Assembly (NCBI GenBank): GCA_964344725.1 | Contig: CAYFOI010000003.1 | Coordinates: 1,520-65,519 of the forward strand | Origin: an uncultured Candidatus Peribacteria bacterium | GTDB taxonomy: Bacteria > Patescibacteriota > Gracilibacteria > UBA1369 > UBA12470 | Direction of reading: 5' to 3' | DNA length: 64,000 nt | Part shown: piece by piece, positions 1 to 64,000 of the stretch | Position numbering within the stretch: the first letter of the stretch is position 1 | How the letters are laid out: every line of letters begins with the position of its first letter | Made by a program: the position numbers and the translations under genes | The notes under the pieces: model-generated | The model's database searches: none | Told to the model about the DNA's origin: nothing | What the model saw: only the letters and a program-made list of their open reading frames with translations

Positions 1-3000
1 ACTTGAGGTTCCTCCAGCTGTCGACGGTGTAGTAGTGGTTGTTGTTGTGCTGTCGCTTGAGGTTGTTGCGGATTTTTCTGTTGAGCTTGATTCGTTTCCG
101 GATGTGTCGACGGCTGTGACGGCGTAGTAGTAAGTTGTGTCTGCTGAAACAGTTGTGTCTGTGAATGTGCTGCTTGTTACCGCACTTGAGTTGACTTGGT
201 TTTCATCAGTAAGGCCGACAGGAGAAGAGGTGCTTCTGTAGATTTCGTACTCAAGCAGATCGCCTTCTGAGTTGTCTGTCCAGTCTAGAACAACTTGGGA
301 GGTTGTTGCTGATGCAGTAAGGTCAGCAGGTGCGCTTGGAGGTGTCGAATCACTACCTGTTAATGGTGAGAAGATTGTGGTGTGGTCTGGAGAAGCTTTT
401 AATACAACTTTCCAATCGTAATAGTAGCTTGAGTTTGTCTTCAAATTGTCTACCATCGTTTGTAATTCGATTGCTGTCCAGCTTGAGCCTGAGTTGGCTT
501 TTACGTATGCGCTTCTTGTTGTGATTTCGCTGACCCAGGAGCTTGTTGAGCTATCCCAATAGCCGAGTGCTATGGTTAATAGGTCGTCGTATGAGTCGTA
601 AATGCCGTCAGTTTTTGCGGCTTCCATCATATCTTTTGTGATTGTGATCTCTAGGTCGAAAGTTCCTGTGATGTCTGTGATTACGTCGCCGTCAGCATCT
701 AAGAATTTAACTTGTTTACCTATAATTGGAGTGTAATCAAGGCCGCTTCTTGCTGTGTTGGCTACTGTTTGGACTTGAGCTGAGAAGCTTGAGCTTGAAA
801 CATTGCCGGCTGTAACGGTGATGTTAACGTTGTTGTTGCTGTCTTTCATGGCAAGTCCGTTTGCTGTGCTCGCTTGTGTTTTCGGAGCAGCAGATGTAGC
901 GGTTTGTACCCAGCTTGATGGTGATTCAAATGTAGAGTAGGACATTACGACAGAGTCACCTGGATCTACACCAGTTTTTTCTCTATAAGATCCGTCTGAA
1001 GAGTTTATCCGTAGAATCAAATCAGAAAGGTCGTCAGGAACATTTAGGGTTGCTGTTCCATCACCTCCGACAGGTGTACCGTTCCAGAATTCGCCATCTT
1101 CATCTGTGATTTCTGCGAATAAGTCAGGGAAAGTACCTGTTATTGTGACGCTTACGGTGCTGTTTTTCTGTGATCCTAATTGAATTTCGACGTTGTTGTC
1201 GGCTTCTAATTCGGCAGCTGTCTTACTTGTTTTTTTAGAAGAATAGTCTGGATGGTCTGCGCGGAAATTTAGGTTTGAGGAAACTTTTGCGTAAAGCGTG
1301 ACGTCACCGTTTGAATCGGTTTCTCCTCCGACGTAAGTTCCAGTTGCAAATTCGAAAGCTTCGACATATGCGTGTTCTAGTGGGTCGCCGTTAGGGTCGA
1401 GTACTTTTACGTTTATTGTTTCAAGGTCTTGGCTTATAGAGCTTAAGTCGAATGTCATTGTCATGTCCGAGTCTATTCTGACTGGTGATCCTACTTCTGG
1501 GTTTACTCCGCCAAATCCAGGGATCCATAGCCATGAGTCATAATCGCCGTCTGGAAGGTAGACGGTTGTTGATTTAGTTGTAGTTGTGAACGTTAGTGGC
1601 TTGTCTCTTCCTTGGTACGATGAAGGGTCGTAAATGTCGAGATACCCTTCAGTTACACCTATAGGGATGTTGTTGATTTGTACTTTGACTTCGTGCAAGT
1701 CTCCGGCTGTTAGTACTATGCCGCTTGCGTCTGATGATGAAATATCAACGCCTTCGTAAGAGATGTCTACGTATGACGAACTCCATGCGAATAGGTTGTA
1801 TCTTGAGCTTGTGTCAGGGTCGCTTCCACCTGCGTTTCTTGCGACGCTGATGGAAAAATTGCCTTCACTGTCTGTACCTGTACAGTTGGAGTTGTGTGCG
1901 TAATTTCCGTTTAGATAAACCTCTTCGGCACATACTGTCATATCTGCGACTGCAGGGCTTACACTACCCGAGATTGTTCCAAAGGCGGCTGTGTCGTAGG
2001 CGAAGTTGATTCCTGTGACATTTGAGCCGTCTACGTCAATTACGTGTTGGCCGTTTGTTGCGTAGGCGCTGTCTGCGTCTAGCATCCCTTTGTAAGAATG
2101 TGCTTCGACAAAAATTGTTATGCCATCAGGCACTGATATTGCCCATGCACCTGTGTCTGGGTCTGATTGATCCCATGCGAAGAATCCGTAATCGCCGTAT
2201 ATATTGATGTTTGCATCTTTGTCTGCGCCGGTTACGTTACCGCTTATAATGATGTCGTAGCTTCTTGCGGAGAAATCCACGTCTGTTTTTTTCTCGTTGT
2301 CATCTACGAAGACGCTTTTTTCTTGCATGTTTCCGTTTCTTTCAAATACGACTGTATATTGTTCGCCGCCTTTTAGGCTGATTGAATATCCTCCGTTTGA
2401 GTCGATGTCGCTGTCGCCTCCGTAATATCCGCCGCTAGGCTGGTATGCGTATACGTGGCCGTTTGTTATGGCATCTCCGTTGTCGTCAGTTACTGTTCCG
2501 CTAATGGAAGCATCTGCTTTTGTAATAGATAAAGTGACGTCATATGCGTCTGTTCCATCTACTACTTCAAGCGTTTCACATGGCAATAGGATGTCTGTGT
2601 ATTCGTTGTCTACTTTCATTGTTTCCATCTTCATGTCTGGGAATGCGCAGATTTCCCATTCGCCTGTGATTAATCCGAGAGTGAATGATGCGGAAGTTTT
2701 TGTGTGGTCTGCTGTAAACGTTGTTTCTGTGAACATGGGGCTACTTAGGCCGTAAGCTTCTCCTATGAAATCGATATCTTCGTCTAGGATAGCACCGTAG
2801 TCAAAAGTCACGTTTACGGTTGCGGTTGCACTGTTTACGAGGAATGTTTTTTCGTCTGTTGGGTATGAGTCGTCCAAATAAGATGATGTGTCTGTTCCTG
2901 ATGCTACGTATCCGTCTCCAGGTTCAACACCAACAAAATAATCAACTCCCCATTCTGATCCGACTCCTTCCGATGTTGGGAGTCCTGTAAAGCTAGCTTT

Positions 3001-3606
3001 ACCTTGTGCGTCAGTTGTTGCGAATATTAATCCAGATTTATAACTATCGATAAATACTTCCACGCCTTCGATAGGCGTTTGATTGTCGGCTGCGTCGAGT
3101 ACGATTACGTCAATTTGTCCGCTTCCTCCAGCTTCGACGTTGAAAGGAGCCGTTTGACCGATTGTTTCGATCGGGCTCTTGTCGGCAGCTTGCGTGCTGT
3201 AAGTAGCGTATACGCCACCGTTTCCTGTTTGATAATCATAGCTTGATGCTTCTGAAGGAAGTGTGAAGTGGCTAAATGCGAACTCAGCTTGGAAATTGGA
3301 TGCTGTTGCAGCAGCGTCTTCGGTGCCGTCTCCGTCCTCGTCAATTGAGAATGTGAACTTTAGTTTGTTTGTTGTTGCTGAGTATTCTGGTGATTTTAGA
3401 GAGATTTTTGGTGTGCCAGGGCCGTCGATATCGTTGATGAATATTTCCATGCTTGATGCGTCGGCGCTTGATCCGCTAGGTAGTTCGATTACGAATTTAT
3501 CACCTGTTTTTACTGTTTGTGTGACTGGTGCTGTGCCCCAAACTTCTTCTGCGGTTTGGCCTGCCAGCATGGTGCTTGGCATGAATTCAATTCCTCCTCC
3601 TGACAT
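1..3606 (-). CDS. Giant secreted/surface protein, C-terminal part cut off by the left window edge (at least 1202 codons)
   Basis: Absent from the supplied ORF track because no stop codon lies inside the window. My reverse-strand translation from the ATG at 3606 (MSGGGIEFMPSTMLAGQ...) stays open down to base 1; I spot-checked the frame at about 2040 and about 360. It contains repeated carboxypeptidase-regulatory/Cna-B-like strands (ISGTVTDDNGDAITNGHVYAY; VKVLDPNGDPLEHAYVEAF). It also has a clear fibronectin-III-like module near the edge (PSAPADLTASATTSQVVLDWTDNSEGDLLEYEIYRS...TTYYYAVTAVDTSGNES). The ATG lies 10 nt after the stop of the upstream 1287-aa gene. Confidence 0.8.
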   Translation of the reverse strand, partial: MSGGGIEFMPSTMLAGQTAEEVWGTAPVTQTVKTGDKFVIELPSGSSADASSMEIFINDIDGPGTPKISLKSPEYSATTNKLKFTFSIDEDGDGTEDAAATASNFQAEFAFSHFTLPSEASSYDYQTGNGGVYATYSTQAADKSPIETIGQTAPFNVEAGGSGQIDVIVLDAADNQTPIEGVEVFIDSYKSGLIFATTDAQGKASFTGLPTSEGVGSEWGVDYFVGVEPGDGYVASGTDTSSYLDDSYPTDEKTFLVNSATATVNVTFDYGAILDEDIDFIGEAYGLSSPMFTETTFTADHTKTSASFTLGLITGEWEICAFPDMKMETMKVDNEYTDILLPCETLEVVDGTDAYDVTLSITKADASISGTVTDDNGDAITNGHVYAYQPSGGYYGGDSDIDSNGGYSISLKGGEQYTVVFERNGNMQEKSVFVDDNEKKTDVDFSARSYDIIISGNVTGADKDANINIYGDYGFFAWDQSDPDTGAWAISVPDGITIFVEAHSYKGMLDADSAYATNGQHVIDVDGSNVTGINFAYDTAAFGTISGSVSPAVADMTVCAEEVYLNGNYAHNSNCTGTDSEGNFSISVARNAGGSDPDTSSRYNLFAWSSSYVDISYEGVDISSSDASGIVLTAGDLHEVKVQINNIPIGVTEGYLDIYDPSSYQGRDKPLTFTTTTKSTTVYLPDGDYDSWLWIPGFGGVNPEVGSPVRIDSDMTMTFDLSSISQDLETINVKVLDPNGDPLEHAYVEAFEFATGTYVGGETDSNGDVTLYAKVSSNLNFRADHPDYSSKKTSKTAAELEADNNVEIQLGSQKNSTVSVTITGTFPDLFAEITDEDGEFWNGTPVGGDGTATLNVPDDLSDLILRINSSDGSYREKTGVDPGDSVVMSYSTFESPSSWVQTATSAAPKTQASTANGLAMKDSNNNVNITVTAGNVSSSSFSAQVQTVANTARSGLDYTPIIGKQVKFLDADGDVITDITGTFDLEITITKDMMEAAKTDGIYDSYDDLLTIALGYWDSSTSSWVSEITTRSAYVKANSGSSWTAIELQTMVDNLKTNSSYYYDWKVVLKASPDHTTIFSPLTGSDSTPPSAPADLTASATTSQVVLDWTDNSEGDLLEYEIYRSTSSPVGLTDENQVNSSAVTSSTFTDTTVSADTTYYYAVTAVDTSGNESSSTEKSATTSSDSTTTTTTTPSTAGGTSS

Positions 3607-3616
3607 GACTCCGTAG

Positions 3617-6600
3617 TCATTCCACAATGCATCCACCAAATGCCCAGTCTTCGCCGTCGCTGTAATAGGAGCTTTCTGAGTATGCTTGTGCTGTGATTTC
3701 ATTATCTGTGCCGTCAAAAGCTACTCCGTTTAGACCTTTGACTGGGGTGTCATTGTCAGTTACTGCTTGAAGTGTACAGCTGTTTGCTGTTGGTGGAATT
3801 GGTGCGTTTATGATTTCTAAGAAATAGTCTTCAGAATAGTATTCAACGCCAAGTCCTTTTAGTGATACTGGTGATCCGTCACAGGTAAGCATCCAGTTGT
3901 CACTGTCTTTTGCGTTTGAATTTAGTCTAATGTTAAATCCAACTCTTGCGATTCCGCCTACAACTGTTCCGTCTTGTTCATAACCTACTACTGGATCAAA
4001 CCATGTTAATATTGGCGAATCGCTGCTTGCAGTTCCAGTTGTGAATACTAGGTCGTAGTCGGCAACATTGAATCCATATACATCTGTGATCGCAGCTCCG
4101 TAGATGCTTAATGTGTACTCAGTGTCTTCTAAAAGCGGTTCTTGTAGAAGCACTCTGTAAGCGTCGAATTCTGGGTCGAATTCGTAAGAGAATGCAGATA
4201 CAGCAGGTGATATAGCCATTGCTCCAGATCCTGTAGATCCGATAGCGTCGTCATATGCTATCATTATTTCCCAAATCATTGGGTCTACGTCTGTTTCTCC
4301 GTTTTCAACACTTGTGTATTCGATTTGTGTTGCTTCGGATGGGTTTAATGACGAATCGGCGTAATACTCGAAATATTCGGCTGGTAAGTCGGTGCCGTTT
4401 CCGTCTTTCAATCCTTCTATTGATAAGGTGTATATCTCGCTGTTGGTTAAGCCTCCTGCGAAGTTAACGTTAATAACGTCGCGGCCATCTTCTAGGCTGT
4501 TTTTCTTAAAAGTGAGTGAGACGGCGTTGCTTTGAGAATCTTTTAACGTGATGTTGTTTGATGTGACTGTTGCTCCGTTAACAGGTCCTGAATAAACCAA
4601 TTGGATTGTTTGTAGATTAGTAGCTACTTGTGAATACCAAGGTGGTTGGACCATCTGTAGCCAAACATCTTCGCCTGAGCTGATCATCATCGGTTCGTAA
4701 GTATCGCTGCCTGTCCATGTCCAAGTGTTTACTGTCATTGCATTTTCTCCAGATCCAACTGTCACTGATAGGTTGTTTGTGTCGTATGCTACTTCTGGTT
4801 GATTGAATATAATCGCCAGTTTTTTATCTGATCCTTCTCCAGCTTCAAAAGTGTCCATTCGAATGAGTGCCCATATGTCCGAAGTTGTTATATAAGGCTT
4901 TAAATCGCTACCAGACAGGTCTGTTATTAGAGTCGGATCGGTACATACAACTGTGCCTAAGGAGAATGGCTCAATCATGCTTTCTACATCTGCGTCACAT
5001 GTGATTGTGGATATTGTTCCTTGGTATGATGGCAAAATCATTACAGATGTCCCTGCTATCCCTTCGTGCATTGGGACGTATTCACCGGTTGCTGGTGGTT
5101 GACCTGTTGTAATATTGCTACATACTCTTTCGCCGCTAAGTCCGCCGATTGTGTTGGCTATTGTAATTTCTACTTGTGATGTGTCGTTGATTGCGTCGGC
5201 TGTGTCGTAAATTACGATTAGTTGGCTCGCATTCTGGTCGTCTTGCATAATCATCAGGATGTTTGAGTCTGTGATGCCGGATTCAAGGCCTGTGTCGTCT
5301 GAATGAGTTACGGCTGCTTTCGCGTAACATGTTCTGCTTTCGTACCCTGTTTCACAAGGTGTTGTGTTGGTAGCTCCGTCTAATTCCTCGTCTAGTGTTA
5401 TTATGACTATTCCATTGCCGTCCATTCCGCTATCGGCTCCTGGCCAGTAGGTTCCGTTTAGTTGTGGTGCTGGTGGCTCTGATTCTTCGAATGTGTCAAA
5501 TAATTTTTCTGATACATTGTTGAATGTGGAAATTGTAAGTTCGAGTTGAGTGTCATCACTTATGGCGTTTTCTGTGTCCATTATGACTACTATCGCTGAG
5601 TTTTCGCTTGGATTTATTGCAATTGCTTCTATTGTGGCTCCGCCTGCTAGTCCTCCTCCTGCGTCAGCAAGGGTCCCGAGTGTTTCGTCGATACATGTTG
5701 CGCTCCCGAATTCTGGTCTGTCAGGGCAGGCTACTTCTTGACCGCTTGAGTTAATTGCTTCTCCATCTGTCAAAGGTCCTTGTAATGTTGTTCTGTTCCC
5801 CCAAGACGCATCAGATTGCATGTATGTCATTGTGCCTCCAGGAGGTGGTGTTGATCCGGCGTTTGTTATATTTGTGTAAGATCCTGTGATGCCTCCTGTG
5901 TTTGCGAGTGAGACTTGTATATCAAGCGGAGTTGCTCCTGTTACTTGATCTGCGCCGTCGAAGACCAGGAAGAGATCGTTTTGAGTAAGGCTTACTCCTG
6001 TTACGAAATCACCTCTTACAGCGCCTAGTAAAGTTGCTCCTGGTGCGAACCCTGAATCGAGAGTTATCGTTGCTGTGTCGTAACATTCTGGGCTTGCTTC
6101 GAGATATCCTGTGATTGCTCCGTCACAAGCTACTACATTTGTTACTCCGTCCGGTTGCTGAGGAAGTTGTATTGTAACAGTTGTGTTGTTTCCTGCAACG
6201 CTGTTGGTGTTGTTGTAGCTGTGGCTTAGTACAGGTGGTTCTTGTTCTTCGGCCCAGTTGGATATTAGTACTTCGGCTACGTTATTATTTGCTTCTGCTT
6301 GTATTTCTATTGCTCCGGGATTCGTTACTGCATCTGCGGCGTCTAGGATTACGGTATACGTATTATCGAGGTCGCCATCTATAATGACAGCTTGTATTGT
6401 GCTTGTTGATAACCCTGTAGCGTTTGCGATTGTGACTACGTTTGTGTTTAGACAAGTCTCGCTGTCATATGCAGGGTCTGCTGGACATGCCGTTGTTAAT
6501 CCGTCTGTTGTGATTGATCCACTTCCAACTAATGGTGGAAATGTTAGGGTTGTTACGGCGAACTTGCTGTTGTCTTGGAAGTATGAACCTGTTCCGGTCG

Positions 6601-7480
6601 GTGGCGGTGGATCTCCGCCTGCACTTGGATCTAATGTAAAAGTATCGGAGACCCAATCCGAAACATTGTTAAATGCGTGGATTGTTAATTCTAAATCTTG
6701 GTCATCGGTGATTTTGTCTGCGCCGTTCATTACTACTGTGATCTCGTTGTCACCAGGACCATCTATGATAGCTGCTTCAATTGATGCATCTCCTGCTAGT
6801 CCTGCAGCATTTGTAAATTCTACGTTGGCTAGTGCGATACATGTTTGTCCGTCATAAATTGGATCTACTGGGCATGTGACAGTTTGATCGGTTGTTGTTA
6901 TAGGATCAGACTCTATTAGTGGTCCGGTTCTGAAAGTTGTCTTGTTTCCCATGTTTGGGTTTGACTGAAAATACTCTACTGCAGGACCTCCTACTTTTGG
7001 GATTATGTTGTTGAAAGTTGCTGTTCTCCCGCCGAGGTTCGTTACTGTTAACGTTGTTTGTGTTGAATCTGTCAGTGCGTTTTCTTGATCAAAAATCAGG
7101 GTCACTACGGTGTCAGAACCTCCTATTGTGTCGGTTCTTGCTATGGCCGAAATATTTGCCACAGTAATTCCAGTGTTTAAGCCTCCGGCCAGTTCTGTTA
7201 CTACGGTTTCAGCAGGGCCATAACAGATCGTTTCTGCTGGGAAGCCAAGTCCTCCAGGACATGCGATGACATTATCGATGTCATTAGCGGCGCTTGCGAA
7301 TTCTATGTTGATTTGTGAAGCTCCTTGTCCATCTGATGGGACGTAGCTTGCATCGCCTGCCGCTGCTTCGGAAAATTCGTTATAAATTATCCATGTTCCA
7401 GCGAATAGTACTGCTGTAAAAGCAGTAATAATCATGCCTGTCAGCAGATTTCTGCTAGACAAAATTACCTTTGGGTTCAT
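3617..7480 (-). CDS. Giant membrane-anchored surface protein (1287 aa) with seven ~125-aa Cys-pair repeats and C-terminal Ig-like domains
   Basis: Long ORF with an N-terminal hydrophobic anchor (LLTGMIITAFTAVLFAGTWIIY). It has seven tandem modules, each opening with C-x(7-17)-C (ACPGGLGFPAETIC, TCPVDPIYDGQTC, ACPADPAYDSETC, ACDGAITGYLEASPEC, ACPDRPEFGSATC, PCETGYESRTC, TCDADVES...VVC). The C-terminal part resembles SbsA/Big-type Ig-like domains (TIQLVYSGPVNGATVTSNNITL...). Confidence 0.85.
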   Translation of the reverse strand: MNPKVILSSRNLLTGMIITAFTAVLFAGTWIIYNEFSEAAAGDASYVPSDGQGASQINIEFASAANDIDNVIACPGGLGFPAETICYGPAETVVTELAGGLNTGITVANISAIARTDTIGGSDTVVTLIFDQENALTDSTQTTLTVTNLGGRTATFNNIIPKVGGPAVEYFQSNPNMGNKTTFRTGPLIESDPITTTDQTVTCPVDPIYDGQTCIALANVEFTNAAGLAGDASIEAAIIDGPGDNEITVVMNGADKITDDQDLELTIHAFNNVSDWVSDTFTLDPSAGGDPPPPTGTGSYFQDNSKFAVTTLTFPPLVGSGSITTDGLTTACPADPAYDSETCLNTNVVTIANATGLSTSTIQAVIIDGDLDNTYTVILDAADAVTNPGAIEIQAEANNNVAEVLISNWAEEQEPPVLSHSYNNTNSVAGNNTTVTIQLPQQPDGVTNVVACDGAITGYLEASPECYDTATITLDSGFAPGATLLGAVRGDFVTGVSLTQNDLFLVFDGADQVTGATPLDIQVSLANTGGITGSYTNITNAGSTPPPGGTMTYMQSDASWGNRTTLQGPLTDGEAINSSGQEVACPDRPEFGSATCIDETLGTLADAGGGLAGGATIEAIAINPSENSAIVVIMDTENAISDDTQLELTISTFNNVSEKLFDTFEESEPPAPQLNGTYWPGADSGMDGNGIVIITLDEELDGATNTTPCETGYESRTCYAKAAVTHSDDTGLESGITDSNILMIMQDDQNASQLIVIYDTADAINDTSQVEITIANTIGGLSGERVCSNITTGQPPATGEYVPMHEGIAGTSVMILPSYQGTISTITCDADVESMIEPFSLGTVVCTDPTLITDLSGSDLKPYITTSDIWALIRMDTFEAGEGSDKKLAIIFNQPEVAYDTNNLSVTVGSGENAMTVNTWTWTGSDTYEPMMISSGEDVWLQMVQPPWYSQVATNLQTIQLVYSGPVNGATVTSNNITLKDSQSNAVSLTFKKNSLEDGRDVINVNFAGGLTNSEIYTLSIEGLKDGNGTDLPAEYFEYYADSSLNPSEATQIEYTSVENGETDVDPMIWEIMIAYDDAIGSTGSGAMAISPAVSAFSYEFDPEFDAYRVLLQEPLLEDTEYTLSIYGAAITDVYGFNVADYDLVFTTGTASSDSPILTWFDPVVGYEQDGTVVGGIARVGFNIRLNSNAKDSDNWMLTCDGSPVSLKGLGVEYYSEDYFLEIINAPIPPTANSCTLQAVTDNDTPVKGLNGVAFDGTDNEITAQAYSESSYYSDGEDWAFGGCIVE

Positions 7481-7588
7481 TCTTTGCGGGTTATTTTTTG
7501 TTTTTTATTATTTTATATATATTTAAGTTTGTTCATTATATAATTATACCTTATTTACAGGAGTGATGAAAGTTTTTTTTTGCAGCAA

Positions 7589-7617
7589 TTTACACGTACG
7601 TACTTTTGTGCTAGAAT
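7589..7617 (+). promoter_or_regulatory. Sigma70-like promoter upstream of folK (TTTACA-17-TAGAAT with a TG extension)
   Basis: TTTACA at 7589-7594, a 17-nt spacer ending in TGC, and TAGAAT at 7612-7617. It lies 29 nt upstream of the folK ATG. Confidence 0.5.
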
Positions 7618-7645
7618 TCGAGTCTCAAATGATTAGTACAAAATT

Positions 7646-8134
7646 ATGGCGATATCCTTCTTGTCATTAGGTTCAAACATGGGGGATAGATGCGTTAACC
7701 TTGCGAGTGCGTATGATATTTTGGAAAATCTTGGTGTAAAAGTTTTACAAAAAAGCAGCGTATATGAATCTGATCCTTGGGGTTATGAGGAGCAGGCTAG
7801 TTTTCTTAATCAGGTTATTAAGGTTGAGACGGAGTTAAGTCCGGAGTCTTTGGTCCAGATATGCAAGGAGGCAGAAAAGCAAATTGGGCGTGTTGATAGC
7901 TTTAAATGGGGACCTCGTGTCTTGGATGTTGATGTGATTTTTTATGGGGATGAAGTTGTCGAGAAACCTGAATGTACGATCCCTCATCATCTTATGCATA
8001 ATAGGCTTTTTGTTTTGATCCCTCTGAATGAAATTGCTGGTGATTTTGTTCATCCTGTGTTTCGGAAAAATGTTTCTGAGTTGCTTAAAGCTTGTGAGGA
8101 TAAACATGGTGTTACGAAAGTCCCCTCTGTATAA
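7646..8134 (+). CDS. folK: 2-amino-4-hydroxy-6-hydroxymethyldihydropteridine pyrophosphokinase (HPPK)
   Basis: Carries the HPPK motifs LGSNMGDR, SSVYESDPWG, QASFLNQV, GPRVLDVDVIFYG and IPHHLMHNRLFVLIPLNEI. Confidence 0.85.
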   Translation: MAISFLSLGSNMGDRCVNLASAYDILENLGVKVLQKSSVYESDPWGYEEQASFLNQVIKVETELSPESLVQICKEAEKQIGRVDSFKWGPRVLDVDVIFYGDEVVEKPECTIPHHLMHNRLFVLIPLNEIAGDFVHPVFRKNVSELLKACEDKHGVTKVPSV

Positions 8135-8191
8135 AGGCTTTGTTGCTGGCTTGATCTAGGGTATATTGGCGTTTGCTAAACGTTTTATTTT

Positions 8192-9013
8192 ATGGATTTT
8201 TCGGCTCTAGAAAAAAAAGCGGCACAACTTCGTATCGATGCTTTGACAGCGATTCACAAGGCTAATTCTGGTCATACAGGAGGTTCAATGTCTTGTATGG
8301 ATATTTTGGTGGCGCTTTATTATGGGGGTGTTCTTAAGTTTGATCCAAATATGCCACAGCTTCCTGAGCGAGATTATTTTGTTCTTTCGAAAGGTCATGC
8401 GGCTCCGGCGTTGTATGCTGTTTTGGCTGATCTTGGGTTTTTTGATAAGTCTGAGCTTGATCATTTGAGACAGGCGGGAGCGCTTCTCCAGGGACATCCA
8501 GTTGTGAAAATCCCAGGGGTGGAGGCGACTACTGGATCTTTGGGACAGGGGATTTCTGCTGCTGTTGGTCTCGCGCTTGCTATTAAGGCGGATCGTGAGG
8601 ATCGAGATGTTTTTGTTTTGTTGGGTGATGGTGAATTGCAGGAAGGTCAGGTTTGGGAGGCTGTGATGTCTGCGGCACATTATCGTTTGGATAATCTGGT
8701 GGCGATTGTTGATCGAAATAAGTTGCAAATTGATGGGCCGTGTAGTGGAGTGATGAATGTTGAACCAATTGCAGATAAATTCGAGTCTTTTGGATGGAAA
8801 GTTATTCCACTCGTTTCTGGGCATAATATTGAAGAGATTGTTTTGGCTTTAAATAAGGCGAAAAATATAGCTCGGCAGCCTACTGTAATTGTGGCTCCGA
8901 CGGTCAAAGGCAAGGGGGTGCCTTTTGCAGAGAACAAGGCTTCGTATCATGGAGTGCCTCTTTCTGAGGCGGAGATGGAGGAGGTTGTACCTTTGTTAGA
9001 GAGTAAACTGTAA
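8192..9013 (+). CDS. tkt: Transketolase, N-terminal (TPP-binding) subunit of a split enzyme
   Basis: Motifs ANSGHTGGSMSCMDILVALYY, LSKGHAAPALYA and GSLGQGISAAVG...LGDGELQEG; 273 aa, followed directly by the C-terminal subunit gene. Confidence 0.9.
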   Translation: MDFSALEKKAAQLRIDALTAIHKANSGHTGGSMSCMDILVALYYGGVLKFDPNMPQLPERDYFVLSKGHAAPALYAVLADLGFFDKSELDHLRQAGALLQGHPVVKIPGVEATTGSLGQGISAAVGLALAIKADREDRDVFVLLGDGELQEGQVWEAVMSAAHYRLDNLVAIVDRNKLQIDGPCSGVMNVEPIADKFESFGWKVIPLVSGHNIEEIVLALNKAKNIARQPTVIVAPTVKGKGVPFAENKASYHGVPLSEAEMEEVVPLLESKL

Positions 9014-9089
9014 ACTGTAGAGAGCATCCGTGGAGCGCTCCGCGCGAATTATTGCTTGCTGACTACTGACTAAATCCTACTGACTAAAC

Positions 9090-10010
9090 ATGGAAAAAAT
9101 TGCTACAAGAGCGGCGTTTGGAGAAGCACTAGCAGAGCTAGGTGCGAAGTATCGTAATATTATGGTGCTTGATGCTGATTTGGCTTGTAGTACTAAGACT
9201 CTCAAGTTTGCTCAGGCGTTTTCTGAAAGGCATTTCAATATGGGGATTGCTGAGCAGAATATGGTTGGGGTAGCTGCGGGGATGGCGCTTAAAGGTAAGA
9301 TTCCTTTTGCTTGTACTTTTGCAGTTTTTGCTGCGGGGCGTGCATGGGAGCAGATTCGAAATAGCGTTGCTTATCCTAATTTGAATGTGAAAATTATTGG
9401 TTCGCATGGCGGGATTATGACCGGGGAAGATGGGGCGACTCATCAGGCTTTGGAGGATCTTTCTGCGATGCGTGTTATACCGAATATGAAGGTTTATTGT
9501 CCGGCTGATTATTGGGAAACCAAGTCTGTTATGGCGAGTATGTGTGAGGATTTTGGGCCTGTATACTTAAGGCTTTCAAGGAGCGGTGTGCCGGTTATTT
9601 ATGACGAAAATTATCGTTTTGAGCCGGGGAAGGGAAGTGTTGTTCGCGAAGGATCGGATATTACGATTTTCGCTGTCGGGTCCATGGTGACGCAAGCTCT
9701 TGAAGCTGCGGAGAGGCTTGAGGCTGATGGTGTTAGTGCGCGGGTTTGCAATATGTGTAGTATTAAGCCGATTGATAAGGATCTTATCCTTGAATCTGCT
9801 CGAAAGACTAAGAAGCTGTTCTCTGTGGAAGATCATCAAATTAATGGTGGGCTTGGAGGTGCGGTTGCGGAGGTGCTTGCTGAGGTCGGCGTAGGGGTTT
9901 CTTTGAAGAGAATTGGTATGGAGAGGTTCGGAGAGAGTGGAAAAGGAGCGGATTTATATAAGAAGTATGGGCTTGATGGGGATGGGATCGTTAACGCGAT
10001 TTCAAGGTAG
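9090..10010 (+). CDS. tkt: Transketolase, C-terminal (pyrimidine-binding) subunit
   Basis: Motifs MGIAEQNMVGVAAGMAL, FAVFAAGRAWEQIRNS and IIGSHGGIMTGEDGATHQALEDL; 306 aa. Confidence 0.9.
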   Translation: MEKIATRAAFGEALAELGAKYRNIMVLDADLACSTKTLKFAQAFSERHFNMGIAEQNMVGVAAGMALKGKIPFACTFAVFAAGRAWEQIRNSVAYPNLNVKIIGSHGGIMTGEDGATHQALEDLSAMRVIPNMKVYCPADYWETKSVMASMCEDFGPVYLRLSRSGVPVIYDENYRFEPGKGSVVREGSDITIFAVGSMVTQALEAAERLEADGVSARVCNMCSIKPIDKDLILESARKTKKLFSVEDHQINGGLGGAVAEVLAEVGVGVSLKRIGMERFGESGKGADLYKKYGLDGDGIVNAISR

Positions 10011-10082
10011 TCGCGTTTTAATCAAGTAAAACTTGCAAATGTGTTTTAGGTGTGATACAAGCTTGTCTTATTTTTAATTTAT

Positions 10083-11114
10083 GTGTTTATGGTGAGAAGG
10101 TATGATGATCCAGATGCTAGAGGTGAAGGTGCTCAAATATTAGAGTTACAACAACCTCTTAGAGAAAGACGAACTTCAAGACCTTTATCATCTTTCTCGG
10201 AAGAGCGTTTGCGTACTCGTGTTAGGGCGATTGGTGCTGCTGTTAGTACTGATCCTTACGAGGCACATCCTTATTACATGTTGTATGAGGCAACTGGGGC
10301 TGCTCCGTCGGAAGATTCTTCCAGGTATGATGGGCCCGTGGGTCATTTTTACAGTCTTGATTTTACAGAACCTAGAGGGAAAGCGCAGAGGTTTGGAGGT
10401 AAAAGTGTTAGTCGATTAGAGCCTTTTATGGCTAGCCATTTGGGTGATTTACTAGGGGAAGATAGGTTGGTGTGGCTTAGGGCACAAGCTAGAGCTGGTT
10501 CTGAAGCCAACCTTCGCGAGGAAGTGATTATGGATGACGAGTTGAATCCTCTTGTCGTAGCATGTGTTGGGGAAGAGGTTTTCTGTTGGATGAGGGGGTC
10601 GGTTCAATTTGGGCTCGATTTTGGGAGGGATGTGCGTGGTTGGCGGGAGAGCATGAAAAGTTATCCAGTATTAGATAGTTGGGTGGAAAGGTTGATGAGC
10701 GAAGATGAAACCAGGTTGTTTAGAGAGAGAAGTGGTTATCAAGAAGATACTTTCCCGTGCAGAATGGTTCCAGGCGTAGCGGCTGCTGCAAATGATTTGC
10801 AACTCAGTAATAATGTAGGTTGGAGACTTTGGGCGGCTATTATGAAAAAAGTTGTTATGAAGGACAGAGCTGTTATAGATCATGTTACCAATGCGCCAAA
10901 GTGGAGGGGTGCTCAGCAGAGTGTTGTGTATGGGGTCCTTGATGATTATCCTCAGCTAGTTGGGGTTTTTGTTTCTCCGGTTGAAGTTCTTGGGTCGTCT
11001 AGGCGGATTGTTCACTCAAATCCTGAGGCGGTTGAAGCTATTGCTGAAAGAGAGGTTGGTAGAAGAGGTATAACTCCGCAATTGAATTACAACCTGATTC
11101 CGCAGGCCGCTTAA
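10083..11114 (+). CDS. Hypothetical cytoplasmic protein (343 aa; Arg/Trp-rich orphan)
   Basis: A long ORF (GTG start; alternative ATG at 10089) occupying an otherwise empty interval. No motif I recognise, and no signal peptide or TM segment. Confidence 0.55.
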   Translation: MFMVRRYDDPDARGEGAQILELQQPLRERRTSRPLSSFSEERLRTRVRAIGAAVSTDPYEAHPYYMLYEATGAAPSEDSSRYDGPVGHFYSLDFTEPRGKAQRFGGKSVSRLEPFMASHLGDLLGEDRLVWLRAQARAGSEANLREEVIMDDELNPLVVACVGEEVFCWMRGSVQFGLDFGRDVRGWRESMKSYPVLDSWVERLMSEDETRLFRERSGYQEDTFPCRMVPGVAAAANDLQLSNNVGWRLWAAIMKKVVMKDRAVIDHVTNAPKWRGAQQSVVYGVLDDYPQLVGVFVSPVEVLGSSRRIVHSNPEAVEAIAEREVGRRGITPQLNYNLIPQAA

Positions 11115-11211
11115 GGCCGATTATGCAATCAAAGTGATTTTTTAGCCTTAGGAATTTGTTGTCGTTTAATGTGTTCTTGTGTTATCAAGTTGTCCTATTA
11201 ACAGAGGGGAT

Positions 11212-12147
11212 ATGAAGAAAATACTTGTGGCATTTCTGGTCTTTCTGTTTGTGCCTGTTGCATATGGTTTTTCCGATGTTAACGAGGATAGTGAACATTA
11301 TGATGCTATTACTTTTCTGGAAGAGAGGGGAATTGTAAGTGGATATCCGGATGGGAGTTTTGGGGTAGATGATGAGGTCAATCGCGTGGAGGCTCTTTAT
11401 ATGATTCTGCAAAGTAGTGTTTCTTATCGTACGGCTAGTATTGAATTTCCTTATGCTGATTTTTGGGATATCGATACGGATGCTTGGTATTATGATAGTT
11501 TGGCGGAAGCTGTTTCTTATGGGATTGCTGCTGGCAATCCGGATGGGAGTTTTGACCCTGGCAGGTTTGTTAACAAAGTTGAGTTTTTGAAAATGCTTCT
11601 TCTTGCTTTTGAAATAGATGTGTCTGCGCATGAAGGGGATGAGTGGTATAGTGGATATTTAGGATATGCTAGAACTGTTGGGCTTGTTTATCCGAATATG
11701 GAGAATGACTTGGAGCCTTCAGTGTATTTGACTCGTGGGGATTGCGCGGAGATTCTTTATAAGATGATTGTGATTGATGAGGGTGGGGATTTGCAGAAGT
11801 TGCTTTCGATGGTTGAGGCTTATTTGGTGCAGGTGCTTGTTGATTTAAATTTGGATGATATTAATAGTGCATTAGAAGATTCTGCTAATGCTGTGTTCTA
11901 TTCTGAAATGGCTTTGGATATTGATTCTGATGAGGGCTTGGTCAATGCTGTAAATAAAATTGCTCTTGGTTTTCAGGAGCTTTGTTTAGCTTATCAGGCT
12001 GGTCTTGATGGGGATCCGGATTCTGCTGCGGAGCATGTTGAAAATGCGAAGCAATATGCTACGGATGCGTATTATGATGATACATCGACTCAGTCTTTGG
12101 GTGCTCAAATCAAAGAGTTTGGGGATGAGTTACTGGACAATTTGTAG
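11212..12147 (+). CDS. Secreted S-layer-homology (SLH) domain protein
   Basis: I moved the start to the ATG at 11212, which gives a signal peptide (MKKILVAFLVFLFVPVAYG) and is preceded by a GAGGGG Shine-Dalgarno sequence. Two SLH repeats are present (FSDVNEDSEHYDAITFLEERGIVSGYPDGSFGVDDEVNRVEAL; FWDIDTDAWYYDSLAEAVSYGIAAGNPDGSFDPGRFVNKVEFL). Confidence 0.8.
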   Translation: MKKILVAFLVFLFVPVAYGFSDVNEDSEHYDAITFLEERGIVSGYPDGSFGVDDEVNRVEALYMILQSSVSYRTASIEFPYADFWDIDTDAWYYDSLAEAVSYGIAAGNPDGSFDPGRFVNKVEFLKMLLLAFEIDVSAHEGDEWYSGYLGYARTVGLVYPNMENDLEPSVYLTRGDCAEILYKMIVIDEGGDLQKLLSMVEAYLVQVLVDLNLDDINSALEDSANAVFYSEMALDIDSDEGLVNAVNKIALGFQELCLAYQAGLDGDPDSAAEHVENAKQYATDAYYDDTSTQSLGAQIKEFGDELLDNL

Positions 12148-12268
12148 AGATCGTTGCCTAGTCTTGTTTTGGTTTGGTGTTTTACGTCGGTATTGGGGAA
12201 TAGTCAATTCTTGCTGGTGGAACAGGATGTTTTTTTAAGGTATAATCTTTGGATTTAAAAAAATAAAA

Positions 12269-15200
12269 ATGAAAAGATTTATCTTCGTTATATTGGGACT
12301 TATCTTTGTCAGTACTCAAGCGTTGGCATTAAGCAGTAGTGATGATTATACGATCGAGACTAAGATGCGGGCTAGTAGCAGTGATTTTATAGTTTTGCAG
12401 ACTGATGATGATCAAGATTACTCTGATACTGATGAGACTATTGATACAACAACAACTACAACAACTACTATCTATGGTGGGGGAGCTGCATCTTCTGTCG
12501 AATCGGACGACGTTGATTATGATGAGGTTTTTGCGACGACGGATAGCACTCCTATTGTCTCTGATATTTTGGAGCCATCGCAAACATATACGGTTTCAAT
12601 TTCTAATGAGTATGGCGAAGAGATTGAATCTTATCAGTTTGAGACAGATGTTAGTGGTCAGTTTATTTATGAGCTTATTACAAAGCTTGAAGATGGTGTT
12701 TATACGGCTTTGGTTTTGGATGCGAATGATAATCGTATTAAGGAATATCAGTTTGATATAAGTACGGATGTTATTGAACCTTCGTTGGAAGTTATGGCTT
12801 TTGGCGAAAAAGAGATTGTTACTTTAGATTTTGATGGGGTGATGGATTTGGGGAGAATCCTGATGGAAGAAGATTCTAAGTTGTATGGATATGCTGTTCC
12901 TTTTGCAGAAGTGATAGTTTATTTCCACAGTGATATCTGGGTTGAGGAAACTGTTGCTGATGAATTTGGTTATTTCGAAGTTCCTATACCTGGTCATCTT
13001 GGTGAAGGGGCTCATACAGCTTATATAACTCAAATTTATCCTGATTCGACAATATCTGAGGATCTTACTTATACTTTTGAACTGGTGGTTCCATCTGAGG
13101 GAAATGTTGAACTGTGGGCTGTTGTTGGATCGATTTTGTTTCTGGTGTTTTTGATGTTGTTTGCTAGAGGCGGTATGAAGAGGTGGTTTGCTAGGTTTGC
13201 TGTGATTGTTTTGTTGGTTTCGGTAGTGCAAGTTGGGCATCCTTTTGCTGATAGTGTGCCGGAGTTTATTGTCTATGATGGGCGGCTTCTTTCTAGTTCG
13301 GGAGAGGTTGTTAGTTCGGAGTATGATTTTAGGTTCTCGTTTTGGTCGGATGCTGATTTTGATGGAGATGTGATTGAAGATGCGGCTTGGTATGAAGAGC
13401 AGACCGTGACTCTTGATAGTGATGGTGGATTCTCTGTACATATTGGAGAGGTTACCCCTTTGCCTGTTTTTGACTCTGAAGTCTACAAGTTTTTACAAGT
13501 AGAAATAAAGGCTCATGGCCAGGCTGATACCGAATATCAATTAATGGATCCGACTGGCGACAATGGTGCCGATGAAATTGATCGTGAGGCTCTGGGGTTA
13601 ACATATTATGCTTATCAATCTCATAGTGCTGAAGGTAGTTTGCAAGATGTTTTTGTAATAGATATTGATGATACTGCGACGTCAGAAATTGGTCTTCAGT
13701 TTGGTTCTGCGATTGAGAAGATACTGTCTTACGATATTGAGAAGCAGTATTTTAATTTTAATGATGATGTGAATATCGAAGGCGATCTTACTATTAGTGG
13801 GCTTGTGGATGGCTACGATATTTCTGGTTATAGTGGGTATGCTACTTTGGCTGACTCCGAGAGTTTGATTGTCGATCATGCGTCTAGAGAGAGTTATGAC
13901 TATCAAGTGACAGCGCTTCTGAGTGTTAACAATACGGGTCTTACCGATGAAAGCTTGGATTTTTCTGATGAAAGTTTGTATGAGGTTGAAGATTCGGAAG
14001 TGGGTACAGATTTTATTTATGGTGGTGTGAGGCTACATAATTCTGGAGGTTCTTTGCAGAGTTATGAGTATGATGTTTCTAGTTATGATGAGGAAAAGAT
14101 TGATTTTGAAGGTGGGGTTGCGAGCTTAAAGAAAGTTTCGGTCGGGGATGATTTTAGTAATGGTAGTCATGATGGTATTGCGATTTCTGGTGATAGTTCG
14201 TTGGTTCTCTCGGGTGCTACTGAGGGTGCTTTTGTTTCTGAAATTTTTGATTTTGGAGAAAGTGTTTCTTTTGAGGAGTTTTCTTATGAAGTTAATTATG
14301 AAACGTTTGATGTTGGGGATGATCCGTATGAGTTTTCGGGGGATTCTTATGAAGATGTGGCCGGTGTTAGTGGGCCTATGAGTGTTGAATTTTGGTTTAA
14401 AACTGAAGAGGCTGGAGGTCTTTTTGATGGAGTTTATGTTGGGCAAGATGGAAAAATCCATTATGAGGGATATGCAACATCTTCTGAGGTTGTTGATGGG
14501 GAGTGGCATCATTTGGTTGTGTCTGACGATATTTATTTGGATGGTGTTTCGCAGAGTTTTGATATTTCGAATGTTGGCGATGGTAGTAACTTGGAATTGG
14601 GGTATGCCGAAGTGCCCGTAGGCGAGGCTTTATCAGTTTCTAATGTCTCTGATGATTGGCAGGCAGTCTCTTTGGATAATTCGTATGCTAATCCTGTGAT
14701 TGTTTGTACTTATAATTTGCCAAGTTTGTCTTCCAACCCTGCTGTTACTAGAATTAATAATATTGGTACTTCGAGTTTTGATTTAAAATTACAAAGTCCT
14801 AGTGGATCTTCTGTTACTTCTGGTGACGTGTATTGTGTTGTCATTGATGAAGGGGATTGGACGCTTACTAATGGTGTTTCTCTTGAGGCTTTTGCTTATC
14901 AGTCTACGAGTCTTGATTATTCTTCTAATTGGGTTGGTGAAGAGATTGATTTAGTAAAGTCGTATACAACTCCTGTGATTTTTGGACAGGTTATGAGTTA
15001 TAACGACGAGCGTTGGTCTGTTTTCTGGGACAGGGGTTCTTCTTCTCGCGGTGTTGTACCATCTGCTGGTGATGTTTATATTGGTATGCATATTGGTCAG
15101 GATCCTGATATTTCGAGAGATAGCGAAATACTTGGATATATAGTTGTGGAAGAGGGGATGGGTACGGTTAATGGCATCGATTACGAGGTTTATTATGGGG

Positions 15201-16513
15201 CTGACTCTGTTGGAGGTATGAGCACTGCTGTTCCTTTTCAATATAGTGTTAGTGGGGATTATGATATGGGTATTTTGACTCAAGCAGCTATGGATGGAAG
15301 CGATGGTGGTTGGGCTGTTTTTTATGGCGAAGATCCAATTCGCGATGCTGAAATAGATTTAGCTATTGATGAGGATAAGGTTGGTGATTCTGAGAGATAC
15401 CATACTACTGAGCAAGCTGCTTATTGGTTATTTAGTGAGGAAGGAACTCTCACTGTTGATGGTTATTTTGTTGGGTCTATTGATGACGTGGTGGTTCATG
15501 ATGGTTATTTGACTCAAGAAGAGGTTCTTAATGATTATCTGGGTGGAGTTTTGGATGCTACGGTGATGTCTAGGACTTGTTATATTTCCGATTGTTCGGA
15601 TCAAAGCTTTGGAGAGTTTAGTCCGGGGACAGAAGGTCAATACTTTCAGTATCAAGTTGTTATGGGTACGGATGATATTTCTTATTCCCCTGAGATTAGT
15701 GATATTTATATTGGGACTGATGTTTATTATGATGATAGTCCGGCTGCCATGGGTGGGGGTGATGAATTTACAGTTCTTGTGAGTTTTGGTGACGAATCTA
15801 CGGGTGATATTCGTTATCAGGTATCTAATGATGGGATGAATTATTACTATTGGGATGGCTCTGCTTGGGTTTATGCTAGTGCTTCTTCGCAGTCAAATAC
15901 GGCTGCGGATATTAATGCTAATGCTGCTTCGTTTGAAGGTGGCGAATTTTATTGGAAAGCTTTCTTTGTCTCTGATGGGTCTGCCGAGGCTTCGCTTGAT
16001 TCTGTGAGCGTTGAGCTTTCAACAGCTTCTTATCCTGTGGGGGAAAGCTATTATGTTGTTACGACTGCTGAAAGTCAGCTCACTGGTGTTTGGGGTGAGG
16101 TGCATGGTGTTACTGTTGAAGATGCCGTGCCAGATGGTACAGTACTTAAATATTTGGTGTCTTTTGATGGCCGCTCAAGTTGGTATTATTGGGATGGGGA
16201 TGCTTGGGTTTTGGCTGGTAGTGATTTGGATGCCGAGGGCGTCTTTACTAATGCGAATAATAGCAGTGAGCTTGAGGCTGTTTCTGATTGGAGTTTGGTT
16301 GATGGTGTTTTGGATTTTTCTGCTGTTTTTTGGAGTAGTGAGATTGGTTATACTTCTTCTTTGGATCAAATTACGCTTAATTACGATGAGCCGGAGATTT
16401 GGCGTGTGATTGATGGAGATAGTCAATATCCGATAGATTTTATTAGCGATACTCAAACTAGGATTACTAATAATTCTGGCCAGACTCAGACGGTCAGGTT
16501 GTATATTAGGTAG
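12269..16513 (+). CDS. Giant envelope protein (1414 aa) with a LamG/concanavalin-like module; possibly two fused or nested cistrons
   Basis: Signal peptide MKRFIFVILGLIFVSTQALA and a poly-Thr tract. An internal TM anchor (LWAVVGSILFLVFLMLFARGG) is immediately followed by a second signal-peptide-like segment that begins at the in-frame ATG at 13175 (MKRWFARFAVIVLLVSVVQVGHPFA). There is a LamG-like stretch (SVEFWFKTEEAGGLFDG...VVDGEWHHLVVSDDIYLDGVS). Confidence 0.8.
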   Translation: MKRFIFVILGLIFVSTQALALSSSDDYTIETKMRASSSDFIVLQTDDDQDYSDTDETIDTTTTTTTTIYGGGAASSVESDDVDYDEVFATTDSTPIVSDILEPSQTYTVSISNEYGEEIESYQFETDVSGQFIYELITKLEDGVYTALVLDANDNRIKEYQFDISTDVIEPSLEVMAFGEKEIVTLDFDGVMDLGRILMEEDSKLYGYAVPFAEVIVYFHSDIWVEETVADEFGYFEVPIPGHLGEGAHTAYITQIYPDSTISEDLTYTFELVVPSEGNVELWAVVGSILFLVFLMLFARGGMKRWFARFAVIVLLVSVVQVGHPFADSVPEFIVYDGRLLSSSGEVVSSEYDFRFSFWSDADFDGDVIEDAAWYEEQTVTLDSDGGFSVHIGEVTPLPVFDSEVYKFLQVEIKAHGQADTEYQLMDPTGDNGADEIDREALGLTYYAYQSHSAEGSLQDVFVIDIDDTATSEIGLQFGSAIEKILSYDIEKQYFNFNDDVNIEGDLTISGLVDGYDISGYSGYATLADSESLIVDHASRESYDYQVTALLSVNNTGLTDESLDFSDESLYEVEDSEVGTDFIYGGVRLHNSGGSLQSYEYDVSSYDEEKIDFEGGVASLKKVSVGDDFSNGSHDGIAISGDSSLVLSGATEGAFVSEIFDFGESVSFEEFSYEVNYETFDVGDDPYEFSGDSYEDVAGVSGPMSVEFWFKTEEAGGLFDGVYVGQDGKIHYEGYATSSEVVDGEWHHLVVSDDIYLDGVSQSFDISNVGDGSNLELGYAEVPVGEALSVSNVSDDWQAVSLDNSYANPVIVCTYNLPSLSSNPAVTRINNIGTSSFDLKLQSPSGSSVTSGDVYCVVIDEGDWTLTNGVSLEAFAYQSTSLDYSSNWVGEEIDLVKSYTTPVIFGQVMSYNDERWSVFWDRGSSSRGVVPSAGDVYIGMHIGQDPDISRDSEILGYIVVEEGMGTVNGIDYEVYYGADSVGGMSTAVPFQYSVSGDYDMGILTQAAMDGSDGGWAVFYGEDPIRDAEIDLAIDEDKVGDSERYHTTEQAAYWLFSEEGTLTVDGYFVGSIDDVVVHDGYLTQEEVLNDYLGGVLDATVMSRTCYISDCSDQSFGEFSPGTEGQYFQYQVVMGTDDISYSPEISDIYIGTDVYYDDSPAAMGGGDEFTVLVSFGDESTGDIRYQVSNDGMNYYYWDGSAWVYASASSQSNTAADINANAASFEGGEFYWKAFFVSDGSAEASLDSVSVELSTASYPVGESYYVVTTAESQLTGVWGEVHGVTVEDAVPDGTVLKYLVSFDGRSSWYYWDGDAWVLAGSDLDAEGVFTNANNSSELEAVSDWSLVDGVLDFSAVFWSSEIGYTSSLDQITLNYDEPEIWRVIDGDSQYPIDFISDTQTRITNNSGQTQTVRLYIR

Positions 16514-16861
16514 TTTAATTATCCGAATTGTCTTCTTTCTGATTCCATGATTCCTAGGACTATTGTCATAGCTAGCTGTATTGCATTATCGGGGGGTATG
16601 CCATCTTGTTCGAATGCTAATCTTATTCTTATTACGTCTGAGTCAAATGCCATCATACGTTGAGCTGGATCTTCAATTGGGTTATTCAATCTTTCGCGTG
16701 TAGCTACGGCTCCTTATGGAGTTTCTAATCCTCTCAGCCAGGATTCGAATTCTGCAGAATCTTCTAATTGAGCACCTTTTCTTAGTGGCATCGTTTTTTT
16801 TCTGGCTAAATCTTACAGTTTGAGTTACATTTGAGGCTCGGAGGATTAAACTACCATAAAT

Positions 16862-17797
16862 ATGGCATCAAACATAAGAATTTTCGCTGGAACGTCTCAT
16901 CCTGAGCTGGCGAAAGCTATTTGTAAAAAACTTGGGACAAAGCTTTCTGAGCTAGAGACTTCCAGGTTTGCTTGTGGAGAAATCTATGCAAAGCCTGCAT
17001 CCACTGTACGGGGTGATGATGTGTTCATTATTCAGACAGCAACATCGAATGTTAACGAAGAGCTTATGGAGCTCTTTATTATTATCGATGCGATGAAGAG
17101 GTCTTTTGCGAAAAATGTTCATGTTGTGATCCCACATTTTCCTTATGCGCGTCAGGATCGTGTTGCGTCTCCGCGCGAGCCGATTTCTGCGAAGGTTGTT
17201 GCGAATTTGATTGGTGCGGCTGGGGCTGATCACGTGATGGTTGTTCAGATTCACTCTGAACAACAGCAAGGTTTCTTTCCTTTCCCAATTGATCATTTGA
17301 ATGCGAGGAAGCTTTTTGCGAAATATTTTAAGAAGAAAAAAATCAAAGATCTTGTTGTAGTAGCTCCAGATGCTGGGGCTGCGAAAGATGCTGATCGTTT
17401 AGCGCGGCACTTGGATACAACGATAGCGGTAATGAGTAAGGTTCGGCCTGAGCATAACAAGGCGGAGATTACGTCTCTTGTCGGTGATGTTGAAGGGAAG
17501 AACTGCATCATTTTTGATGATATGATCGATACGGCGGGAAGTATTTGTGCGGCGCATGATTATTTAAAGAAGCATGGGGCGAAAGATGTTTATGTCGCAG
17601 CGACTCATGCGATTTTCTCAGGTCCGGCTGTGGAAAGGCTGAATAAAACTGGCTTCAAAGGAGTGCTTGTAACAGATACGATTCCTGTGAAGGATAAGGT
17701 GAAAGGGCTTGAGGTTATTTCGGTAGCTCCTATGCTTGCGGCGGTGATTAAGAATGTTCATGAGGGGAAGAGTGTGACGTCGGTGTATAGAGGTTAG
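16862..17797 (+). CDS. prs: Ribose-phosphate pyrophosphokinase (PRPP synthetase)
   Basis: Motifs IFAGTSHPELAKAIC, FPYARQDR, VVAPDAGAAK and IIFDDMIDTAGS. Confidence 0.92.
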   Translation: MASNIRIFAGTSHPELAKAICKKLGTKLSELETSRFACGEIYAKPASTVRGDDVFIIQTATSNVNEELMELFIIIDAMKRSFAKNVHVVIPHFPYARQDRVASPREPISAKVVANLIGAAGADHVMVVQIHSEQQQGFFPFPIDHLNARKLFAKYFKKKKIKDLVVVAPDAGAAKDADRLARHLDTTIAVMSKVRPEHNKAEITSLVGDVEGKNCIIFDDMIDTAGSICAAHDYLKKHGAKDVYVAATHAIFSGPAVERLNKTGFKGVLVTDTIPVKDKVKGLEVISVAPMLAAVIKNVHEGKSVTSVYRG

Positions 17798-17863
17798 CTA
17801 TTTAGCTTTTTAGCTAGTTAGCTATTTAGGAACTAATAACTAATAGTTAATAACTTGAATGAC

Positions 17864-17989
17864 ATGCACGTTTATATTGGTTCAGATCACGGTGGTTGCG
17901 GTTTGACGGAGATATCTCTCGCTGGGTTCTCGCTTCGCTGTGAAGTCGCTCGTGATATCTGTCAAACCTTTAATATTTTATTTAAATAA
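17864..17989 (+). pseudogene. Diverged fragment of the rpiB 5' end (41-codon decoy ORF)
   Basis: ATGCACGTTTATATTGGTTCAGATCACGGTGGTT aligns with the rpiB start ATGAGAGTCTATATTGGTTCAGATCACGGTGGTT; 25 nt are identical (17873-17897 vs 18010-18034). The encoded peptide is MHVYIGSDHGGCGLTEI...EVARDICQTF, compared with RpiB MRVYIGSDHGGYKLKEA...DIAREVCEKV. That corresponds to an RpiB N-terminus with an internal deletion. Confidence 0.7.
17900..17968. repeat. Hairpin element, family 2, copy 1 (variable stem, conserved loop ends)
   Basis: The arms GGTTTGAC(GG)AGATATC and GATATCTGTCAAACC form 15 bp with a 2-nt bulge. The 37-nt loop starts TCTCGCTGGG and ends AAGTCGCTCGT. The other copies are at 46315-46383 and 51939-52033. 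Confidence 0.7.
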
Positions 17990-18000
17990 TTGTTTTATTC

Positions 18001-18438
18001 ATGAGAGTCTATATTGGTTCAGATCACGGTGGTTATAAATTGAAAGAAGCTCTGAAGGAAATGCTTGAGGTCCAGGGTACCGAGTTTACGGATTTGGGAT
18101 GTTTTAATGAGGAGAGTTGTGACTATCCGGATATTGCTAGAGAGGTTTGTGAGAAAGTTGCTGCTGATCCTGCGTCGCGGGGTGTTTTGGTTTGTGGGAC
18201 TGGGCTTGGAATGTCGATGGCGGCTAACAAATATCCTGGGATTCGTGCTGCTATGTGTACGACTGAATATATGGCGCAAATGGCGCGGGAGCACAATGAT
18301 GCTCAGGTGATTTGCATGGGTGGTCGTGTAATTGATGTTGAGATTGGGAAGAAAATGCTTGCGATGTTTTTGAAAACAGATTTTTCAGGGGAGGAGAGAC
18401 ATAAGAGAAGGATAGATGGGGTGATGAATATAGTATGA
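18001..18438 (+). CDS. rpiB: Ribose-5-phosphate isomerase B
   Basis: Motifs IGSDHGGYKLKE, CGTGLGMSMAANK and NDAQVICMGGRV; 145 aa. Confidence 0.9.
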   Translation: MRVYIGSDHGGYKLKEALKEMLEVQGTEFTDLGCFNEESCDYPDIAREVCEKVAADPASRGVLVCGTGLGMSMAANKYPGIRAAMCTTEYMAQMAREHNDAQVICMGGRVIDVEIGKKMLAMFLKTDFSGEERHKRRIDGVMNIV

Positions 18439-18500
18439 TTTTTGGTCGATAGGCTCTTTCACTTACGTACAGTACGTTCTTTCGCCTATCGCCAAAAATC
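18437..18500. repeat. Short palindromic element with GATTTTTG...CAAAAATC termini, immediately after rpiB
   Basis: GATTTTTGG(T)CGATAGGC pairs with GCCTATCGCCAAAAATC (17 bp, 1 bulge) around a 29-nt loop. The element overlaps the rpiB TGA stop. Its termini are the same as the outer arms of the family-1 elements at 19405 and 22048. Confidence 0.65.
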
Positions 18501-18580
18501 TTAATGTTCTTTATTAGCTATTTCTCTATGTGAGAAATTCTATTACTATGGTTGCAGAATTAGTTCATTATCAAGTCACC

Positions 18581-19210
18581 ATGAACGTGAAAATTGCACC
18601 ATCAATATTGTCGGCAGATTTCGGGAGACTCAACGAGGAGATCGCTGATGTTGCTGCTAAGGGGGCAGATTGGGTGCATGTTGATGTGATGGATGGGCAT
18701 TTTGTTCCGAATCTGACTTTTGGGGCGCCGGTTGTTAGGTGCATCAAGACAGATTTGCCTTTGGATGTGCATTTGATGATTGAGAACCCCGAGAAATATG
18801 TTTCGGATTTTGTTGATGCCGGGGCGGACTGGATTACAGTTCACTTCGAGACGTGTGACGATCTTAAAGGGGTGCTTGAAGATATTAAGATTGCTGGAGT
18901 TAAATGCGGTGTTTCTGTGAAGCCTGGGACTGCGATTTCGGAATTAAAACCGTATCTCGGTGATTTGGATCTTATCCTTATTATGAGTGTTGAGCCTGGT
19001 TTTGGAGGGCAGGAATTTATGGAGTCAGCAATTGATAAAATTAAGTGGCTTCGTGAGCAAGGCTTCGAAGGAGAGGTTAGTGTTGATGGTGGAATAAATG
19101 CGGATACGGGGAAGTTGTGCCGCGATGCTGGTGCGAATGTGCTTGTTGCGGGGAGTTATATTTTTGGAGCGGAGGATAGAAGTGAAGCGATAGCTTCGCT
19201 TAGGGAGTAG
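18581..19210 (+). CDS. rpe: Ribulose-phosphate 3-epimerase
   Basis: Motifs IAPSILSADF, HVDVMDGHFVPNLTFG, SVEPGFGGQ and VDGGIN. I trimmed the track ORF (GTG at 18530) to the ATG at 18581, which gives the usual N-terminus MNVKIAPS. Confidence 0.9.
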   Translation: MNVKIAPSILSADFGRLNEEIADVAAKGADWVHVDVMDGHFVPNLTFGAPVVRCIKTDLPLDVHLMIENPEKYVSDFVDAGADWITVHFETCDDLKGVLEDIKIAGVKCGVSVKPGTAISELKPYLGDLDLILIMSVEPGFGGQEFMESAIDKIKWLREQGFEGEVSVDGGINADTGKLCRDAGANVLVAGSYIFGAEDRSEAIASLRE

Positions 19211-19277
19211 AGTTAGGTTTAATTCCGTCCTAGGACAGAATTTCTAGGTTGATTTGGCTAACTGGGGTTGTTCTGTA

Positions 19278-19306
19278 TTGAAAAAAAGCAAGTTTTCCCT
19301 TAAAAT
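19278..19306 (+). promoter_or_regulatory. Sigma70-like promoter for tRNA-Arg (TTGAAA-17-TAAAAT)
   Basis: TTGAAA at 19278-19283, a 17-nt spacer, and TAAAAT at 19301-19306. It lies 22 nt upstream of the tRNA 5' end. Confidence 0.5.
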
Positions 19307-19327
19307 TCGCTCTGCTTTGCACAAAAT

Positions 19328-19403
19328 GCGCCCGTAGTTCAGTGGATAGAACGCCAGATTGCGGATCTGGAAGTCGTAGGTTCAAATCCTGCCGGGCGCG
19401 CCA
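19328..19403 (+). tRNA. tRNA-Arg, anticodon GCG, with encoded CCA
   Basis: Manual cloverleaf: acceptor GCGCCCG/CGGGCGC, D arm GTTC-AGTGGATA-GAAC, anticodon arm CCAGA-TTGCGGA-TCTGG (U33, G34 C35 G36, G37), variable loop AAGTC, T arm GTAGG-TTCAAAT-CCTGC, discriminator G, then CCA. Confidence 0.9.
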
Positions 19404-19404
19404 G

Positions 19405-19517
19405 AGATGTTTGTTATTGTCTCGCTTATGGTTTCCTTTCTGTAATTTGGACTCCAGTTTCACCGAAGCCCAAATTACAGAAGCGTGCAAATATAAGCTC
19501 AACAATAACAAAAATCT
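19405..19517. repeat. Nested-hairpin element, family 1, copy A (immediately 3' of tRNA-Arg)
   Basis: Outer arms AGATGTTTGTTATTGTCTCGC and GCTCAACAATAACAAAAATCT pair at 17 of 21 positions. The conserved internal segments are TTATGGTTTCCTTTCTG and CAGAAGCGTGCAAATAT. The inner stem is CTGTAATTTGG/CCAAATTACAG, and the apical loop is ACTCCAGTTTCACCGAAGC. Confidence 0.75.
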
Positions 19518-19665
19518 TATCTATGGCAGTGTCTCGCATTATCTGGCGAGACGTTTCCAAGCTCGCTCTAAACATTCAAAAAATCTTTTGAAGCACTGCT
19601 GATGTTTTGTCGCAACTTTTTCTCTTTAATGGGTTATTGTATCTCAGTAAATAATATCAAACTTC

Positions 19666-19851
19666 ATGAAGATTCTTAAACCTGTAGCTACGATTGGCTT
19701 GTCGACGATGTTTGCATTGGGGCTTTCGCATGCTTGTCGTTCTGATGATGTTGTTAGCCAGCCTATTCCTGAACAGACTCAGCAGCGTAGTAACTTGCAG
19801 ATGTTTTTGGATTTTTTGGATGAATATAATGATTCGGATTCCGAGCAGTAA
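19666..19851 (+). CDS. Small secreted protein or possible lipoprotein (61 aa)
   Basis: Signal-peptide-like N-terminus MKILKPVATIGLSTMFALGLSHAC followed by an acidic tail. It sits between family-1 copies A and B. Confidence 0.45.
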   Translation: MKILKPVATIGLSTMFALGLSHACRSDDVVSQPIPEQTQQRSNLQMFLDFLDEYNDSDSEQ

Positions 19852-19902
19852 CTTCCAAAATTACTCCTGATGTGGTAAAATTTCCCGGCTAATCTTTTTT
19901 TG

Positions 19903-20004
19903 ATGAAGGACCAGAAATTCAAACTTGTATCAGCTTTTATGAAATATTGCTCAAATGGTTTCCTTTCTGTTATTTGTAGCCCAATTACATCGGATTACAA
20001 ATAA
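19903..20004 (+). pseudogene. Diverged fragment of the uvrB 5' end (33-codon decoy ORF running into element B)
   Basis: 19915-19938 (AAATTCAAACTTGTATCAGCTTTT) matches uvrB 20074-20097 (AAATTCAAACTTGTTTCAGATTTT) at 22 of 24 positions. The decoy encodes MKDQKFKLVSAF..., compared with UvrB MSKFKLVSDF. The decoy ATG is in frame with the uvrB ATG, 165 nt upstream. Confidence 0.65.
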
Positions 20005-20043
20005 CAGAAGCGTGCAAATATTTTCGCAATATTCCTAAAATCT
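19932..20043. repeat. Nested-hairpin element, family 1, copy B (25 nt upstream of the uvrB ATG)
   Basis: The outer arms are AGCTTTTATGAAATATTGC and GCAATATTCCTAAAATCT. The conserved internal segments are TCAAATGGTTTCCTTTCTG and CAGAAGCGTGCAAATATTTTC. The inner stem is CTGTTATTTGTA/TACAAATAACAG, and the loop is GCCCAATTACATCGGAT. Confidence 0.75.
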
Positions 20044-20067
20044 TTATGGATTAATAATTGTTAGCTT

Positions 20068-22047
20068 ATGTCTAAATTCAAACTTGTTTCAGATTTTCAA
20101 CCAATGGGAGACCAGCCGACTGCGATTGCACAGCTCGTCAAAGGTCTTGAGGCGAATAAGAGGTTTCAGACGCTTCTTGGTGCGACGGGGACGGGTAAGA
20201 CTTATGTGATGGCGCAGATTGTTGAGCAGCTGCAGCGGCCTACTATTGTTTTGGCGCATAATAAGACGCTGGCGGCGCAGCTTTTTTCGGAGTTTAAGAG
20301 TTTTTTTCCGGATAACGCGATTTCGTATTTTGTATCTTATTATGATTATTATCAGCCGGAAGCTTATATTGCGCATACGGATACCTATATCGAGAAAGAT
20401 GCGCAGATTAATGAGGAGATTGAGAAGTATCGGCATAAGGCAACGATGAATCTTTTGACGAGGCCGGATACGCTTATTGTTTCTTCGGTTTCTTGTATTT
20501 ATGGTCTTGGGAATCCGGGTGATTATGAGGATCTTAAGATTACTTTAAAAGTAGGGGAGACTCGGCAGAGAGACAAGTTGCTTCGTCATTTGACGGATTT
20601 GCAGTATACGAGGTCGAATATTGAGTTTAAGAACGGGATGTTTCATGTGCTTGGGGATGTCGTGGAGATTTTTCCTCCAGGTATGGATAGCGTTTATCGT
20701 ATTGATTTCTTTGGAGATGAAATTGAAGCGATTCAAGAGGTTGAGCACTTCACTGGAGAGCTTATTGAGGAGCTCTCTGAGGTTACGATTTTCCCGGCCA
20801 AGCATGATGTGACTACTGAAGAGAAGATTAAGCATGCTGTTGAATTAATTCGTCCTGATCTTGAAGCTCGTGTAAAGCAGCTTACTGATATTGGGAAGGG
20901 TCTTGAGGCGCAGAGGCTTCGGACGAGAACGGAGTATGATATTGAGATTTTGCTGGAAACTGGTTATTGCACAGGTATTGAAAACTATGTTCGTTATCTT
21001 AATTTGCGTGAGCCGGGTGAGCAGCCTGCTACACTTTTGGACTACTTCCCGGATGATTTTCTTATGATTATTGACGAGTCGCATATGACTGTGCCGCAGA
21101 TTGGCGCGATGCATAATGGGAATCTTTCACGCAAGAAAAATCTTGTTGAGCATGGGTTCCGTTTGCCTTCGGCTTATGACAATCGTCCGCTTAAGTTTGA
21201 GGAGTTTGAGGATCATGTTAAGAGGTGTGTTTTTGTTTCTGCTACTCCTGGGAAATATGAAATGGCACATACTAAAAAAGCGGATATCGCGGAGCAAATT
21301 ATTCGTCCGACAGGGCTGCTTGATCCGCAGGTTGAGGTTCGCTCCTCAGAAGGGCAGATGAAAGATTTGCGTAAGGAGATTGATAAAGTGCTTGAGCGCA
21401 ATGAGAGGGTTTTGGTGACGACTTTGACTAAGAAAATGGCTGAGGCTCTGACGAAATTCTTGGCTGAGCAAGGACTGAGCGTGAGGTATTTGCATTCGGA
21501 TATTGATACGATGGAGCGTATTGAGATTTTGCGTGATTTACGGCTTGGAAGGTTCGATATTTTGGTTGGAATTAACCTTCTGCGCGAGGGGCTTGATCTG
21601 CCAGAGGTGTCCTTGATTGGAATTCTGGATGCGGATAAGCAAGGGTTCTTAAGGTCTGAGAGTGCACTTATTCAAACCATTGGTCGTGCGGCTCGTAATG
21701 TGAATGGGAAGGTGATTATGTATGCTGACAATATGACTCCTGCTATGGAGGCGGCGATAGGAGAGACTGAGCGTCGTCGTGCTAAACAAGAGGCTTATAA
21801 CAAGGAGCATGGTATTACGCCGCAGACGATTATTAAGAAGATTCACGATATGGAAGAGATGAAGAAAGAGGAAGCTAAGAAGCAAGTTAAGCATTACGAT
21901 GGCAAGAAAGTTCCTCGTGAGGAACGCGAGCGTCTCATTGAAGGTATGGAGGCCGAGATGGATATCGCAGCTCAAAATATGGAGTTTGAAAAAGCTGCTG
22001 AGATTCGAGATGAGATTGAGAGGCTGCAATCTGAGTGGAATATGTAG
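20068..22047 (+). CDS. uvrB: Excinuclease ABC subunit B
   Basis: Motifs GDQPTAI, LLGATGTGKT, DESHMTVPQ, GINLLREGLDLPEV and QTIGRAARN, plus the C-terminal UVR motif (FEKAAEIRDEI). Confidence 0.95.
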   Translation: MSKFKLVSDFQPMGDQPTAIAQLVKGLEANKRFQTLLGATGTGKTYVMAQIVEQLQRPTIVLAHNKTLAAQLFSEFKSFFPDNAISYFVSYYDYYQPEAYIAHTDTYIEKDAQINEEIEKYRHKATMNLLTRPDTLIVSSVSCIYGLGNPGDYEDLKITLKVGETRQRDKLLRHLTDLQYTRSNIEFKNGMFHVLGDVVEIFPPGMDSVYRIDFFGDEIEAIQEVEHFTGELIEELSEVTIFPAKHDVTTEEKIKHAVELIRPDLEARVKQLTDIGKGLEAQRLRTRTEYDIEILLETGYCTGIENYVRYLNLREPGEQPATLLDYFPDDFLMIIDESHMTVPQIGAMHNGNLSRKKNLVEHGFRLPSAYDNRPLKFEEFEDHVKRCVFVSATPGKYEMAHTKKADIAEQIIRPTGLLDPQVEVRSSEGQMKDLRKEIDKVLERNERVLVTTLTKKMAEALTKFLAEQGLSVRYLHSDIDTMERIEILRDLRLGRFDILVGINLLREGLDLPEVSLIGILDADKQGFLRSESALIQTIGRAARNVNGKVIMYADNMTPAMEAAIGETERRRAKQEAYNKEHGITPQTIIKKIHDMEEMKKEEAKKQVKHYDGKKVPREERERLIEGMEAEMDIAAQNMEFEKAAEIRDEIERLQSEWNM

Positions 22048-22158
22048 GATTTTTGTTTATCTTGCTCAAATGGTTTCGTTTCTGTTATTACGAACCCAAT
22101 TTCATCGAGCTCGTAATAACAGAAGCCTGCAAATATTTTCGCAAGACAAACAAAAATC
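22048..22158. repeat. Nested-hairpin element, family 1, copy C (starts 1 nt after the uvrB stop)
   Basis: Outer arms GATTTTTGTTTATCTTGC and GCAAGACAAACAAAAATC pair at 17 of 18 positions. The conserved segments are TCAAATGGTTTCGTTTCTG and CAGAAGCCTGCAAATATTTTC. The inner stem is CTGTTATTACGA/TCGTAATAACAG, and the loop is ACCCAATTTCATCGAGC. Confidence 0.75.
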
Positions 22159-22245
22159 TAATGAGGGTGCTGCTGATGCTCTCTCGACAATAACAAAAAT
22201 CTTTTGAGGAGTGGTTTGTTTTGGTGGCATTTGTTGTTGATATAA

Positions 22246-22255
22246 GGGGGGGGGG
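22246..22255 (+). repeat. Homopolymeric G10 tract in the intergenic region upstream of the 22353 gene
   Basis: TATAAGGGGGGGGGGTGTTT; ten consecutive G, about 100 nt upstream of the start codon at 22353. Confidence 0.9.
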
Positions 22256-22352
22256 TGTTTTGCAGGTTGGCGTATGTGTTCGTTCCGCGAGGTCGTTGCT
22301 AACAAGGCTTTTTGTTGTATAATTTTAGCTTAAATTTCAAATAATTTTTGTT

Positions 22353-23498
22353 ATGGAGTTAATTCACCCAAAAGACTTGGATCTTTCGCCACAGGGCGTA
22401 GCGAGATGTGTAGATTTATGGGAAGGTCTTGATTTTGATGATCCAGCTTCGGTTGAGGAGATGAATCGGTTTTTTACCTCTGATGTATTCCAAGCTCGTG
22501 ACGAGTCTTCTGGTGAGCTAACTCGTCCTACTGAGGTTGTAGAGGGAAGTTTTGTAGCTTTTTTGAGGAATGTTCGGAGTATTGCTGACAGTGGAAGAAG
22601 ACATGATACGATGCGGGCTTTTATAGGTCTGCGTGATGATATTGTGAATGGTCGTCCTTTGACTCAAGAGGATCTTGCATTGTGTAGGAAGTTTGGACTT
22701 AAAAACTTGGCGGGTGCGAATTTGAGTGGTATGCATGTTCCGCATAGCCTTGAAGCGGATTTGGGTAATGCTGATGCGAGGGATTTAAGTGTTGATGGTA
22801 ATCTTAGTATGCCGCGTGTTCGAAATGCGTTAAGGTTAAGGGTTATGGGTAATCTTATGGTTGATCAAGCGAGGAATGTTGCAGCAAAAGAAGTCGGTGG
22901 TGATGTCGATCTTGAGAAGGTTGATCTTAGGGTTCAGCTTGGCAAAGTTGTTGGTGGTGTTCATGTTGGAGATGTTGATACTATTACTATGGCTGAAGTT
23001 AGTGGTGATGTAGTACTTGGAAAAATTCATAACAATGCAACTATTGAACAAGTTGCCGGTAGTGTTAGAGCTCGAGAAATTGAGAATGTTCTGACAATAG
23101 AAGAATCTACTGGTTCTATTGTTAAAATTATTTGTGCTAGTATTGTTCGAGTTTTTAAATCTCGGCAAGTTGAGATTGATCATGCTCAATCTAATGTTGA
23201 TATTTCGGATACTGCTATTGCTACAGTTAACAAAGCTGATGCGAGTGTTGTAATGCATGATGTTTCAAATGTTAGGGTTGATAGGGCCAGGGATGTTTAT
23301 ATCTCTGGGGTTTCTGCTACTTGTTTTATCGATGAAGTAGAACACAATGTTTCTATTTACGAGGCGAATCCTGGGGCGTCTATTGGTATTACAAAAGCTG
23401 GTGGTGAAACGAGTATCAATCGTTTGCCAGACTGGTTGTATAAACGTATGCCATATTTAGTGTTAGAGATTTGGAGTCGGGTTAGTAGGATTTATTAA
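22353..23498 (+). CDS. Hypothetical protein with a pentapeptide-like stretch and a long beta-helix-type repeat region (381 aa)
   Basis: The stretch LKNLAGANLSGMHVPHSLEADLGNADARDLSVDGNLS is pentapeptide-like. It is followed by about 200 aa of ~20-residue V/I-x-G-x-V periodic repeats (VGGDVDLEKVDLRV, VVGGVHVGDVDTITMAEVSGDVVLGKI...), reminiscent of bactofilin or polymer-forming beta-helices. Confidence 0.55.
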   Translation: MELIHPKDLDLSPQGVARCVDLWEGLDFDDPASVEEMNRFFTSDVFQARDESSGELTRPTEVVEGSFVAFLRNVRSIADSGRRHDTMRAFIGLRDDIVNGRPLTQEDLALCRKFGLKNLAGANLSGMHVPHSLEADLGNADARDLSVDGNLSMPRVRNALRLRVMGNLMVDQARNVAAKEVGGDVDLEKVDLRVQLGKVVGGVHVGDVDTITMAEVSGDVVLGKIHNNATIEQVAGSVRAREIENVLTIEESTGSIVKIICASIVRVFKSRQVEIDHAQSNVDISDTAIATVNKADASVVMHDVSNVRVDRARDVYISGVSATCFIDEVEHNVSIYEANPGASIGITKAGGETSINRLPDWLYKRMPYLVLEIWSRVSRIY

Positions 23499-23570
23499 AC
23501 TTAAGCTAAAGCTTTTTGTATAGATCTTAGCTCGTGCTATAAATAGGGCAGGTTCTTAAAATACAAAAAC

Positions 23571-24722
23571 ATGAAACCAAAAATCTTCACTGTTGTTATC
23601 GGCATAGCTGTTTTAGGCGCTGGGTCTTTTTATTTTTTGTCTGGGGAAGACGCTTTGGAGCAGGAACAGGAGTCTGTTATTGATTCGGGTTTTGAGGTTG
23701 AATTTGTTGAGACGGTCAATGTTATTCCGGATGATGATTATAGTTTTGGGGCTTTTTGTAGGGTGAATTATGTTGAGGCGACCGATAGTTTTGTTGTGAC
23801 TTTTGGGGGGTCGAATCAGGGGCATCCTGATGATACGACTGATGATGCTGATGCTGATGATGTTGATGAGGGGAATGCTGGTGGTTTAGAAGGGGCTGGG
23901 GGTTATGCCTACAAGGTTTATTCTACTGATTTTGAATATACTGGTGAGAATGGAATATACATTTATGGCGGGGGGGATGCTGCGAATGTGATGGTAGATG
24001 ATGTTTATTATCATTTGACTGGGCATCCTGATGGGTGGCGAGTTGGAGCTTATGATGCTGTGACTTGGGAAGAGCTTGATATGGTTTATATTGAGCTTGA
24101 TGAGAATGAGCAGCCGAATGATCAAATGTTAGTTTATGTTAATGGTCAGTTCTTTTTGAGCAGCATGCTTTCTTCCGAGATACAGCCTGAGACTGATCCA
24201 GAGGTTGGTTATAAGACTCATCATCATGTTCTTAATTCTGAGCTTGAGCTTGTTGATGAATTTGTGCTTGGGGATGTGCCTCATATTAATGGATCTTCTC
24301 TAGTTTTGGTTGATGGTGTGTATAATTTCGTGACTTCTACGGCTTATTTTGGAGATTTGATTGTTATGCAGTATGACGAGGATTGGAATTTTTTGGATAG
24401 CAAGATCCTTTATGAAAATGCTCAATGGGCGCAAGGTACTGTTTATGATGAAGAGCGGGAGCTTTTTTATGTTGCTTATTTGGAAAATGTTCAAGGTGAA
24501 CGAGGCCGAGAAAGTAATACCAAGCTGGGGGTTTTTGATAAGAATTGGGAGACTGTTGAGATTGTTGACGTGACGGATCTTCCTGGTGAAGAGGACTTGA
24601 TGGCGGGAAGGCCTTCTGTAATGCAGCATGGAGATAAAATCTATGTTTCTTACGATGTTTCTCATTTTGAGGGGCTTGATTGGGCTTGCGTTGTGGATGT
24701 TTTCGAAATAGCATTTCCTTGA
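23571..24722 (+). CDS. Hypothetical membrane-anchored or secreted protein (383 aa)
   Basis: N-terminal hydrophobic segment MKPKIFTVVIGIAVLGAGSFYFL, then an acidic low-complexity stretch (DDTTDDADADDVDEG) and an aromatic-rich globular region. I see no recognisable motif. Confidence 0.55.
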   Translation: MKPKIFTVVIGIAVLGAGSFYFLSGEDALEQEQESVIDSGFEVEFVETVNVIPDDDYSFGAFCRVNYVEATDSFVVTFGGSNQGHPDDTTDDADADDVDEGNAGGLEGAGGYAYKVYSTDFEYTGENGIYIYGGGDAANVMVDDVYYHLTGHPDGWRVGAYDAVTWEELDMVYIELDENEQPNDQMLVYVNGQFFLSSMLSSEIQPETDPEVGYKTHHHVLNSELELVDEFVLGDVPHINGSSLVLVDGVYNFVTSTAYFGDLIVMQYDEDWNFLDSKILYENAQWAQGTVYDEERELFYVAYLENVQGERGRESNTKLGVFDKNWETVEIVDVTDLPGEEDLMAGRPSVMQHGDKIYVSYDVSHFEGLDWACVVDVFEIAFP

Positions 24723-24773
24723 TTTAAAAGCCATTTTTCGGTACTATTGCTTCCTTTTATTTAAGGTGCGTTT

Positions 24774-25565
24774 ATGGCTTCTTCGCCGATTGATAGAATT
24801 GAAGTGCAGCTTAAGGATGCTTCTGGAGTTGAAACTCTGGTGTCTGCTGATGGTCAGGATTTTGATAGACAGCTTTTTGCGGCACGTGTTGAGCTTGCGA
24901 TGCAGGATCCAGGTTTGTGGGTTTATCAAGAAGCTTTGTTTGATAACAGCCATACTTTAACTTCTCAAACGCCGTATGAGCTTGATCCAGATTTTGTGGA
25001 ATTGATACGTAGATATCCTCAAGGAGTAAGAAGTGTTCGTATTGATATGGGGGCTTTTAGGAAGGTTGAAGTTGAACTGCCTTTTGATGAGGATATTTTT
25101 GATAGAATTCAGACTTATTTACTTGGGTTGGAAGTTCCGGGATATAAGCTTGCTGAGGTATATTTTTATCAAGATCCTCTTGATGAAGATAATTATGCTG
25201 GAGTTGTTGGGAGGAGTGACAGTCCTGTTAGTATTGCGAGGATTAGGAAGAGGTTTCGAGATCTACAATTTGTCGAAGATGATCCTGTTCAATTGAGTTT
25301 TACGTTGATTGCTGACAGGGTTGATCCACTGTATATGTATAATTCGGGGCCGACTTTTTTGGCAGGTATTGACGATGAAATATCACCTTCTTTAGAGTGT
25401 TTGCAGTCAATTGATCCTAATGGAGAGGTTCCTGAGCGTTTTAATGTTTCGGTTAAGCTTGTTGATAGAGATGAGCCTCTGATTTTACCTGTGATTGCAA
25501 GGAACCTTACAGAGTTTGCTGCGTTTGTTTGCGGGGAATGGGATAGGTGTTCGACTTATGAATAG
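24774..25565 (+). CDS. Hypothetical cytoplasmic protein (263 aa)
   Basis: A long ORF in an otherwise empty interval, with no signal peptide or TM segment and no motif I recognise. Confidence 0.5.
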   Translation: MASSPIDRIEVQLKDASGVETLVSADGQDFDRQLFAARVELAMQDPGLWVYQEALFDNSHTLTSQTPYELDPDFVELIRRYPQGVRSVRIDMGAFRKVEVELPFDEDIFDRIQTYLLGLEVPGYKLAEVYFYQDPLDEDNYAGVVGRSDSPVSIARIRKRFRDLQFVEDDPVQLSFTLIADRVDPLYMYNSGPTFLAGIDDEISPSLECLQSIDPNGEVPERFNVSVKLVDRDEPLILPVIARNLTEFAAFVCGEWDRCSTYE

Positions 25566-25609
25566 GTTTTTCTACCAACTTGCGATAGGGAAATCCTCAC
25601 CTCATTAGA

Positions 25610-25647
25610 AAATTTGACTTCTGGCATACGCCAGATTTGTCAGATTT
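25610..25647. terminator. Long hairpin between convergent genes (candidate bidirectional terminator)
   Basis: AAATTTGAC-T-TCTGGC-ATAC-GCCAGA-TTT-GTCAGATTT forms 15 bp, including one G-U pair. It lies between the 3' ends of the 24774 gene and the DUF2207 gene. Confidence 0.4.
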
Positions 25648-25720
25648 CCTACTCGGTGTCCTCCGCTCTCGGAGCACTCGACGGAGCTCGTACTCCTATC
25701 GCTTCGGAACGGATTTCTCG

Positions 25721-27442
25721 CTACCACGCACCACCACCGCCGCCGCCACCACCGCCGCCGACTGAGCCTCCTGAAAATCCGCTACCTCCTCCGCCTGGGC
25801 TTGAGCTCATTGTGCTACTAATTGAAGACGAGGCGTTTTCAATGCTACTTATGAGATGTGTCATTGAGAATGCGGTTCCGGTGTCCCATGATGTAGATGA
25901 GTACCAGTCTGGAGGAGTTTTATATATGTCTTCGAACTGTTTTGCCCAGTGGTTTGTTTGTTTGAAAATCATTGCGTACGGGAGGAGCTTTTCGAAATGC
26001 TTTCTCTTTTCATGGAATTTGATGCGGTCTTTTTCTGCGGTTTCGATATACATGCGGAGACCTAGAATTTTTTCGTATAGCTTTTGTCCGTACTGTGTCT
26101 TTTTTGGCATATAATATCCGAAAACGATAGTCAAAATGCCCGATACTAGTACTGACATGCCTAAGGTGAAGCCCCATGTGATATCGGCTAAGATTGTTAG
26201 CATTGCTACTCCTATGACAGATGAGCATGATCCTGTGACAGTGTGGGTTGTTTTTGCTTTGTCGGGTCTTTTTTCGAATAGTTTTTGCTCCATTGCGGAG
26301 TCTGACATTTGTTCGAGAAGCTTTGGGATGTGTTTGTAGAATTTGTTTTTTAGGTCGGATAGTTCTTTGGTTTTTCTTTGGCCGAAAATCTTTTCCAAGA
26401 GGTCTTGTTCGAATTTTTTTAAGCTGTTTTCGTCAGATTTGTTGAGTCTGTGGAATTTGTAGTCTTTGGATTTGAAAAATGCGAGCTTTTGTTTTTCTAT
26501 TTCCTCTATTTTTATAAATCCTCTGATTGCTAAGTCGATGATTATTGCCGATATGTCGCGTATATCCGCTTTTTCATCTATGAGGATCGCGGCTTCTATT
26601 GGTGATATTTGTTGAGGTGGTTTATATTCCGGGACTACTGTGTGAACTTTTTTGTCACGTCCGTGATTTTTCCATTTTATAAAAAGAATTGTGAAGACTA
26701 TTGGTACGATTATTGCTGGCCAATGGTCTTGAATGATCCATATAATGTCTGATGGGGGGGTGGTATGTCCTAGTGGGAAGCTTACTGCGATTGTGAAGCC
26801 TTCGTATGGGCTTAACGAACCGGTTGTTTGGAAATCTACTTGGTTAGTATTTGTTTGGTTGAATGTGCAGTCTTGGTTTGTGCTCCCTGTGCTTCCTGCA
26901 TAGCATATTGCTCCTATTTCATCTTCTATTGTGAGTGAATCAGGCAAAGTTACTGTTGCTGTGGCGTTTAGGATATTGGCTTCCCAAGCTGTGCCGATTG
27001 CGTTCCAGTAGACCTCGTTGTGGTCTTCGAAATACAAGAGGCCGTTAGCTACCTCGTAGGTTATAATATAAGTTTCTGGTGCTTGAATTAGGATGTCTGC
27101 GTTACCGATTTGGTATTGTATCTCGTCTGTGGTTGTTGATTTGTAATAGTTGTGTGCGTTTCCGTCTTCATCTGTTATTGAGACGAGGCTTAGTCGAAGT
27201 TTTTCACGGTGTCCGTCTTCTTTTTCTATGTATTTTGGTATTACTCGGTAAATGCCGTGATGAGGTTCTTCAGAGAAATTTGCTGTTATAGTCTCTGTTA
27301 TGAGTAAAGTGCTGTCTTCTTGAACTTGAATGGTGGTGTCATATGAGTCGATCCACCAGCTTGCTGCCGCAATGTGGGCAGAGAGTAGAAAGTAGACTGT
27401 AAACTGTAGAATTGTTAGGAGTTTTTTCATAAGAGGGGCCAA
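25721..27442 (-). CDS. DUF2207-family membrane protein
   Basis: The architecture is typical of DUF2207. It has a signal/TM segment, a ~220-aa extracellular domain, TM segments (WPAIIVPIVFTILFI; central TM pair) and a C-terminal Ser/Gly tail ending GGGGGGGGGGAW. Its start overlaps the upstream 94-aa gene by 16 nt. Confidence 0.7.
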   Translation of the reverse strand: MAPLMKKLLTILQFTVYFLLSAHIAAASWWIDSYDTTIQVQEDSTLLITETITANFSEEPHHGIYRVIPKYIEKEDGHREKLRLSLVSITDEDGNAHNYYKSTTTDEIQYQIGNADILIQAPETYIITYEVANGLLYFEDHNEVYWNAIGTAWEANILNATATVTLPDSLTIEDEIGAICYAGSTGSTNQDCTFNQTNTNQVDFQTTGSLSPYEGFTIAVSFPLGHTTPPSDIIWIIQDHWPAIIVPIVFTILFIKWKNHGRDKKVHTVVPEYKPPQQISPIEAAILIDEKADIRDISAIIIDLAIRGFIKIEEIEKQKLAFFKSKDYKFHRLNKSDENSLKKFEQDLLEKIFGQRKTKELSDLKNKFYKHIPKLLEQMSDSAMEQKLFEKRPDKAKTTHTVTGSCSSVIGVAMLTILADITWGFTLGMSVLVSGILTIVFGYYMPKKTQYGQKLYEKILGLRMYIETAEKDRIKFHEKRKHFEKLLPYAMIFKQTNHWAKQFEDIYKTPPDWYSSTSWDTGTAFSMTHLISSIENASSSISSTMSSSPGGGGSGFSGGSVGGGGGGGGGGAW

Positions 27443-27711
27443 ACTATTTCATAAAAAACAAAGAGTATTGGTATCGTCGCAACAGCTCCAATTAGTGCTA
27501 CTATTAGCGAGTATTTATGTTCAATACTAATCAGTCCTATGACGCTGAAACACAATGCTGGTATCCAAATGTAAGACATGTTTACCAGATCGGTTTCTGA
27601 ATAACTGTCGAAGTCTTTGGTATATGTGAGGATTAGGAATAATCCTGTTGCTATAAATATTAGCGTGTATAGCGGTTTTAGTAGGGGATTTTCTTCATTA
27701 TGTTGGTCCAT
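27427..27711 (-). CDS. Small integral membrane protein (94 aa, about 3 TM segments)
   Basis: Hydrophobic segments LYTLIFIATGLFLILTY, IWIPALCFSVIGLISI and LIVALIGAVATIPILFVFY. It lies downstream of the V-ATPase operon. Confidence 0.5.
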   Translation of the reverse strand: MDQHNEENPLLKPLYTLIFIATGLFLILTYTKDFDSYSETDLVNMSYIWIPALCFSVIGLISIEHKYSLIVALIGAVATIPILFVFYEIVWPLL

Positions 27712-27780
27712 TTTTTGTTTTGTGGAAATAAGCAGTTATAAGGATACTGCTTATTAGAGGATTTGTGAAATATTCACTTT

Positions 27781-28398
27781 TTATGCGACTTTGCTCTTGA
27801 TCATCATGACGCCTACGATTGCGCTTCTTTCGCCTTCTTCGAGCTTCATTGAGATAAATTTGATTGTCTCTTTGAGGCTTGGGATTCGGTTGTGTTCTAG
27901 AGCGTTTACACGGCGGCGTGTTTTCTCGGTCTCTTCTGCGAGTCTTTCAGCTTGTTTCTCGATTTGTGCGAGTTTGATTAGGTCTGGAAGGACTTCTTGA
28001 AAAGCTTTCAGCGAACTGTCTAATTCGCTTGATGTTTGGTTGAATCCGTATGAGAGGATATTCCCGTCTAATTTCTGTTTAAAGAAAGGAATATGGACGC
28101 TCATCACGTTCTTTGTAGCGACATCGAGACTTAGGTTGGCTGAATTGAATGTCAAAGCGCTTTCGAGCATCTTTGGCATTGTTTTCGCAGAGCCAAAAAG
28201 GAAGCTTTTGAAAGCTTTTTCGAGTTTTTCTTCAATATCTCGGCGTAGCGTCTTTGCTTCACGGATAATCTCCATGAATTGTTGCATAAGGCCGTCTTGT
28301 TTGTCTTTTAGGAGCTTGTGACCGCGTACAGCCGCCTTGAGCTGTATCTTCAGCTTCAGGAGCTCCATTCTAGTTGGTTTGACGTCTAGTTTTGCCAT
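27781..28398 (-). CDS. ntpD: V-type ATPase subunit D
   Basis: N-terminus KPTRMELLKLKIQLKAAVRGHKLLKDKQD and the C-terminal ETEKTRRRVNALE motif. It is the last gene of the operon. Confidence 0.85.
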   Translation of the reverse strand: MAKLDVKPTRMELLKLKIQLKAAVRGHKLLKDKQDGLMQQFMEIIREAKTLRRDIEEKLEKAFKSFLFGSAKTMPKMLESALTFNSANLSLDVATKNVMSVHIPFFKQKLDGNILSYGFNQTSSELDSSLKAFQEVLPDLIKLAQIEKQAERLAEETEKTRRRVNALEHNRIPSLKETIKFISMKLEEGERSAIVGVMMIKSKVA

Positions 28399-28436
28399 AA
28401 TTTTTTAGAGTTTTAGAATTCTAGAATTCTAGATCT

Positions 28437-29843
28437 TTATTCTTGTTCTGCTTCTTTTTCTTCAGTATCACCACCTTTGCCGTCCATGTATTTCGCGATA
28501 TGTTCTTCTTTGACACGTTTCAACTCTGTCTTAGGTAGGACCTTTAGGAGTTCCCATCCGATTGAAAGAGTATCTTCGATGCTTCTATCTTCATATTCAC
28601 CTTGTGCGATGAATTTTGCTTCGAAGTTGTTAGCAAATTCCAAGAATTTCTTATCGACTTCTTGAAGAGCGGCTTCACCTAGGATAATAGCAAGGTCACG
28701 GACCTCAACTCCACGGGCATACGCTGCATAAAGTTGTGCAAACATACCTTCGTGGTCCTCACGTGTGACTTTACGAGCTGTAGGAGCAAGACGTGAAAGT
28801 GAAGGAAGTACGTTGATACAAGGATAGATACCTTTCCTGTGGTGTTCACGAGAAAGTACGATCTGTCCCTCTGTAATATAACCTGTAAGATCAGGAATTG
28901 GGTGAGTAATATCGTCTTCCGGCATAGTTAGGATAGGGATCTGCGTGATAGATCCTTTACGTCCTTTAATTCGACCAGCTCTTTCGTAAAGTGTAGCAAG
29001 GTCTGTATACAGATAACCTGGATAACCACGTCGTCCCGGAACCTCTTTACGAGCTGCAGATACCTCACGTAGAGCCTCACAATAGTTTGTAAGATCGGTA
29101 AGCACCACGAGTACGTGCATATCTTTCTCGTAAGCTAGGTACTCAGCTGTTGTAAGTGCCATACGTGGTGTCGCGATACGTTCTACTACAGGATTGTCAG
29201 CTGTATTGATAAAAAGAACAGCTCTTTCAATAGCTCCAGTCTTTTTGAACTCGTTTGTAAAGTATTCAGCTTCTTCAAATGTAACACCCATCGCTGCGAA
29301 CACTACCGCAAAGTCTCCACTTCCTTCTGAGCGTACTTTTGCCTGACGAGCGATTTGTGCAGCAATTTGAGCGTGTGGAAGACCTGCTCCTGAGAACACA
29401 GGAAGTTTTTGTCCACGTACAAGCGTGTTTAGACAGTCAATTGTTGAAATTCCTGTTTGGATGAAGTCGTTTGGATAGTCACGAGAATAAGGATTCAAAG
29501 GAGCACCGTTGATATCTAACTTTTTTTCTGGGATGATGTCGGCTCCACCGTCAATTGGGTTGCCTTTACCATCGAAGACGCGTCCTAGCATCTCTTCTGA
29601 GACTGGAAGTTCTAGAGTTTTGCCTAGGAATCTAGCTTTTGCTCCCTCTGTTCCGACACCTTGTGTGTTCTCGAACATCTGGACCATAGCCATTCCCTTG
29701 TTGGCTTCAAGAACTTTACCGAGACGAGTTTCTCCTGACGGGAGCGTGATCTCACAAAGCTCTTCGTACTTGATGTCATCAACTCCTTCTACCATGACCA
29801 GCGGTCCGGCGATGGAGGTAATGGTTTGATATTCTTTTTGCAT
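28437..29843 (-). CDS. ntpB: V-type ATPase subunit B
   Basis: Motifs [59 protein letters not shown] and [31 protein letters not shown]. Confidence 0.95.
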
Positions 29844-29893
29844 TATTTATAGGATTATAGGATTTTAGGATTGGAGGATTATAGCGATGGAGC

Positions 29894-31678
29894 TTATGCT
29901 TCTGTCTCCATCTTCGCAGCTAGGGTGCTGATGTCTTTCTTGATTTTATCTATGAGTTTTTCGTACTCTTCTAGTTTGTCGGCTGAGATCTCTTTACATT
30001 TTGTTACCTCTTGCAAGACAGGCAAATTCAGAAGTTTTTCGATTTCGAATCCTTCTTGGCTAACAAGCGGCAATGCCTCTTGGTAGACCGCTAGGATTGT
30101 TTTTAGCATCCAGTACTGTTTTTGCAGAGAAGTGTAAGCATCTTCTGGGTCGAAAGCGTTTTGGAATAGGAAGTCTTCACGGATTGATTTTGCAGACTCT
30201 AGGATTAATCTTTCTTTAGCTGAAAGCGCATCCATACCCACAAGTTTTACGATCTCTTCGAGCTTGGATTCTTCTTGTAGAAGGCTCATTCCAAGACCAC
30301 GTACCTCCATGTAATCTTCTGCAATCTCTTTCTTTGCGTATCCTCCGATGTTATCTAGGTAAAGTGAGTAACTGTTTAGCCAGTTGATAGCTGGGAAGTG
30401 ACGTCTATAAGCAAGTTTTGCGTCTAGTCCCCAGAATACTTTTGTAACACGTAGAGTGTTTTGAGTAACAGGCTCAGAAAGGTCTCCACCAGGAGGCGAA
30501 ACCGCTCCGATAGCTGTAAGAGATCCGATCCTGTCATCAGATCCGAGACAGTCAACGATACCAGCTCTTTCATAGAACTCAGCTGTACGAGAACCTAAGT
30601 AAGCTGGATAACCTTCCTCACCAGGCATCTCTTCAAGACGTCCTGACATCTCACGAAGAGCCTCAGCCCAACGTGATGTTGAATCCGCCATAAGAGCTAC
30701 GTTGTAACCCATATCACGGTAATACTCAGCGATTGTGATACCTGTGTAGATAGAAGCTTCACGAGCCGCTACCGGCATGTTAGATGTGTTTGCGATAAGA
30801 ATTGTACGTTTCATGAGTGGCTCACCCGTGTTTGGATCTTCTAGGTGAGGAAACTCCATAAGTACGTCTGTCATCTCGTTACCACGTTCTCCGCAACCGA
30901 TATATACGATGATTTGTGCGTCACAGTATTTCGCAAGTGATTGCTGTGTAACTGTTTTTCCAGCTCCGAAAGGTCCAGGAATACATCCTGCTCCACCTTT
31001 CATGATAGGGAAGAGTGTATCCAAGATTCTTGTACCTGTGATAAGTGGAACGTTAGGAACTCTTTTGCTAGCTGAAGGTCTTGGTTTACGAATAGACCAT
31101 TTTTGGACCATTGTTAACTCGTGTTTTTCCCCTTTCTCATCTTCAACAACTGCGATTACTTCTTCTACAGTGTGATCTCCAGATTTAATATCGGTGACTT
31201 TGCCGCTAGCGATAGTAGGTGGAACCATGATTTTGTGGCGGATCAAGTTTGTTTCTTGAACTTCACCCAAGACGTCTCCTGCGACTACGTTTTCTCCGTT
31301 TCCTACTGTTGGTTCAAAATTCCATTTCTTTTTGCGATCTAGTGCTGGTACCTCGATTCCACGTGCGATGAAAGCTCCTGATTCTCCTTCGATCAATGGA
31401 AGTGGTCTTTGTATACCGTCATAAATAGATTCTAGAAGTCCAGGGCCGAGTTCAACCGACATAGTTGTTCCAGTTTGGGATACAGGTTCTCCTGGTCCAA
31501 CGCCTGAAGTTTCTTCGTAAACCTGGATAGAAACGTTATCTCCATTGATTTCGATAACCTCTCCAATCAGACCTTTGTCCGATACACGCATAACCTCGTA
31601 CATTTTTGCTTCAGGGAGTCCTTTGGCTACTACGAGAGGTCCTGCGACCTTAACGATTGTTCCTTTTTGTTCTGACAT
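29894..31678 (-). CDS. ntpA: V-type ATPase catalytic subunit A
   Basis: Walker A motif GPFGAGKTV, plus [34 protein letters not shown] and the non-homologous insert typical of A subunits. Confidence 0.95.
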
Positions 31679-31746
31679 AGTGTTTAGTGATTAGTATGTT
31701 AGTAGATTAGTTGATTAGAATTTTAGAGTTTTAGAATTCTAGAACT

Positions 31747-32100
31747 CTACTTGTCTCCGAGGATGTCTGATCCGACCGCTTGTTCTACGATTTTACTTAT
31801 TCTCTTAAGTCCGAATCCTGTTGTGCCTTTTGGTCCAGGGATTGGGATTATTGCTGGCAAAGCTGCTGCTGAAAGTTTTTTATAGTCATCTGCAGGTATG
31901 TCCATCGCTAGGTCTTCTATGATGAATATGATTGCGTACATCGGTTTTTCATTTCCCTCTTCTCCGATGGTTTTTTTTGCGAGTGATTGTAAAGCTTCTA
32001 ATGCTTGTTCTTTGTTTAGGGCGCTGTGAGCTTCTAATCCTAGAGCTTTGAAACCTAGGACTGCGTCTTTTGGGCCGATGATTGCTATTTTATGTTGCAT
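31747..32100 (-). CDS. V-type ATPase subunit F
   Basis: 117 aa with the motif KIAIIGPKDAVLGFKALGLEA. Its position between the C and A subunit genes fits. Confidence 0.75.
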   Translation of the reverse strand: MQHKIAIIGPKDAVLGFKALGLEAHSALNKEQALEALQSLAKKTIGEEGNEKPMYAIIFIIEDLAMDIPADDYKKLSAAALPAIIPIPGPKGTTGFGLKRISKIVEQAVGSDILGDK

Positions 32101-32193
32101 ATAGGGTATAGGTTTGTAGGGTGTAGGGTAGTAGTGATGGAGCGCTTCGCGCGGATAGTATTTTTGGCCTGTGTACCTTTCAGGTGCGGCCTG

Positions 32194-33231
32194 TTAATTT
32201 ACGTATGAATGTGGGAGTTCTTTTCTGATCATTTCTTCGTCTAAGGTGTTGAGTTTGCCGACCATTATCATTCTTATGATTTGTGCATTTAGTTCTTTTA
32301 GCCACCAGTAATTGAGAAGTGGTTCGATTCCGAATGGCAAAAATCGCGAGTCGTTAATCATTTTTACTAGGTCGTTTTGAAGGAGTCTTTCGAGCTTGCG
32401 GAAAGATCCGGTCTCTTTGTAATGTTCTAGCCCTTTGGCGATTGATTTTGAATATGGGCAGAAGCTGAATACGTTTATGATTGTATCCCAGTCTTCTTTC
32501 AGATTGTCTCGGTATTTGTCGTGTCTGATTGTGCCTCCGATTGTTAGGGCTCTTTTTAGAACGGTTTCTGGATCCAAATCTTGTGCTTTGCTCCTTACGA
32601 AAGCCATAATGTTATGGATATCTGTCTTAGCCTTCATAAATTGTTTCAGAAATTTTGATCCTATTTCTTTTGCTATTTTTTGACGTACTTTTAGGAAAGC
32701 ACGATCGATGTGTAAATCTACTAATGTTAGGTTCTCAGTTTCTTCATAAAGCTCTTTGCCGCGGCGAACAGCTCTTTGTAGGCGAGGTTTCTCGTCACCT
32801 TTCATTCGGAGTTGGATGACCTCATCTGAGAAAATAAATTCAGCTAATGCCGAAGGTTTGATTTTCCCCCAAGGTATAATTAGATCTTTTACGTCTTCGT
32901 AAGTTTGTCCTGTTAATTTTGCTTTCAGAAGGGTTTTGGTGTTGTGTGCGTCGTATTTGTACCATGCCATGTTCAGGACCCATCTTTCCGGGGTGATGCT
33001 TCGCAATAATTCTCTTGTATCTGAAAGTCCGGCATCAATTACCTCTTGGAAATCTTCTACTTTGTCGATATCTCCTATGTGGGTTGAGTACTCGGTGTCG
33101 TTGAGAATCCTGTACGCTTCTTTTGCATCCTTTGCGCCGAGCATTCTTTCGATGTCGTTGTGATCCAAGAGTTGGTTGGAAAGGACTTGGATCAATGTGA
33201 CTGCGTATATGTAATCGTCGTTTTTTATCAT
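32194..33231 (-). CDS. ntpC: V-type ATPase subunit C (homolog of eukaryotic subunit d)
   Basis: 345 aa and helical, with N-terminus DDYIYAVTLIQVLSNQLL...AYRILNDTEY. Its operon position between E and F fits. Confidence 0.75.
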   Translation of the reverse strand: MIKNDDYIYAVTLIQVLSNQLLDHNDIERMLGAKDAKEAYRILNDTEYSTHIGDIDKVEDFQEVIDAGLSDTRELLRSITPERWVLNMAWYKYDAHNTKTLLKAKLTGQTYEDVKDLIIPWGKIKPSALAEFIFSDEVIQLRMKGDEKPRLQRAVRRGKELYEETENLTLVDLHIDRAFLKVRQKIAKEIGSKFLKQFMKAKTDIHNIMAFVRSKAQDLDPETVLKRALTIGGTIRHDKYRDNLKEDWDTIINVFSFCPYSKSIAKGLEHYKETGSFRKLERLLQNDLVKMINDSRFLPFGIEPLLNYWWLKELNAQIIRMIMVGKLNTLDEEMIRKELPHSYVN

Positions 33232-33274
33232 GATGTTTTAGCTTGTTGGCTTTTTAGCTAGTTAGCTTGTTAGG

Positions 33275-33829
33275 TTAAAATAAGATGTTTGCGACCTTTG
33301 TTTCTAGTTCATCGCGAAGTTGTTTTTCGATTATTGAGTCAAAAGTGAAGTCGTATTCAACTTTACCAGCTTTTAGCACGAATCCTCCTTGGAAGGCCCC
33401 TTCGCTACCTAGAGTGTATTCAGTACCTTTTATTACTTCTTCTGTTTCGGATTTTTTGCCTTTTGCTGGGATTATCTCACCTGTTTTCGAGTGCTTCTCG
33501 GCTTTTTCTAAGGAAGTTTTTAGGTATTTTTTATAATCTGGGGATGAAGTCAGTTCTGCCAAAGTGTCGACGAATACGCTGTTTAGGATTTCACGTTTTT
33601 TTGCTAGGACGCGTTTTCTTTTCTCTGTGTTTGCTAGCATTTCTGCACGAGCTTCGACTCGATCTATTGCTTCGCCTGCTTTTTTCTCGATATTGGTTAC
33701 AGCTTCTTCGCGTTTCTCTTTGTATTCGGCTTTAATGCGTTTTAGTTCTTCTGCGAGTTTTTTCTCGAGTTCTTTGATTTTCTTATCACCTATTTGTTCG
33801 ATTTCTTTGATTAAGTCTTTTAGGGACAT
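33275..33829 (-). CDS. ntpE: V-type ATPase subunit E (peripheral stalk)
   Basis: 184 aa with a long N-terminal charged coiled coil (KELEKKLAEELKRIKAEYKEKREEA) and a globular C-terminus (GGFVLKAGKVEYDFTFDSI). Confidence 0.75.
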   Translation of the reverse strand: MSLKDLIKEIEQIGDKKIKELEKKLAEELKRIKAEYKEKREEAVTNIEKKAGEAIDRVEARAEMLANTEKRKRVLAKKREILNSVFVDTLAELTSSPDYKKYLKTSLEKAEKHSKTGEIIPAKGKKSETEEVIKGTEYTLGSEGAFQGGFVLKAGKVEYDFTFDSIIEKQLRDELETKVANILF

Positions 33830-33919
33830 CTTTTTAGTAGGTTAGTAGGTTAGTAGGTTAGCTTGTTGCTGATTTGTAACCTCGCTCGAGCTTGGCTTAA
33901 GCGAGGATGAAATCAATAA

Positions 33920-34393
33920 CTATACTTGAATTCCGAAGATAAGAAGTACGCTGACTAGAAGACCTAGAACGGCGTATGTTTCTACCATCGCTGACATGAT
34001 TACCGCTTTACCTGCGTTAGCTGGGTTTTTAGCAATAACTTTCAGACCTGTAGCTGATACTTTTCCCTGGTGAATTCCCGAGAAAAGAGAAGCTAATCCA
34101 ACTGGGATACTTGCTCCAAGGAATTGAAGACCAGTTGTTGTTGAAAGCTCAGCAACTTCTCCACCAAGTAGACCGATTTGCATCAGAATAAGAAGTGCTC
34201 CAAGGAATCCGTAGATACCCTGTGTACCTGGAAGAGCTTGCATAAGTAGTATTTTACCGAATAGCTCTGGCTTTTCAGTAGTTACTCCTGCTCCAGCTTG
34301 TCCTGCGAGACCTACACCGATGCTTGATCCGATGCCTCCGCAGACAGCTGCTACTGCAGCTCCGAAGACTGCTAGTGCTAGACCTGTTTCCAT
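33920..34393 (-). CDS. ntpK: V-type ATPase proteolipid subunit K (double-hairpin c subunit, 4 TM segments)
   Basis: 157 aa, closely resembling Enterococcus hirae NtpK as I recall it. The shared motifs are ALPGTQGIYGF, FSGIHQGKVSATG and SAMVETYAVLGL. Confidence 0.9.
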   Translation of the reverse strand: METGLALAVFGAAVAAVCGGIGSSIGVGLAGQAGAGVTTEKPELFGKILLMQALPGTQGIYGFLGALLILMQIGLLGGEVAELSTTTGLQFLGASIPVGLASLFSGIHQGKVSATGLKVIAKNPANAGKAVIMSAMVETYAVLGLLVSVLLIFGIQV

Positions 34394-34475
34394 GTGTATT
34401 GGGTTAATTATTTATATATTAGTGTGTAGTACGTAATCCGTAGTCCGTAGTGGTAATCCGTAGTGTTGGTATGTC

Positions 34476-36449
34476 CTAGTCCTTCAAATGAGTATATTTG
34501 CACTCTCTCTTGAATGGTTCGAAGTCTTTTCCTCCACCTTCCATAAATTTACCGAAGAACTCTACGTATTGTAGACGAGCCGAGTGGATGAAAGCTCCAA
34601 GTGTCGATAAAGCTATGTTAAGTGTGTGACCTAGTATAATTACGATAATTCCTACGATGAAACCTACGTATGGAATTAAATCTGTCATAATTCCTGCGAT
34701 TGTATTCATGGCAAATGCGATGATGCCTGTTCCAAGCCCTAGAGCCATGATACGAGAGTAGGATAGTACGTCTGAGAAATAACCTACAACGTTGTATAGT
34801 GATAGTATGCCGAGTCCCAGCTTTCCGACAATGCTTTTTGACTTGCGTCCTTGTGTTAGTACGAGGGCTGCTGTTAGCCCAAGTGCAAGGTTCTTGGATA
34901 GTGGCGCAAATTCTTTCAGTGGCTCAAGGAATGCTGTAGCTCCTAGTCCTAGCAGGGAAATAAGGAATACAATCCATAGTAAACTATCTAATAGTGCGTC
35001 CATTACTTTTCCGTCTTTCAGTTTCCAGAGGCCGTCAACAGCGATACCAAATATTACCTGTATGATTCCAAATGCAAATGCTAATCCTAAGAATGTTAAT
35101 GCTCCAGCTCCAACAGGGTTGATCAATTGGCCTTTGAATTGAAGTACGCCATCTTTCATTTCTGTTAAGAATGCTGGTGCTTGCTCAGCAGTTAATCCGA
35201 ACCAACCACCTAGGAGTACACCTGCTATAAATGTGACAAGTCCACCCCACATCAGTACTCTTAGTAGTCCTTTGCTTTCTTCAGGGATCTTCAAGAATTT
35301 AAGCGCCACAAATGTAAGTGCGAACAGCAAGAATCCATATCCTGAATCCGATAAACATAGTCCGAAGAATATAATAAAAAATCCTGCGAGTAACGGGGTT
35401 GGATCTACCTCTGTTGGTAGAGGAAGTCCATAGATTCTTGTTACAGATTCGAACATGTTCATAAAGCCCTTGTTTCTCAGTTCGACTGGTGCTGCTTCAT
35501 CTTCTGCTGGCTCAACTTCTACGATTGCTACGCTTGGGGCTTTTTCTTTCATTTCTTCTTTTAGCTCGGCAAGTTGCTCTGCTTTTGCCCAGCCTGTTAG
35601 GACGAATGTGTATTCGGTTTCTCCTGTTAAGTCTTTTCTTTCTTCTCGTACAAATTGCCACAAGTAGTAGTCGTGGACGATCTTTAGACTGTCTATGTTT
35701 TTTGCTAGGTTTGTGAGTTCTTTTTCGATCTTCTCGAGTTCGTGAGTTAGTTTAGTTGCTTCTTTTTTGATGTCATGTAGGTATTGCTTCACGCTTCCTG
35801 GTGCTGCTTTGAGTTCGCATTCTTGTACTCTGTATTCGGAAAGCAGACCGTTAATTTGGTCTGCATCTGATAGTAAGTATATGAGTGAAAAGTAAGCTTT
35901 TGATTGATCTTCTGAGATTGTGTGAAAATCTGTCTTTAGATTTAGGTCTGACAGGGCTTTTTTGAAAGCGTCGTAATCTAGCTTACCAATAACCCCTAGA
36001 GTTAATTCAGTATGTTTGGTTGTGTGTGGAGTATCTAGGTGAACTGCTAACCCTTTCCAAGGTTCTAGCTCTTTTTCTTCCTGGTCGATTTCTGTTAGGC
36101 GGTTTTTTGTTGCTACCATCTCTTCCTCTAATTTTTGAGCTTGCTTAATGGCTTCTTCGTAGTTGAAAGTTTTTGCAATAGACTCGATGTTGTGAGCATT
36201 CAGTATAATAGGGGAAGGCAAAAGACCGTTTTTCTCGTAGTCTGATAGTAATTTGATTGCGAAATCTAGGTTTGCTAGTTTGAGTTCTAGGTCGTGGTCG
36301 TGTTTTGTTGCAGGCTTGACTCGTTCTGACATCTCGTCGCTTAACTCCTTGATCTCCATGATGTTCTTCTCTTGCAGAAACGCCATAGCTTTTTCGAGCT
36401 TCTCTCTGAGTCCTATAACCTGGATTTTTTGCATTGGTATGACTGCCAC
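34476..36449 (-). CDS. ntpI: V-type ATPase subunit I (a-subunit, stator/ion channel)
   Basis: 657 aa with an N-terminal cytoplasmic coiled-coil half and a C-terminal polytopic half containing the motif YSRIMALGLGTGIIA...HTLNIALSTLGAFIHSARLQYVEFFGKF. It has a GTG start at 36449, with an alternative ATG at 36434. Confidence 0.9.
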   Translation of the reverse strand: MAVIPMQKIQVIGLREKLEKAMAFLQEKNIMEIKELSDEMSERVKPATKHDHDLELKLANLDFAIKLLSDYEKNGLLPSPIILNAHNIESIAKTFNYEEAIKQAQKLEEEMVATKNRLTEIDQEEKELEPWKGLAVHLDTPHTTKHTELTLGVIGKLDYDAFKKALSDLNLKTDFHTISEDQSKAYFSLIYLLSDADQINGLLSEYRVQECELKAAPGSVKQYLHDIKKEATKLTHELEKIEKELTNLAKNIDSLKIVHDYYLWQFVREERKDLTGETEYTFVLTGWAKAEQLAELKEEMKEKAPSVAIVEVEPAEDEAAPVELRNKGFMNMFESVTRIYGLPLPTEVDPTPLLAGFFIIFFGLCLSDSGYGFLLFALTFVALKFLKIPEESKGLLRVLMWGGLVTFIAGVLLGGWFGLTAEQAPAFLTEMKDGVLQFKGQLINPVGAGALTFLGLAFAFGIIQVIFGIAVDGLWKLKDGKVMDALLDSLLWIVFLISLLGLGATAFLEPLKEFAPLSKNLALGLTAALVLTQGRKSKSIVGKLGLGILSLYNVVGYFSDVLSYSRIMALGLGTGIIAFAMNTIAGIMTDLIPYVGFIVGIIVIILGHTLNIALSTLGAFIHSARLQYVEFFGKFMEGGGKDFEPFKRECKYTHLKD

Positions 36450-36513
36450 GGGAGTTTAGTTAGTAGTTGGTAGTTGTAGTTTGTAGTTACGGAGCGCTTT
36501 CGGCGCGGTTTAT

Positions 36514-36858
36514 TTATTTTTTAAGTTCTGATTCGAAAGCTTTGACGACTAAGTCGATAGCCTCTTTCTTTGAAGTTTCTGCTTTATCAGCCAAAGAACC
36601 AACCTCGCGTTCTACAGTTGCTAGCTTGGTTTTGAGGTCTTCACTGGCTTTTGATTTTGCTTCTTCGATTTTTTTATTGCCTGCTGAGCGGGCTTCTTCT
36701 TCAGATTGTTTTAGCTGCGTATTTTCCTTCTCGATTGTTTTTTCGATTTCTTTTCGGTTTTCTTCCTCTTTTTTAACTGTTTTTTGTCGTACTTTTTCTT
36801 CTGTTTGTTGAATTTGCATCAAAGGGTCGTCGTGTGTTGATGTGTCTTTTGTAGCCAT
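36514..36858 (-). CDS. Charged coiled-coil protein, probable V-type ATPase subunit G/H-like stalk component
   Basis: 114 aa, Lys/Glu-rich and helical. It is the first gene of the operon, directly upstream of subunit I, which is where the small stalk subunit sits in E. hirae and Thermus type operons. Confidence 0.45.
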   Translation of the reverse strand: MATKDTSTHDDPLMQIQQTEEKVRQKTVKKEEENRKEIEKTIEKENTQLKQSEEEARSAGNKKIEEAKSKASEDLKTKLATVEREVGSLADKAETSKKEAIDLVVKAFESELKK

Positions 36859-36935
36859 TAATAGATTTAGTTATTGGTTCTAATTTTAGAAAAAGGCTAC
36901 AGTATAGCCTTATATGCTTAATTTTAGCTTGAAGG

Positions 36936-36964
36936 ATTCTAAAATTGCCTTGAGAAAAAGTCAA
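36936..36964 (-). promoter_or_regulatory. Sigma70-like promoter of the V-ATPase operon (TTGACT-17-TAGAAT)
   Basis: On the minus strand, TTGACT is the reverse complement of 36959-36964, the spacer is 17 nt, and TAGAAT is the reverse complement of 36936-36941. It lies about 75 nt upstream of the first operon ATG. Confidence 0.6.
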
Positions 36965-37034
36965 TGCTAAAAGATTTTGAATTTCCTTGTGTGGAAGCCA
37001 GTTTTGTGGGGTTTTGTCATTGCATTGACACAAG

Positions 37035-37058
37035 ACAGGGGGGCTGAAGCCCCCCTGT
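37035..37058 (-). terminator. Strong GC hairpin after the 787-aa SLH gene (candidate terminator)
   Basis: ACAGGGGGGC-TGAA-GCCCCCCTGT forms a 10-bp stem. It starts 7 nt after the stop codon, but the U tract is weak (CTTGTGTC on the minus strand). Confidence 0.55.
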
Positions 37059-37064
37059 TGCACT

Positions 37065-39428
37065 TTAATTTGCCTGAATAATGTCCATCATTTTCTTGAT
37101 GAGCTTGGAGCTCTCTGCCCTGTTAATTGGCCTAGTAGGATCGAATGTTTCCATGTCTCCATCTTCGTTTATGAGCTTGTAGTAGTTAGCGGTCCATACT
37201 GCGTCGTAGTACCAACTATCTGCTTCTACGTCTGTGTATGCTAATTCACTTGTGCTTGTTTCTGTGCTTTCGTCAATTTCTATTAGAGCTATTGCTCGTG
37301 AAACCATTGTTATAGCTTCTGCTCTTGTTATGGATTCGTTTGGTTTGAAAAGAGTTCCATCTTCGTATCCTTCTGCTATACCAAGTTCTCTAGCTGTATA
37401 TACGTACTCTGCTGACCAGTCCCATGTGTTGACGTCTTCGAAATATCCTGAATTCCATGCGCAGTAGTATGCGTATTCACATGTGTCTGCGAAATAACCT
37501 TTTTCGTATAAAGTTTTCATGAGTATTGTGACGAATTCGGCTCTGGTTATCTCGTTTCCTGGCATGAATGTGCCGTCTGGGTATCCGTTGATTACTCCTT
37601 CTGTTGTTAGGTAATAAATATCGTCTCCGTACCATTCTTCTGCGTCTACGTCGTCGAATTCTTTGTGTGAATTTGCAATTACTTCGTAGCTTGCTGTTGT
37701 TTCTTCGTTTGTTTCTGTAAAGTAGTCGCCGATGTTCAGAAGCCCATCAAGATCGAGTCTTATTTCCATCTCGTTTTCTGAATAGTCGTTTGTTGAAAGT
37801 GATTTTGTAAAGAAAGCATCAAATAATGACACGAAGTCGTCTATTGATTCTTGTGCACTTTCAAATTCCGAGAATTCTTCTCCTGCTGCGTCTTCAATCT
37901 CGCTTAGAAGATCTTTAATATAGATTCCTGTATTTCCGAAGTCGAAATAGCCTATGCTTGTTGTGTTTTCGTTCTTTTGCAAAAACATTTCGTCGAATGT
38001 GTCATAGTTTGATAAGTCTTCGCCGTAGCTATCTTCTATGTTGGAGCTAGTTGAAAACAGCAGGATGTCATCGCCGGTTACCCCTATAGTTATCTCCATG
38101 TCGAAATAGCCTTCTGGCATGTGGATTGAGTATGGGTTTTCGGATTCGTTTTCACTGATGTCGATCTGGAAAGTTGTCATTGTCCCGCCTAGCATTTCTT
38201 CTTCGGCCTTTGTTATTGCGATTGTAAGGTCTTCCTCTGTTATTGTGTATGTGTTGTTTTCTTCCTCTGTGAATGACCATATGTAATCAACTAGTTTGCT
38301 TACTAGGGCTTCTGCTGCGGTTTCGTTTTCGTCTACGTCTGCCATTATTGTGAGTGTTGGAAGAGTTTCTTCACTATCTTGAATTAAAAACCCGAATCCT
38401 TGTTCTAGGGCTGTGAGAATTTCTGATTCTAGGTCGATTGAGGTCTCGTCGAATATTTCAGTTTCAATTTCGCTTACGTCTGATTCAGACAGGAATGACG
38501 AATTTTGTAATGTTTCCCAGCTTTCGCTTAAATTGAACATTTCAAAATACATCATTGGTCTTTCTGATGGCATGAATTCATATATAGAAGGAACTGCATT
38601 AGTGTCAGAATAGTCTATGCCAAGAGTTTCTAGTATGTCTTCGTTGTTTGAAGTGTAATTTTGCATTTTGAACCCTGTCGATGTCTTCTTCACGGACATT
38701 CCATAAGCCCACATAGATCCCATTATGCTCAAATCTTCATCGGCTGAGAAATATGTGTTGTAAACATAATCCATGTCGACATATAGGTCCCAAAAATTGT
38801 TTACTAGAAATTCATTTTCAGCTTCTTGGTAGTATTCGTTGCTTGAGAGAGAGTCGCTTTCGATCGCTAATATTTCTTCTAACCCTTCTTGGTAATCTTC
38901 TACGATTATGAGATGGCCATCCTTGTAGGAGAAGTATGCTGGTATTGATGAGTAGTATATAAGAGAGTCTCCATAGTCTATTTCGACGTAGTTTATTTCG
39001 TATTCGGAATCTGTTTCTGCTACTACTAAGTATTCCTGGAGGAGTGTTTCTAGCGTAGTGTAATCTTCTTCATCCATTTCGAGCATTATACACATGGCTT
39101 CGGTACTGTCGTCTAAAGGGAAGCTGCTTATCGATAGTTCGTTATCTGCGACATTTTCTTCTAAGAGCGTCATAATATCGTCGTAGTTTTCATACATGTA
39201 GCTTTCGAATTCGTCGCCTATCATGTCGGCGATCGATTCTACGAGGTATGTTTCGTATACCTCTTTAAGGGAGCTCCCTGCTGGTGTAGGGTTTAGTGTT
39301 GTGAGGAATATTGTGTCCTCTGGGAGCATGTTTGCTGCTTCGTTTGTTTCGGAGTTTGCAAAAGACGCTGCTGTTGATAGCCCAATTATGAGCAATATAC
39401 CCGCAGCTATGGTTGCCAGTTTTTTCAT
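37065..39428 (-). CDS. Secreted acidic protein with three C-terminal SLH domains (787 aa)
   Basis: Signal peptide MKKLATIAAGILLIIGLSTAASFA. Three SLH repeats are present (FDDVDAEEWYGDDIYYLTTEGVINGYPDGTFMPGNEITRAEF; FEDVNTWDWSAEYVYTARELGIAEGYEDGTLFKPNESITRAEA; YTDVEADSWYYDAVWTANYYKLI...). Confidence 0.85.
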   Translation of the reverse strand: MKKLATIAAGILLIIGLSTAASFANSETNEAANMLPEDTIFLTTLNPTPAGSSLKEVYETYLVESIADMIGDEFESYMYENYDDIMTLLEENVADNELSISSFPLDDSTEAMCIMLEMDEEDYTTLETLLQEYLVVAETDSEYEINYVEIDYGDSLIYYSSIPAYFSYKDGHLIIVEDYQEGLEEILAIESDSLSSNEYYQEAENEFLVNNFWDLYVDMDYVYNTYFSADEDLSIMGSMWAYGMSVKKTSTGFKMQNYTSNNEDILETLGIDYSDTNAVPSIYEFMPSERPMMYFEMFNLSESWETLQNSSFLSESDVSEIETEIFDETSIDLESEILTALEQGFGFLIQDSEETLPTLTIMADVDENETAAEALVSKLVDYIWSFTEEENNTYTITEEDLTIAITKAEEEMLGGTMTTFQIDISENESENPYSIHMPEGYFDMEITIGVTGDDILLFSTSSNIEDSYGEDLSNYDTFDEMFLQKNENTTSIGYFDFGNTGIYIKDLLSEIEDAAGEEFSEFESAQESIDDFVSLFDAFFTKSLSTNDYSENEMEIRLDLDGLLNIGDYFTETNEETTASYEVIANSHKEFDDVDAEEWYGDDIYYLTTEGVINGYPDGTFMPGNEITRAEFVTILMKTLYEKGYFADTCEYAYYCAWNSGYFEDVNTWDWSAEYVYTARELGIAEGYEDGTLFKPNESITRAEAITMVSRAIALIEIDESTETSTSELAYTDVEADSWYYDAVWTANYYKLINEDGDMETFDPTRPINRAESSKLIKKMMDIIQAN

Positions 39429-39443
39429 GTTGTGTATGAGTTA

Positions 39444-41531
39444 TTAATTTATGCGGCTGTCCAATGATATTACCTTTTTGGCGGTTTTGGCAATTTTCTT
39501 TGTTTTTAGGCGTGCTTCAGGTAGTGCGTATTCGGTGAAGCTGTTGAATCCGTCAGGTTCTTGGAATGGTGTTGTGCCTGGAGGTGGAAATGGGATTTTA
39601 TAAATTATCAATGTTTCTAGTGGACCAGGTGATAGCATTTGCCAGAATTTGTAGGTTCCGATAATTATTGTTGTGCTGGGTTTGTTTTCGCTTTTTAGTT
39701 TGATCTTGCCTATTCCGCCTGATGATCCTTGGGTTAAGACTGTGATGCCTTGGTCTTTTAATGGCAGGGCTAATTTGCTATGTAATATTGATGCTGTTCT
39801 TTGTGAATTTACGAGTATGAATGCGGGTTTTTCTAGCTCTTCTAAATTGCTTGAGAGGTAGTTGTCGGCGTTTTCTGTGAAAGCAGGGTCTTTTGGAGGT
39901 GGCAAGTCGATGGTTTCTATTTCCAGATTGTTTGATTCTGCTTCTACTGCGAAGTTTTTCGGCAGATTGAGGAGTCTTTTTATATAAAGTCCTTTAGGGG
40001 ATTCTTGAGCGTATGTTATTGATGTCCCGACGAGTGATAGCTTATCTGGCTTGTTCCAGATTTTTTCTGCTAAAAGTTCACCAATGTTTAATGGTGTGAT
40101 TTTTAGCAGCGGTGAGCCATTTTGCATAAGCATTATCTCTATTCGGAGGTTGAGTGAGCCGTTTTTGCTTTTATCCAAGAATTTCAGAAGTTTTTCTTCT
40201 TCGAATTCGGTACCTAAATCTGCTGCAATTTTTCCTGTGAGGTCTGCGATCTTTTGCCATTCGATTGTCGAGTAATGATACTGATTTAATTCAAGTGCAA
40301 ATTTGTCTCCATGTTTTTCGTACATTATTCCGATGTAGCCGAATAGAATGGTTAATTTCTCTTTTGTTTCTTGTGGGAGTTTTGAGTTTGCAAAGCGTTC
40401 TTCGAAGTAGCTTGCTGTGAAAGCTTGTTGTACGCTTCCATAAAACTCCTCGATGTTGTCTATGATTAGGTGTGTTTCTGTTAAATCTATTTGTTCTGAT
40501 TTTGCTAGTCGTCCGAGTGTGTGGTGGGAAAGGATTGTAGGATCGGAGGATTGGAGGATTTTTAGGGTTTCTGGTGGATAATTGGTGTGGCAGTAGTCGA
40601 ACCAAAGATTTTTGATGTTTTGGGGGAGGGTGATTTGAGTAGCTTGTAGCTGGTAGCTTGTAGGTTGTAGGGGGAGGATTTTTAGGGCGAAGACTGTTTC
40701 TTCTGCGGATAGTGAATCTTTTTTGAGTAGTTCTTTGAATAAATCTGAGTTTAGGTATTGGTTTGGATTTAAGATTGTCAGATTCTCTTGTTCTGTGGTT
40801 GCGATGATTATCTTTTGTTCTGGCTTCTCTGGTGTTATTTCTGCGGTTGTGTGTGGAGGGAGTTCTTGGAGGGTGTTAGCTTGTAGGTTGTAGGTTGTAG
40901 CTTGTAGGTTGTAGGTTGTAGCTTGTTGGGTTTGAGTATTTGGTATTTGGTGGTTTCGCAAGGAGTAAAGGAGGATGTCTTTCCAAGGGGACAGGGATTT
41001 TTCTAGGATTCCTCGGGTTTCTTCTGAATTGTTTTTTGAGAAATACATATCAAGAAGGAGGAATATGATTTCTATATTGTCGATTACGTCTTTTAGGGCG
41101 CGATGTTTTCCAGTTTCCTCAATTCCGAGTTTTTCTGCGATTATTTCTAGGCTGTATGATTTTTCTTTTGGGATAGCGATGTGGGCAATGTCCATTGAGT
41201 CGAGTCTTGTGTTGGGCAGATTGAAACCGTTTTCTTCGAGGAAAGTAATGTCGAAGCTGATGTTATGGCCCATGATTGGATAGTCTTTGATGAAATTCTG
41301 GAGCTCATCTTTGATTTCGTCTATTTGAGGTGCATCTTTGACGTCTTCGTTGGTGATTCCTGTTAGGTTTGTTACTAGGTTTGGGATTGTGACGCCTGGA
41401 TTTATAAAAGTTTCAAATTTGTCTTCTACTTGGCGTGTTTCTAGGTTTACCAAGGCTGCTCCGATCTCAATGATCTTGTCGTGTTCAGGGCTCAGGCCTG
41501 TGGTTTCTATGTCGAGGCAGATGATGTACAT
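39444..41531 (-). CDS. DnaQ-type 3'-5' exonuclease fused to a DinG-like C-terminal region (695 aa)
   Basis: The N-terminus has DEDDh exonuclease motifs (LDIETTGLSPEHDKIIEIGA; GHNISFDITFL; HRALKDV). The C-terminus resembles DinG helicase domain 2 (PAFILVNSQR..., IIIGTYKFWQMLS, LIIYKIPFPPPG). I could not find a Walker A motif. Two spacer-like word-repeat segments are embedded in frame. Confidence 0.7.
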   Translation of the reverse strand: MYIICLDIETTGLSPEHDKIIEIGAALVNLETRQVEDKFETFINPGVTIPNLVTNLTGITNEDVKDAPQIDEIKDELQNFIKDYPIMGHNISFDITFLEENGFNLPNTRLDSMDIAHIAIPKEKSYSLEIIAEKLGIEETGKHRALKDVIDNIEIIFLLLDMYFSKNNSEETRGILEKSLSPWKDILLYSLRNHQIPNTQTQQATTYNLQATTYNLQANTLQELPPHTTAEITPEKPEQKIIIATTEQENLTILNPNQYLNSDLFKELLKKDSLSAEETVFALKILPLQPTSYQLQATQITLPQNIKNLWFDYCHTNYPPETLKILQSSDPTILSHHTLGRLAKSEQIDLTETHLIIDNIEEFYGSVQQAFTASYFEERFANSKLPQETKEKLTILFGYIGIMYEKHGDKFALELNQYHYSTIEWQKIADLTGKIAADLGTEFEEEKLLKFLDKSKNGSLNLRIEIMLMQNGSPLLKITPLNIGELLAEKIWNKPDKLSLVGTSITYAQESPKGLYIKRLLNLPKNFAVEAESNNLEIETIDLPPPKDPAFTENADNYLSSNLEELEKPAFILVNSQRTASILHSKLALPLKDQGITVLTQGSSGGIGKIKLKSENKPSTTIIIGTYKFWQMLSPGPLETLIIYKIPFPPPGTTPFQEPDGFNSFTEYALPEARLKTKKIAKTAKKVISLDSRIN
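40877..40927 (-). repeat. In-frame 21-nt tandem repeat (about 2.4 copies) inside the DnaQ/DinG-like CDS
   Basis: The plus-strand unit is GCTTGTAGGTTGTAGGTTGTA. It encodes QATTYNL-QATTYNL-QA on the minus strand, using the same word vocabulary as the intergenic spacers. Confidence 0.85.
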
Positions 41532-41669
41532 GGGTAGGTAGTGTGTAGTATGTAATCCATAGTACGTAGTATATAGGGTGTAGGGTGTAGGGTGTAGGCT
41601 TTTTTGCTTTCGTATGCAAAAACAGCTTGGTTTTACAAGTTGGATTTTGTTCTAGGATATAATTCGTGA

Positions 41670-42986
41670 CTAAATAGTCGGTGTCGACTGTATTTCTTCG
41701 ATAAGGTCCATTAATTCGACTGTTATTCGGCATACGGCAGCTCTTGTTATGTTGTCTCCGCCTCCGAAGTCGCCGTTATCATATCCAGATAGTACTCCTC
41801 CTGTATATAGAGGCATGACGAATTCGTAATACCAATCGTCTTCTGTCATGTCTGAGAATGGGTTTTCCCAGCTGTCTTCGTCTCCAATGTAAAGTTCTGC
41901 GCTTGTTAGATCATCTACTCCTGAAGCTTTCATTAAGATTGTTGCAGCTTCAGCTCTGTTCACGTAATCTCCTGGGCCAAACGTGCCGTCTGGATATCCG
42001 TTGATGATGCCATAGTGATATGCTGAAACGACATAATCTTCGTACCATGATCCTGCTTCAATATCTGTTAAAACACCGTCTTCTACTTCGACTGATTCTG
42101 CGTCTAGTAGTTCGTATTCAAATGCTTCGACAGCAATTTTTGTTATAGCTGCTCTGGTGATGTAGTCGCCTGGTCCGAATAGGTCTGTTCCGTCATAGCC
42201 GCTTACTACGCCGCTTTCGGCTAATGTGGTGACGTATTCTTCGTACCAGCTTCCTTCCTCAACGTCGGAGAAGCTTATGTCTGTTGTATCTGTATCATCA
42301 TCGGTATCGTCATCATCCGTTGTCTCATCTTCTGGGCTAACTTCTTCTATGGTTATGGTTGTGTATCCGCTCATGTTTCCTGAGCTGTCTTCTGCTGATA
42401 ACTTAAATGTGTTTGAGTCGTTTTGTTGGAGGGTTACTTCGACTGAGAATGTCCCTTCTGAGTCTACAGTTGTTTCAACGCTGTCATCTCCGGTTACGAC
42501 TATTGTTGCGTTAGCTTCTGCTGTTCCTGTGATTGTTACTGTGTCTGCGTCTATAGGTGATTCGGTTTCGTCTACTTCTGGTGCGTCTGGAGCTGTTCGA
42601 TCAACTCCGTATGTTGATTCGTAAGTTTGAGCTTCTTCGGTGCTTTCGACTACTGTTACTACTACAGCTTCTGATGCGATGCCGTCGTCTCCTGTTGCAG
42701 TTATGCTAAAGCTATTGGTTGACTCCTGAGCTAGGCTAACAGTCTTCTCCCAATATCCATCTTCGTCTGCGTATGTTGGAGCGACCATAACGGATCCTCC
42801 TACGACTGAGACCATTGCTTCAGGTTCTGCGGTTCCTGTTAGTGTGATTTTTTCAGCGTCTACTGGTGATGGCGGGTCGTCGACTGTAGGTGTGTCAGTT
42901 GCACCTGCAATGAGGGTCATTGTTGTTACTACAATGATGCTTGCTGCTAGCACTGTTGCCATGATGTAGAGAGTGGTTTTTTTCAT
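41670..42986 (-). CDS. Secreted protein with two Ig-like domains and three C-terminal SLH domains (438 aa)
   Basis: Hydrophobic N-terminus MKKTTLYIMATVLAASIIVVTTMTLIAG. Two Ig-like repeats are present (ITLTGTAEPEAMVSVVGG...; VTITGTAEANATIVVTGDD...), separated from the SLH region by an acidic linker. The three SLH repeats include FSDVEEGSWYEEYVTTLAESGVVSGYDG..., LTDIEAGSWYEDYVVSAYHYGIINGYPDGTF... and FSDMTEDDWYYEFVMPLYTGGVLSGYDNG.... Confidence 0.85.
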   Translation of the reverse strand: MKKTTLYIMATVLAASIIVVTTMTLIAGATDTPTVDDPPSPVDAEKITLTGTAEPEAMVSVVGGSVMVAPTYADEDGYWEKTVSLAQESTNSFSITATGDDGIASEAVVVTVVESTEEAQTYESTYGVDRTAPDAPEVDETESPIDADTVTITGTAEANATIVVTGDDSVETTVDSEGTFSVEVTLQQNDSNTFKLSAEDSSGNMSGYTTITIEEVSPEDETTDDDDTDDDTDTTDISFSDVEEGSWYEEYVTTLAESGVVSGYDGTDLFGPGDYITRAAITKIAVEAFEYELLDAESVEVEDGVLTDIEAGSWYEDYVVSAYHYGIINGYPDGTFGPGDYVNRAEAATILMKASGVDDLTSAELYIGDEDSWENPFSDMTEDDWYYEFVMPLYTGGVLSGYDNGDFGGGDNITRAAVCRITVELMDLIEEIQSTPTI

Positions 42987-43059
42987 TTTTGTTTTTTGTT
43001 AGTGGGTAGTACGTAATTCGTAGTGTGTAGTGGCGGAGTCGCGCTTTTTGCGCGACGGT

Positions 43060-44127
43060 TTATAGTAGCTCAACGAACTGGTCGAACACAAATGATGTAT
43101 CTGTTGGGCCGGGAGTTGCCTCTGGGTGAAATTGGACCGAAAAGAAAGGTTTTTTCTTGTGCTTGATGCCTTCGACGGTGTTGTCGTTTTGATTTTTGAA
43201 CCATACTGACCACTCTTTTGGCATAGTTTTTTCATCGATGGCGAAGCCGTGATTTTGGCTAGTTATATAGCAGCGGCCTGTCTCTATGTCTGTGCATGGT
43301 TGATTTTGGGCGCGGTGTCCGTATTTGAGTTTGTAAGTTTTTGCTCCTGCTGCAATTCCCATGATTTGGCTGCCGAGGCAGATTCCGCATGTTGGGATTT
43401 CTCTTTCAAAGCATTTCTTCATTGTGTTGTGAGTTTCTTTCGGGAGCATGGGGTCGCCAGGTCCGTTTGAGAAAAAAACTCCATCAAATTTCATGTCTAG
43501 TTCGAATGGATCTTGGTCCCAAGGAATTCTTGTTACTGTGATATCGCGTTTCAAGAAGTCGCGGATTATATTTGCTTTGCAGCCTGTGTCGATGATCGCG
43601 ATGTGTTTTGGGCCGCGTTTGTAAGTTATCACTTCTTTTGTTGCGACTTCGTCTGCGATGTTTGTTGTGTCCGGGGAGATTACGGTTGTGTATTTTGGCG
43701 CTTTTGTCATTATTCGTCCTAGCATTGTCCCTTTCTCGCGTATTTTTTGGGTTAAAGCTCTTGTGTCGATGCCTGTTATTGCTGGGATTTTGTGCTTTTT
43801 TAGCCAGTCGCCGAGACTTTTCTCTGCATTCCAGTGGCTGAAATTTTCTGAGTACTCTGAGACTATCAGTGCGCGGATTTGAGGTCTTTCGCTCTCGAAC
43901 CATTTTGGCAATTTGTCTTCGTCGAAATCTTCTTTTGGAACCCCATAATTACCAACTAGAGGGTAGGTGAGTACAAGAATTTGTCCTCTATAAGAAGGAT
44001 CCGTGAGGCTCTCTGGGTATCCCATCATGCCTGTGTTGAATACGACTTCGCCTTCTGTGTCCAAATGCGCACCAAAAGATTGGCCGGTTAGTATGCGTCC
44101 GTCCTCTAATGCGAGTGAGATATCCAT
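43060..44127 (-). CDS. carA: Carbamoyl-phosphate synthase small (glutaminase) subunit
   Basis: Motifs VFNTGMMGYPESLTDPSYRGQILV, GICLGSQ (catalytic Cys), SQNHGFAIDE and VQFHPEA. No carB gene lies next to it in this window. Confidence 0.92.
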   Translation of the reverse strand: MDISLALEDGRILTGQSFGAHLDTEGEVVFNTGMMGYPESLTDPSYRGQILVLTYPLVGNYGVPKEDFDEDKLPKWFESERPQIRALIVSEYSENFSHWNAEKSLGDWLKKHKIPAITGIDTRALTQKIREKGTMLGRIMTKAPKYTTVISPDTTNIADEVATKEVITYKRGPKHIAIIDTGCKANIIRDFLKRDITVTRIPWDQDPFELDMKFDGVFFSNGPGDPMLPKETHNTMKKCFEREIPTCGICLGSQIMGIAAGAKTYKLKYGHRAQNQPCTDIETGRCYITSQNHGFAIDEKTMPKEWSVWFKNQNDNTVEGIKHKKKPFFSVQFHPEATPGPTDTSFVFDQFVELL

Positions 44128-44260
44128 AGGGTGTAGGGTATAGTAGTGGTAGTACGTAATCCGTAGTGTGTAGGGGGTAGGGAGCTTGTAGCTGGTAGCT
44201 TGTAGGTCCTAGTTCCCGATCATGTTTCAGTCTTTCGTATTGTAGCTAAAGTTTCCGAGA

Positions 44261-44289
44261 TTGCAATTTGTATTGAGATGTTTTATAAT
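44261..44289 (+). promoter_or_regulatory. Sigma70-like promoter (TTGCAA-17-TATAAT) upstream of the small ORF and pyrB
   Basis: TTGCAA at 44261-44266, a 17-nt spacer, and TATAAT at 44284-44289. It lies 22 nt upstream of the ATG at 44312. Confidence 0.55.
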
Positions 44290-44311
44290 TTTTTCTCTTT
44301 AAATTGTTCTT

Positions 44312-44518
44312 ATGAGCAGAGAAGTTCCAGACGTTTCTGAAAGGCCGGGTTGTCTAACGGTTTTAAAGAATTTAACTGATCCTAGATTTTGGGTTGAATT
44401 GTATCTTGATTTGTTTGCGTCTGATCTTGTTGAGAGACATGGTTATGAGGGGGCTTTGCGTATTATTGAAGAGCACCAGGTACAGCATCCGGGATGGTGG
44501 AATGATCGTTCTTTTTAG
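44312..44518 (+). CDS. Small hypothetical protein (68 aa) upstream of pyrB
   Basis: This ORF sits directly downstream of a good promoter and 49 nt upstream of pyrB. I see no recognisable motif. Confidence 0.4.
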   Translation: MSREVPDVSERPGCLTVLKNLTDPRFWVELYLDLFASDLVERHGYEGALRIIEEHQVQHPGWWNDRSF

Positions 44519-44567
44519 TTTTTTTGATTTTCTGTGGTAAATTTCTCTTAGTAAATAACCATAGATT

Positions 44568-45500
44568 ATGTTTTCCAAAGGTTCACACTTGCTTTCTTCA
44601 AAAGATCTGACTCGCGAAGATCTTCTGAAGATTTTTGAGGAGGCTGACAAAATGCTTCCTATTGCTCGTAAGGAGCAAAGTTCAGATATTATGAAAGGCA
44701 AAGTTATTGCAGCGCTTTTTTATGAGCCGTCGACTAGGACGAGGTTTAGTTTTGAGACTGCGATGCTTAGGCTCGGGGGGTCTATTATTAGTAATTTCCA
44801 GATGATGCAGACTTCTTCTGCGAAGAAGGGAGAGACGCTGTTTGATACTGGTCGTGTTGTAGGGAAATTTGCGGATGTGATTGCTATTAGGCATCCGGAG
44901 TCTGGGGCTGCAGCTCGACTTGCTGAGGGGGCTGAGGTGCCAGTTATTAATGCTGGAGATGGCCCTAGCGATCATCCGACGCAGGGGCTTTTGGATGTTT
45001 TTACTATTTGGAAGGAATTCGGTGGGATTGAGGGGCTTACGATTGGAATGGTTGGCGATCTTAAGTATGGGCGTGTGCCGCATGCTCAGTGTGAGTTTTT
45101 GAAGAATTTTACAGGTTTGAAATTCGTTTTTGTTGCGCCTGATGCGCTCAAGATGCCTCGTAAGATTGTTGAGGATCTTGAATCTGCTGGGCATGAAGTT
45201 GTTGAAACTGATGATCTCGACTCTGTGATTTGTGAATTGCAAGTTATTGGTCATACGCGAATTCAGCAAGAAAGGTTTGAATCAGAAGAGGAGTATCAGA
45301 AATACAAGGGTGTGTATGTGATTGATGAGGAAACGATGGAGAAGGCTCGGGAAGACATGATCTTGATGCATCCGCTGCCGCGTGTTGATGAGTTGGCTGT
45401 TACGGTTGACGAAGATGATCGTGCGAAGTATTTCGAGCAGGTTACGAATGGTGTTGCGGTGAGGATGGCGTTGATTAAGTCAGTAGTTAGTAGTCAGTAG
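44568..45500 (+). CDS. pyrB: Aspartate carbamoyltransferase catalytic subunit
   Basis: Motifs EPSTRTRFSFE, HPTQGLLD and HPLPRVDEL. Confidence 0.93.
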   Translation: MFSKGSHLLSSKDLTREDLLKIFEEADKMLPIARKEQSSDIMKGKVIAALFYEPSTRTRFSFETAMLRLGGSIISNFQMMQTSSAKKGETLFDTGRVVGKFADVIAIRHPESGAAARLAEGAEVPVINAGDGPSDHPTQGLLDVFTIWKEFGGIEGLTIGMVGDLKYGRVPHAQCEFLKNFTGLKFVFVAPDALKMPRKIVEDLESAGHEVVETDDLDSVICELQVIGHTRIQQERFESEEEYQKYKGVYVIDEETMEKAREDMILMHPLPRVDELAVTVDEDDRAKYFEQVTNGVAVRMALIKSVVSSQ

Positions 45501-45576
45501 GAATAAGCTCGTTGCGGTGTTGATATTTATTTTTTTGTGGTATAATTAAGTGATATTTATTTAAAAACAAATTATT

Positions 45577-46239
45577 ATGGGATTCGGAGAAAATCCAAGG
45601 GCTGCTATGGCAGCGGCGTTGTTAGCACTTACTACATTGGCTGGAAGTTGTGATAAGCCAGCTGCTGATGTAGATGCTAGTGCTGTCCCGACAGCTAGAG
45701 GGGCTGAACTGGTTGAAGATTTGCGTGTTGAGGGACAGGAGTTGGTTGATGAGGCTAATGGGCCTGGTGAGGGCAGGATGTATGGGTTTGGTGGTGTTGC
45801 GGCGCATCAGGTTGGAGAGTTTTATGGAGCTTACGGAGATGCGGCTCAAGAACTGCAAGCAATGGGGGATTATGCTGGGTTGGCTGCGTTAGATACCGAA
45901 GTGCAAGCTGTTTATGCTCAGCTTGTTGATTATCCTGAGGGTCAGGAGAGTATGGTTAATCTTGATTTGGCTATGGCTGCTGGACAGGCTTTTCTTGATG
46001 AATTGGCGGGAATTGAGAAAAAGGATGTGACTTATGGAATTCCTCAACTTACTACTGCTGCTAAGCAGAAGTATATTGAATTTGAAGTTGCGTGTTTGCG
46101 TGCTGGCGAGTCAGTGGATCCTATTCGTGACGATATTTATTCTCGGGTTCCTGAGCACCTTAGAGGCGAGGTTGAATCGGGTAGATCAGCAGCTATGGAC
46201 GAAGCTCGAAAAGTATTGTTTGGGGGAGGAGCTGAATAG
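45577..46239 (+). CDS. Hypothetical secreted protein or possible lipoprotein (220 aa), inserted between pyrB and pyrC
   Basis: N-terminus AAMAAALLALTTLAGSCDKP, which is lipobox-like. The rest is an Ala/Glu-rich helical region. TGGTATAAT at 45538-45546 is an extended -10 candidate upstream. Confidence 0.5.
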   Translation: MGFGENPRAAMAAALLALTTLAGSCDKPAADVDASAVPTARGAELVEDLRVEGQELVDEANGPGEGRMYGFGGVAAHQVGEFYGAYGDAAQELQAMGDYAGLAALDTEVQAVYAQLVDYPEGQESMVNLDLAMAAGQAFLDELAGIEKKDVTYGIPQLTTAAKQKYIEFEVACLRAGESVDPIRDDIYSRVPEHLRGEVESGRSAAMDEARKVLFGGGAE

Positions 46240-46286
46240 ATTAAAAACTTGCTCTTATCTCGTAGTGCTTATATTTTGTAAGTACT

Positions 46287-46316
46287 ATGAAAAAGTTACT
46301 TCTCAGAAATGGTTAG
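46287..46316 (+). pseudogene. Diverged copy of the first 9 codons of pyrC (decoy mini-ORF MKKLLLRNG-stop)
   Basis: ATGAAAAAGTTACTTCTCAGAAATGGT aligns with pyrC ATGACAAAACTACTCCTAAGAAACGGT. There are 6 differences and 5 are synonymous. A TAG follows immediately. The copy is in frame with pyrC, 132 nt upstream. Confidence 0.65.
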
Positions 46317-46383
46317 AAATTCAGTAATCTCTCTTGCTCCCGTGCCTAGTCGGACAAGGTCGCTCGATAGATTCTGAATTTCT
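46315..46383. repeat. Hairpin element, family 2, copy 2
   Basis: The arms AGAAATTCAG(T)AATCT and AGATTCTGAATTTCT form 15 bp with 1 bulge. The 38-nt loop starts CTCTTGCTCCCG and ends AAGGTCGCTCGAT. Confidence 0.7.
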
Positions 46384-46418
46384 TAATTAGTTTTTATAAT
46401 ATAATTCTTCTTACTGTT

Positions 46419-47717
46419 ATGACAAAACTACTCCTAAGAAACGGTACAGTTGTAAGCTCTCAGGGGAAACAGCGGGCTGATGTTCTTTGTGAAAACGGAA
46501 AAATCCTGAAGGTTGAGGAGGATATTACGGTTGTTGATGATATGGAAATTATTGATTGTGAGGGCCAGTTCATTATCCCTGGTGTGATCGATACGCATGT
46601 GCATTTGCGTGAGCCGGGTGGTGAGTATAAGGAAGATTTTATTACTGGGTCGAAAGCTGCGGCTCGAGGTGGAGTTACGACAGTTCTTGATATGCCGAAT
46701 AATAGTCCTGTTACAGATTCGGTTGAGACCCTTGAGGCTAAATATGAGATGGCGAAGGGGCGGATGCTTGTTAACTATGGGTTTTATATTGCGGCGACTG
46801 GTTCGAATATTGAGGAATTAAAAAAAGCTGATCGTGCGTGTGGAGTTAAGCTCTTTATGGGTAAGTCGACTGGAGATATTGTTGTAGAGGATGGTCTTGA
46901 TGAAATTTTTGAATTTTGCAAAGAAAGAACGCTTGTTGTTCATGCTGAGGATGAGGAGCGGATTGAGGCTCGAAAGAAGGAATTTGCAGATGTGGATGAT
47001 CCGTCTGTGCATTCTTTGATTCGCGATGAAGAAGCTGCGTATTTAGCGGTTAAGACGGCACTGCATTTGGCGAAAAAGTATGACACTAAGCTTCATATTG
47101 CTCATTTAAGTACTGCTCGTGAGGTTGAGTCTTTGCGGAAATTCCATGGAGATTACGTGACTGCTGAGGCTGCAACTCATCACCTATTTTTAACTACTGA
47201 TGCTTATTCTGAAAAGGGAACTCTTGTTCAAATGAACCCTCCGCTTCGAGAAGTTGGTGATAAGGATGCTCTTTGGGATGCTCTTCGTGAAGGTGTTATT
47301 GATACGGTTATTACAGATCATGCGCCTCATACTCTTGATGAAAAAGGGAAGCGCTATGGGGAGGCTCCTTCTGGTGTACCAGGGCTTGAGACGCTTTTGC
47401 CTCTGATGCTCGATTGTGTTAACCATGGAGATCTTACTTTTGAGAAAATGGTTGAGGTGCTATGCGAAAAGCCTGCCGAGATTTTTGAGCTAGATCGCAA
47501 GGGGCAGATTGCAGAGGGGTATGATGCGGATTTGACGGTTGTGGATATGAGTCGTGAGGAAGTTGTTGGCGAAAAAGGCTACCATTCAAAGTGTGGTTGG
47601 TCTCCTTATGATGGTTGGAAGCTTATTGGATGGCCAGTTGTGACGGTTGTGAATGGCGAGGTTGTGATGCGAGGTGGGGCGGTAGAGGAGAAATTTGTGG
47701 GGGGGGCGGTTTTTTAA
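46419..47717 (+). CDS. pyrC: Dihydroorotase
   Basis: Motifs GVIDTHVHLREPG, VHAED and TDHAPH; 432 aa. Confidence 0.92.
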   Translation: MTKLLLRNGTVVSSQGKQRADVLCENGKILKVEEDITVVDDMEIIDCEGQFIIPGVIDTHVHLREPGGEYKEDFITGSKAAARGGVTTVLDMPNNSPVTDSVETLEAKYEMAKGRMLVNYGFYIAATGSNIEELKKADRACGVKLFMGKSTGDIVVEDGLDEIFEFCKERTLVVHAEDEERIEARKKEFADVDDPSVHSLIRDEEAAYLAVKTALHLAKKYDTKLHIAHLSTAREVESLRKFHGDYVTAEAATHHLFLTTDAYSEKGTLVQMNPPLREVGDKDALWDALREGVIDTVITDHAPHTLDEKGKRYGEAPSGVPGLETLLPLMLDCVNHGDLTFEKMVEVLCEKPAEIFELDRKGQIAEGYDADLTVVDMSREEVVGEKGYHSKCGWSPYDGWKLIGWPVVTVVNGEVVMRGGAVEEKFVGGAVF

Positions 47718-48490
47718 TTCGTAGCTTCTGGTTCTGGAGTTGTTTCAACCAATATATCCTGTATGGCCTCCATAGCCGCCTGAAATCCTTTTTTCCATAT
47801 GCGTCTTTCTGTATGTGGGAATTTGCCTTGTCGTTTAGTTCTTTTTCTTATTGCATCTCTAGACATTCCTGGGTGCGTTGTACACTTGCTTCTAGCTTTT
47901 TTTCTTCTGCGACGAGTGTGTTTCATTTGCTGATATGCTGCGCCATGTATCCTATGAAGAAGTTCTTCTAGCCCATATATTGTTAGGTCCGCTCTTTTGA
48001 GAGACTCTAATGCTCTTGGGTCATGAAAGTTGTCTCCGGCTCTTTCTACATCTTCTAAAATATTGTCACGTTTTTTTCTTGCCGCGTTTAGTTTTTTTAC
48101 TATGTGCTCAGGATCTCTGGCGCCATCTCTAAATATTGCAATAAGCGCTGCTTGGTATTTTAATGTTTGTCTTTTTGTTTGAGGCAATTTTGTATCGTCT
48201 TGAGTTTCGGCTTGCAATGGCAGCAATGTATCATCGGAAGCTTCAACTGATTGAGGTATATCCAAGCCATCTAGCAATGCTTCTCTTGCCGCTAATCTTG
48301 TTCTTCTGATCTTAGTCCTTTGAGATCGTTTCCACTCACTACTTCTTGCGGTAGCTTCCCTTTGCAATCTATGAGCTCCTGGTTCTTCGAAATGTCTATG
48401 TGATAGCTCTAGTCGGTTAGTCCCTTGAGGAACTCTTCCGGTGTTTATGTTTGGTCTTTCGAAGTGTTCTATTCCTTGATTGTTTTGCAT
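47714..48490 (-). CDS. Hypothetical highly basic protein (258 aa), antisense-oriented inside the pyr cluster
   Basis: This is the only long ORF in the 887-nt gap between pyrC and pyrD. It is Arg/Lys/Glu/Gln-rich (RRRRKKARSK; KRTKRQGK) with no hydrophobic segments. Its stop overlaps the pyrC stop within TTTTAATT. Confidence 0.5.
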   Translation of the reverse strand: MQNNQGIEHFERPNINTGRVPQGTNRLELSHRHFEEPGAHRLQREATARSSEWKRSQRTKIRRTRLAAREALLDGLDIPQSVEASDDTLLPLQAETQDDTKLPQTKRQTLKYQAALIAIFRDGARDPEHIVKKLNAARKKRDNILEDVERAGDNFHDPRALESLKRADLTIYGLEELLHRIHGAAYQQMKHTRRRRKKARSKCTTHPGMSRDAIRKRTKRQGKFPHTERRIWKKGFQAAMEAIQDILVETTPEPEATN

Positions 48491-48551
48491 GTGTGTTCGA
48501 ATTATTAATAGCGGCGGCTTATTGTACCTAATTCCTGTTCTCTGTCAACTT

Positions 48552-48580
48552 TTGACTTGGACCATTTTTTCGATTAAAGT
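48552..48580 (+). promoter_or_regulatory. Candidate promoter for pyrD (TTGACT-17-TAAAGT)
   Basis: TTGACT at 48552-48557, a 17-nt spacer, and TAAAGT at 48575-48580. The -35 box is part of the palindrome GTCAACTTTTGAC. Confidence 0.4.
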
Positions 48581-48604
48581 CCTAGCGTCCTATAACCTCC
48601 ACCC

Positions 48605-49555
48605 ATGAACACATCAATTGATTTTTGCGGCGTTAAATTCCCGAACCCTACTGTATTAGCGTCAGGGATTTTGGGTGTAATAGGTGACTCTCTTAAGAAT
48701 GTGGCCGAGATTGGGGCTGGAGGTGTAACCTCCAAGTCTGTTTGGCTTGAGCGTCATGAGGGGCATCCGAATCCGACGATGATGGGGACGGAGCATTACT
48801 ATATCAATGCTGTTGGATTACCTGACGGAGGCATTGAAAAAGCACGTGAAGAGCTTGGGAAGTATATGAATTGGAAAGGTTCTAAGCGCGAAGAGGAGCA
48901 GGTGCCTTTGATAGCAAACATTGTTGCTGGGAAAATTTCTGATTTTGAGCAGATTGCTGCTGAGATTATAAAAATCGAACCCGATATTGTTGAGGTCAAT
49001 ATTAGTTGTCCTAATGTTGAGAATGAATTTGGTCGGCCTTTTGCGGTTAATCCGGATGATGCTGCTGAAGTTACTCGTACTGTGAAACAAGTTATTCAAG
49101 ATATACCTGTTGCAATTAAGTTGTCTCCGAATGTTGCTGATATAAGGGAAATTGCTGTTGCTTGTGAAATGGCTGGTGCCGATGCGATTACTGCTGTTAA
49201 TACTTTTGGCCCAGGGATGGTCATTGATATTGATACTGCTGAGCCGATTTTGGCTAACAAAGTTGGTGGAGTGAGCGGTCCTGGGATTAAGCCTCTGGCT
49301 GTGAAGCGTGTTTGGGATGTTGCTAGCGCAGTTTCTATACCTGTTATTGGTATGGGGGGTGTGACTACTGGTCGAGATATTATTGAGTTTATGATGGCTG
49401 GTGCGAGTCTTGTTGGGATTGGCGCTGGTGTTTATTATCGAGGAGCTGAGATTTTTGCAGAGGCAATGAAGGAGGTTGAAGAGTGGATGAAAGAAGAGGG
49501 TGTGACTGATTTGTCTGAGATTATTGGAAAATCTGTTAAGAAATATAGTCAGTAG
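48605..49555 (+). CDS. pyrD: Dihydroorotate dehydrogenase, class 1B catalytic subunit
   Basis: Motifs FPNPTVLASG, NAVGLPDGG, NISCPNV (active-site Cys) and GGVSGPGIKP. The pyrK gene follows. Confidence 0.9.
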   Translation: MNTSIDFCGVKFPNPTVLASGILGVIGDSLKNVAEIGAGGVTSKSVWLERHEGHPNPTMMGTEHYYINAVGLPDGGIEKAREELGKYMNWKGSKREEEQVPLIANIVAGKISDFEQIAAEIIKIEPDIVEVNISCPNVENEFGRPFAVNPDDAAEVTRTVKQVIQDIPVAIKLSPNVADIREIAVACEMAGADAITAVNTFGPGMVIDIDTAEPILANKVGGVSGPGIKPLAVKRVWDVASAVSIPVIGMGGVTTGRDIIEFMMAGASLVGIGAGVYYRGAEIFAEAMKEVEEWMKEEGVTDLSEIIGKSVKKYSQ

Positions 49556-49631
49556 GATTTAGTCAGTAGTCAGTAGAGAGTAGAATGGAGCGCTTCGCGC
49601 AGGTTAGTAATTAATAAAAAACTTTAAAAAA

Positions 49632-50432
49632 ATGAAAAACGATATACCAAAAATCTTGAAAATTGCAGAGGTTAGAGATGAAAACCCTACTGTTAAGACG
49701 TTTGTTTTCAAGGGTTATGATCTTGGGGCTAAGCCGGGGCAGTTTGTTAACTTATGGATGCCACGGGTTAATGAGAAGCCTTTTTCAGTATCTTATTGTG
49801 ATGAGAACGAATTTTGGTTAACAATTGCTGCGGTTGGAGATTTTACGAAAAAATTGCATGCTGAGTTCAAGGCAGGGGATAAGGTTGGGATTCGTGGGCC
49901 TTATGGAAATGGCTACACGATCCCTGAGAATAAGAAAATCGCTCTTCTTGCTGGTGGATATGGTGCAGCGCCGCTTTATTTTACTGCTCAGGAAGCTGTA
50001 AAGAAGGGTTGTACTGTAGAGTTCGTCGTTGGAGCGCGGAATAAGGATTTACTTCTGTATTTGGATCGAATTGAGCAGGCTGAGGGTATGAATTTGCATG
50101 TTGCTACCGATGATGGATCGAGCGGTGAGCAAGGTTATAATACGCAGATTCTCGAGAAATTGATTGGTGATGTCGATATGGTTATGACTTGTGGCCCGGA
50201 GGTTATGATGAGAGCTGCTATGAATATTTGCGAAAAAGCTGGTAAGCCTATTGAGGTCTCGATTGAAAGGTATATGAAATGCGGATCTGGTGTATGTGGT
50301 AATTGTTGTGTGGATGGATTAGGGGTCCCGGTTTGCCAGAAAGGGCCTGTTATGTCTGGTGAAATGGCTCGAAAAATAAAAGGTTTGGCAGAATTTCATA
50401 GGGATAATGTTGGATTCAAGATAGTTTATTAG
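49632..50432 (+). CDS. pyrK: Dihydroorotate dehydrogenase electron-transfer subunit (FAD/2Fe-2S)
   Basis: Ferredoxin-reductase-like fold motifs (RPFS-like KPFSVS; GGYGAAPL) and a C-terminal Cys cluster (CGSGVCGNCC...PVC). Confidence 0.85.
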   Translation: MKNDIPKILKIAEVRDENPTVKTFVFKGYDLGAKPGQFVNLWMPRVNEKPFSVSYCDENEFWLTIAAVGDFTKKLHAEFKAGDKVGIRGPYGNGYTIPENKKIALLAGGYGAAPLYFTAQEAVKKGCTVEFVVGARNKDLLLYLDRIEQAEGMNLHVATDDGSSGEQGYNTQILEKLIGDVDMVMTCGPEVMMRAAMNICEKAGKPIEVSIERYMKCGSGVCGNCCVDGLGVPVCQKGPVMSGEMARKIKGLAEFHRDNVGFKIVY

Positions 50433-50442
50433 CGGAAGAGGG

Positions 50443-50471
50443 TTGACAGATTGCCCGGAATGAGTTATGAT
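50443..50471 (+). promoter_or_regulatory. Near-consensus sigma70 promoter (TTGACA-17-TATGAT) for the vWA gene
   Basis: TTGACA at 50443-50448, a 17-nt spacer, and TATGAT at 50466-50471. It lies 28 nt upstream of the ATG at 50500. Confidence 0.6.
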
Positions 50472-50499
50472 TATGGTCTAGGAAGTAATATCTTCAATT

Positions 50500-51240
50500 A
50501 TGAATCAGCAGCGTAAAGGTTTAGTGCCAGAAGGGCTTAGCAGGCTTGCTAGTAGGGCTTCTACTGGTTTAATGCTGGTTGCTTCTATCGTTTTGATTGG
50601 GGCTTGTGGTGGTAATCGTTATCTTGATGCATATGATGATGATGATAACGTGGGCCGTGTTTCTGCCGGTTGTGGTGATCAGGTTAGACGTCTTCATCAT
50701 TCTACGGAAGATGGTGACCGTCTTACTGATGTTGGTCGTACTATTGAAGAAGGTCTTGAGAGATATCCTGCTGATTTTTATTTGATAGATTTGAGTGGTT
50801 CTATGGGACAGGATGTTGAAGTAATCAGAGCTCATGATTTTCCTGAAGGTGCTGAGGTTTGGGCCTTTAATGCAGGAATGCTTTTCAAGCTTTTTGAACC
50901 GTCTATATCGTATTCTTCGGGAGATACTCCATTGTGGCAATGTTTAGATCGTCTTATCGATCATTATTTGCAAGATCCTGATGGCAAGGAGCTTACTGTG
51001 ATGACTGATGGTGTTGATAATGATTTTAATAATGCTAGTGCTACTCAGACTATGGTTGATGGTATAATTAAGGATGCTAAAGGCAAGAATTTGGTTATTA
51101 ATATGGTTGCTGCTGGTGATTATACCTATGCTCCACAGGGAGTTGTTGATACTATGATGAAGATTCCTAATGAGACTGGTGGTGGACATTTTATTAGAGG
51201 TTTTGAGGAGGATGATAAAGATAAAAGGGAGAGTATATAG
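50500..51240 (+). CDS. von Willebrand factor A-like lipoprotein (246 aa), inserted between pyrK and pyrE
   Basis: Signal peptide plus lipobox (LVASIVLIGAC) and a MIDAS-type motif (YLIDLSGSMG). The later TDG motif (LTVMTDGVDN) is typical of vWA domains. Confidence 0.6.
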   Translation: MNQQRKGLVPEGLSRLASRASTGLMLVASIVLIGACGGNRYLDAYDDDDNVGRVSAGCGDQVRRLHHSTEDGDRLTDVGRTIEEGLERYPADFYLIDLSGSMGQDVEVIRAHDFPEGAEVWAFNAGMLFKLFEPSISYSSGDTPLWQCLDRLIDHYLQDPDGKELTVMTDGVDNDFNNASATQTMVDGIIKDAKGKNLVINMVAAGDYTYAPQGVVDTMMKIPNETGGGHFIRGFEEDDKDKRESI

Positions 51241-51303
51241 TTTTCTCTTTTTTTGAAGATGTGGCATAATGCGCAGCGTCTCTATTCGCTTAATCTTCAA
51301 AAA

Positions 51304-51951
51304 ATGGAAAATGTATCAAAGGAAGTTGCTGGTGCTTTGCTTGGTATTGGCGCTGTGAAAGTTAGTATGGATCCGCCGTTTCAGTGGGTTTCTGGAATAA
51401 AATCTCCTGTTTATTGTGATAATCGCATGATGATTTCGCATGTTGCTGAGAGACAAATCGTTGTTGATGCTTTTAAGAAAATGGTTGCAGATCTTGATTA
51501 TGATCCTGATTACATTGGTGGAACTGCTACTGCAGCTATACCTTGGGCTGGATTTTTGGCTCAGGAACTAGGCAAGCCAATGATTTATATTCGTCCTAAA
51601 AAGAAGGAGCATGGTGCTGGTAAGCAGATTGAAGGTGATCTTGAAGCTGGCAAAAAGGTTCTTATAATTGAAGATCTTATTTCTACTGGCGGAAGTAGTG
51701 TTCGTGCTGCGCAGGCTGTTCGTGAAGAAGGCCAGTGTGAAGTGAGCGACATTTTCGCAATTGTTACTTGGGAAATGGGTAAATCTAAAACTGCTTTCGA
51801 AGAGGCTGGTATCAATTTAACAACACTTACTGGTTTTACTGACCTAATTGGCCTTGCTGAGGAGAGATCTGATATTACTTCTGAACAAGCTGGGATGATT
51901 CATAAGTTCAAGGAAGATCCTGCTGGATGGTGGGATGTAGTATCGTCTTAA
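51304..51951 (+). CDS. pyrE: Orotate phosphoribosyltransferase
   Basis: PRPP-binding motif VLIIEDLISTGGS, plus FQWVSGIKSPVYCDNR. I trimmed the track ORF (51253) to the ATG at 51304 (MENVSKEVAG...), which matches the usual OPRTase N-terminus. Confidence 0.88.
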   Translation: MENVSKEVAGALLGIGAVKVSMDPPFQWVSGIKSPVYCDNRMMISHVAERQIVVDAFKKMVADLDYDPDYIGGTATAAIPWAGFLAQELGKPMIYIRPKKKEHGAGKQIEGDLEAGKKVLIIEDLISTGGSSVRAAQAVREEGQCEVSDIFAIVTWEMGKSKTAFEEAGINLTTLTGFTDLIGLAEERSDITSEQAGMIHKFKEDPAGWWDVVSS

Positions 51952-52033
51952 TGATTCTCGCTCCCGAGAAAGGCCTAATCCCGCTTTGCGGGATTGGTGT
52001 TTCTAAGATCGCTCTAATCATTAAGACGATACT
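51939..52033. repeat. Hairpin element, family 2, copy 3 (stem built from the pyrE 3' end)
   Basis: A perfect 18-bp stem: AGTATCGTCTTAATGATT, which includes the pyrE TAA stop, pairs with AATCATTAAGACGATACT. The 59-nt loop starts CTCGCTCCCG and ends AAGATCGCTCT. The loop contains its own hairpin AATCCCGC-TTT-GCGGGATT (51977-51995). Confidence 0.75.
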
Positions 52034-52125
52034 TGATGTTGATTAGAGCTTATGATTTAGGGTGTAGGATTATTGTGCGACTTGATATATACTCCTCCAT
52101 GCCTAATTTACTAACCTACTAATCA

Positions 52126-53082
52126 ATGAACTTCGCTGACAAACTTATCAAAGCTGTCCAAGAGAAAGGGAACCCAATCTGTGTCGGTCTAGATCCTCGT
52201 TTAGGGCAGATCCCTGGTCAAATAATTTCCAAGATTACCAAAGAAAAAGGGCAGACTAAGGAGGCTGCGGCTGAATGTTTTCTTGAGTTTAATAAGGGAA
52301 TTATAGATGCGGTCTGCGATATCGTACCTGCCTGCAAGCCTCAGATTGCCTTTTATGAGCAGTATGGATTCGCGGGATATTGGGCTTATGAGGAGACTTG
52401 TAAATATGCTCAGGAAAAAGGTTTGATTGTAATTGCTGATGCCAAGCGTAATGATATTGGCTCAACTGCACAGGGGTATGCTGGTGCTTTTCTTGGTGAA
52501 GTTGATCTTTTTGGAGCGAAAGAGTCTGGTTTGGGGGCAGATTCCTTGACCGTGAACGCATATCTTGGTTGGGATGGTATTAAGCCTTTTGTTGAGGCTT
52601 GTAGAGAGCATGGTCGAGGTATTTTCGCTCTTGTTAAGACTTCAAATCCGTCTTCTGGAGAGCTTCAGGATCAAGATTTGGTTGGAGATGGTGTTTCTGA
52701 CGACTTTGCAGAAGGGGATAGAATGAAAGTTTATGAACTTATGGCTCACTATATTGATTCTTGGGGGGCTGATGTTGTTGGAGAGAGTGGATACTCGAGT
52801 GTGGGTGCTGTAGTTGGGGCTACTTATCCTGAGCAGGCGAAAGTTCTTAGGAAAATGATGCCGAAATCTATATTTTTGGTCCCTGGTTATGGTGCTCAAG
52901 GTGGAGGGGCTGCTGATGTTAAGCCTTGTTTTAATGAAGATGGCCTGGGTGCTGTTGTTAATTCGAGTCGGGGGATTATCTTTGCTTATGAAAAAATGGA
53001 TAAGTTCGATGCCGAAAGTTATGCTGATGCAGCGAGGGCTGCATGTGAGACGATGAAGGAAGATTTGGCATCTATTTTTTAG
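52126..53082 (+). CDS. pyrF: Orotidine-5'-phosphate decarboxylase (long, type 2)
   Basis: Motifs ICVGLDP, DAKRNDIGSTA and VPGYGAQGG; 318 aa. Confidence 0.88.
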   Translation: MNFADKLIKAVQEKGNPICVGLDPRLGQIPGQIISKITKEKGQTKEAAAECFLEFNKGIIDAVCDIVPACKPQIAFYEQYGFAGYWAYEETCKYAQEKGLIVIADAKRNDIGSTAQGYAGAFLGEVDLFGAKESGLGADSLTVNAYLGWDGIKPFVEACREHGRGIFALVKTSNPSSGELQDQDLVGDGVSDDFAEGDRMKVYELMAHYIDSWGADVVGESGYSSVGAVVGATYPEQAKVLRKMMPKSIFLVPGYGAQGGGAADVKPCFNEDGLGAVVNSSRGIIFAYEKMDKFDAESYADAARAACETMKEDLASIF

Positions 53083-53103
53083 TTTTCTCTTCTGGACAAC
53101 GGG

Positions 53104-53131
53104 TTGACAAATAGACATGAGGGCGTAAAAT
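53104..53131 (+). promoter_or_regulatory. Sigma70-like promoter (TTGACA-16-TAAAAT) for the 53158 orphan gene
   Basis: TTGACA at 53104-53109, a 16-nt spacer, and TAAAAT at 53126-53131. Confidence 0.55.
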
Positions 53132-53157
53132 GTTTCCTTGCCTTTTAATGAATATGT

Positions 53158-54174
53158 ATGTCCCGAGAATCTGGTTTTACGGTTGTTCCGGAGGGTGCGG
53201 AGCGTGTAAAAGTTTTTATTATTACGGGGACGGAATGTTGTGATGAAGGCTTGTGTTTGTATCGAGAACTATATACAAGGTTATTCCAGAGTGCTGGTAT
53301 TTCTCCTGAGAATATTGTTATTTGTAGTACTTGTTTCAATTGGCTAGATATTATGAAGTCTGAGTGGGAAGGAGAGGATTCTCCGAAAATTGTGTTGGTT
53401 GAATACGGTTCTAGTCGTGGTATGTTTATTAATTTTAATGATTTTTGTTGTTTGCCAGAGGGTAGGGTTGCGACTATTTCTTTTGAAGAGGCTGTCAAAG
53501 TTGGTTCAAGTTTTACTTCTCATGAAAAAATGTTTGTGGTGGCAGGTAAACCTTTTAAGATTGCGGGCTTTGTTGCTTTGATTGGGTCTTGTATTAAGTT
53601 TGTTGTTGATGGCAGAGGTATTGCGGATGACGAATTGTCTTCTATCGAGGGTAATTATGGTGTTGATGAAGTTGAGCCGGGGTCTATGCTTGATCTTAAG
53701 CGTGGTAGGCATTTAGTTGTGCCTAGTGAGTTACCGGCGCGAGTTATGACGAGTAGTGACTTTTTTAAATCTACAAATAGGCATCTTGGTGATGGTCTCG
53801 TTTCTGTTGAATTGGATGAAGAACAGGATTCTCGTGTTTGGCGAGAAATTTTATATGGGTATTTAACTTCGAGTATTTTCCGAGAATATTTGCAAAGCGC
53901 TCCTCATTTATTTGCTCGCGACTTTTTGAGCACGACTAATTTGGTTTTTTGGAGAATGATTTTTGCGGAAGATCCTGGTTTATATGCTGATTACGAAGAT
54001 TTGTTTTTTGAAATTGAAGAGCTTTATAATTGGGCTACGCGTGGGGGCGAGGGAGATGAAAGGTGGTCGCGTTTTTGTGCTGCTATGAGAGATTTGTTTT
54101 TTGATCCTTCTTGTAAGGGTGTGTTTCGAGGATTTTTGAGTACTCTCGAAGCTTCATTTAGGGATTCTGCGTGA
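53158..54174 (+). CDS. Hypothetical cytoplasmic protein (338 aa, Cys- and Phe-rich orphan)
   Basis: A long ORF with its own promoter. It has no TM segment or signal peptide, and no motif I recognise. Confidence 0.5.
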   Translation: MSRESGFTVVPEGAERVKVFIITGTECCDEGLCLYRELYTRLFQSAGISPENIVICSTCFNWLDIMKSEWEGEDSPKIVLVEYGSSRGMFINFNDFCCLPEGRVATISFEEAVKVGSSFTSHEKMFVVAGKPFKIAGFVALIGSCIKFVVDGRGIADDELSSIEGNYGVDEVEPGSMLDLKRGRHLVVPSELPARVMTSSDFFKSTNRHLGDGLVSVELDEEQDSRVWREILYGYLTSSIFREYLQSAPHLFARDFLSTTNLVFWRMIFAEDPGLYADYEDLFFEIEELYNWATRGGEGDERWSRFCAAMRDLFFDPSCKGVFRGFLSTLEASFRDSA

Positions 54175-54175
54175 T

Positions 54176-54694
54176 TTAAGCCGCAGGTGGCATATATATT
54201 TCAATGCCAAAAATCATTTCTAAATGGGTTTTGATACGGTTGTAACCTTCTGATAGTTGGTGCGGTAAAACTACTAAATCTTTCGGTTCGACTCCTGTAA
54301 TAGCTGCCAATATTTGAAAAGCTTCTCTTTCGTCATCACTTTTGGTTAATTTTTCCATTGCTATAGTTATACATATATCTATTAATTCTCTTAGGGTTGT
54401 TGGTGTATCTCGTTCTTCTAAATTGATTTGTAAATATCTTTTAAGGAATCTTATTGCTCCAGATCTTGCCCCGGGGTCTCTGTTTACGGAATCCGAGAGG
54501 GCTAATGCTGCGTTCCATGCTAATCTTCTTCGTGCTTCGGTAATTTCTTCTTCCTCAATTTCAAATCCTCTTCCTAATGTTTCTATTCTTCTTTCTTCCT
54601 CGTCAAAATCTAGCGGTACTTGGCTAATAGGCAATCGTTTTATACGTGGCGGAGGAAAAGTTATGATAGTTCCTTCTTCTTGTGTTTTGCGCAT
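54176..54694 (-). CDS. Hypothetical acidic protein (172 aa) downstream of rsmA
   Basis: The ORF starts 25 nt after the rsmA stop on the same strand and converges with the 53158 gene, leaving a 1-nt gap between the two stops. Confidence 0.45.
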   Translation of the reverse strand: MRKTQEEGTIITFPPPRIKRLPISQVPLDFDEEERRIETLGRGFEIEEEEITEARRRLAWNAALALSDSVNRDPGARSGAIRFLKRYLQINLEERDTPTTLRELIDICITIAMEKLTKSDDEREAFQILAAITGVEPKDLVVLPHQLSEGYNRIKTHLEMIFGIEIYMPPAA

Positions 54695-54719
54695 GTTGTG
54701 TCAACTAAGGTTGTCGATT

Positions 54720-55466
54720 CTATAGCAACCTTTCCCAATCTGCAAGTGATAACTCTTGTGCGCGGGCGTTTTTGTTTAATTCGAGTTTTTCTAAGATTTC
54801 TTCGTCGATTCCGAGATTTTTTGCGAGTTTTTTTCTTTTGTGAGCAAACCCTTTATGGACGAGGGTGAAAAGTTTTTCTAGGTCTTTATCGTTTACCAGT
54901 GGCTTATCGATTTCTATATTTAGTATTGCTGAATTTACTTTTGGTGCTGGTTTGAAGTGTGAAGGGGGGACTTTGGAAATTATTTTTGGTTTACCAAAGG
55001 CTTGAATGTCAATTGCGAGGACATTCAAGTTTCCGGGTTTAGCACAAGCTTTTTGGGCTACTTCGCGTTGGACTAGGAGTGTCATTTGGGTTGGTCTGCG
55101 ATCTTGTGGTTGGTGACGCAGAAAATGATTAATGATAGGGGAGGTGATGTAGTATGGGATGTTTGCGACAAGTTTGTATGGACCCTTTGGTGGAGTGAAA
55201 TCGAGTGCATCTTGGTGTAATAAATTTAAATTAGGGAATTTTTTTTCAAGTTCAGGGATTAGATCTTTGTCGAGTTCGATTGCTGTGACTTTTTTGGTTT
55301 TTTTAAGTAGTTCTGCGGTTAGAATCCCGTGGCCTGGGCCAATCTCTATGACGTGGTCTTCTTCTGAAATATTTGCAGCTTTAAGAATCTTCGCGAGGGT
55401 ATTGCGATTTATTAAGAAGTTTTGTCCTAGATGTTTCTTTGGTTTGATGATTTGGAGTTTTAGAAT
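54720..55466 (-). CDS. rsmA: 16S rRNA (adenine1518/1519-N6)-dimethyltransferase; N-terminus needs a non-canonical start
   Basis: The track lists only the C-terminal 121 aa, from the ATG at 55085. My upstream translation in the same frame is open back to a TAA at 55482-55484. It encodes the missing N-terminal half (KKHLGQNFLINRNTL, HVIEIGPGHGILTAELL, LVANIPYYITSPII). That stretch contains no ATG, GTG or TTG. The 5' end given here (ATT at 55464-55466) is a guess. Confidence 0.75.
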   Translation of the reverse strand: MLKLQIIKPKKHLGQNFLINRNTLAKILKAANISEEDHVIEIGPGHGILTAELLKKTKKVTAIELDKDLIPELEKKFPNLNLLHQDALDFTPPKGPYKLVANIPYYITSPIINHFLRHQPQDRRPTQMTLLVQREVAQKACAKPGNLNVLAIDIQAFGKPKIISKVPPSHFKPAPKVNSAILNIEIDKPLVNDKDLEKLFTLVHKGFAHKRKKLAKNLGIDEEILEKLELNKNARAQELSLADWERLL

Positions 55467-55687
55467 TCTATTTTGATAAGTTTAAGTGGGTCCGATTTGC
55501 CGCTTACGATTGTTATTGCGCTTTTGTCGACTTCGAAATGCTTTGCTAGGAATTTAATGAGCTCTTTGTTGGCTTTGCCTTTTTCAGGTGGTGCTGCTAC
55601 GCGGATTTTGATTGTTCCGTCGTCGAGAGTGTCAACGATTTCTGTTTTTGGGCTTTTTGGCAAAACTTTTACTCGAATATACTTCAC
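55460..55687 (-). CDS. YggU/DUF167-family protein
   Basis: 75 aa with the motifs IRVAAPPEKGKANKELIKFLAKHF and ITIVSGKSDPLK. Its GTG start overlaps the TGA stop of the upstream ATPase gene (GTGA). Confidence 0.7.
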   Translation of the reverse strand: MKYIRVKVLPKSPKTEIVDTLDDGTIKIRVAAPPEKGKANKELIKFLAKHFEVDKSAITIVSGKSDPLKLIKIEF

Positions 55688-58452
55688 GCTTTTTTGAGTT
55701 TAAAAATCAGTTTCCTAATTTCTTCCAAAACAAACACACTAGACGATGCTACGATGATCGTGAGCCATTCGGTTCCAGACAAATGTGTGGTGCCGAGTAG
55801 AGTTTGAATAAAAGGTATCTCAACCATTGCGAATACCGTGAGAATTGAAATTGCGATAGCTCCTAAGAGATATGGATTGCTGAAAAACCCAAGGTTGAAA
55901 ATTGAATGCCGCATGCTGCGTGAATTGATTGCGTTCCACATTTGAACAAATACGAGAAGTGCGAATGCGGAGGTAGAAGCTTTGAGGTAAGAGGAGTTGT
56001 CGCCATTCAGTACGAAATAGAAATATATCGTTACGAGACCTCCTATGAAGAGGCCGAGGTATACGAAGTGAATTATGAAGTTTTTCTGTAGGATATTTTC
56101 TTTAGGGTTTCTAGGTGGTGTTTTCATCGTGTCGGGATCTTCTTTGTCTATCCCTAGTGCGAGAGCTGGTAAGACATCAGTCCCTAGGTCTACACAGAGT
56201 ATTAATATAGCTGTCAGAGGGGCGGGCATTTTTAGCAATATTGCGGCAAATACGGTTGTAAGTTCGCCAATGTTACATGAGAAGATGTAGAAGATGAATT
56301 TGCGTAAGTTTTGGTAGATTTTGCGGCCTTCTTCGATGGCTGTGACGATTGTTCCATAGCTGTCGTCGGTCAGGACCATATTGCTGGCCTCTTTGCTTAC
56401 ATCTGTACCTGCGATGCCCATAGCTACTCCTATGTCGGCGCGTTTTAGTGCTGGTGCATCGTTAACGCCGTCTCCCGTCATTGCGACTATTTCACCGTGT
56501 TTTTTGAGGACTGCGACGATCTTGAGTTTGTGCTGTGGGCTTACGCGTGAGAAGACGATTTCTTCGTTGTCTTTGATTATTTTTGAAAGTCTTGGTTCTG
56601 AGAGAGTTTGCAGTTCGGCTCCTCTGACGATGCGTGGATTTTTGGTTGTTACAATGCCGACTTGTCTTGCTATCGCTTCTGCTGTAACGCCGTAATCTCC
56701 GGTGATTACGTAAGTTTTTATTCCTGCTTGATGGGTTAGTTTTACAGCTTCGGCTACCTCTGGGCGTGGTGGGTCGATCATTCCCATTAATCCTATGAAT
56801 ATCAGTTCTTCTTCGGCTTCTTTACGTCTGTATGTTTTTTCTTTAGGAACCTCTTTGTATGCGAAAGCAAGAACTCTGAGGGCATTTTTTGCCATTCGTT
56901 CATTGTTGTCTTTGATCTGTTTGCGTAGCTTTGGAGTGAGCTCTTCTTTTTGGCCGTGGATTAAGATGTGAGTACAGTCTTTGAGGACTTCGGTTGTTGC
57001 TCCTTTTGTGAATACATGGGCTGTTTTGTTTAGTTTTTTTTCAGAAATTACACTCATCATTTTTCTCTCGGAGTTGAATGGCACTTCGAGTTTTCGTTTC
57101 CATTTTTGGGTGAGTTTTGCAGTTTCAAAACCCATTTTTTCGCTAGCTGTAAGTAGTGCTCCTTCGGTTGGATCGCCTATGATTTTCCACTTGCCTTTGT
57201 CCTCGACGAGACTTGCATTGTTACATAGAGCTGATGCTGTTCCGAGTAGTTCCAGAGCGTTATGTAGTTCTATATTGTTGTTTGCCAGTGATTCTAAATT
57301 GTGATCGTCGAAATCGTCTTCTTCGTTGTCTGGTGTTGTGGCTAAAGATATTTTTACATTTGTCCCTGTGATGTGGAGAGCTCCTTTTGGGTTGTATCCG
57401 ACACCGTGAACTCGAATGTTGTACTGCGGTATAAAAATCTCTTTTACAGTCATCTCGTTCTTGGTGAGAGTCCCTGTTTTATCTGTACAGATAACCGTTG
57501 TAGATCCGAGAGTTTCGACAGATGAGAGTTGTTTTACTATCGCATTTTTCTTGGCGAGTCTCTGTACTCCAAGGGCCAAAGCTATTGTAATAGTTGCCGG
57601 CAAACCTTCTGGTACGGCGGCTACGGCTACTGATGTTGCGAAAAGGATTGTGTCTATGAGTTTCTCGCCTTGGATGAAGTATCCTGTGAGAAATAAAACA
57701 ATTGAGATTACTAATGTGATTTTTCCCACAAATACACCTATTCGCAGTAGCTCTTTCTCTAGTGGGCTTATGTCTTTTTTTGTGGCTGTTGTTAGATGTG
57801 CTATTTGGCCAAACATTGTTTCCATTCCTGTTCTTATAACTATTGCGCGTCCATGTCCTTTTGTGACTGTGGTCCCCATGAATACTATGTTCTGATGTTC
57901 GTCTAAGTTGATGTGTTTTTTGTCTATGGCCTCGGTTGTTTTTTTAACAGGTGTAGATTCGCCTGTGAGGGTTGATTCGTTCGCTTCTAAATCAATTTCT
58001 TCGATTAGTCTGGCGTCTGCGCTTATTTGGTCTCCTTCTTCTATTATCAAAATGTCTCCAGGTACCAAGTCTCTTGCGTCTATAATTTTTTCACGTCCGT
58101 CTCGTATGACTTTTGCGTGTGGCTGAATCATGTTTTTTAGCGCTTCAAGCGCTTTTTCTGCTTTGAATTTTTGGACGAAACCTATGATGGCGTTTAATCC
58201 AACTATAAAAAGTATCACAGATGCGTCGATGGTTTCTCCTGCTATCCAGGCTAAAGTTGCAGCCAAGATAAGGATGATGACCATCAAGTCTTTGAATTCC
58301 TCTAAGAACTGGATGACTAGGGGTTTGCGTTTTTTGACTTTAAGTTGATTGCGTCCGTATTCTTTTTGACGCGACCTGATCTCTGTTGCTTTTAGTCCGT
58401 TGAGGCTTGTTTTGAAAAGTTTTAGGAGCTCTGTTTGTGTTTTTCGGTGCAT
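55684..58452 (-). CDS. P-type cation-transporting ATPase, type II (Ca2+ or Na+/K+-like)
   Basis: Motifs TGES, CTDKTGTLT, MTGDGVNDAPALK, TM4 AVPEGLPA and TM6 ILCVDLGTDVLPALALG. The N-terminus is a cation-ATPase N domain (LNGLKATEIRSRQKEYGRNQL). Confidence 0.9.
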   Translation of the reverse strand: MHRKTQTELLKLFKTSLNGLKATEIRSRQKEYGRNQLKVKKRKPLVIQFLEEFKDLMVIILILAATLAWIAGETIDASVILFIVGLNAIIGFVQKFKAEKALEALKNMIQPHAKVIRDGREKIIDARDLVPGDILIIEEGDQISADARLIEEIDLEANESTLTGESTPVKKTTEAIDKKHINLDEHQNIVFMGTTVTKGHGRAIVIRTGMETMFGQIAHLTTATKKDISPLEKELLRIGVFVGKITLVISIVLFLTGYFIQGEKLIDTILFATSVAVAAVPEGLPATITIALALGVQRLAKKNAIVKQLSSVETLGSTTVICTDKTGTLTKNEMTVKEIFIPQYNIRVHGVGYNPKGALHITGTNVKISLATTPDNEEDDFDDHNLESLANNNIELHNALELLGTASALCNNASLVEDKGKWKIIGDPTEGALLTASEKMGFETAKLTQKWKRKLEVPFNSERKMMSVISEKKLNKTAHVFTKGATTEVLKDCTHILIHGQKEELTPKLRKQIKDNNERMAKNALRVLAFAYKEVPKEKTYRRKEAEEELIFIGLMGMIDPPRPEVAEAVKLTHQAGIKTYVITGDYGVTAEAIARQVGIVTTKNPRIVRGAELQTLSEPRLSKIIKDNEEIVFSRVSPQHKLKIVAVLKKHGEIVAMTGDGVNDAPALKRADIGVAMGIAGTDVSKEASNMVLTDDSYGTIVTAIEEGRKIYQNLRKFIFYIFSCNIGELTTVFAAILLKMPAPLTAILILCVDLGTDVLPALALGIDKEDPDTMKTPPRNPKENILQKNFIIHFVYLGLFIGGLVTIYFYFVLNGDNSSYLKASTSAFALLVFVQMWNAINSRSMRHSIFNLGFFSNPYLLGAIAISILTVFAMVEIPFIQTLLGTTHLSGTEWLTIIVASSSVFVLEEIRKLIFKLKKA

Positions 58453-58518
58453 TTTTTTGTTAACTAGGAACTTGGAGTTAGGAACTAGTAGTGTTGGAGC
58501 GCTTTGCGCGGTTTAATT

Positions 58519-59169
58519 TTATTTTAGGTGGTCGTGGCGCCATTTCTCGATTTTTGCATGGTTGCCGCTGAGTAGGACTTTTGGGACTTCCAGCCCTTTG
58601 AATTTTGGTGGGCGAGTGTAGTGTGGGTACTCTTTTTTGCCACTTAATCTTCTTGAAAAAGAGTCTTCTAAGGCTGATTCGTTATCGTGGAGTGAACCTG
58701 GTAGTTGTCTTGTTATTGTGTCTACAAGAACCATTGCAGGGAGTTCACCTCCTGTTAGTACATAATCTCCGATTGAAATTTCTTCATCTACGAGCTCGTC
58801 TCGGATTCTTTGATCTATTCCTTCGTATCTTCCACAAAGGATGATCATTGAGTCTAATTTTGCGAGCTTTCTTGTGCGTGTGTGGGTAAGTTGCTTGCCT
58901 TGCGGTGTCATGAAGACAACAGGGCCTTTATTTTGTTTTTTCACGGCTTTTATTGTGTCGAAGATTGGTTGGCAAGTCATTAGCATGCCTGCGCCGCCTC
59001 CGTAAGGTATATCGTCGACTTTTTTGTGTTTGTCCTTTGAATATGTGCGAATATCGTGCGTATGAACCTCTATGATGCCTTGTTCAATGGAACGTCCTAT
59101 TATTGAGTGTTTGAAATAAGGGTTGTCCTCTATGAAGCTTGGGAAAATTGTAAGTATGTCGAACCGCAT
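58519..59169 (-). CDS. trmD: tRNA (guanine37-N1)-methyltransferase
   Basis: Motifs MRFDILTIFPSF, DDIPYGGGAGMLM, ILCGRYEGIDQR, ISIGDYVLTGGELPAMVL and GNHAKIEKWR. I trimmed the start from the GTG at 59196 to the ATG at 59169. Confidence 0.9.
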   Translation of the reverse strand: MRFDILTIFPSFIEDNPYFKHSIIGRSIEQGIIEVHTHDIRTYSKDKHKKVDDIPYGGGAGMLMTCQPIFDTIKAVKKQNKGPVVFMTPQGKQLTHTRTRKLAKLDSMIILCGRYEGIDQRIRDELVDEEISIGDYVLTGGELPAMVLVDTITRQLPGSLHDNESALEDSFSRRLSGKKEYPHYTRPPKFKGLEVPKVLLSGNHAKIEKWRHDHLK

Positions 59170-59206
59170 ATGTTTTCGGGTATTAATTCGAGTCACATTC
59201 TATAAC

Positions 59207-59234
59207 AAAAAACCCCCCGCCGGAAGGCGAGGGG
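59207..59234 (-). terminator. Rho-independent terminator after rpsI
   Basis: On the minus strand, CCCCTCGCC-TTCC-GGCGGGGGG is followed by TTTTTTG. Confidence 0.75.
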
Positions 59235-59330
59235 TAGGGAAGGTGGTGATAATGTGTTTTGCTTTGCAAAACGAATAATAGTATTGCGCTCTTTGAGCGC
59301 TAGGGGGCTGTGCGCCTTCGGCGTGTCCTT

Positions 59331-59762
59331 TTATCTCTTAGACCACTGCGGTGCTCTTCTCGCTTTCTTGAGTCCGTATTTCTTTCTTTCTTTTGTTCTT
59401 GAGTCTCTGGTGAGGTATCCAGCTTTTTTCAATGTTGTCCTTAGTTCGGCATCATATTCTAGTAGAGCTTTTGCGATACCGTGTCTAATAGCCTCTGCTT
59501 GTCCTGTAGGACCGCCGCCTAAAACTTTAGCTGATATATCAAAGTCTTTAACTTTTTTAACTAGTTTCAAAGGAGCTAGCATAGCTCCGATTAGTTCATT
59601 TACTTTTAGATATTCTCTGCCCTCTTGGTTATTTATAACTATTTTCCCTGTGCCTTTGTATAGTCTTACACGTGCGACAGAAGTTTTTCTTTTACCGCAA
59701 GCGTAGTAGTATTTACCGCTTAGTTTGATTGGTGAAGTTGTTGTTTCGTCTTTTTTTGGCAT
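59331..59762 (-). CDS. rpsI: 30S ribosomal protein S9
   Basis: [19 protein letters not shown] and the C-terminal [12 protein letters not shown]. Confidence 0.93.
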
Positions 59763-59808
59763 ATTGATTAGCTTTTTAGGTATTTAGCTAGTTGGCTATT
59801 TAGATTTA

Positions 59809-60243
59809 TTATAGTTCGATTGGTTCTGGATTCTGAGCTGTGTGCTTATGTTCTTCTCCAGCGTAGATTTTTAATTTTGATAAAACATGTGTTCTTAATC
59901 TGTTTCTTGGGACCATCCCTTTTACAGCTTCTGCAAGGATGTTTTCAGGCTTTTTTTCTCTCATTTCACGAGCTGTAGTCTCTTTTAGAGCTCCTGGGTA
60001 TCCGCTGTGTCTGTAGTATTTCTTTTGATCCCATTTTTGACCTGAAAGCTTGATCTTGTCTGCGTTGATAACAACGACATGATCTCCGCAGTCGATGTGT
60101 GGCGAGAAGGTTGGCTTGTTTTTTCCTCTTAAGATTACTGCGATTTTTGTTGCTAGTCTTCCAAGAGTTTTACCTTTTGCGTCTACTAAGTACCATTTTC
60201 GGTTCTTATCGATGTCTTCTAGTTTTGGTGAGAATGTCTTCAT
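59809..60243 (-). CDS. rplM: 50S ribosomal protein L13
   Basis: [45 protein letters not shown]. Confidence 0.93.
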
Positions 60244-60246
60244 TTC

Positions 60247-60597
60247 TTAAGTGAGTTTTACGATTACCATTGGTGCTGCGTCTCCTGCTCTTTCGCCAGC
60301 CCTTATAGTCTTTGTGTATCCAGAGTTCTTGTCTGTATATCTTGGTGCGATTACTTCCATAAGTTTTTTGGCAGCGTTCTTGTCGTGCAAGTGTCTATTT
60401 ACTTCTCTTATCGCGCTTACCTTATTCTCTTTTTTTGCTTGGTTTATTAGTTTGTCTATGAAACTTTTTAAGATCTTTGCGCGAGCTTCTGTAGTTTTAA
60501 TTTGTTCGTGTAATACTAATGACTCAGCTAGCCCTCTGATGAGTGCTTCTCTGCGTCCTTTCGGCAATATTAATCTTCTTTTTTTCTGGTGTCGCAT
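60247..60597 (-). CDS. rplQ: 50S ribosomal protein L17
   Basis: MRHQKKRRLILPKGRREALIRGLA...IKTTEARAK. It lies downstream of rpoA. Confidence 0.9.
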   Translation of the reverse strand: MRHQKKRRLILPKGRREALIRGLAESLVLHEQIKTTEARAKILKSFIDKLINQAKKENKVSAIREVNRHLHDKNAAKKLMEVIAPRYTDKNSGYTKTIRAGERAGDAAPMVIVKLT

Positions 60598-60655
60598 TGT
60601 TAGTCAGTAGTTAGTGGGAATTAGTCAGTAGAGTGTGGATGAGAATTTATATGAT

Positions 60656-61633
60656 TTATTCTTCTTCTGCAAGAGTTAAATCGCGTTCTTTTAGTGCGTC
60701 TGCTACCTCTGTTAGAGCTTTTTTACCGAATCCTCTTAAGTTGTTAAGTTTAGACTCTGTACATTTTGTAAGTTGTTCAATAGATCCGATTCCCCCATTG
60801 ATTAGAGAGTTAAGAGTCCTTGGAGAAAGTCCCAGGATCTCTATTGGTGTGTACATCTCTTGTGCTGGTTTCTTCGAGTCTTCCTCTGCTGATTTTTGTG
60901 CAATCTGATCAAAATCACTCATGAACTCTGCTTCGACAGGAGTCTCTGATTTGTCGAAAATGCTGAAGTAAGATTCTAGAACGTTTGCAGCAAATTTTAT
61001 TGCGTCTTCTGGCGAAATAGATCCGTTTGTTTGGATCTCCATGATTAGTTTGTCGAGGTTTGTCATTTTACCGACACGAGTTGCTTCGACATCGTATTTG
61101 ATCTTCTCGATTGGGGTGAATACTCTGTCTATTTCGATTACTTCTGGGTCTTGTCCTTCTTTTTTGTCTAAAGTTGAAGGTGTGTAGCCAACTCCTTTCT
61201 CAATATATACTTCCATCTCAATTTTTCCTCCTTTGTCTAAAGTTGTGATGTACAGATCTTTGTTTAGCACTTCTACATCACTTGGTGCTTTGAGTTCTTT
61301 TGCGGTTACTTCTCCTGCTTTATTTGCCGTTAGCGTTATAGTTGATTTCTCTTTGGTATCTTTCTTTACGTTTAGCTGTTTTAGGTTTAGAACTATGTCC
61401 AAAACACTTTCTTTTACTCCTTTAAGAGTAGTGTATTCGTGGGATACCCCTTTGATTTTTACGCCTGAGACAGCTGCTCCTGGCAATGATGATAATAAGA
61501 CCCTTCGTAGTGCGTTACCCAAAGTCATTCCGTACCCTGATGGTAATGGACTTATTGTGATAATTGCACTATTGTCATCTTTCTCTTCGATGACTATTTT
61601 TGGGAGTCCGATTTCTTCTTGTATGATATGCAT
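60656..61633 (-). CDS. rpoA: DNA-directed RNA polymerase alpha subunit
   Basis: Motifs GYGMTLGNALRRVLLSSLPGAAV and VYIEKGVGY, plus the C-terminal domain IEILGLSPRTLNSL...L. Confidence 0.93.
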   Translation of the reverse strand: MHIIQEEIGLPKIVIEEKDDNSAIITISPLPSGYGMTLGNALRRVLLSSLPGAAVSGVKIKGVSHEYTTLKGVKESVLDIVLNLKQLNVKKDTKEKSTITLTANKAGEVTAKELKAPSDVEVLNKDLYITTLDKGGKIEMEVYIEKGVGYTPSTLDKKEGQDPEVIEIDRVFTPIEKIKYDVEATRVGKMTNLDKLIMEIQTNGSISPEDAIKFAANVLESYFSIFDKSETPVEAEFMSDFDQIAQKSAEEDSKKPAQEMYTPIEILGLSPRTLNSLINGGIGSIEQLTKCTESKLNNLRGFGKKALTEVADALKERDLTLAEEE

Positions 61634-61683
61634 GTGTAAGAAGATAGGTTAGGGGATGTGAAATTTATATGCGAATTTTTGTT

Positions 61684-62310
61684 TTATTTAGAGTAGAACT
61701 CAACGATAAGCTGAGTATCTATGTTTGATTCTGCATCATCCTTTTCTGGCATAGCGATTACTTCGCCTTTCAGATTGCCAAGGTCCACGTTTAGCCACTT
61801 TGGGCTTTTGAATTTCTTGTTCTTTTTTGCTGCTTCGAATAGAGGGCTTCCTTTTTTTCCTTCCTTTACTTCAAATGAGTCTCCAACTTTTACTGTGATT
61901 GATGGTACGTCTACTGTTCGTCCGTTTAATTTAATAAGACCATGGCTTACTATCTGTCTTGCCTGGTCTCTAGATTCAGCGAGACCTGCTCTGTAGATAA
62001 CATTGTCTAATCTTGTTTCCAGTAGTTTTAATAGAGCTGTACCTGTGACTTCCGATTGTTTGTCAGCTTTTTTGTAATATTCAGCAAATTGACTTTCGCT
62101 TATTCCGTAAATTCGTCTAGCTTTCTGTTTTGCTCTTAAATGTCTTCCGTACTCGGTCTGTTTGCCAAACCGATTTTTCCCTAGTTGTCCTGGAGCGTAA
62201 TTTCTTCTAGTAATTGCACATTTTTGCCCTTCGCAACGTGATCCTTTCAGGAAGAGTTTTTCTCCTTCGCGTCTACATAATTTGCATTTTGATCCTGTGT
62301 ATCGAGCCAT
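61684..62310 (-). CDS. rpsD: 30S ribosomal protein S4
   Basis: MARYTGSKCKLCRREGEKLFLKG and RLDNVIYRAGLAESRDQARQIVSHG. Confidence 0.93.
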   Translation of the reverse strand: MARYTGSKCKLCRREGEKLFLKGSRCEGQKCAITRRNYAPGQLGKNRFGKQTEYGRHLRAKQKARRIYGISESQFAEYYKKADKQSEVTGTALLKLLETRLDNVIYRAGLAESRDQARQIVSHGLIKLNGRTVDVPSITVKVGDSFEVKEGKKGSPLFEAAKKNKKFKSPKWLNVDLGNLKGEVIAMPEKDDAESNIDTQLIVEFYSK

Positions 62311-62342
62311 GGTTAGTAGTTTAGTAGGTTAGTAAGTTAGAT

Positions 62343-62717
62343 CTAGACCTTTCGTGGTCTAGGTCTGCGGCATCCGTTATGCGGGATAGGTGTTTTATCG
62401 TAAATAGATTCAATGTCTAAACCATTAGCGATTAGAGCTCTTATTGCTTGTTCTCTTCCGGTGCCGACTCCCTTCACGAATACATCTACTTTTTCTAGTC
62501 CGTATACCTTAGCTTTCTCAACAGCCCCCTCTGTTGCTACTTGCGCTGCATATGGAGTTGATTTTTTAGTTCCTTTAAAACCGCTTGCTCCTGCGCTGTG
62601 CCATGCTATTACATCTCCTGATTCGTCTGTTATTGTGACGATGGTGTTGTTGTAACTTGCGTTAATATAAACTTTACCTTTTTGGATGCTGCGTCTTTTT
62701 TTGCTTGTTGTTGCCAT
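62343..62717 (-). CDS. rpsK: 30S ribosomal protein S11
   Basis: [37 protein letters not shown] and [16 protein letters not shown]. Confidence 0.93.
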
Positions 62718-62757
62718 TTTTAGTAGCTTAGTAGGTTAGTAAGTTAGTAGGTTAGCG

Positions 62758-63138
62758 TTATTTCTTTTGGTCTTTAATTTTTCCGCTTCCCATTGTGACT
62801 TTTTTTCCTCGCTTTGTTCTTGCGTTTGTCTTTGTTCGCTGACCTCTTGCAGGAAGTTTCCTGCGATGCCTATATCCTCTATATGAACCTACGTCTTGTA
62901 GTCTTTTTATGTCTAAACCAACTTTTCTTCTAAGGTCTCCTTCTGTAGGCAGTTTGTCTATCTTTCCTCTTAATTTTGCGATATCTGCTTCCGAAAGCTC
63001 GTGGACTTTCGTGTTTTTGTTGATATTTAGTTCGTCTAAGATCTCGTTACTTAAACTTCTACCTATACCGTTAATGTATGTCAGAGCTACTTCGATCCTC
63101 TTATCTTTTGGGAGGTTAACACCACAAATTCTAGCCAT
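62758..63138 (-). CDS. rpsM: 30S ribosomal protein S13
   Basis: [26 protein letters not shown] and [24 protein letters not shown]. Confidence 0.93.
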
Positions 63139-63159
63139 ATTATTTTTAAGTTAAAAAGT

Positions 63160-63285
63160 TTACCCTTGTCTTTGTTTATGCTTAGGGTTGTTGCAAATTA
63201 CACGAATTACCTTCCCTTTTTTGCTTCCTCGTATGATGATTCGGCATTTGTCACAAATTTTCTTTACTGATGATCTTACTTTCAT
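63160..63285 (-). CDS. rpmJ: 50S ribosomal protein L36 (41 aa; too short for the ORF track)
   Basis: My reverse-strand translation gives [41 protein letters not shown]-stop. It has the Zn-ribbon pattern CxxC...C-x4-H and sits in the conserved position between infA and rpsM. Confidence 0.88.
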
Positions 63286-63318
63286 AGGGTATAGGGTGTA
63301 GGGTTGCAGGGTATGTAT

Positions 63319-63543
63319 TTAAGATTTGTGTCTAAATACAATGCGGCCTTTTGTCGGGTCATAAGGAGTAAGCTCTACTGTGACCTTGTCTCCTGGCAAT
63401 ATGCGTATATAGTTCTTACGCATTCTTCCTGATAGATGAGCTGTTATTGTGTGCTGCGTTTCGTCCAGTTTTACTTCGAATGTTGTGCTTGGCAGACATG
63501 TTACTACGACTCCTTCGGCTTGAATTGCGTCGTCTTTGCTCAT
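63319..63543 (-). CDS. infA: Translation initiation factor IF-1
   Basis: [60 protein letters not shown]. Confidence 0.93.
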
Positions 63544-63649
63544 CGGTAAATGGTAATTAAACCTGTAAAAAGGCTTGTTGATATAAAAAGCTCTTGGAGT
63601 TTACAGGAAGGATACCCCTATTGCAAGCCTTTTTAGACGGATTCCTAAA

Positions 63650-64000
63650 TCAGCTTGACAGGGTTAATAATTCGTTGCCTAAAGGCGTGATTAGCACGGT
63701 ATGTTCGACTTGGATGGCTAAGGAGTTGTCCGTTGTTACGACCGTCCATTTGTCTTCTAGCGTTCGTGTGTGTCTGGTACCTACTGCAATTATAGGTTCG
63801 ATGGCTATTGTCATACCTGGTTTTAGGGTAGGGCCTGTGCCTCTTTTACCAAAATTATTAATGATTGGTGGTTCGTGTAGTTTTTTCCCGACTCCATGGC
63901 CTGTTAATTCTTTGATTATATGGTATCCGGCGTTGTGCACTACTGTTTGTATGGCGTTGCCAATATCTCCTATTGTGTTCCCTGGTTTAGCTTGGTTTAT
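63650..64000 (-). CDS. map: Methionine aminopeptidase type I, N-terminus beyond the right window edge
   Basis: Motifs GHGVGKKLHEPPII, TIAIEPII and VQVEHTVLIT. The frame stays open upstream of the track's ATG through to base 64000 (INQAKPGNTIGDIGNAIQTVVHNAG). Confidence 0.88.
   Translation of the reverse strand: MNQAKPGNTIGDIGNAIQTVVHNAGYHIIKELTGHGVGKKLHEPPIINNFGKRGTGPTLKPGMTIAIEPIIAVGTRHTRTLEDKWTVVTTDNSLAIQVEHTVLITPLGNELLTLSS

Follow-up and report, generated by a model that had tools for sequence, protein, structure and literature searches.

The DNA analysed here (the window, 64 kb in length) carries a pyrC gene whose start is preceded by a short open reading frame, the decoy, that resembles the first codons of the gene itself (Table 1). 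The decoy encodes MKKLLLRNG and then stops. As an earlier sequence-only reading of this DNA had reported, and as can be read directly from the window, the decoy and the live pyrC start differ at 6 of 27 bases (positions 5, 9, 10, 15, 18 and 24); five of the differences are synonymous and the K/T exchange at codon 2 is the sole nonsynonymous one. Read from the live copy to the decoy, three of the six are C>T and the others C>A, A>G and A>C. The two ATGs lie 132 nt apart and are therefore in the same frame, which they share, as that reading also had it, with TAGs at 46314, 46347 and 46368. The hairpin that was said to begin in the decoy TAG is likewise present and stable, whereas the TATAAT box between hairpin and pyrC exists but occupies 46395-46400 and not the positions 46396-46401 given for it.

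Table 1. Positions, in window coordinates, of the decoys, elements and genes discussed in the text
Feature	Position	Strand	Sequence or basis
rpiB decoy (DR1), ancestral MHVYIGSDHGG start; decoy ORF to 17989	17864..17897	+	ATG CAC GTT TAT ATT GGT TCA GAT CAC GGT GGT T
Hairpin element, family 2, rpiB copy; AT-rich tail follows at 17969-18000	17900..17968		Fold z = -3.1
rpiB DR2, live start ATG AGA GTC ...; final 25 nt identical to DR1	18001..18034	+	Direct repeat
rpiB	18001-18438	+	PF02502
uvrB decoy, ancestral MKDQKFKLVS start; DR1 19915-19933; decoy ORF to 20004	19903..19933	+	ATG AAG GAC CAG AAA TTC AAA CTT GTA TCA G
Family-1 115-nt inverted-repeat element within uvrB; tail 20048-20067	19933..20047		Terminal inverted repeats
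New uvrB start ATG TCT, then DR2 (AAATTCAAACTTGTTTCAG, 20074-20092)	20068..20092	+	Direct repeat
uvrB	20068-22047	+	Pfam
ORFan, 220 aa, between pyrB and old pyrC start; context, outside the decoy mechanism	45577..46239	+	No Pfam match
TATATT, -10-like box 11 nt upstream of decoy ATG; presumed ancestral pyrC promoter	46270..46275	+	Inference
pyrC decoy mini-ORF (direct repeat 1, DR1, 46287-46313)	46287..46316	+	ATG AAA AAG TTA CTT CTC AGA AAT GGT TAG
Hairpin element, family 2, pyrC copy	46315..46383		Fold -25 kcal/mol, z = -4.3
AT-rich tail with TATAAT (46395-46400) and short leader of present pyrC start	46384..46418	+	Resembles rpiB tail
DR2, first nine codons of live pyrC (MTKLLLRNG)	46419..46445	+	ATG ACA AAA CTA CTC CTA AGA AAC GGT
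pyrC, dihydroorotase, 432 aa	46419..47717	+	Pfam PF01979 and PF07969; Amidohydro_1
Hairpin at pyrE 3' end; pyrE stop TAA (51949-51951) in left arm	51939..52033		Weakly related to family 2

An assembly artefact is excluded for the decoy-hairpin region, the decoy-hairpin-pyrC arrangement being the same in two further assemblies of this organism. Contig L061 (sample ERZ930068) spans 45312-47463 with one mismatch, at 46827, within pyrC and outside the decoy-hairpin module, and contig L062 (sample ERZ930070) spans 45338-46445 with one mismatch, at 45900, within the ORFan gene. Further assemblies, made from this sample and from a sister one, confirm all three decoy loci described below (pyrC, rpiB and uvrB). 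That L062 ends exactly at 46445 was considered as a sign of a population variant; this was rejected, since such an end is not that of a k = 127 bubble, and the position is taken as a coincidence.

The resemblance between the decoy and the pyrC start is far beyond chance. When every ORF start in the window was compared with its own 400 nt upstream, only three outliers emerged, rpiB (23/27), pyrC (21/27) and uvrB (19/27), against a background of at most 18/27. When some 400 kb of other loci were scanned in a comparable way, with the 24 nt after codon 2, the maximum was 17/24 besides one 19/24 in the unrelated locus L047, and the layout of old start, element and new start had no case in about 400 kb of related loci. 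At rpiB, uvrB and pyrC the order of parts is the same: old start, hairpin or inverted-repeat element, AT-rich tail, new ATG and duplicated codons. At all three loci the left end of the element is 0-2 nt from the junction, the gap between the two copies is 132-159 nt (137 nt at rpiB, where they are out of frame), and in every case the decoy ATG and an open frame over the duplicated part are kept. The decoy ORFs stop 102 nt (pyrC), 11 nt (rpiB) and 63 nt (uvrB) before the live ATG. No decoys of other pyr genes were found up to 1.5 kb upstream of them.

The window PyrC is 78-82% identical to Peregrinibacteria PyrC, the closest relative standing at 82%. Both hairpin and decoy are absent from the pyrC genes of L059 (L001/L059), L060, L002 and L063 (71-82% identity), and L003-L005 and L064, compared for the decoy only, likewise have no second pyrC start. 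Homology with the pyrC orthologues stops exactly at the hairpin foot, after GGT. The decoy peptide is identical to the N-termini of PyrC from L002 and L063; codon 2 varies among the orthologues (N, E, K, T or S) and, codon 2 aside, all differences between the decoy and any functional pyrC start are synonymous. The sequence-only reading was thus right to treat the decoy as genuinely homologous to the start of pyrC and as coding-like. In L059 and L002 a TATATT or TATAAT lies 8-9 nt upstream of the pyrC ATG, the non-coding similarity itself not being significant. It had also been suggested that the decoy might match the pyrC of another lineage better than that of its own genome. Comparison with the relatives gave no clear signal, as 4-6 positions separate the decoy from L002, L063, L059 and L060, and 6 separate it from the resident start. 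The distances around an L002-like ancestor are additive (real start 2, decoy 4, real to decoy 6).

At rpiB the relatives bear on the order of events. Most of them have an RpiB that begins MHVYIGSDHGG with ATG CAC GTT, exactly as in the window decoy, and the TGAC before the decoy ATG is common to L056, whereas ATG AGA GT. serves as the start only in the window and in its closest relative, L052. Judged from these comparisons, the rpiB decoy is the ancestral start in its ancestral flank and the start in use is derived. Upstream of its rpiB, where its contig ends within the hairpin, L052 has the right arm of the hairpin and the tail, and the element is older than the split between the window and L052; the right arm is about 80% identical between the two, while 4-fold sites are about 45% identical (about 55% differ). 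None of 23 first- and second-position sites in the relic has changed (P about 1e-5 under neutrality), the stretch that the live copy could not convert (TGAC ATG CAC GTT) is likewise unchanged (P about 0.002), and all six differences between the decoy and L056 fall at third positions. Since the relic is conserved above neutral expectation, plain neutral decay is not the whole story. DR1 and DR2 share derived states specific to the window, including synonymous CAC and GGT. Gene conversion or real constraint on the decoys may lie behind this conservation.

For uvrB, L052 provides an empty site. Its start, ATG AAG GAC CAA AAA TTC AAA CTT GTT TCG, matches the window decoy, and its upstream flank, GCTAATCTTTTT, matches the flank of that decoy; by this comparison the uvrB decoy is again the ancestral start in its ancestral flank, and the ATG TCT start of the window is new. 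The element here belongs to family 1, of which the window has three copies (19406-19520, 19933-20047 and 22048-22162) with terminal inverted repeats of 21-25 nt, arms that are 76-88% complementary and a central hairpin. Over all 115 nt the copies are 68-72% identical to the reference, and the second and third form the closest pair (84% over 83 nt). Sub-threshold Rfam matches on the family-1 element are to generic long-hairpin microRNA models.

The pyrC and rpiB elements belong to family 2 and, taken as hairpin plus tail, are homologous (global alignment z = 4.3). The outer stem of the pyrC hairpin is GAAATTCAG.AATCT / AGATTCTGAATTTC, and its conserved core motifs are CTCTTGCTCCCG and GGTCGCTCG. 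Family-2 outer stems pair inside each copy and differ in sequence between copies, while the inner core (CTC.GCT / GTCGCTCG) is kept. The pyrC tail is closer to the rpiB tail than to any of 38 other upstream regions. This similarity is modest and a general leader consensus could be its source; comparable AT-rich modules (AAATAATTGTT...ATG) precede the unrelated genes rpiB, pyrC, uvrB and the gene at 22353, each beside repeat elements. A promoter scan of the pyrC tail on the + strand reported no full -35/-10 site, and no alternative pairing of the pyrC hairpin with the start region was found. With Rfam covariance models at gathering and E-value thresholds only tRNA-Arg passes, so that the hairpins match no known cis-regulatory RNA family. 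BLAST of 60 related loci found no further element copies, the family-2 copies being too diverged even for blastn-short, and a motif-plus-fold scan for more family-2 copies yielded only a possible fragment at about 19530-19600.

The direct repeats vary from 0 nt at the tRNA-Arg copy and about 5-8 nt at the pyrE 3' end to 19 nt at uvrB, 21-27 nt at pyrC and 25-34 nt at rpiB, and these inconsistent lengths exclude a fixed staggered cut. No transposase, integrase or other mobilising enzyme was found among 40 ORFs scanned in the 64-kb window. Smith-Waterman alignments suggested a duplication reaching upstream into the promoter, which was rejected because the non-coding flanks were not significant against shuffles; the upstream non-coding parts of the two copies, which bear on the source of the tail, the new ATG and codon 2, are not significantly similar. 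Adenine mutagenesis of the DGR type was also rejected, given that the differences are not confined to adenines and that there is no reverse transcriptase among the window ORFs scanned.

The sequence-only reading had argued that the peptide would not be expected to survive in a decaying duplicate. The coding-like look of the decoy stands, but the premise is weaker than stated, because half of the divergence falls on the live copy, which retains synonymous changes only, and because the strand is depleted of C and C>T changes are mostly synonymous. If all six changes were unconstrained, the probability of at least five being synonymous would be 0.003 under a uniform model, 0.014 with kappa 4 and 0.024 under a C>T-heavy model; with positions permuted and change types kept it is 0.057, and if only three changes fell on an unconstrained copy, P(3/3) is 0.02-0.056. 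The excess is nominally significant only and was noticed post hoc; it is suggestive and statistically weak. At three of the six differences the decoy has T and the live copy C, Cs are strongly depleted on the + strand here (GC skew +0.3), and four of the six possible C>T changes in the duplicated stretch are synonymous. C-to-T bias and selection on the live copy account for much of the excess, and the 5-of-6 count is, by itself, no proof of selection.

We propose, with a probability of about 0.62, that the pyrC decoy is a relic of the original start, stranded when a non-autonomous hairpin element inserted with a target duplication of 19-34 nt. The decoy would be the original 5' end of pyrC, that is, the promoter-proximal region, the ATG and the first eight codons, and a short non-autonomous hairpin repeat would have inserted directly after codon 9 in an ancestor of this Peregrinibacteria lineage, the first codons being directly duplicated alongside. 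As the element is followed by the AT-rich tail with its TATAAT and by an ATG, pyrC would now be expressed from the downstream copy, with the tail probably supplying the working promoter, and the upstream copy would persist as a short ORF closed by the TAG at the foot of the hairpin. We infer that the duplication arose during insertion and was long and variable, as in IS1634 and IS1549, and presumably only those insertions whose duplication regenerated a start survived. The synonymous bias would result from purifying selection on the live copy together with a C-to-T-biased decay of the relic at Cs that are mostly synonymous and with the smallness of the counts, and past gene conversion between the pyrC copies, as seen at rpiB, may contribute.

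Several observations would also fit decoys that are retained as translated leader ORFs under selection. In such a case the old promoter and start would still load ribosomes, translation up to or into the hairpin would modulate termination, mRNA stability or re-initiation, and the module would be a domesticated regulatory cassette. The rpiB relic is conserved far above the neutral level though its element predates the L052 split, with TGAC and ATG CAC GTT unchanged and only third-position differences from L056; the right arm of the hairpin has kept its 80% identity where 4-fold sites have fallen to 45%; in all three decoys the ATG is retained and the frame stays open through the duplicated part; the rpiB decoy ORF stops at a distance from the live ATG that is compatible with termination and re-initiation; and the pyrC synonymous excess (P = 0.003-0.06) points the same way. 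Leader-peptide or uORF attenuators, such as the pyrBI leader of Escherichia coli and the erm and cat leaders, similarly have a short ORF and then a hairpin, here upstream of a biosynthetic gene. However, the ORF of the window copies the gene's own start, the structure recurs at the unrelated rpiB and uvrB, and, unlike a pyrimidine leader attenuator, it has no counterpart in the form of a decoy-like second start in any pyrC relative examined, and L059, L060, L002 and L063 lack the hairpin as well. Given in addition that the ORF ends lie at very different distances from the live ATG (102, 11 and 63 nt), that a function of the peptides is implausible as they are the N-termini of three unrelated enzymes, that the identical 25-nt rpiB repeats, with their derived synonymous CAC and GGT, are expected of gene conversion from a selected copy, and that the hairpins match no known cis-regulatory RNA family, we believe that a selected leader ORF is unlikely.

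The copies might instead come from two lineages, DNA of a related Peregrinibacterium having brought the hairpin, the tail and a pyrC 5' end and having been joined by homology towards the gene and illegitimately at its far end, so that the resident start was left as the decoy and the copies differ as orthologues do. Decoy and real start are identical at 4/8 third positions and 14/16 first plus second positions, which is comparable to window pyrC against L059 and L060 (0.49-0.54 and 0.88, respectively); the live start is 25/27 identical to that of L002 with a protein only 78% identical; and relatives have repeatedly gained genes at the pyrB-pyrC junction, where L063 and L064 carry extra ORFs. 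At all three loci, however, the junction lies within 0-2 nt of the left end of the element, which would not be expected of an illegitimate join at random. The rpiB copies share derived states specific to the window and are therefore not of different lineages, the additive distances around an L002-like ancestor fit duplication in situ equally well, and no donor lineage with a hairpin upstream of pyrC was found. We regard a two-lineage origin as very unlikely. In addition, the pyrC GGT TAG and hairpin resemble the T4 gene 60 take-off site in part of what has been described for it (PMC5462505; bioRxiv 10.1101/2022.08.31.505936), and the decoy would be the true N-terminus of PyrC if ribosomes bypassed from a take-off GGT at 46311-46313 to a landing GGT at 46443-46445. 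As in gene 60, the insert lies within a coding region and a Gly codon is followed by a UAG that forms the first pair of a stable hairpin, with a matching in-frame Gly codon downstream. Unlike gene 60, the gap is 132 nt and not about 50, take-off at codon 9-11 (codon 9 at pyrC) would probably come too early in the gene for a nascent-peptide signal in the exit tunnel, and the gap holds its own TATAAT and an ATG where the orthologues start. The features are missing at the other loci: at rpiB the repeat is followed by TGC instead of a stop and the two copies are in different frames, uvrB lacks the take-off/landing match, and the position of the restart ATG is conserved as coding in L052. Bypassing is thus hardly conceivable here. 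To attribute the resemblance or the synonymous pattern to chance in AT-rich sequence is just as far-fetched; the excess taken alone has P of about 0.02-0.06 under realistic nulls, post hoc, but the 21/27 match exceeds every background comparison and begins at the ATG, and the decoy encodes an orthologue N-terminus and is one of three parallel cases. A chance origin of the homology is effectively refuted.

Bacterial MITE-like or repetitive palindromic elements are known in or beside genes, for example the Correia elements of Neisseria and the Rickettsia palindromic elements. Such elements leave target duplications of 0-9 bp or are tolerated in frame within proteins. The elements of the window resemble them in being short (70-115 nt), non-coding, hairpin-forming, multicopy and located at gene boundaries with promoter-like sequence. 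Both families are short, non-coding and multicopy, as MITEs are, and family 1 has terminal inverted repeats of 21-25 nt, while the family-2 outer stems vary in sequence from copy to copy. In contrast to those elements, a 19-34 nt piece of the 5' coding region is duplicated here, the duplications have no fixed short length, and a new start codon is used. Direct repeats of 8-514 bp that vary between insertions of one element have been reported for IS1549 and IS1634 (PMC2266710), and the repeats of the window are similarly long and variable, from about 0 to 34 nt between copies. Those insertion sequences are, however, autonomous elements of 1.5-2 kb with a DDE transposase, whereas the window ORFs scanned include no transposase. 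Putative mobile promoters, or promoter reuse, in prokaryotes are among the subjects of a further study (PMC3575422); the module described here differs from them in lying inside a former coding region and in being coupled to a duplicated gene start. Our literature search found no described equivalent.

If insertion with duplication of the target is the correct explanation, 3 of about 57 genes in 64 kb would have been cut at their 5' ends by small repeats and rebuilt from the duplicate. This would represent a route for tolerating insertions inside essential coding sequence and would create new internal promoters for operons in the streamlined genomes of the uncultivated candidate phyla radiation (CPR). 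Spurious short ORFs and altered N-termini (RpiB MHV to MRV; UvrB MKDQKF to MSKF) would then turn up in gene calls and in comparative work. A bolder view, and in our estimate a decidedly unlikely one, is that decoy, hairpin, tail and start make up one mobile cassette, which enters genes about 30 nt downstream of their start, splits operons and rewires promoters, the stranded start being kept by selection as a translated leader ORF. Such a cassette would insulate the gene from upstream transcription and bring a promoter, a leader and an ATG, with the N-terminus regenerated from the duplicated target, and to this we give the same small weight. Were it true, very small non-coding elements would have a so far unreported means of reorganising transcription units in reduced candidate-phyla genomes while leaving the genes they enter intact.

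The 220-aa ORFan upstream of the decoy, a putative lipoprotein gene, had been offered as the occasion on which a foreign pyrC allele arrived. This proposal is not upheld, as the rpiB and uvrB decoys are resident starts that lie directly beside the flank known from relatives, with no gene between. In L001/L059 and L060 the ORFan is missing from the interval between pyrB and pyrC. It has no homologue in 5.8 billion proteins, so that it cannot be tied to a donor, and its GC skew is like that of its neighbours; the lipoprotein gene was rejected as a vehicle for these two reasons. The pyr operon in this lineage is further split by three ORFan genes. A similar insertion at the pyrE 3' end probably changed the C-terminus from GVVN to DVVSS: a relic of the old pyrE end, TGATGTTGATTAG, stands after the hairpin at 52034-52046, and the pyrE of L060 ends GGT GTT GTG AAT TAG. 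The relatedness of the pyrE hairpin to the other copies has z < 2, which makes its membership of family 2 doubtful.

The decoys, the short upstream copies of live gene starts, are relic starts that adjoin repeat elements, the N-terminus of each gene having been regenerated by duplication. When the first 27 nt of each ORF of at least 90 aa was compared with its own upstream 400 nt, three outliers were found, rpiB (23/27), pyrC (21/27) and uvrB (19/27), against a background maximum of 18/27; a similar scan (24 nt after codon 2) of about 400 kb of other loci, seven Peregrinibacteria lineages included, gave nothing comparable. The order is the same in all three: the old start, a hairpin or inverted-repeat element whose left end lies 0-2 nt from the repeat end, an AT-rich tail of 20-36 nt, the new ATG and the repeated codons. 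From the old ATG to the insertion point is 27 nt in pyrC, 34 nt in rpiB and 31 nt in uvrB. The rpiB copies are spaced 137 nt apart and out of frame, and the rpiB and uvrB loci were confirmed in L051, another assembly of the same organism. At pyrC 132 nt separate the two ATGs, in-frame TAGs occur at 46314, 46347 and 46368, and the intervening sequence is predicted to fold into a long, imperfectly paired hairpin (-25 kcal/mol, z = -4.3).

Features of the relic starts, repeat elements and pyr operon (DR1 and DR2, upstream or old and downstream or live copies of the duplicated first codons)
Feature	Strand	Coordinates	Remarks
pyrC decoy mini-ORF	+	46287-46316	ATG AAA AAG TTA CTT CTC AGA AAT GGT TAG
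pyrC (432-aa dihydroorotase)	+	46419-47717	Pfam Amidohydro_1; start ATG ACA AAA CTA CTC CTA AGA AAC GGT
pyrC module		DR1 46287-46313; hairpin 46315-46383; DR2 46419-46445	repeats 21/27 identical, in frame
rpiB module		DR1/old start 17864-17897; hairpin 17900-17968; DR2/new start 18001-18034	last 25 nt of repeats identical
uvrB module		old ATG 19903; DR1 19915-19933; family-1 element 19933-20047; new ATG TCT 20068; DR2 20074-20092	repeats 18/19 identical
Further family-1 copies		19406-19520; 22048-22162	after tRNA-Arg; after uvrB stop
ORFan 1		45577-46239	220 aa, upstream of pyrC decoy; no domains
ORFan 2	-	47714-48490	no homologues or domains
ORFan 3		50500-51240	no homologues or domains
pyrE 3' hairpin		51939-52033	95 nt; perfect 18-bp outer stem; in last pyrE codons
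Periodic TAG repeat arrays		17786-17847, 33819-33869, 40862-40944, 45463-45515, 49546-49584, 62306-62340, 62713-62755	

Related genomes indicate which copy is ancestral. Most relatives begin RpiB with MHVYIGSDHGG, and two loci with plain prs-rpiB junctions (L053 and L056) carry ATG CAC GTT TA., preceded in L056 by TGAC; the upstream rpiB copy and its flank in the window match this junction exactly. The start ATG AGA GT. occurs only in the window's live rpiB and its closest relative, P0002/L052 (81%), whose contig opens inside the right arm of the same hairpin, followed by a diverged tail. In L052, uvrB has no element and begins ATG AAG GAC CAA AAA TTC AAA CTT GTT TCG behind GCTAATCTTTTT, matching the window's upstream copy; the window's live start, ATG TCT, is new. 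Since the upstream copies match the starts and flanks of relatives, the rpiB and uvrB decoys are the original starts still in place and the live starts derived. Neither hairpin nor second start is found at pyrC in L001/L059, L060, L002 or L063, nor any second start in L003-L005 and L064, where starts alone were checked. Similarity of the pyrC decoy to its orthologues ends precisely at the hairpin foot, and its peptide, MKKLLLRNG, equals the N-termini of PyrC in L002 and L063. Most likely, then, it is the resident ancestral start, stranded when the hairpin element inserted.

The sequence-only reading had counted six differences between decoy and live pyrC start, five of them synonymous, and reading 45400-46900 bore this out, the sixth being K/T at codon 2. 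The TATAAT box between hairpin and pyrC is likewise real, but lies at 46395-46400, one base from where it had been placed. With all six differences treated as free mutations, the probability of at least five synonymous changes is 0.003 under a uniform null, 0.014 with transition bias (kappa 4), 0.024 with a C>T-heavy spectrum and 0.057 when positions are permuted and the observed change types kept. The excess is less surprising because selection filters changes in the live copy and because the + strand is strongly C-depleted (GC skew about +0.3 in genes); at three of the six differing sites the decoy has T where the live copy has C, and four of the six C>T changes that could occur here would be synonymous. 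Outgroup polarisation is ambiguous, as 4-fold sites differ by about 55% between lineages. Once the initial two or three codons are set aside, rpiB and uvrB contribute one synonymous difference each, and all three pairs differ non-synonymously at codon 2 or over the opening few codons. The five-of-six count is thus suggestive and not decisive alone. The strand asymmetry itself is extreme (GC skew +0.28 to +0.48 in the + strand genes measured, 44568-53082 and 18001-22047, with T > A on coding strands), which implies either purine loading or a strong bias in the mutation spectrum.

We propose that the duplication of the gene start would be generated during insertion of the element, and that insertions into 5' coding sequence would survive only where the duplication gave back a start. 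IS1549 and IS1634 make long, variable direct repeats of 8-514 bp for which there is no mechanistic model (PMC2266710); repeat length at the window's elements is similarly variable, from 0 to 34 nt. No transposase was found within the 64-kb window. The tails are more similar to one another, and to the region upstream of gene 22353, which likewise follows a family-1 copy, than to other leaders, a hint that tails may travel with the elements, as has been proposed for mobile promoters (PMC3575422); comparison gave no support for their being duplicated upstream sequence. The splitting and rebuilding of gene 5' ends around small repeats, with relics unusually well kept, would represent a new form of MITE-like insertion.

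That the decoy is still translated and under selection, the first explanation of the sequence-only reading, is in our view unlikely, and its main support comes from conservation of the old rpiB start. L052 also carries the rpiB element, so the relic should date from the split between the two, since when neutral change has reached about 0.3-0.4 per site per lineage. Its 23 first- and second-position sites are all unchanged (P about 1e-5 if neutral), its six differences from L056 are all third-position, and the 25-nt repeats are mutually identical, window-specific synonymous states CAC and GGT included. These features are at odds with neutral decay. Gene conversion by the selected copy accounts for the duplicated stretch, but leaves the unchanged TGAC ATG CAC GTT (P about 0.002) unexplained; the old rpiB start is therefore plausibly under some constraint, for example as a promoter and start that are still in use.

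The same reading also offered a diverged pyrC allele left by recombination, for example on acquisition of the neighbouring lipoprotein gene. A foreign allele joined by one-sided recombination fits the pyrC copies, which diverge as orthologues do, but predicts neither a junction at the element end in 3/3 loci nor the derived states that the rpiB copies have in common, and we regard it as improbable. The proposed tie to the lipoprotein gene is unsupported, that 220-aa gene having zero homologues among 5.8 billion proteins searched; what stands of the earlier interpretation is that the decoy really is a pyrC start and looks coding-like. The GGT-TAG-hairpin arrangement mimics gene 60-type bypass, but the length of the gap, where it falls in the gene, the independent start and the other two loci, rpiB and uvrB, all argue against it, making it a very remote prospect. 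Chance origin of the decoy-pyrC homology is excluded. So is a pyrimidine-specific attenuator, the module being missing in orthologues and present at unrelated genes.

The family-1 repeat is 115 nt long and has terminal inverted repeats of 21-25 nt. The rpiB and pyrC hairpins (family 2) have in common the inner motifs ATCTCTC.GCT and GTCGCTCG and, with their tails, align at z = 4.3. Relative to L052, tRNA-Arg(GCG) carries a 204-nt insert (19404-19607) directly after its CCA end, composed of a family-1 element and another fragment bearing TCTCGC...GCGAGA and AGCTCGCTCT motifs; its flanks carry no duplication. At pyrE the stop now lies inside a hairpin arm, the C-terminus reads DVVSS against GVVN in L060, and what is left of the former end, TGATGTTGATTAG, lies 3' of the hairpin (region to 52046), with a repeat of only about 5-8 nt; this is the mirror image, at a gene end, of the start cases. 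Two further hairpins with arms of at least 12 nt lie at 51249-51304, following the third ORFan and stopping 2 nt short of the pyrE ATG, and at 63566-63635, close to the window end. TAG-containing arrays of 7-8 nt periodicity (e.g. TTAGTAGGTTAGTAGG, TAGTCAGTAG) occupy intergenic regions after gene ends, and L056 has analogous repeats between prs and rpiB. A nine-G run at about 22245-22253, in the long spacer from the post-uvrB family-1 copy to gene 22353, is a candidate slippage tract.

The pyrC arrangement recurs in two further metagenome assemblies of this organism, L061 (45312-47463) and L062 (45338-46445), with one mismatch apiece, both outside the decoy-hairpin module. Against three independent contigs, which total about 10.6 kb and cover about 9.5 kb of the window, the window shows only four single-base differences (17198, 21125, 45900, 46827), and the decoys and hairpins are free of all four. 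L062 stops precisely at the final base of DR2, 46445, and L052 begins within the hairpin at rpiB; such modules seem to be where assemblies break, possibly through population variants or hairpin-related coverage loss.

PyrC relatives (best matches 78-82% identity) place the window in Candidatus Peregrinibacteria, within the candidate phyla radiation (CPR). The surrounding pyrimidine operon comprises carA (minus strand), pyrB, pyrC, pyrD, pyrK, pyrE and pyrF, and its three ORFans are not in the collinear locus L060. Other cargo has been gained at the pyrB-pyrC junction, a 113-aa ORF in L063 (region 926-1267) and a MazE/ParE-like pair with a 79-aa ORF in L064 (region 552-1412), and the junction looks like a recurrent insertion hotspot.

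Follow-up and report, generated by a model that had tools for sequence, protein, structure and literature searches.

REP, BIME and REPIN elements are multicopy imperfect palindromes of 20-40 nt, usually placed close behind a gene or in the space between two convergent ones. Their families are found in several phyla and fall into superfamilies tagged by GTAG or CGTC; individual copies can be located inside ORFs, and certain families form part of larger palindromes (Di Nocera et al., 2013; PMC3733652). Tagged REPs are associated with a RAYT (Y1 transposase) gene that the repeats flank. Rickettsia palindromic elements (RPEs) are larger (100-150 bp) and conserved throughout; they stand in frame in functional genes, are long-lived and add a short peptide to the product. 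MITEs such as Correia/NEMIS, RUP and Nezha are small, non-coding, hairpin-forming and interspersed, and sometimes alter gene ends; they keep their terminal inverted repeats and vary inside. An inverted copy of a flank beside a hairpin may also be produced by template switching at quasi-palindromes, a mutational process that yields perfect stems and apparent compensation without selection. Fold-back inverted duplications are known in yeast (PMC10622511).

We report here on hairpins of the reverse organization, with a conserved interior and a stem particular to each locus, that were noticed in a 64-kb window, i.e., the whole stretch of Candidatus Peribacteria DNA that was analysed. Judged by its proteins, the source is a CPR bacterium of the Peregrinibacteria type. 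The original prediction described three hairpins with common loop termini and unrelated stems, and their coordinates and sequences were found as claimed (c1 to c3, Table 1). The motifs CTYGCTCCCG and AAGRTCGCTC are common to c2 and c3, where each keeps its place with respect to the stem and agrees at 9/10 positions, whereas the loop ends of c1 (CTCGCTGGGT and AAG-TCGCTC) agree more poorly, so that the claim of common termini holds for c2 and c3 and is weaker for c1. The minus-strand core of c1 reads CGAGCGA...AGCGAGA around a central GCGAAGC. The stems are indeed unrelated: arm-to-arm comparison of c1-c3 gave at most 7-8 ungapped matches out of 17-18, and no second occurrence of any of their arms was found within the 64-kb window. 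Predicted folding energies are low for c3 on both strands (plus, -49.9 kcal/mol with z -6.9; minus, -50.0 kcal/mol with z -9.2), and the folds of c1 and c2 have z-scores of -3.0 to -5.7. Together with the partial copy c4, the window holds three to four copies. The resemblance of c4 to c3, for which the chance expectation is 0, comes without a matching 5' arm, and c4 adjoins the element designated family-1 copy A.

Table 1. Features of the hairpins and of the adjoining genes in the 64-kb window (positions counted from its first letter).
Feature	Positions	Strand	Description
rpiB decoy start	17864..17897	+	ATGCACGTT...; corresponds to true start and leader of rpiB in relative L212
c1, whole hairpin (putative divergent member)	17900..17968	-	arms GGTTTGACGGAGATATC / GATATCTGTCAAACC
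c4, partial copy	19553..19576	+	GTTTCCAAGCTCGCTCTAAACATT; 21/24 identical to 3' end of c3
pyrC decoy mini-ORF	46289..46318	+	MKKLLLRNG*; stop codon at foot of c2 stem
c2, whole hairpin	46315..46383	-	imperfect 17-18-nt arms; core CTTGCTCCCG...AAGGTCGCTC
pyrE, orotate phosphoribosyltransferase	51304..51951	+	stop codon inside c3 arm
c3, whole hairpin	51939..52033	-	18-bp perfect outer stem P1 around 59-nt core
c3 5' arm	51939..51956	+	last 13 nt of pyrE (TAA 51949-51951) plus 5 nt
c3 5' loop-end motif	51957..51966	+	CTCGCTCCCG; minus strand CGGGAGCGAG
c3 variable inner part (P2)	51967..52004		predicted AGAAA/TTTCT stem around nested hairpin AATCCCGC-TTT-GCGGGATT
c3 3' loop-end motif	52005..52014	+	AAGATCGCTC; minus strand GAGCGATCTT
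c3 3' arm	52016..52033	+	perfect inverted copy of 5' arm, 18/18 complementary

The most regular of these hairpins, c3, begins inside pyrE and ends before the start of pyrF (52126). Its arms proved to be what had been claimed, one being made from the end of pyrE and the other being its perfect inverted copy (Table 1). By analogy with the tgt copies described below, it is plausible that pyrE itself supplied the 5' arm, from which the 3' arm would have been copied. The P2 region of c3 is an insertion relative to the family consensus in the model alignment. Excising the whole hairpin joins ...TGGTGGGATGT to TGATTAGAG, with GATGT standing at the junctions as a direct repeat of 5 nt, and the resulting sequence keeps GATTAGAG, as found downstream of pyrE in the relative L001. 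The first 7 nt of the 3' arm (AATCATT) are also present in c4 (AAWCATT), so that the inner 7 bp may be part of the element and travel with it. All three window copies adjoin nucleotide genes (prs/rpiB, pyrC and pyrE/pyrF).

As the original prediction stated, c1 and c2 follow the rpiB and pyrC decoys, each being located between the decoy and the real start of the gene (18001 for rpiB, 46419 for pyrC). Both hairpins occupy the first codons of these genes but are bypassed by new starts. Relative L212 (77% RpiB identity) has no c1, and its real start, ATGCACGTT..., together with its leader equals the decoy of the window. Relative L211 (81% RpiB identity) carries c1, as its contig begins with ...TTTTTCGCTCT-TGATACTCGGCAAACC, i.e., the 3' motif of c1 and an arm 12/15 identical to that of the window. 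These two alleles argue that c1 is an old, vertically kept insertion, and on this comparison the rpiB decoy is the ancestral start of the gene. Both c2 and c3 are missing in the relatives compared, and the collections hold no close empty allele for the three sites of the window, the nearest relatives having 81-86% protein identity. The 5' arms of c1 and c2 were also considered as diverged continuations of the decoy coding sequence, an idea that was rejected since identity reaches only about 33-43%, the background in AT-rich DNA.

Read on the minus strand, the part common to the family is P1-(C)GAGCGA-YC-UU-[P2 hairpin]-C-GG-GAGCRA-(G)-P1', with a core of about 35-60 nt. The hexamer GAGCGA is a direct repeat, the same hexamer standing on both strands of an internal loop, where the antiparallel copies pair as G.A, A.G, G-C, C-G, G.A, A.G. 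Next to them are two C-G or U.G pairs, then a small loop of pyrimidines and the variable apical hairpin P2. The plus (gene-sense) strand presents C.U and U.C mismatches at the hexamer positions. The pairing register is confirmed by L219, in which both strands have changed so that G-C stands in place of the outer G.A pairs; the same replacement was seen in P0245 and P0246, as judged from protein sequences. Double changes are also found in P2 of Nevskiaceae copies, from GGGC/GCCC to GGCC/GGCC and to GCGC/GCGC (L171, L173), and pair 16-59 changes from C-G to U-A in L218. Mini-hairpins of the GCGAAGC type, which are stable, are central in c1 and in L069.

A covariance model (R1) was built from 18 diverse members, with c2 and c3 in the training set and c1 left out. 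In the window it retrieved c2 (46325-46373, minus strand, 46.3 bits) and c3 (51949-52022, minus strand, 40.7 bits), both scores being those of training-set members, then c1 in third rank (17910-17959, 14.3 bits, E 0.18), and no other match. By this score c1 would be a weak, divergent member of the family. On the loci of related Peregrinibacteria, R1 returned one chance match without arms and nothing more, whereas the remaining loci gave 31 matches, including an inverted pair of two subfamilies (L157), each with its own arms. The recurrence of CTCGCT/TCGCTC elsewhere in the window, to which the original prediction had drawn attention, did not survive counting: TCGCTC is under-represented (17 observed vs 26.9 expected), and its echoes in family-1 copy A and in the ntpE-leader hairpin at 33880 therefore carry no weight. 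This last hairpin consists of a plain stem built from the motif, and R1 did not detect it.

Public collections were scanned with the pattern GAGCGAYCTT-N-CGGGAGCRAG, and matches were then filtered on the complementarity of their flanks. Species-representative genomes provided at least 119 loci, most of them chance matches in GC-rich DNA with at most 5 complementary flank bases; among the matches listed, a few genome loci have long inverted repeats directly around the motif. These include two loci of one Gammaproteobacteria GTDB MAG (L049 and L119), with unrelated arms of 19 and 20 bp and an identical 35-nt core, and, again among the matches listed, loci of an unclassified MAG, a Bacillota MAG and a Symbiobacteriaceae MAG (two loci). 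In other lineages, the loop motifs stand inside arms at L069/L187, L088 (Bacillota), L054/L024 (Symbiobacteriaceae), L205 and L157. Motif matches devoid of arms, with at most 5-8 complementary flank bases, served as a chance control, as did the viral contigs, where 0 of 8 matches have arms. The metagenome scan yielded 76 loci, about 28 of which have arms of 9-22 bp by simple count and of up to 26 bp when extended. Nearly all armed metagenome loci are on large contigs of one organism of about 70% G+C, placed in Nevskiaceae by its Tgt. At least 23 distinct copies of a nearly invariant 35-mer (GAGCGACCTTTGGGCGCAAGCCCATCGGGAGCGAG) are present in this organism, most with arms of 10-26 bp, and every arm pair is different; copies without any arm sequence in common have cores identical at 35/35 positions. 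The layout is nested, hairpin in hairpin, in c3, L149 and L054, and contigs L211 and L218 end exactly in such hairpins. The expectation that flanking inverted repeats would accompany the motif elsewhere and be specific to each locus was thus borne out in Nevskiaceae, Bacillota and Symbiobacteriaceae, the chance matches being without arms. The same two motifs, with the same placement in long flanking inverted repeats, recur in unrelated genomes, and the similarity of the loop ends is therefore beyond chance: the hairpins with a shared core are real and non-random, and they form a family that spans phyla and whose arms are locus-specific.

Two genes of Nevskiaceae bear on how such arms may arise. 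At L159, tgt contains an in-frame module with CTCGCT... on the coding strand (peptide ...KARHSGA-SLAPDGLAPKGRS-AGAAVPG...) and queA an in-frame module with GAGCGA... on the coding strand (peptide ...GPG-RATFGRKPIGSE-DGV...). As queA and tgt are adjacent and co-directional, the two cores have opposite orientations in one operon or transcript. The intergenic Nevskiaceae copies are also mixed in their orientation relative to neighbouring genes. This mixture argues against a strand-specific RNA and for an element acting at the DNA level, and arms inside coding sequence cannot be old terminators. Orientation showed no correlation with local GC skew, both orientations occurring within 1-10 kb.

The comparison of orthologous loci was possible for tgt, since Tgt orthologues with and without the insertion share 83-89% identity. 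At the DNA level, filled alleles (L159, L216, L218, L219) are 48-54 nt longer than the nearest empty ones (L215, L217), which corresponds to the core plus about one arm. The upstream arms of L159 (CCAGGCACAGCGGCGCC) and L218 (CCCGGCACGGCGGCGCC) align with the ARH-GGA codons of the empty allele (15-17 of 17 nt), and their downstream arm holds the inverted complement (...GTGCCTGG), which is missing from the empty allele. The situation is reversed in L216, where the native arm is the downstream one, GCCGGCACCGGCAAGCC (16/17 to L217), and the new, imperfect inverted copy stands upstream. In empty alleles the site is a natural GC-rich quasi-palindrome, so that the two variants of the element in the original prediction, one that targets a hairpin and one that creates it by inverted duplication, are probably both partly true: judging from these alleles, the element probably targets a palindrome and extends its stem from the flank. 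The site is low in complexity and GC-rich, which makes alignments there ambiguous. It has received three core subfamilies in different lineages (L159, L218 and L219 types), and this repeated occupancy may reflect the tolerance of a protein loop rather than targeting. Filled queA alleles are 66-84 nt longer, i.e., more than the core and one arm, so that arm growth must be repeated or both arms can be new. The arm-building step is one that we infer from a single well-sampled gene, tgt.

Of the systems introduced above, REP/BIME/REPIN elements and RPEs come closest. The family resembles REP sequences in its small imperfect palindrome (a unit of 35-39 nt), its copy number in Nevskiaceae, its location at gene ends, and the occasional placing of copies in frame within genes or inside palindromes (PMC3733652). 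Unlike REP sequences, its elements end in (C)GAGCGA... and ...GAGCGA(G), with neither GTAG nor CGTC on either strand, the GAGCGA direct repeat is inside the hairpin, and the surrounding palindrome is locus-specific and without consensus. The GAGCGA-core motif is not in the survey of REP families (PMC3733652), and classic GTAG REP dimers form a separate family on the same Nevskiaceae contigs. The insertions in tgt and queA (L159, L216, L218, L219) recall RPEs, as they are in frame in functional genes, long-lived and add a short peptide; they differ in that only about 35 nt are conserved, the stem is local and the hosts are others, a comparison that concerns size and architecture only. With MITEs the family shares its small size, its non-coding and hairpin-forming nature, its interspersion and the occasional alteration of gene ends. 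Unlike MITEs, it varies at its ends and is conserved inside, and it would lack a constant target duplication: direct repeats of 25-35 nt accompany c1 and c2, one of 5 nt accompanies c3 and possibly one of about 11 nt L218, with no consistent length, and none is evident at most Nevskiaceae copies. Quasi-palindrome template switching would account for inverted flank copies and perfect stems; as a mutational process and not an element, it leaves unexplained a core conserved over many loci and phyla.

Other known classes were considered and set aside. Intrinsic terminators do not fit, given stems of 15-26 bp, an interior of 35-60 nt and no T-run after c3 or the Nevskiaceae copies; 3' of c1 and c2 the sequence is only generally AT-rich. 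Integron attC sites carry core sites at the base of the folded strand (RYYYAAC...GTTRRRY), and such R''/R' core sites are absent from all copies read. The internal loop is of 4 nt vs 3 nt, and not 0 vs 3 as in a K-turn. A PRPP or pyrimidine riboswitch or attenuator was rejected on the unrelated contexts found elsewhere (a Fur-like gene, a lipoprotein, tgt, queA) and on varying orientation, and a phage origin on the absence of arms from all 8 motif matches in viral contigs. Gene context is not conserved across genomes. In the window, only one tRNA reached an Rfam gathering score, and permissive Rfam scans of the element gave generic hairpin matches only. None of the six ORFs that bracket c2 and c3, from pyrB to downstream of pyrF, encodes a transposase Pfam domain. 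A search of the literature by description and by motif returned no account of a GAGCGA-core hairpin family.

With middling confidence, we propose that each of the three hairpins is a copy of a mobile DNA core, itself a hairpin akin to REPs and RPEs, which inserts into the centre of a palindrome and whose stem is then extended from the flank. The module would act as folded single-stranded or cruciform DNA and not as a dedicated RNA gene. It would enter short natural palindromes, centrally or nearly so, at gene ends, in first codons and in tolerant protein loops. Fold-back or intramolecular template switching would then copy one flank to the opposite side, thereby extending the stem and maintaining its perfect pairing. 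Such copying would explain why the outer stem differs at each locus and can hold the stop codon of a gene, as in pyrE. At tgt we observe the excess of a core plus about one arm, and at tgt and queA the in-frame insertion in both orientations; the moving enzyme or process, the template-switch step and the same origin for the arms of the window are what we infer. More doubtful is the extension of this proposal to a new class of selfish DNA devoid of terminal repeats, which would enter palindrome centres as single-stranded DNA and then fold-back-copy the flank of its host as a stem. A candidate structure-specific enzyme common to CPR, Proteobacteria and Firmicutes may drive such a selfish core.

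The original prediction had offered, as its other option, an RNA in which the only constraint on the closing helix is structural. The hairpins would then be transcribed, with the conserved internal loop as a binding or processing site (e.g., for RNase III or another widespread RNA-binding protein), and would stabilize or terminate the upstream mRNA at prs-rpiB, pyrC and pyrE-pyrF, the closing helix needing only to pair. Stems that covary around conserved loops agree with this, as do locations immediately behind a stop codon or between genes that converge, which are usual for REP-like RNA elements (PMC3733652), the great stability of the hairpins as RNA, and the presence of the three window copies in one orientation relative to genes of nucleotide metabolism. 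The compensatory changes fit an RNA as well as they fit a mobile core, against which they may be held; they are, however, automatic in DNA palindromes. The purine strand capable of G.A pairing is moreover antisense to the genes of the window, so that the sense RNA would carry the C.U and U.C mismatches, and no U-tract follows the stems. Orientation to transcription is mixed in Nevskiaceae and opposite in the co-directional queA and tgt, gene context is unconserved and no Rfam family matches. These points weaken the RNA option, which we regard as rather unlikely, and the idea of a mobile element that exploits a hairpin at its site or makes one there is better supported, a claim that the Nevskiaceae relatives uphold in outline through their identical cores, locus-specific arms and tgt alleles.

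A mobile core with arms borrowed from its flanks must also be weighed against an ordinary MITE or REP mobilized by a transposase in trans, the arms of which would be part of the inserted unit and evolve fast under a pairing constraint. The GATGT repeat around c3, whose excision leaves a plausible pyrE end followed by the L001-like sequence, the 7 nt of the c3 arm found again in c4, the mostly new appearance of both arms at queA, and the occurrence of TIR families beside the GTAG dimers on Nevskiaceae contigs would all suit it. Divergence, however, cannot erase arms and spare cores that are 35/35 identical; in tgt, one of the arms corresponds to native coding sequence, and the net gain is not long enough to hold two. 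The GTAG/CGTC tag is missing, a constant target duplication seems to be missing as well, and this explanation is unlikely. It is very unlikely that no machinery at all is involved, the AGCGA/GNA-rich core being in that case an unusually stable DNA hairpin that stalls replication and spreads and grows by microhomology-mediated template switching, and its recurrence across phyla being convergent or physicochemical and not homologous. The central GCGAAGC-type mini-hairpins, the nested hairpins and the variable direct-repeat lengths would be expected under such a process. GGGAGCG-type tracts are known to adopt unusual, stable DNA folds (PMC4275592), which might relate to how the core behaves as DNA and is a lead rather than evidence. 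Two 10-nt motifs identical at 42% and 70% G+C are nonetheless hard to obtain by convergence, the AT-rich arms of the window offer no GC microhomology, and nearest-neighbour models, which ignore G.A pairs, predict no special stability for the core alone. Finally, a chance resemblance among unrelated hairpins of the window could be advanced on the basis of three copies only, one of them weak, and of a bare hexamer that is not enriched. Its probability is close to negligible, as c2 and c3 agree at 18/20 fixed positions and other genomes independently yielded this architecture, which the chance controls lack; for c2 and c3 it is effectively refuted.

From the window alone, one would underestimate both the breadth of the family and its unusual character. 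REP, RPE and MITE families are usually lineage-specific and defined by conserved ends or stems, whereas here it is the hairpin interior that is conserved, within a stem of local sequence, and the same 10+10-nt signature is found in an ultra-small CPR bacterium of 42% G+C, in Gammaproteobacteria of 70% G+C and in Firmicutes. The signature can be used as an annotation marker for decoy starts, odd gene tails and assembly breaks such as those of L211 and L218. If arm-building is true, it would give a tiny element a simple route to create long perfect palindromes, through which stop and start codons could be moved and conserved enzymes could gain peptides. If the selfish-DNA reading is true, such elements would have rewritten the ends and starts of genes, as in the pyrE tail and the rpiB and pyrC decoys, and protein loops, as in Tgt and QueA.

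The GAGCGA-core hairpins of two Symbiobacteriaceae loci have in common the core and the stem of P2, the inner apical hairpin (CAGGTC/GACCTG), and their P2 loops are ~27-nt sequences unrelated to each other, so the apex of the GAGCGA-core hairpin is itself variable or prone to insertions. The same applies to c3, the window copy whose 5' arm includes the 3' end of pyrE, where a nested hairpin occupies the P2 apex. At the protein level, unrelated insertions of 15-35 residues rich in Gly, Pro, Ala and Gln (e.g., ...GPQPQAFGGQGLPQAVPE...) are present in many Nevskiales at the very loop of the tRNA-modification enzyme Tgt that holds GAGCGA-core insertions, as read from columns ~200-245 of a protein alignment (Nevskia, Solimonas, Hydrocarboniphaga). 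This loop appears to be an insertion hotspot for GC-rich palindromes.

A hairpin at the 3' end of rpiB in the window differs from the GAGCGA-core family in its core and matches it in architecture. Its outer stem pairs GATTTTTGG-TCGATAGGC with GCCTATCG-CCAAAAATC, and the stem encloses two minus-strand GAAAGA motifs that face each other and flank a small inner hairpin. The rpiB 3' end of one relative (L212) also bears a long hairpin, but unlike that of the window, and another (L211) has none there because its rpiB and rpe overlap. The small hairpin adjoining c4, a partial copy, has a near-identical counterpart in L001. The pair may belong to a further family of short repeats, or show what the c3/c4 subfamily looked like ancestrally.

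Over its full 64 kb the window is very strongly asymmetric between strands, with a GC skew of +0.18 and an AT skew of -0.22. Among the ORFs between its pyr genes, several had no match in Pfam or NCBIfam, and their positions are occupied in relatives by other genes or by none.

Coordinates of the hairpins, repeats and unmatched ORFs
Feature	Locus	Position	Remark
GAGCGA-core copy	L054	6497-6570	Symbiobacteriaceae
GAGCGA-core copy	L024	3460-3534	Symbiobacteriaceae
rpiB 3' end hairpin	window	18441-18508	TGA stop codon within 5' arm
Small hairpin	window	19533-19556	GTGTCTCGC-loop-GCGAGACGTTT
Near-identical hairpin	L001	8666-8690	GTGTCTCGCCTGTTGGCGAAACGTTT; 3' of pyrE; relative at 85% identity
Unmatched ORF	window	45577-46239	
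Unmatched ORF	window	47714-48490	minus strand
Unmatched ORF	window	50500-51240	
Unmatched ORF	window	53158-54174	
REP-dimer and terminal-inverted-repeat families	Nevskiaceae contigs	L180 4922-4977, L188 9410-9471; L178 2350-2431, L206 4466-4540; L159 5532-5595, L190 776-861	

Position 1 of two metagenome contigs falls exactly within a GAGCGA-core hairpin, namely the c1 orthologue (the rpiB site) in L211 and the queA copy in L218; short-read assemblies thus seem to be interrupted by these hairpins. The Nevskiaceae contigs also contain GTAG-tagged REP dimers of the classic type (GTAGGAGCGCCTTCAGGCGCG...) and two families whose long terminal inverted repeats are conserved, so that the GAGCGA-core family exists there alongside ordinary REP and MITE families.
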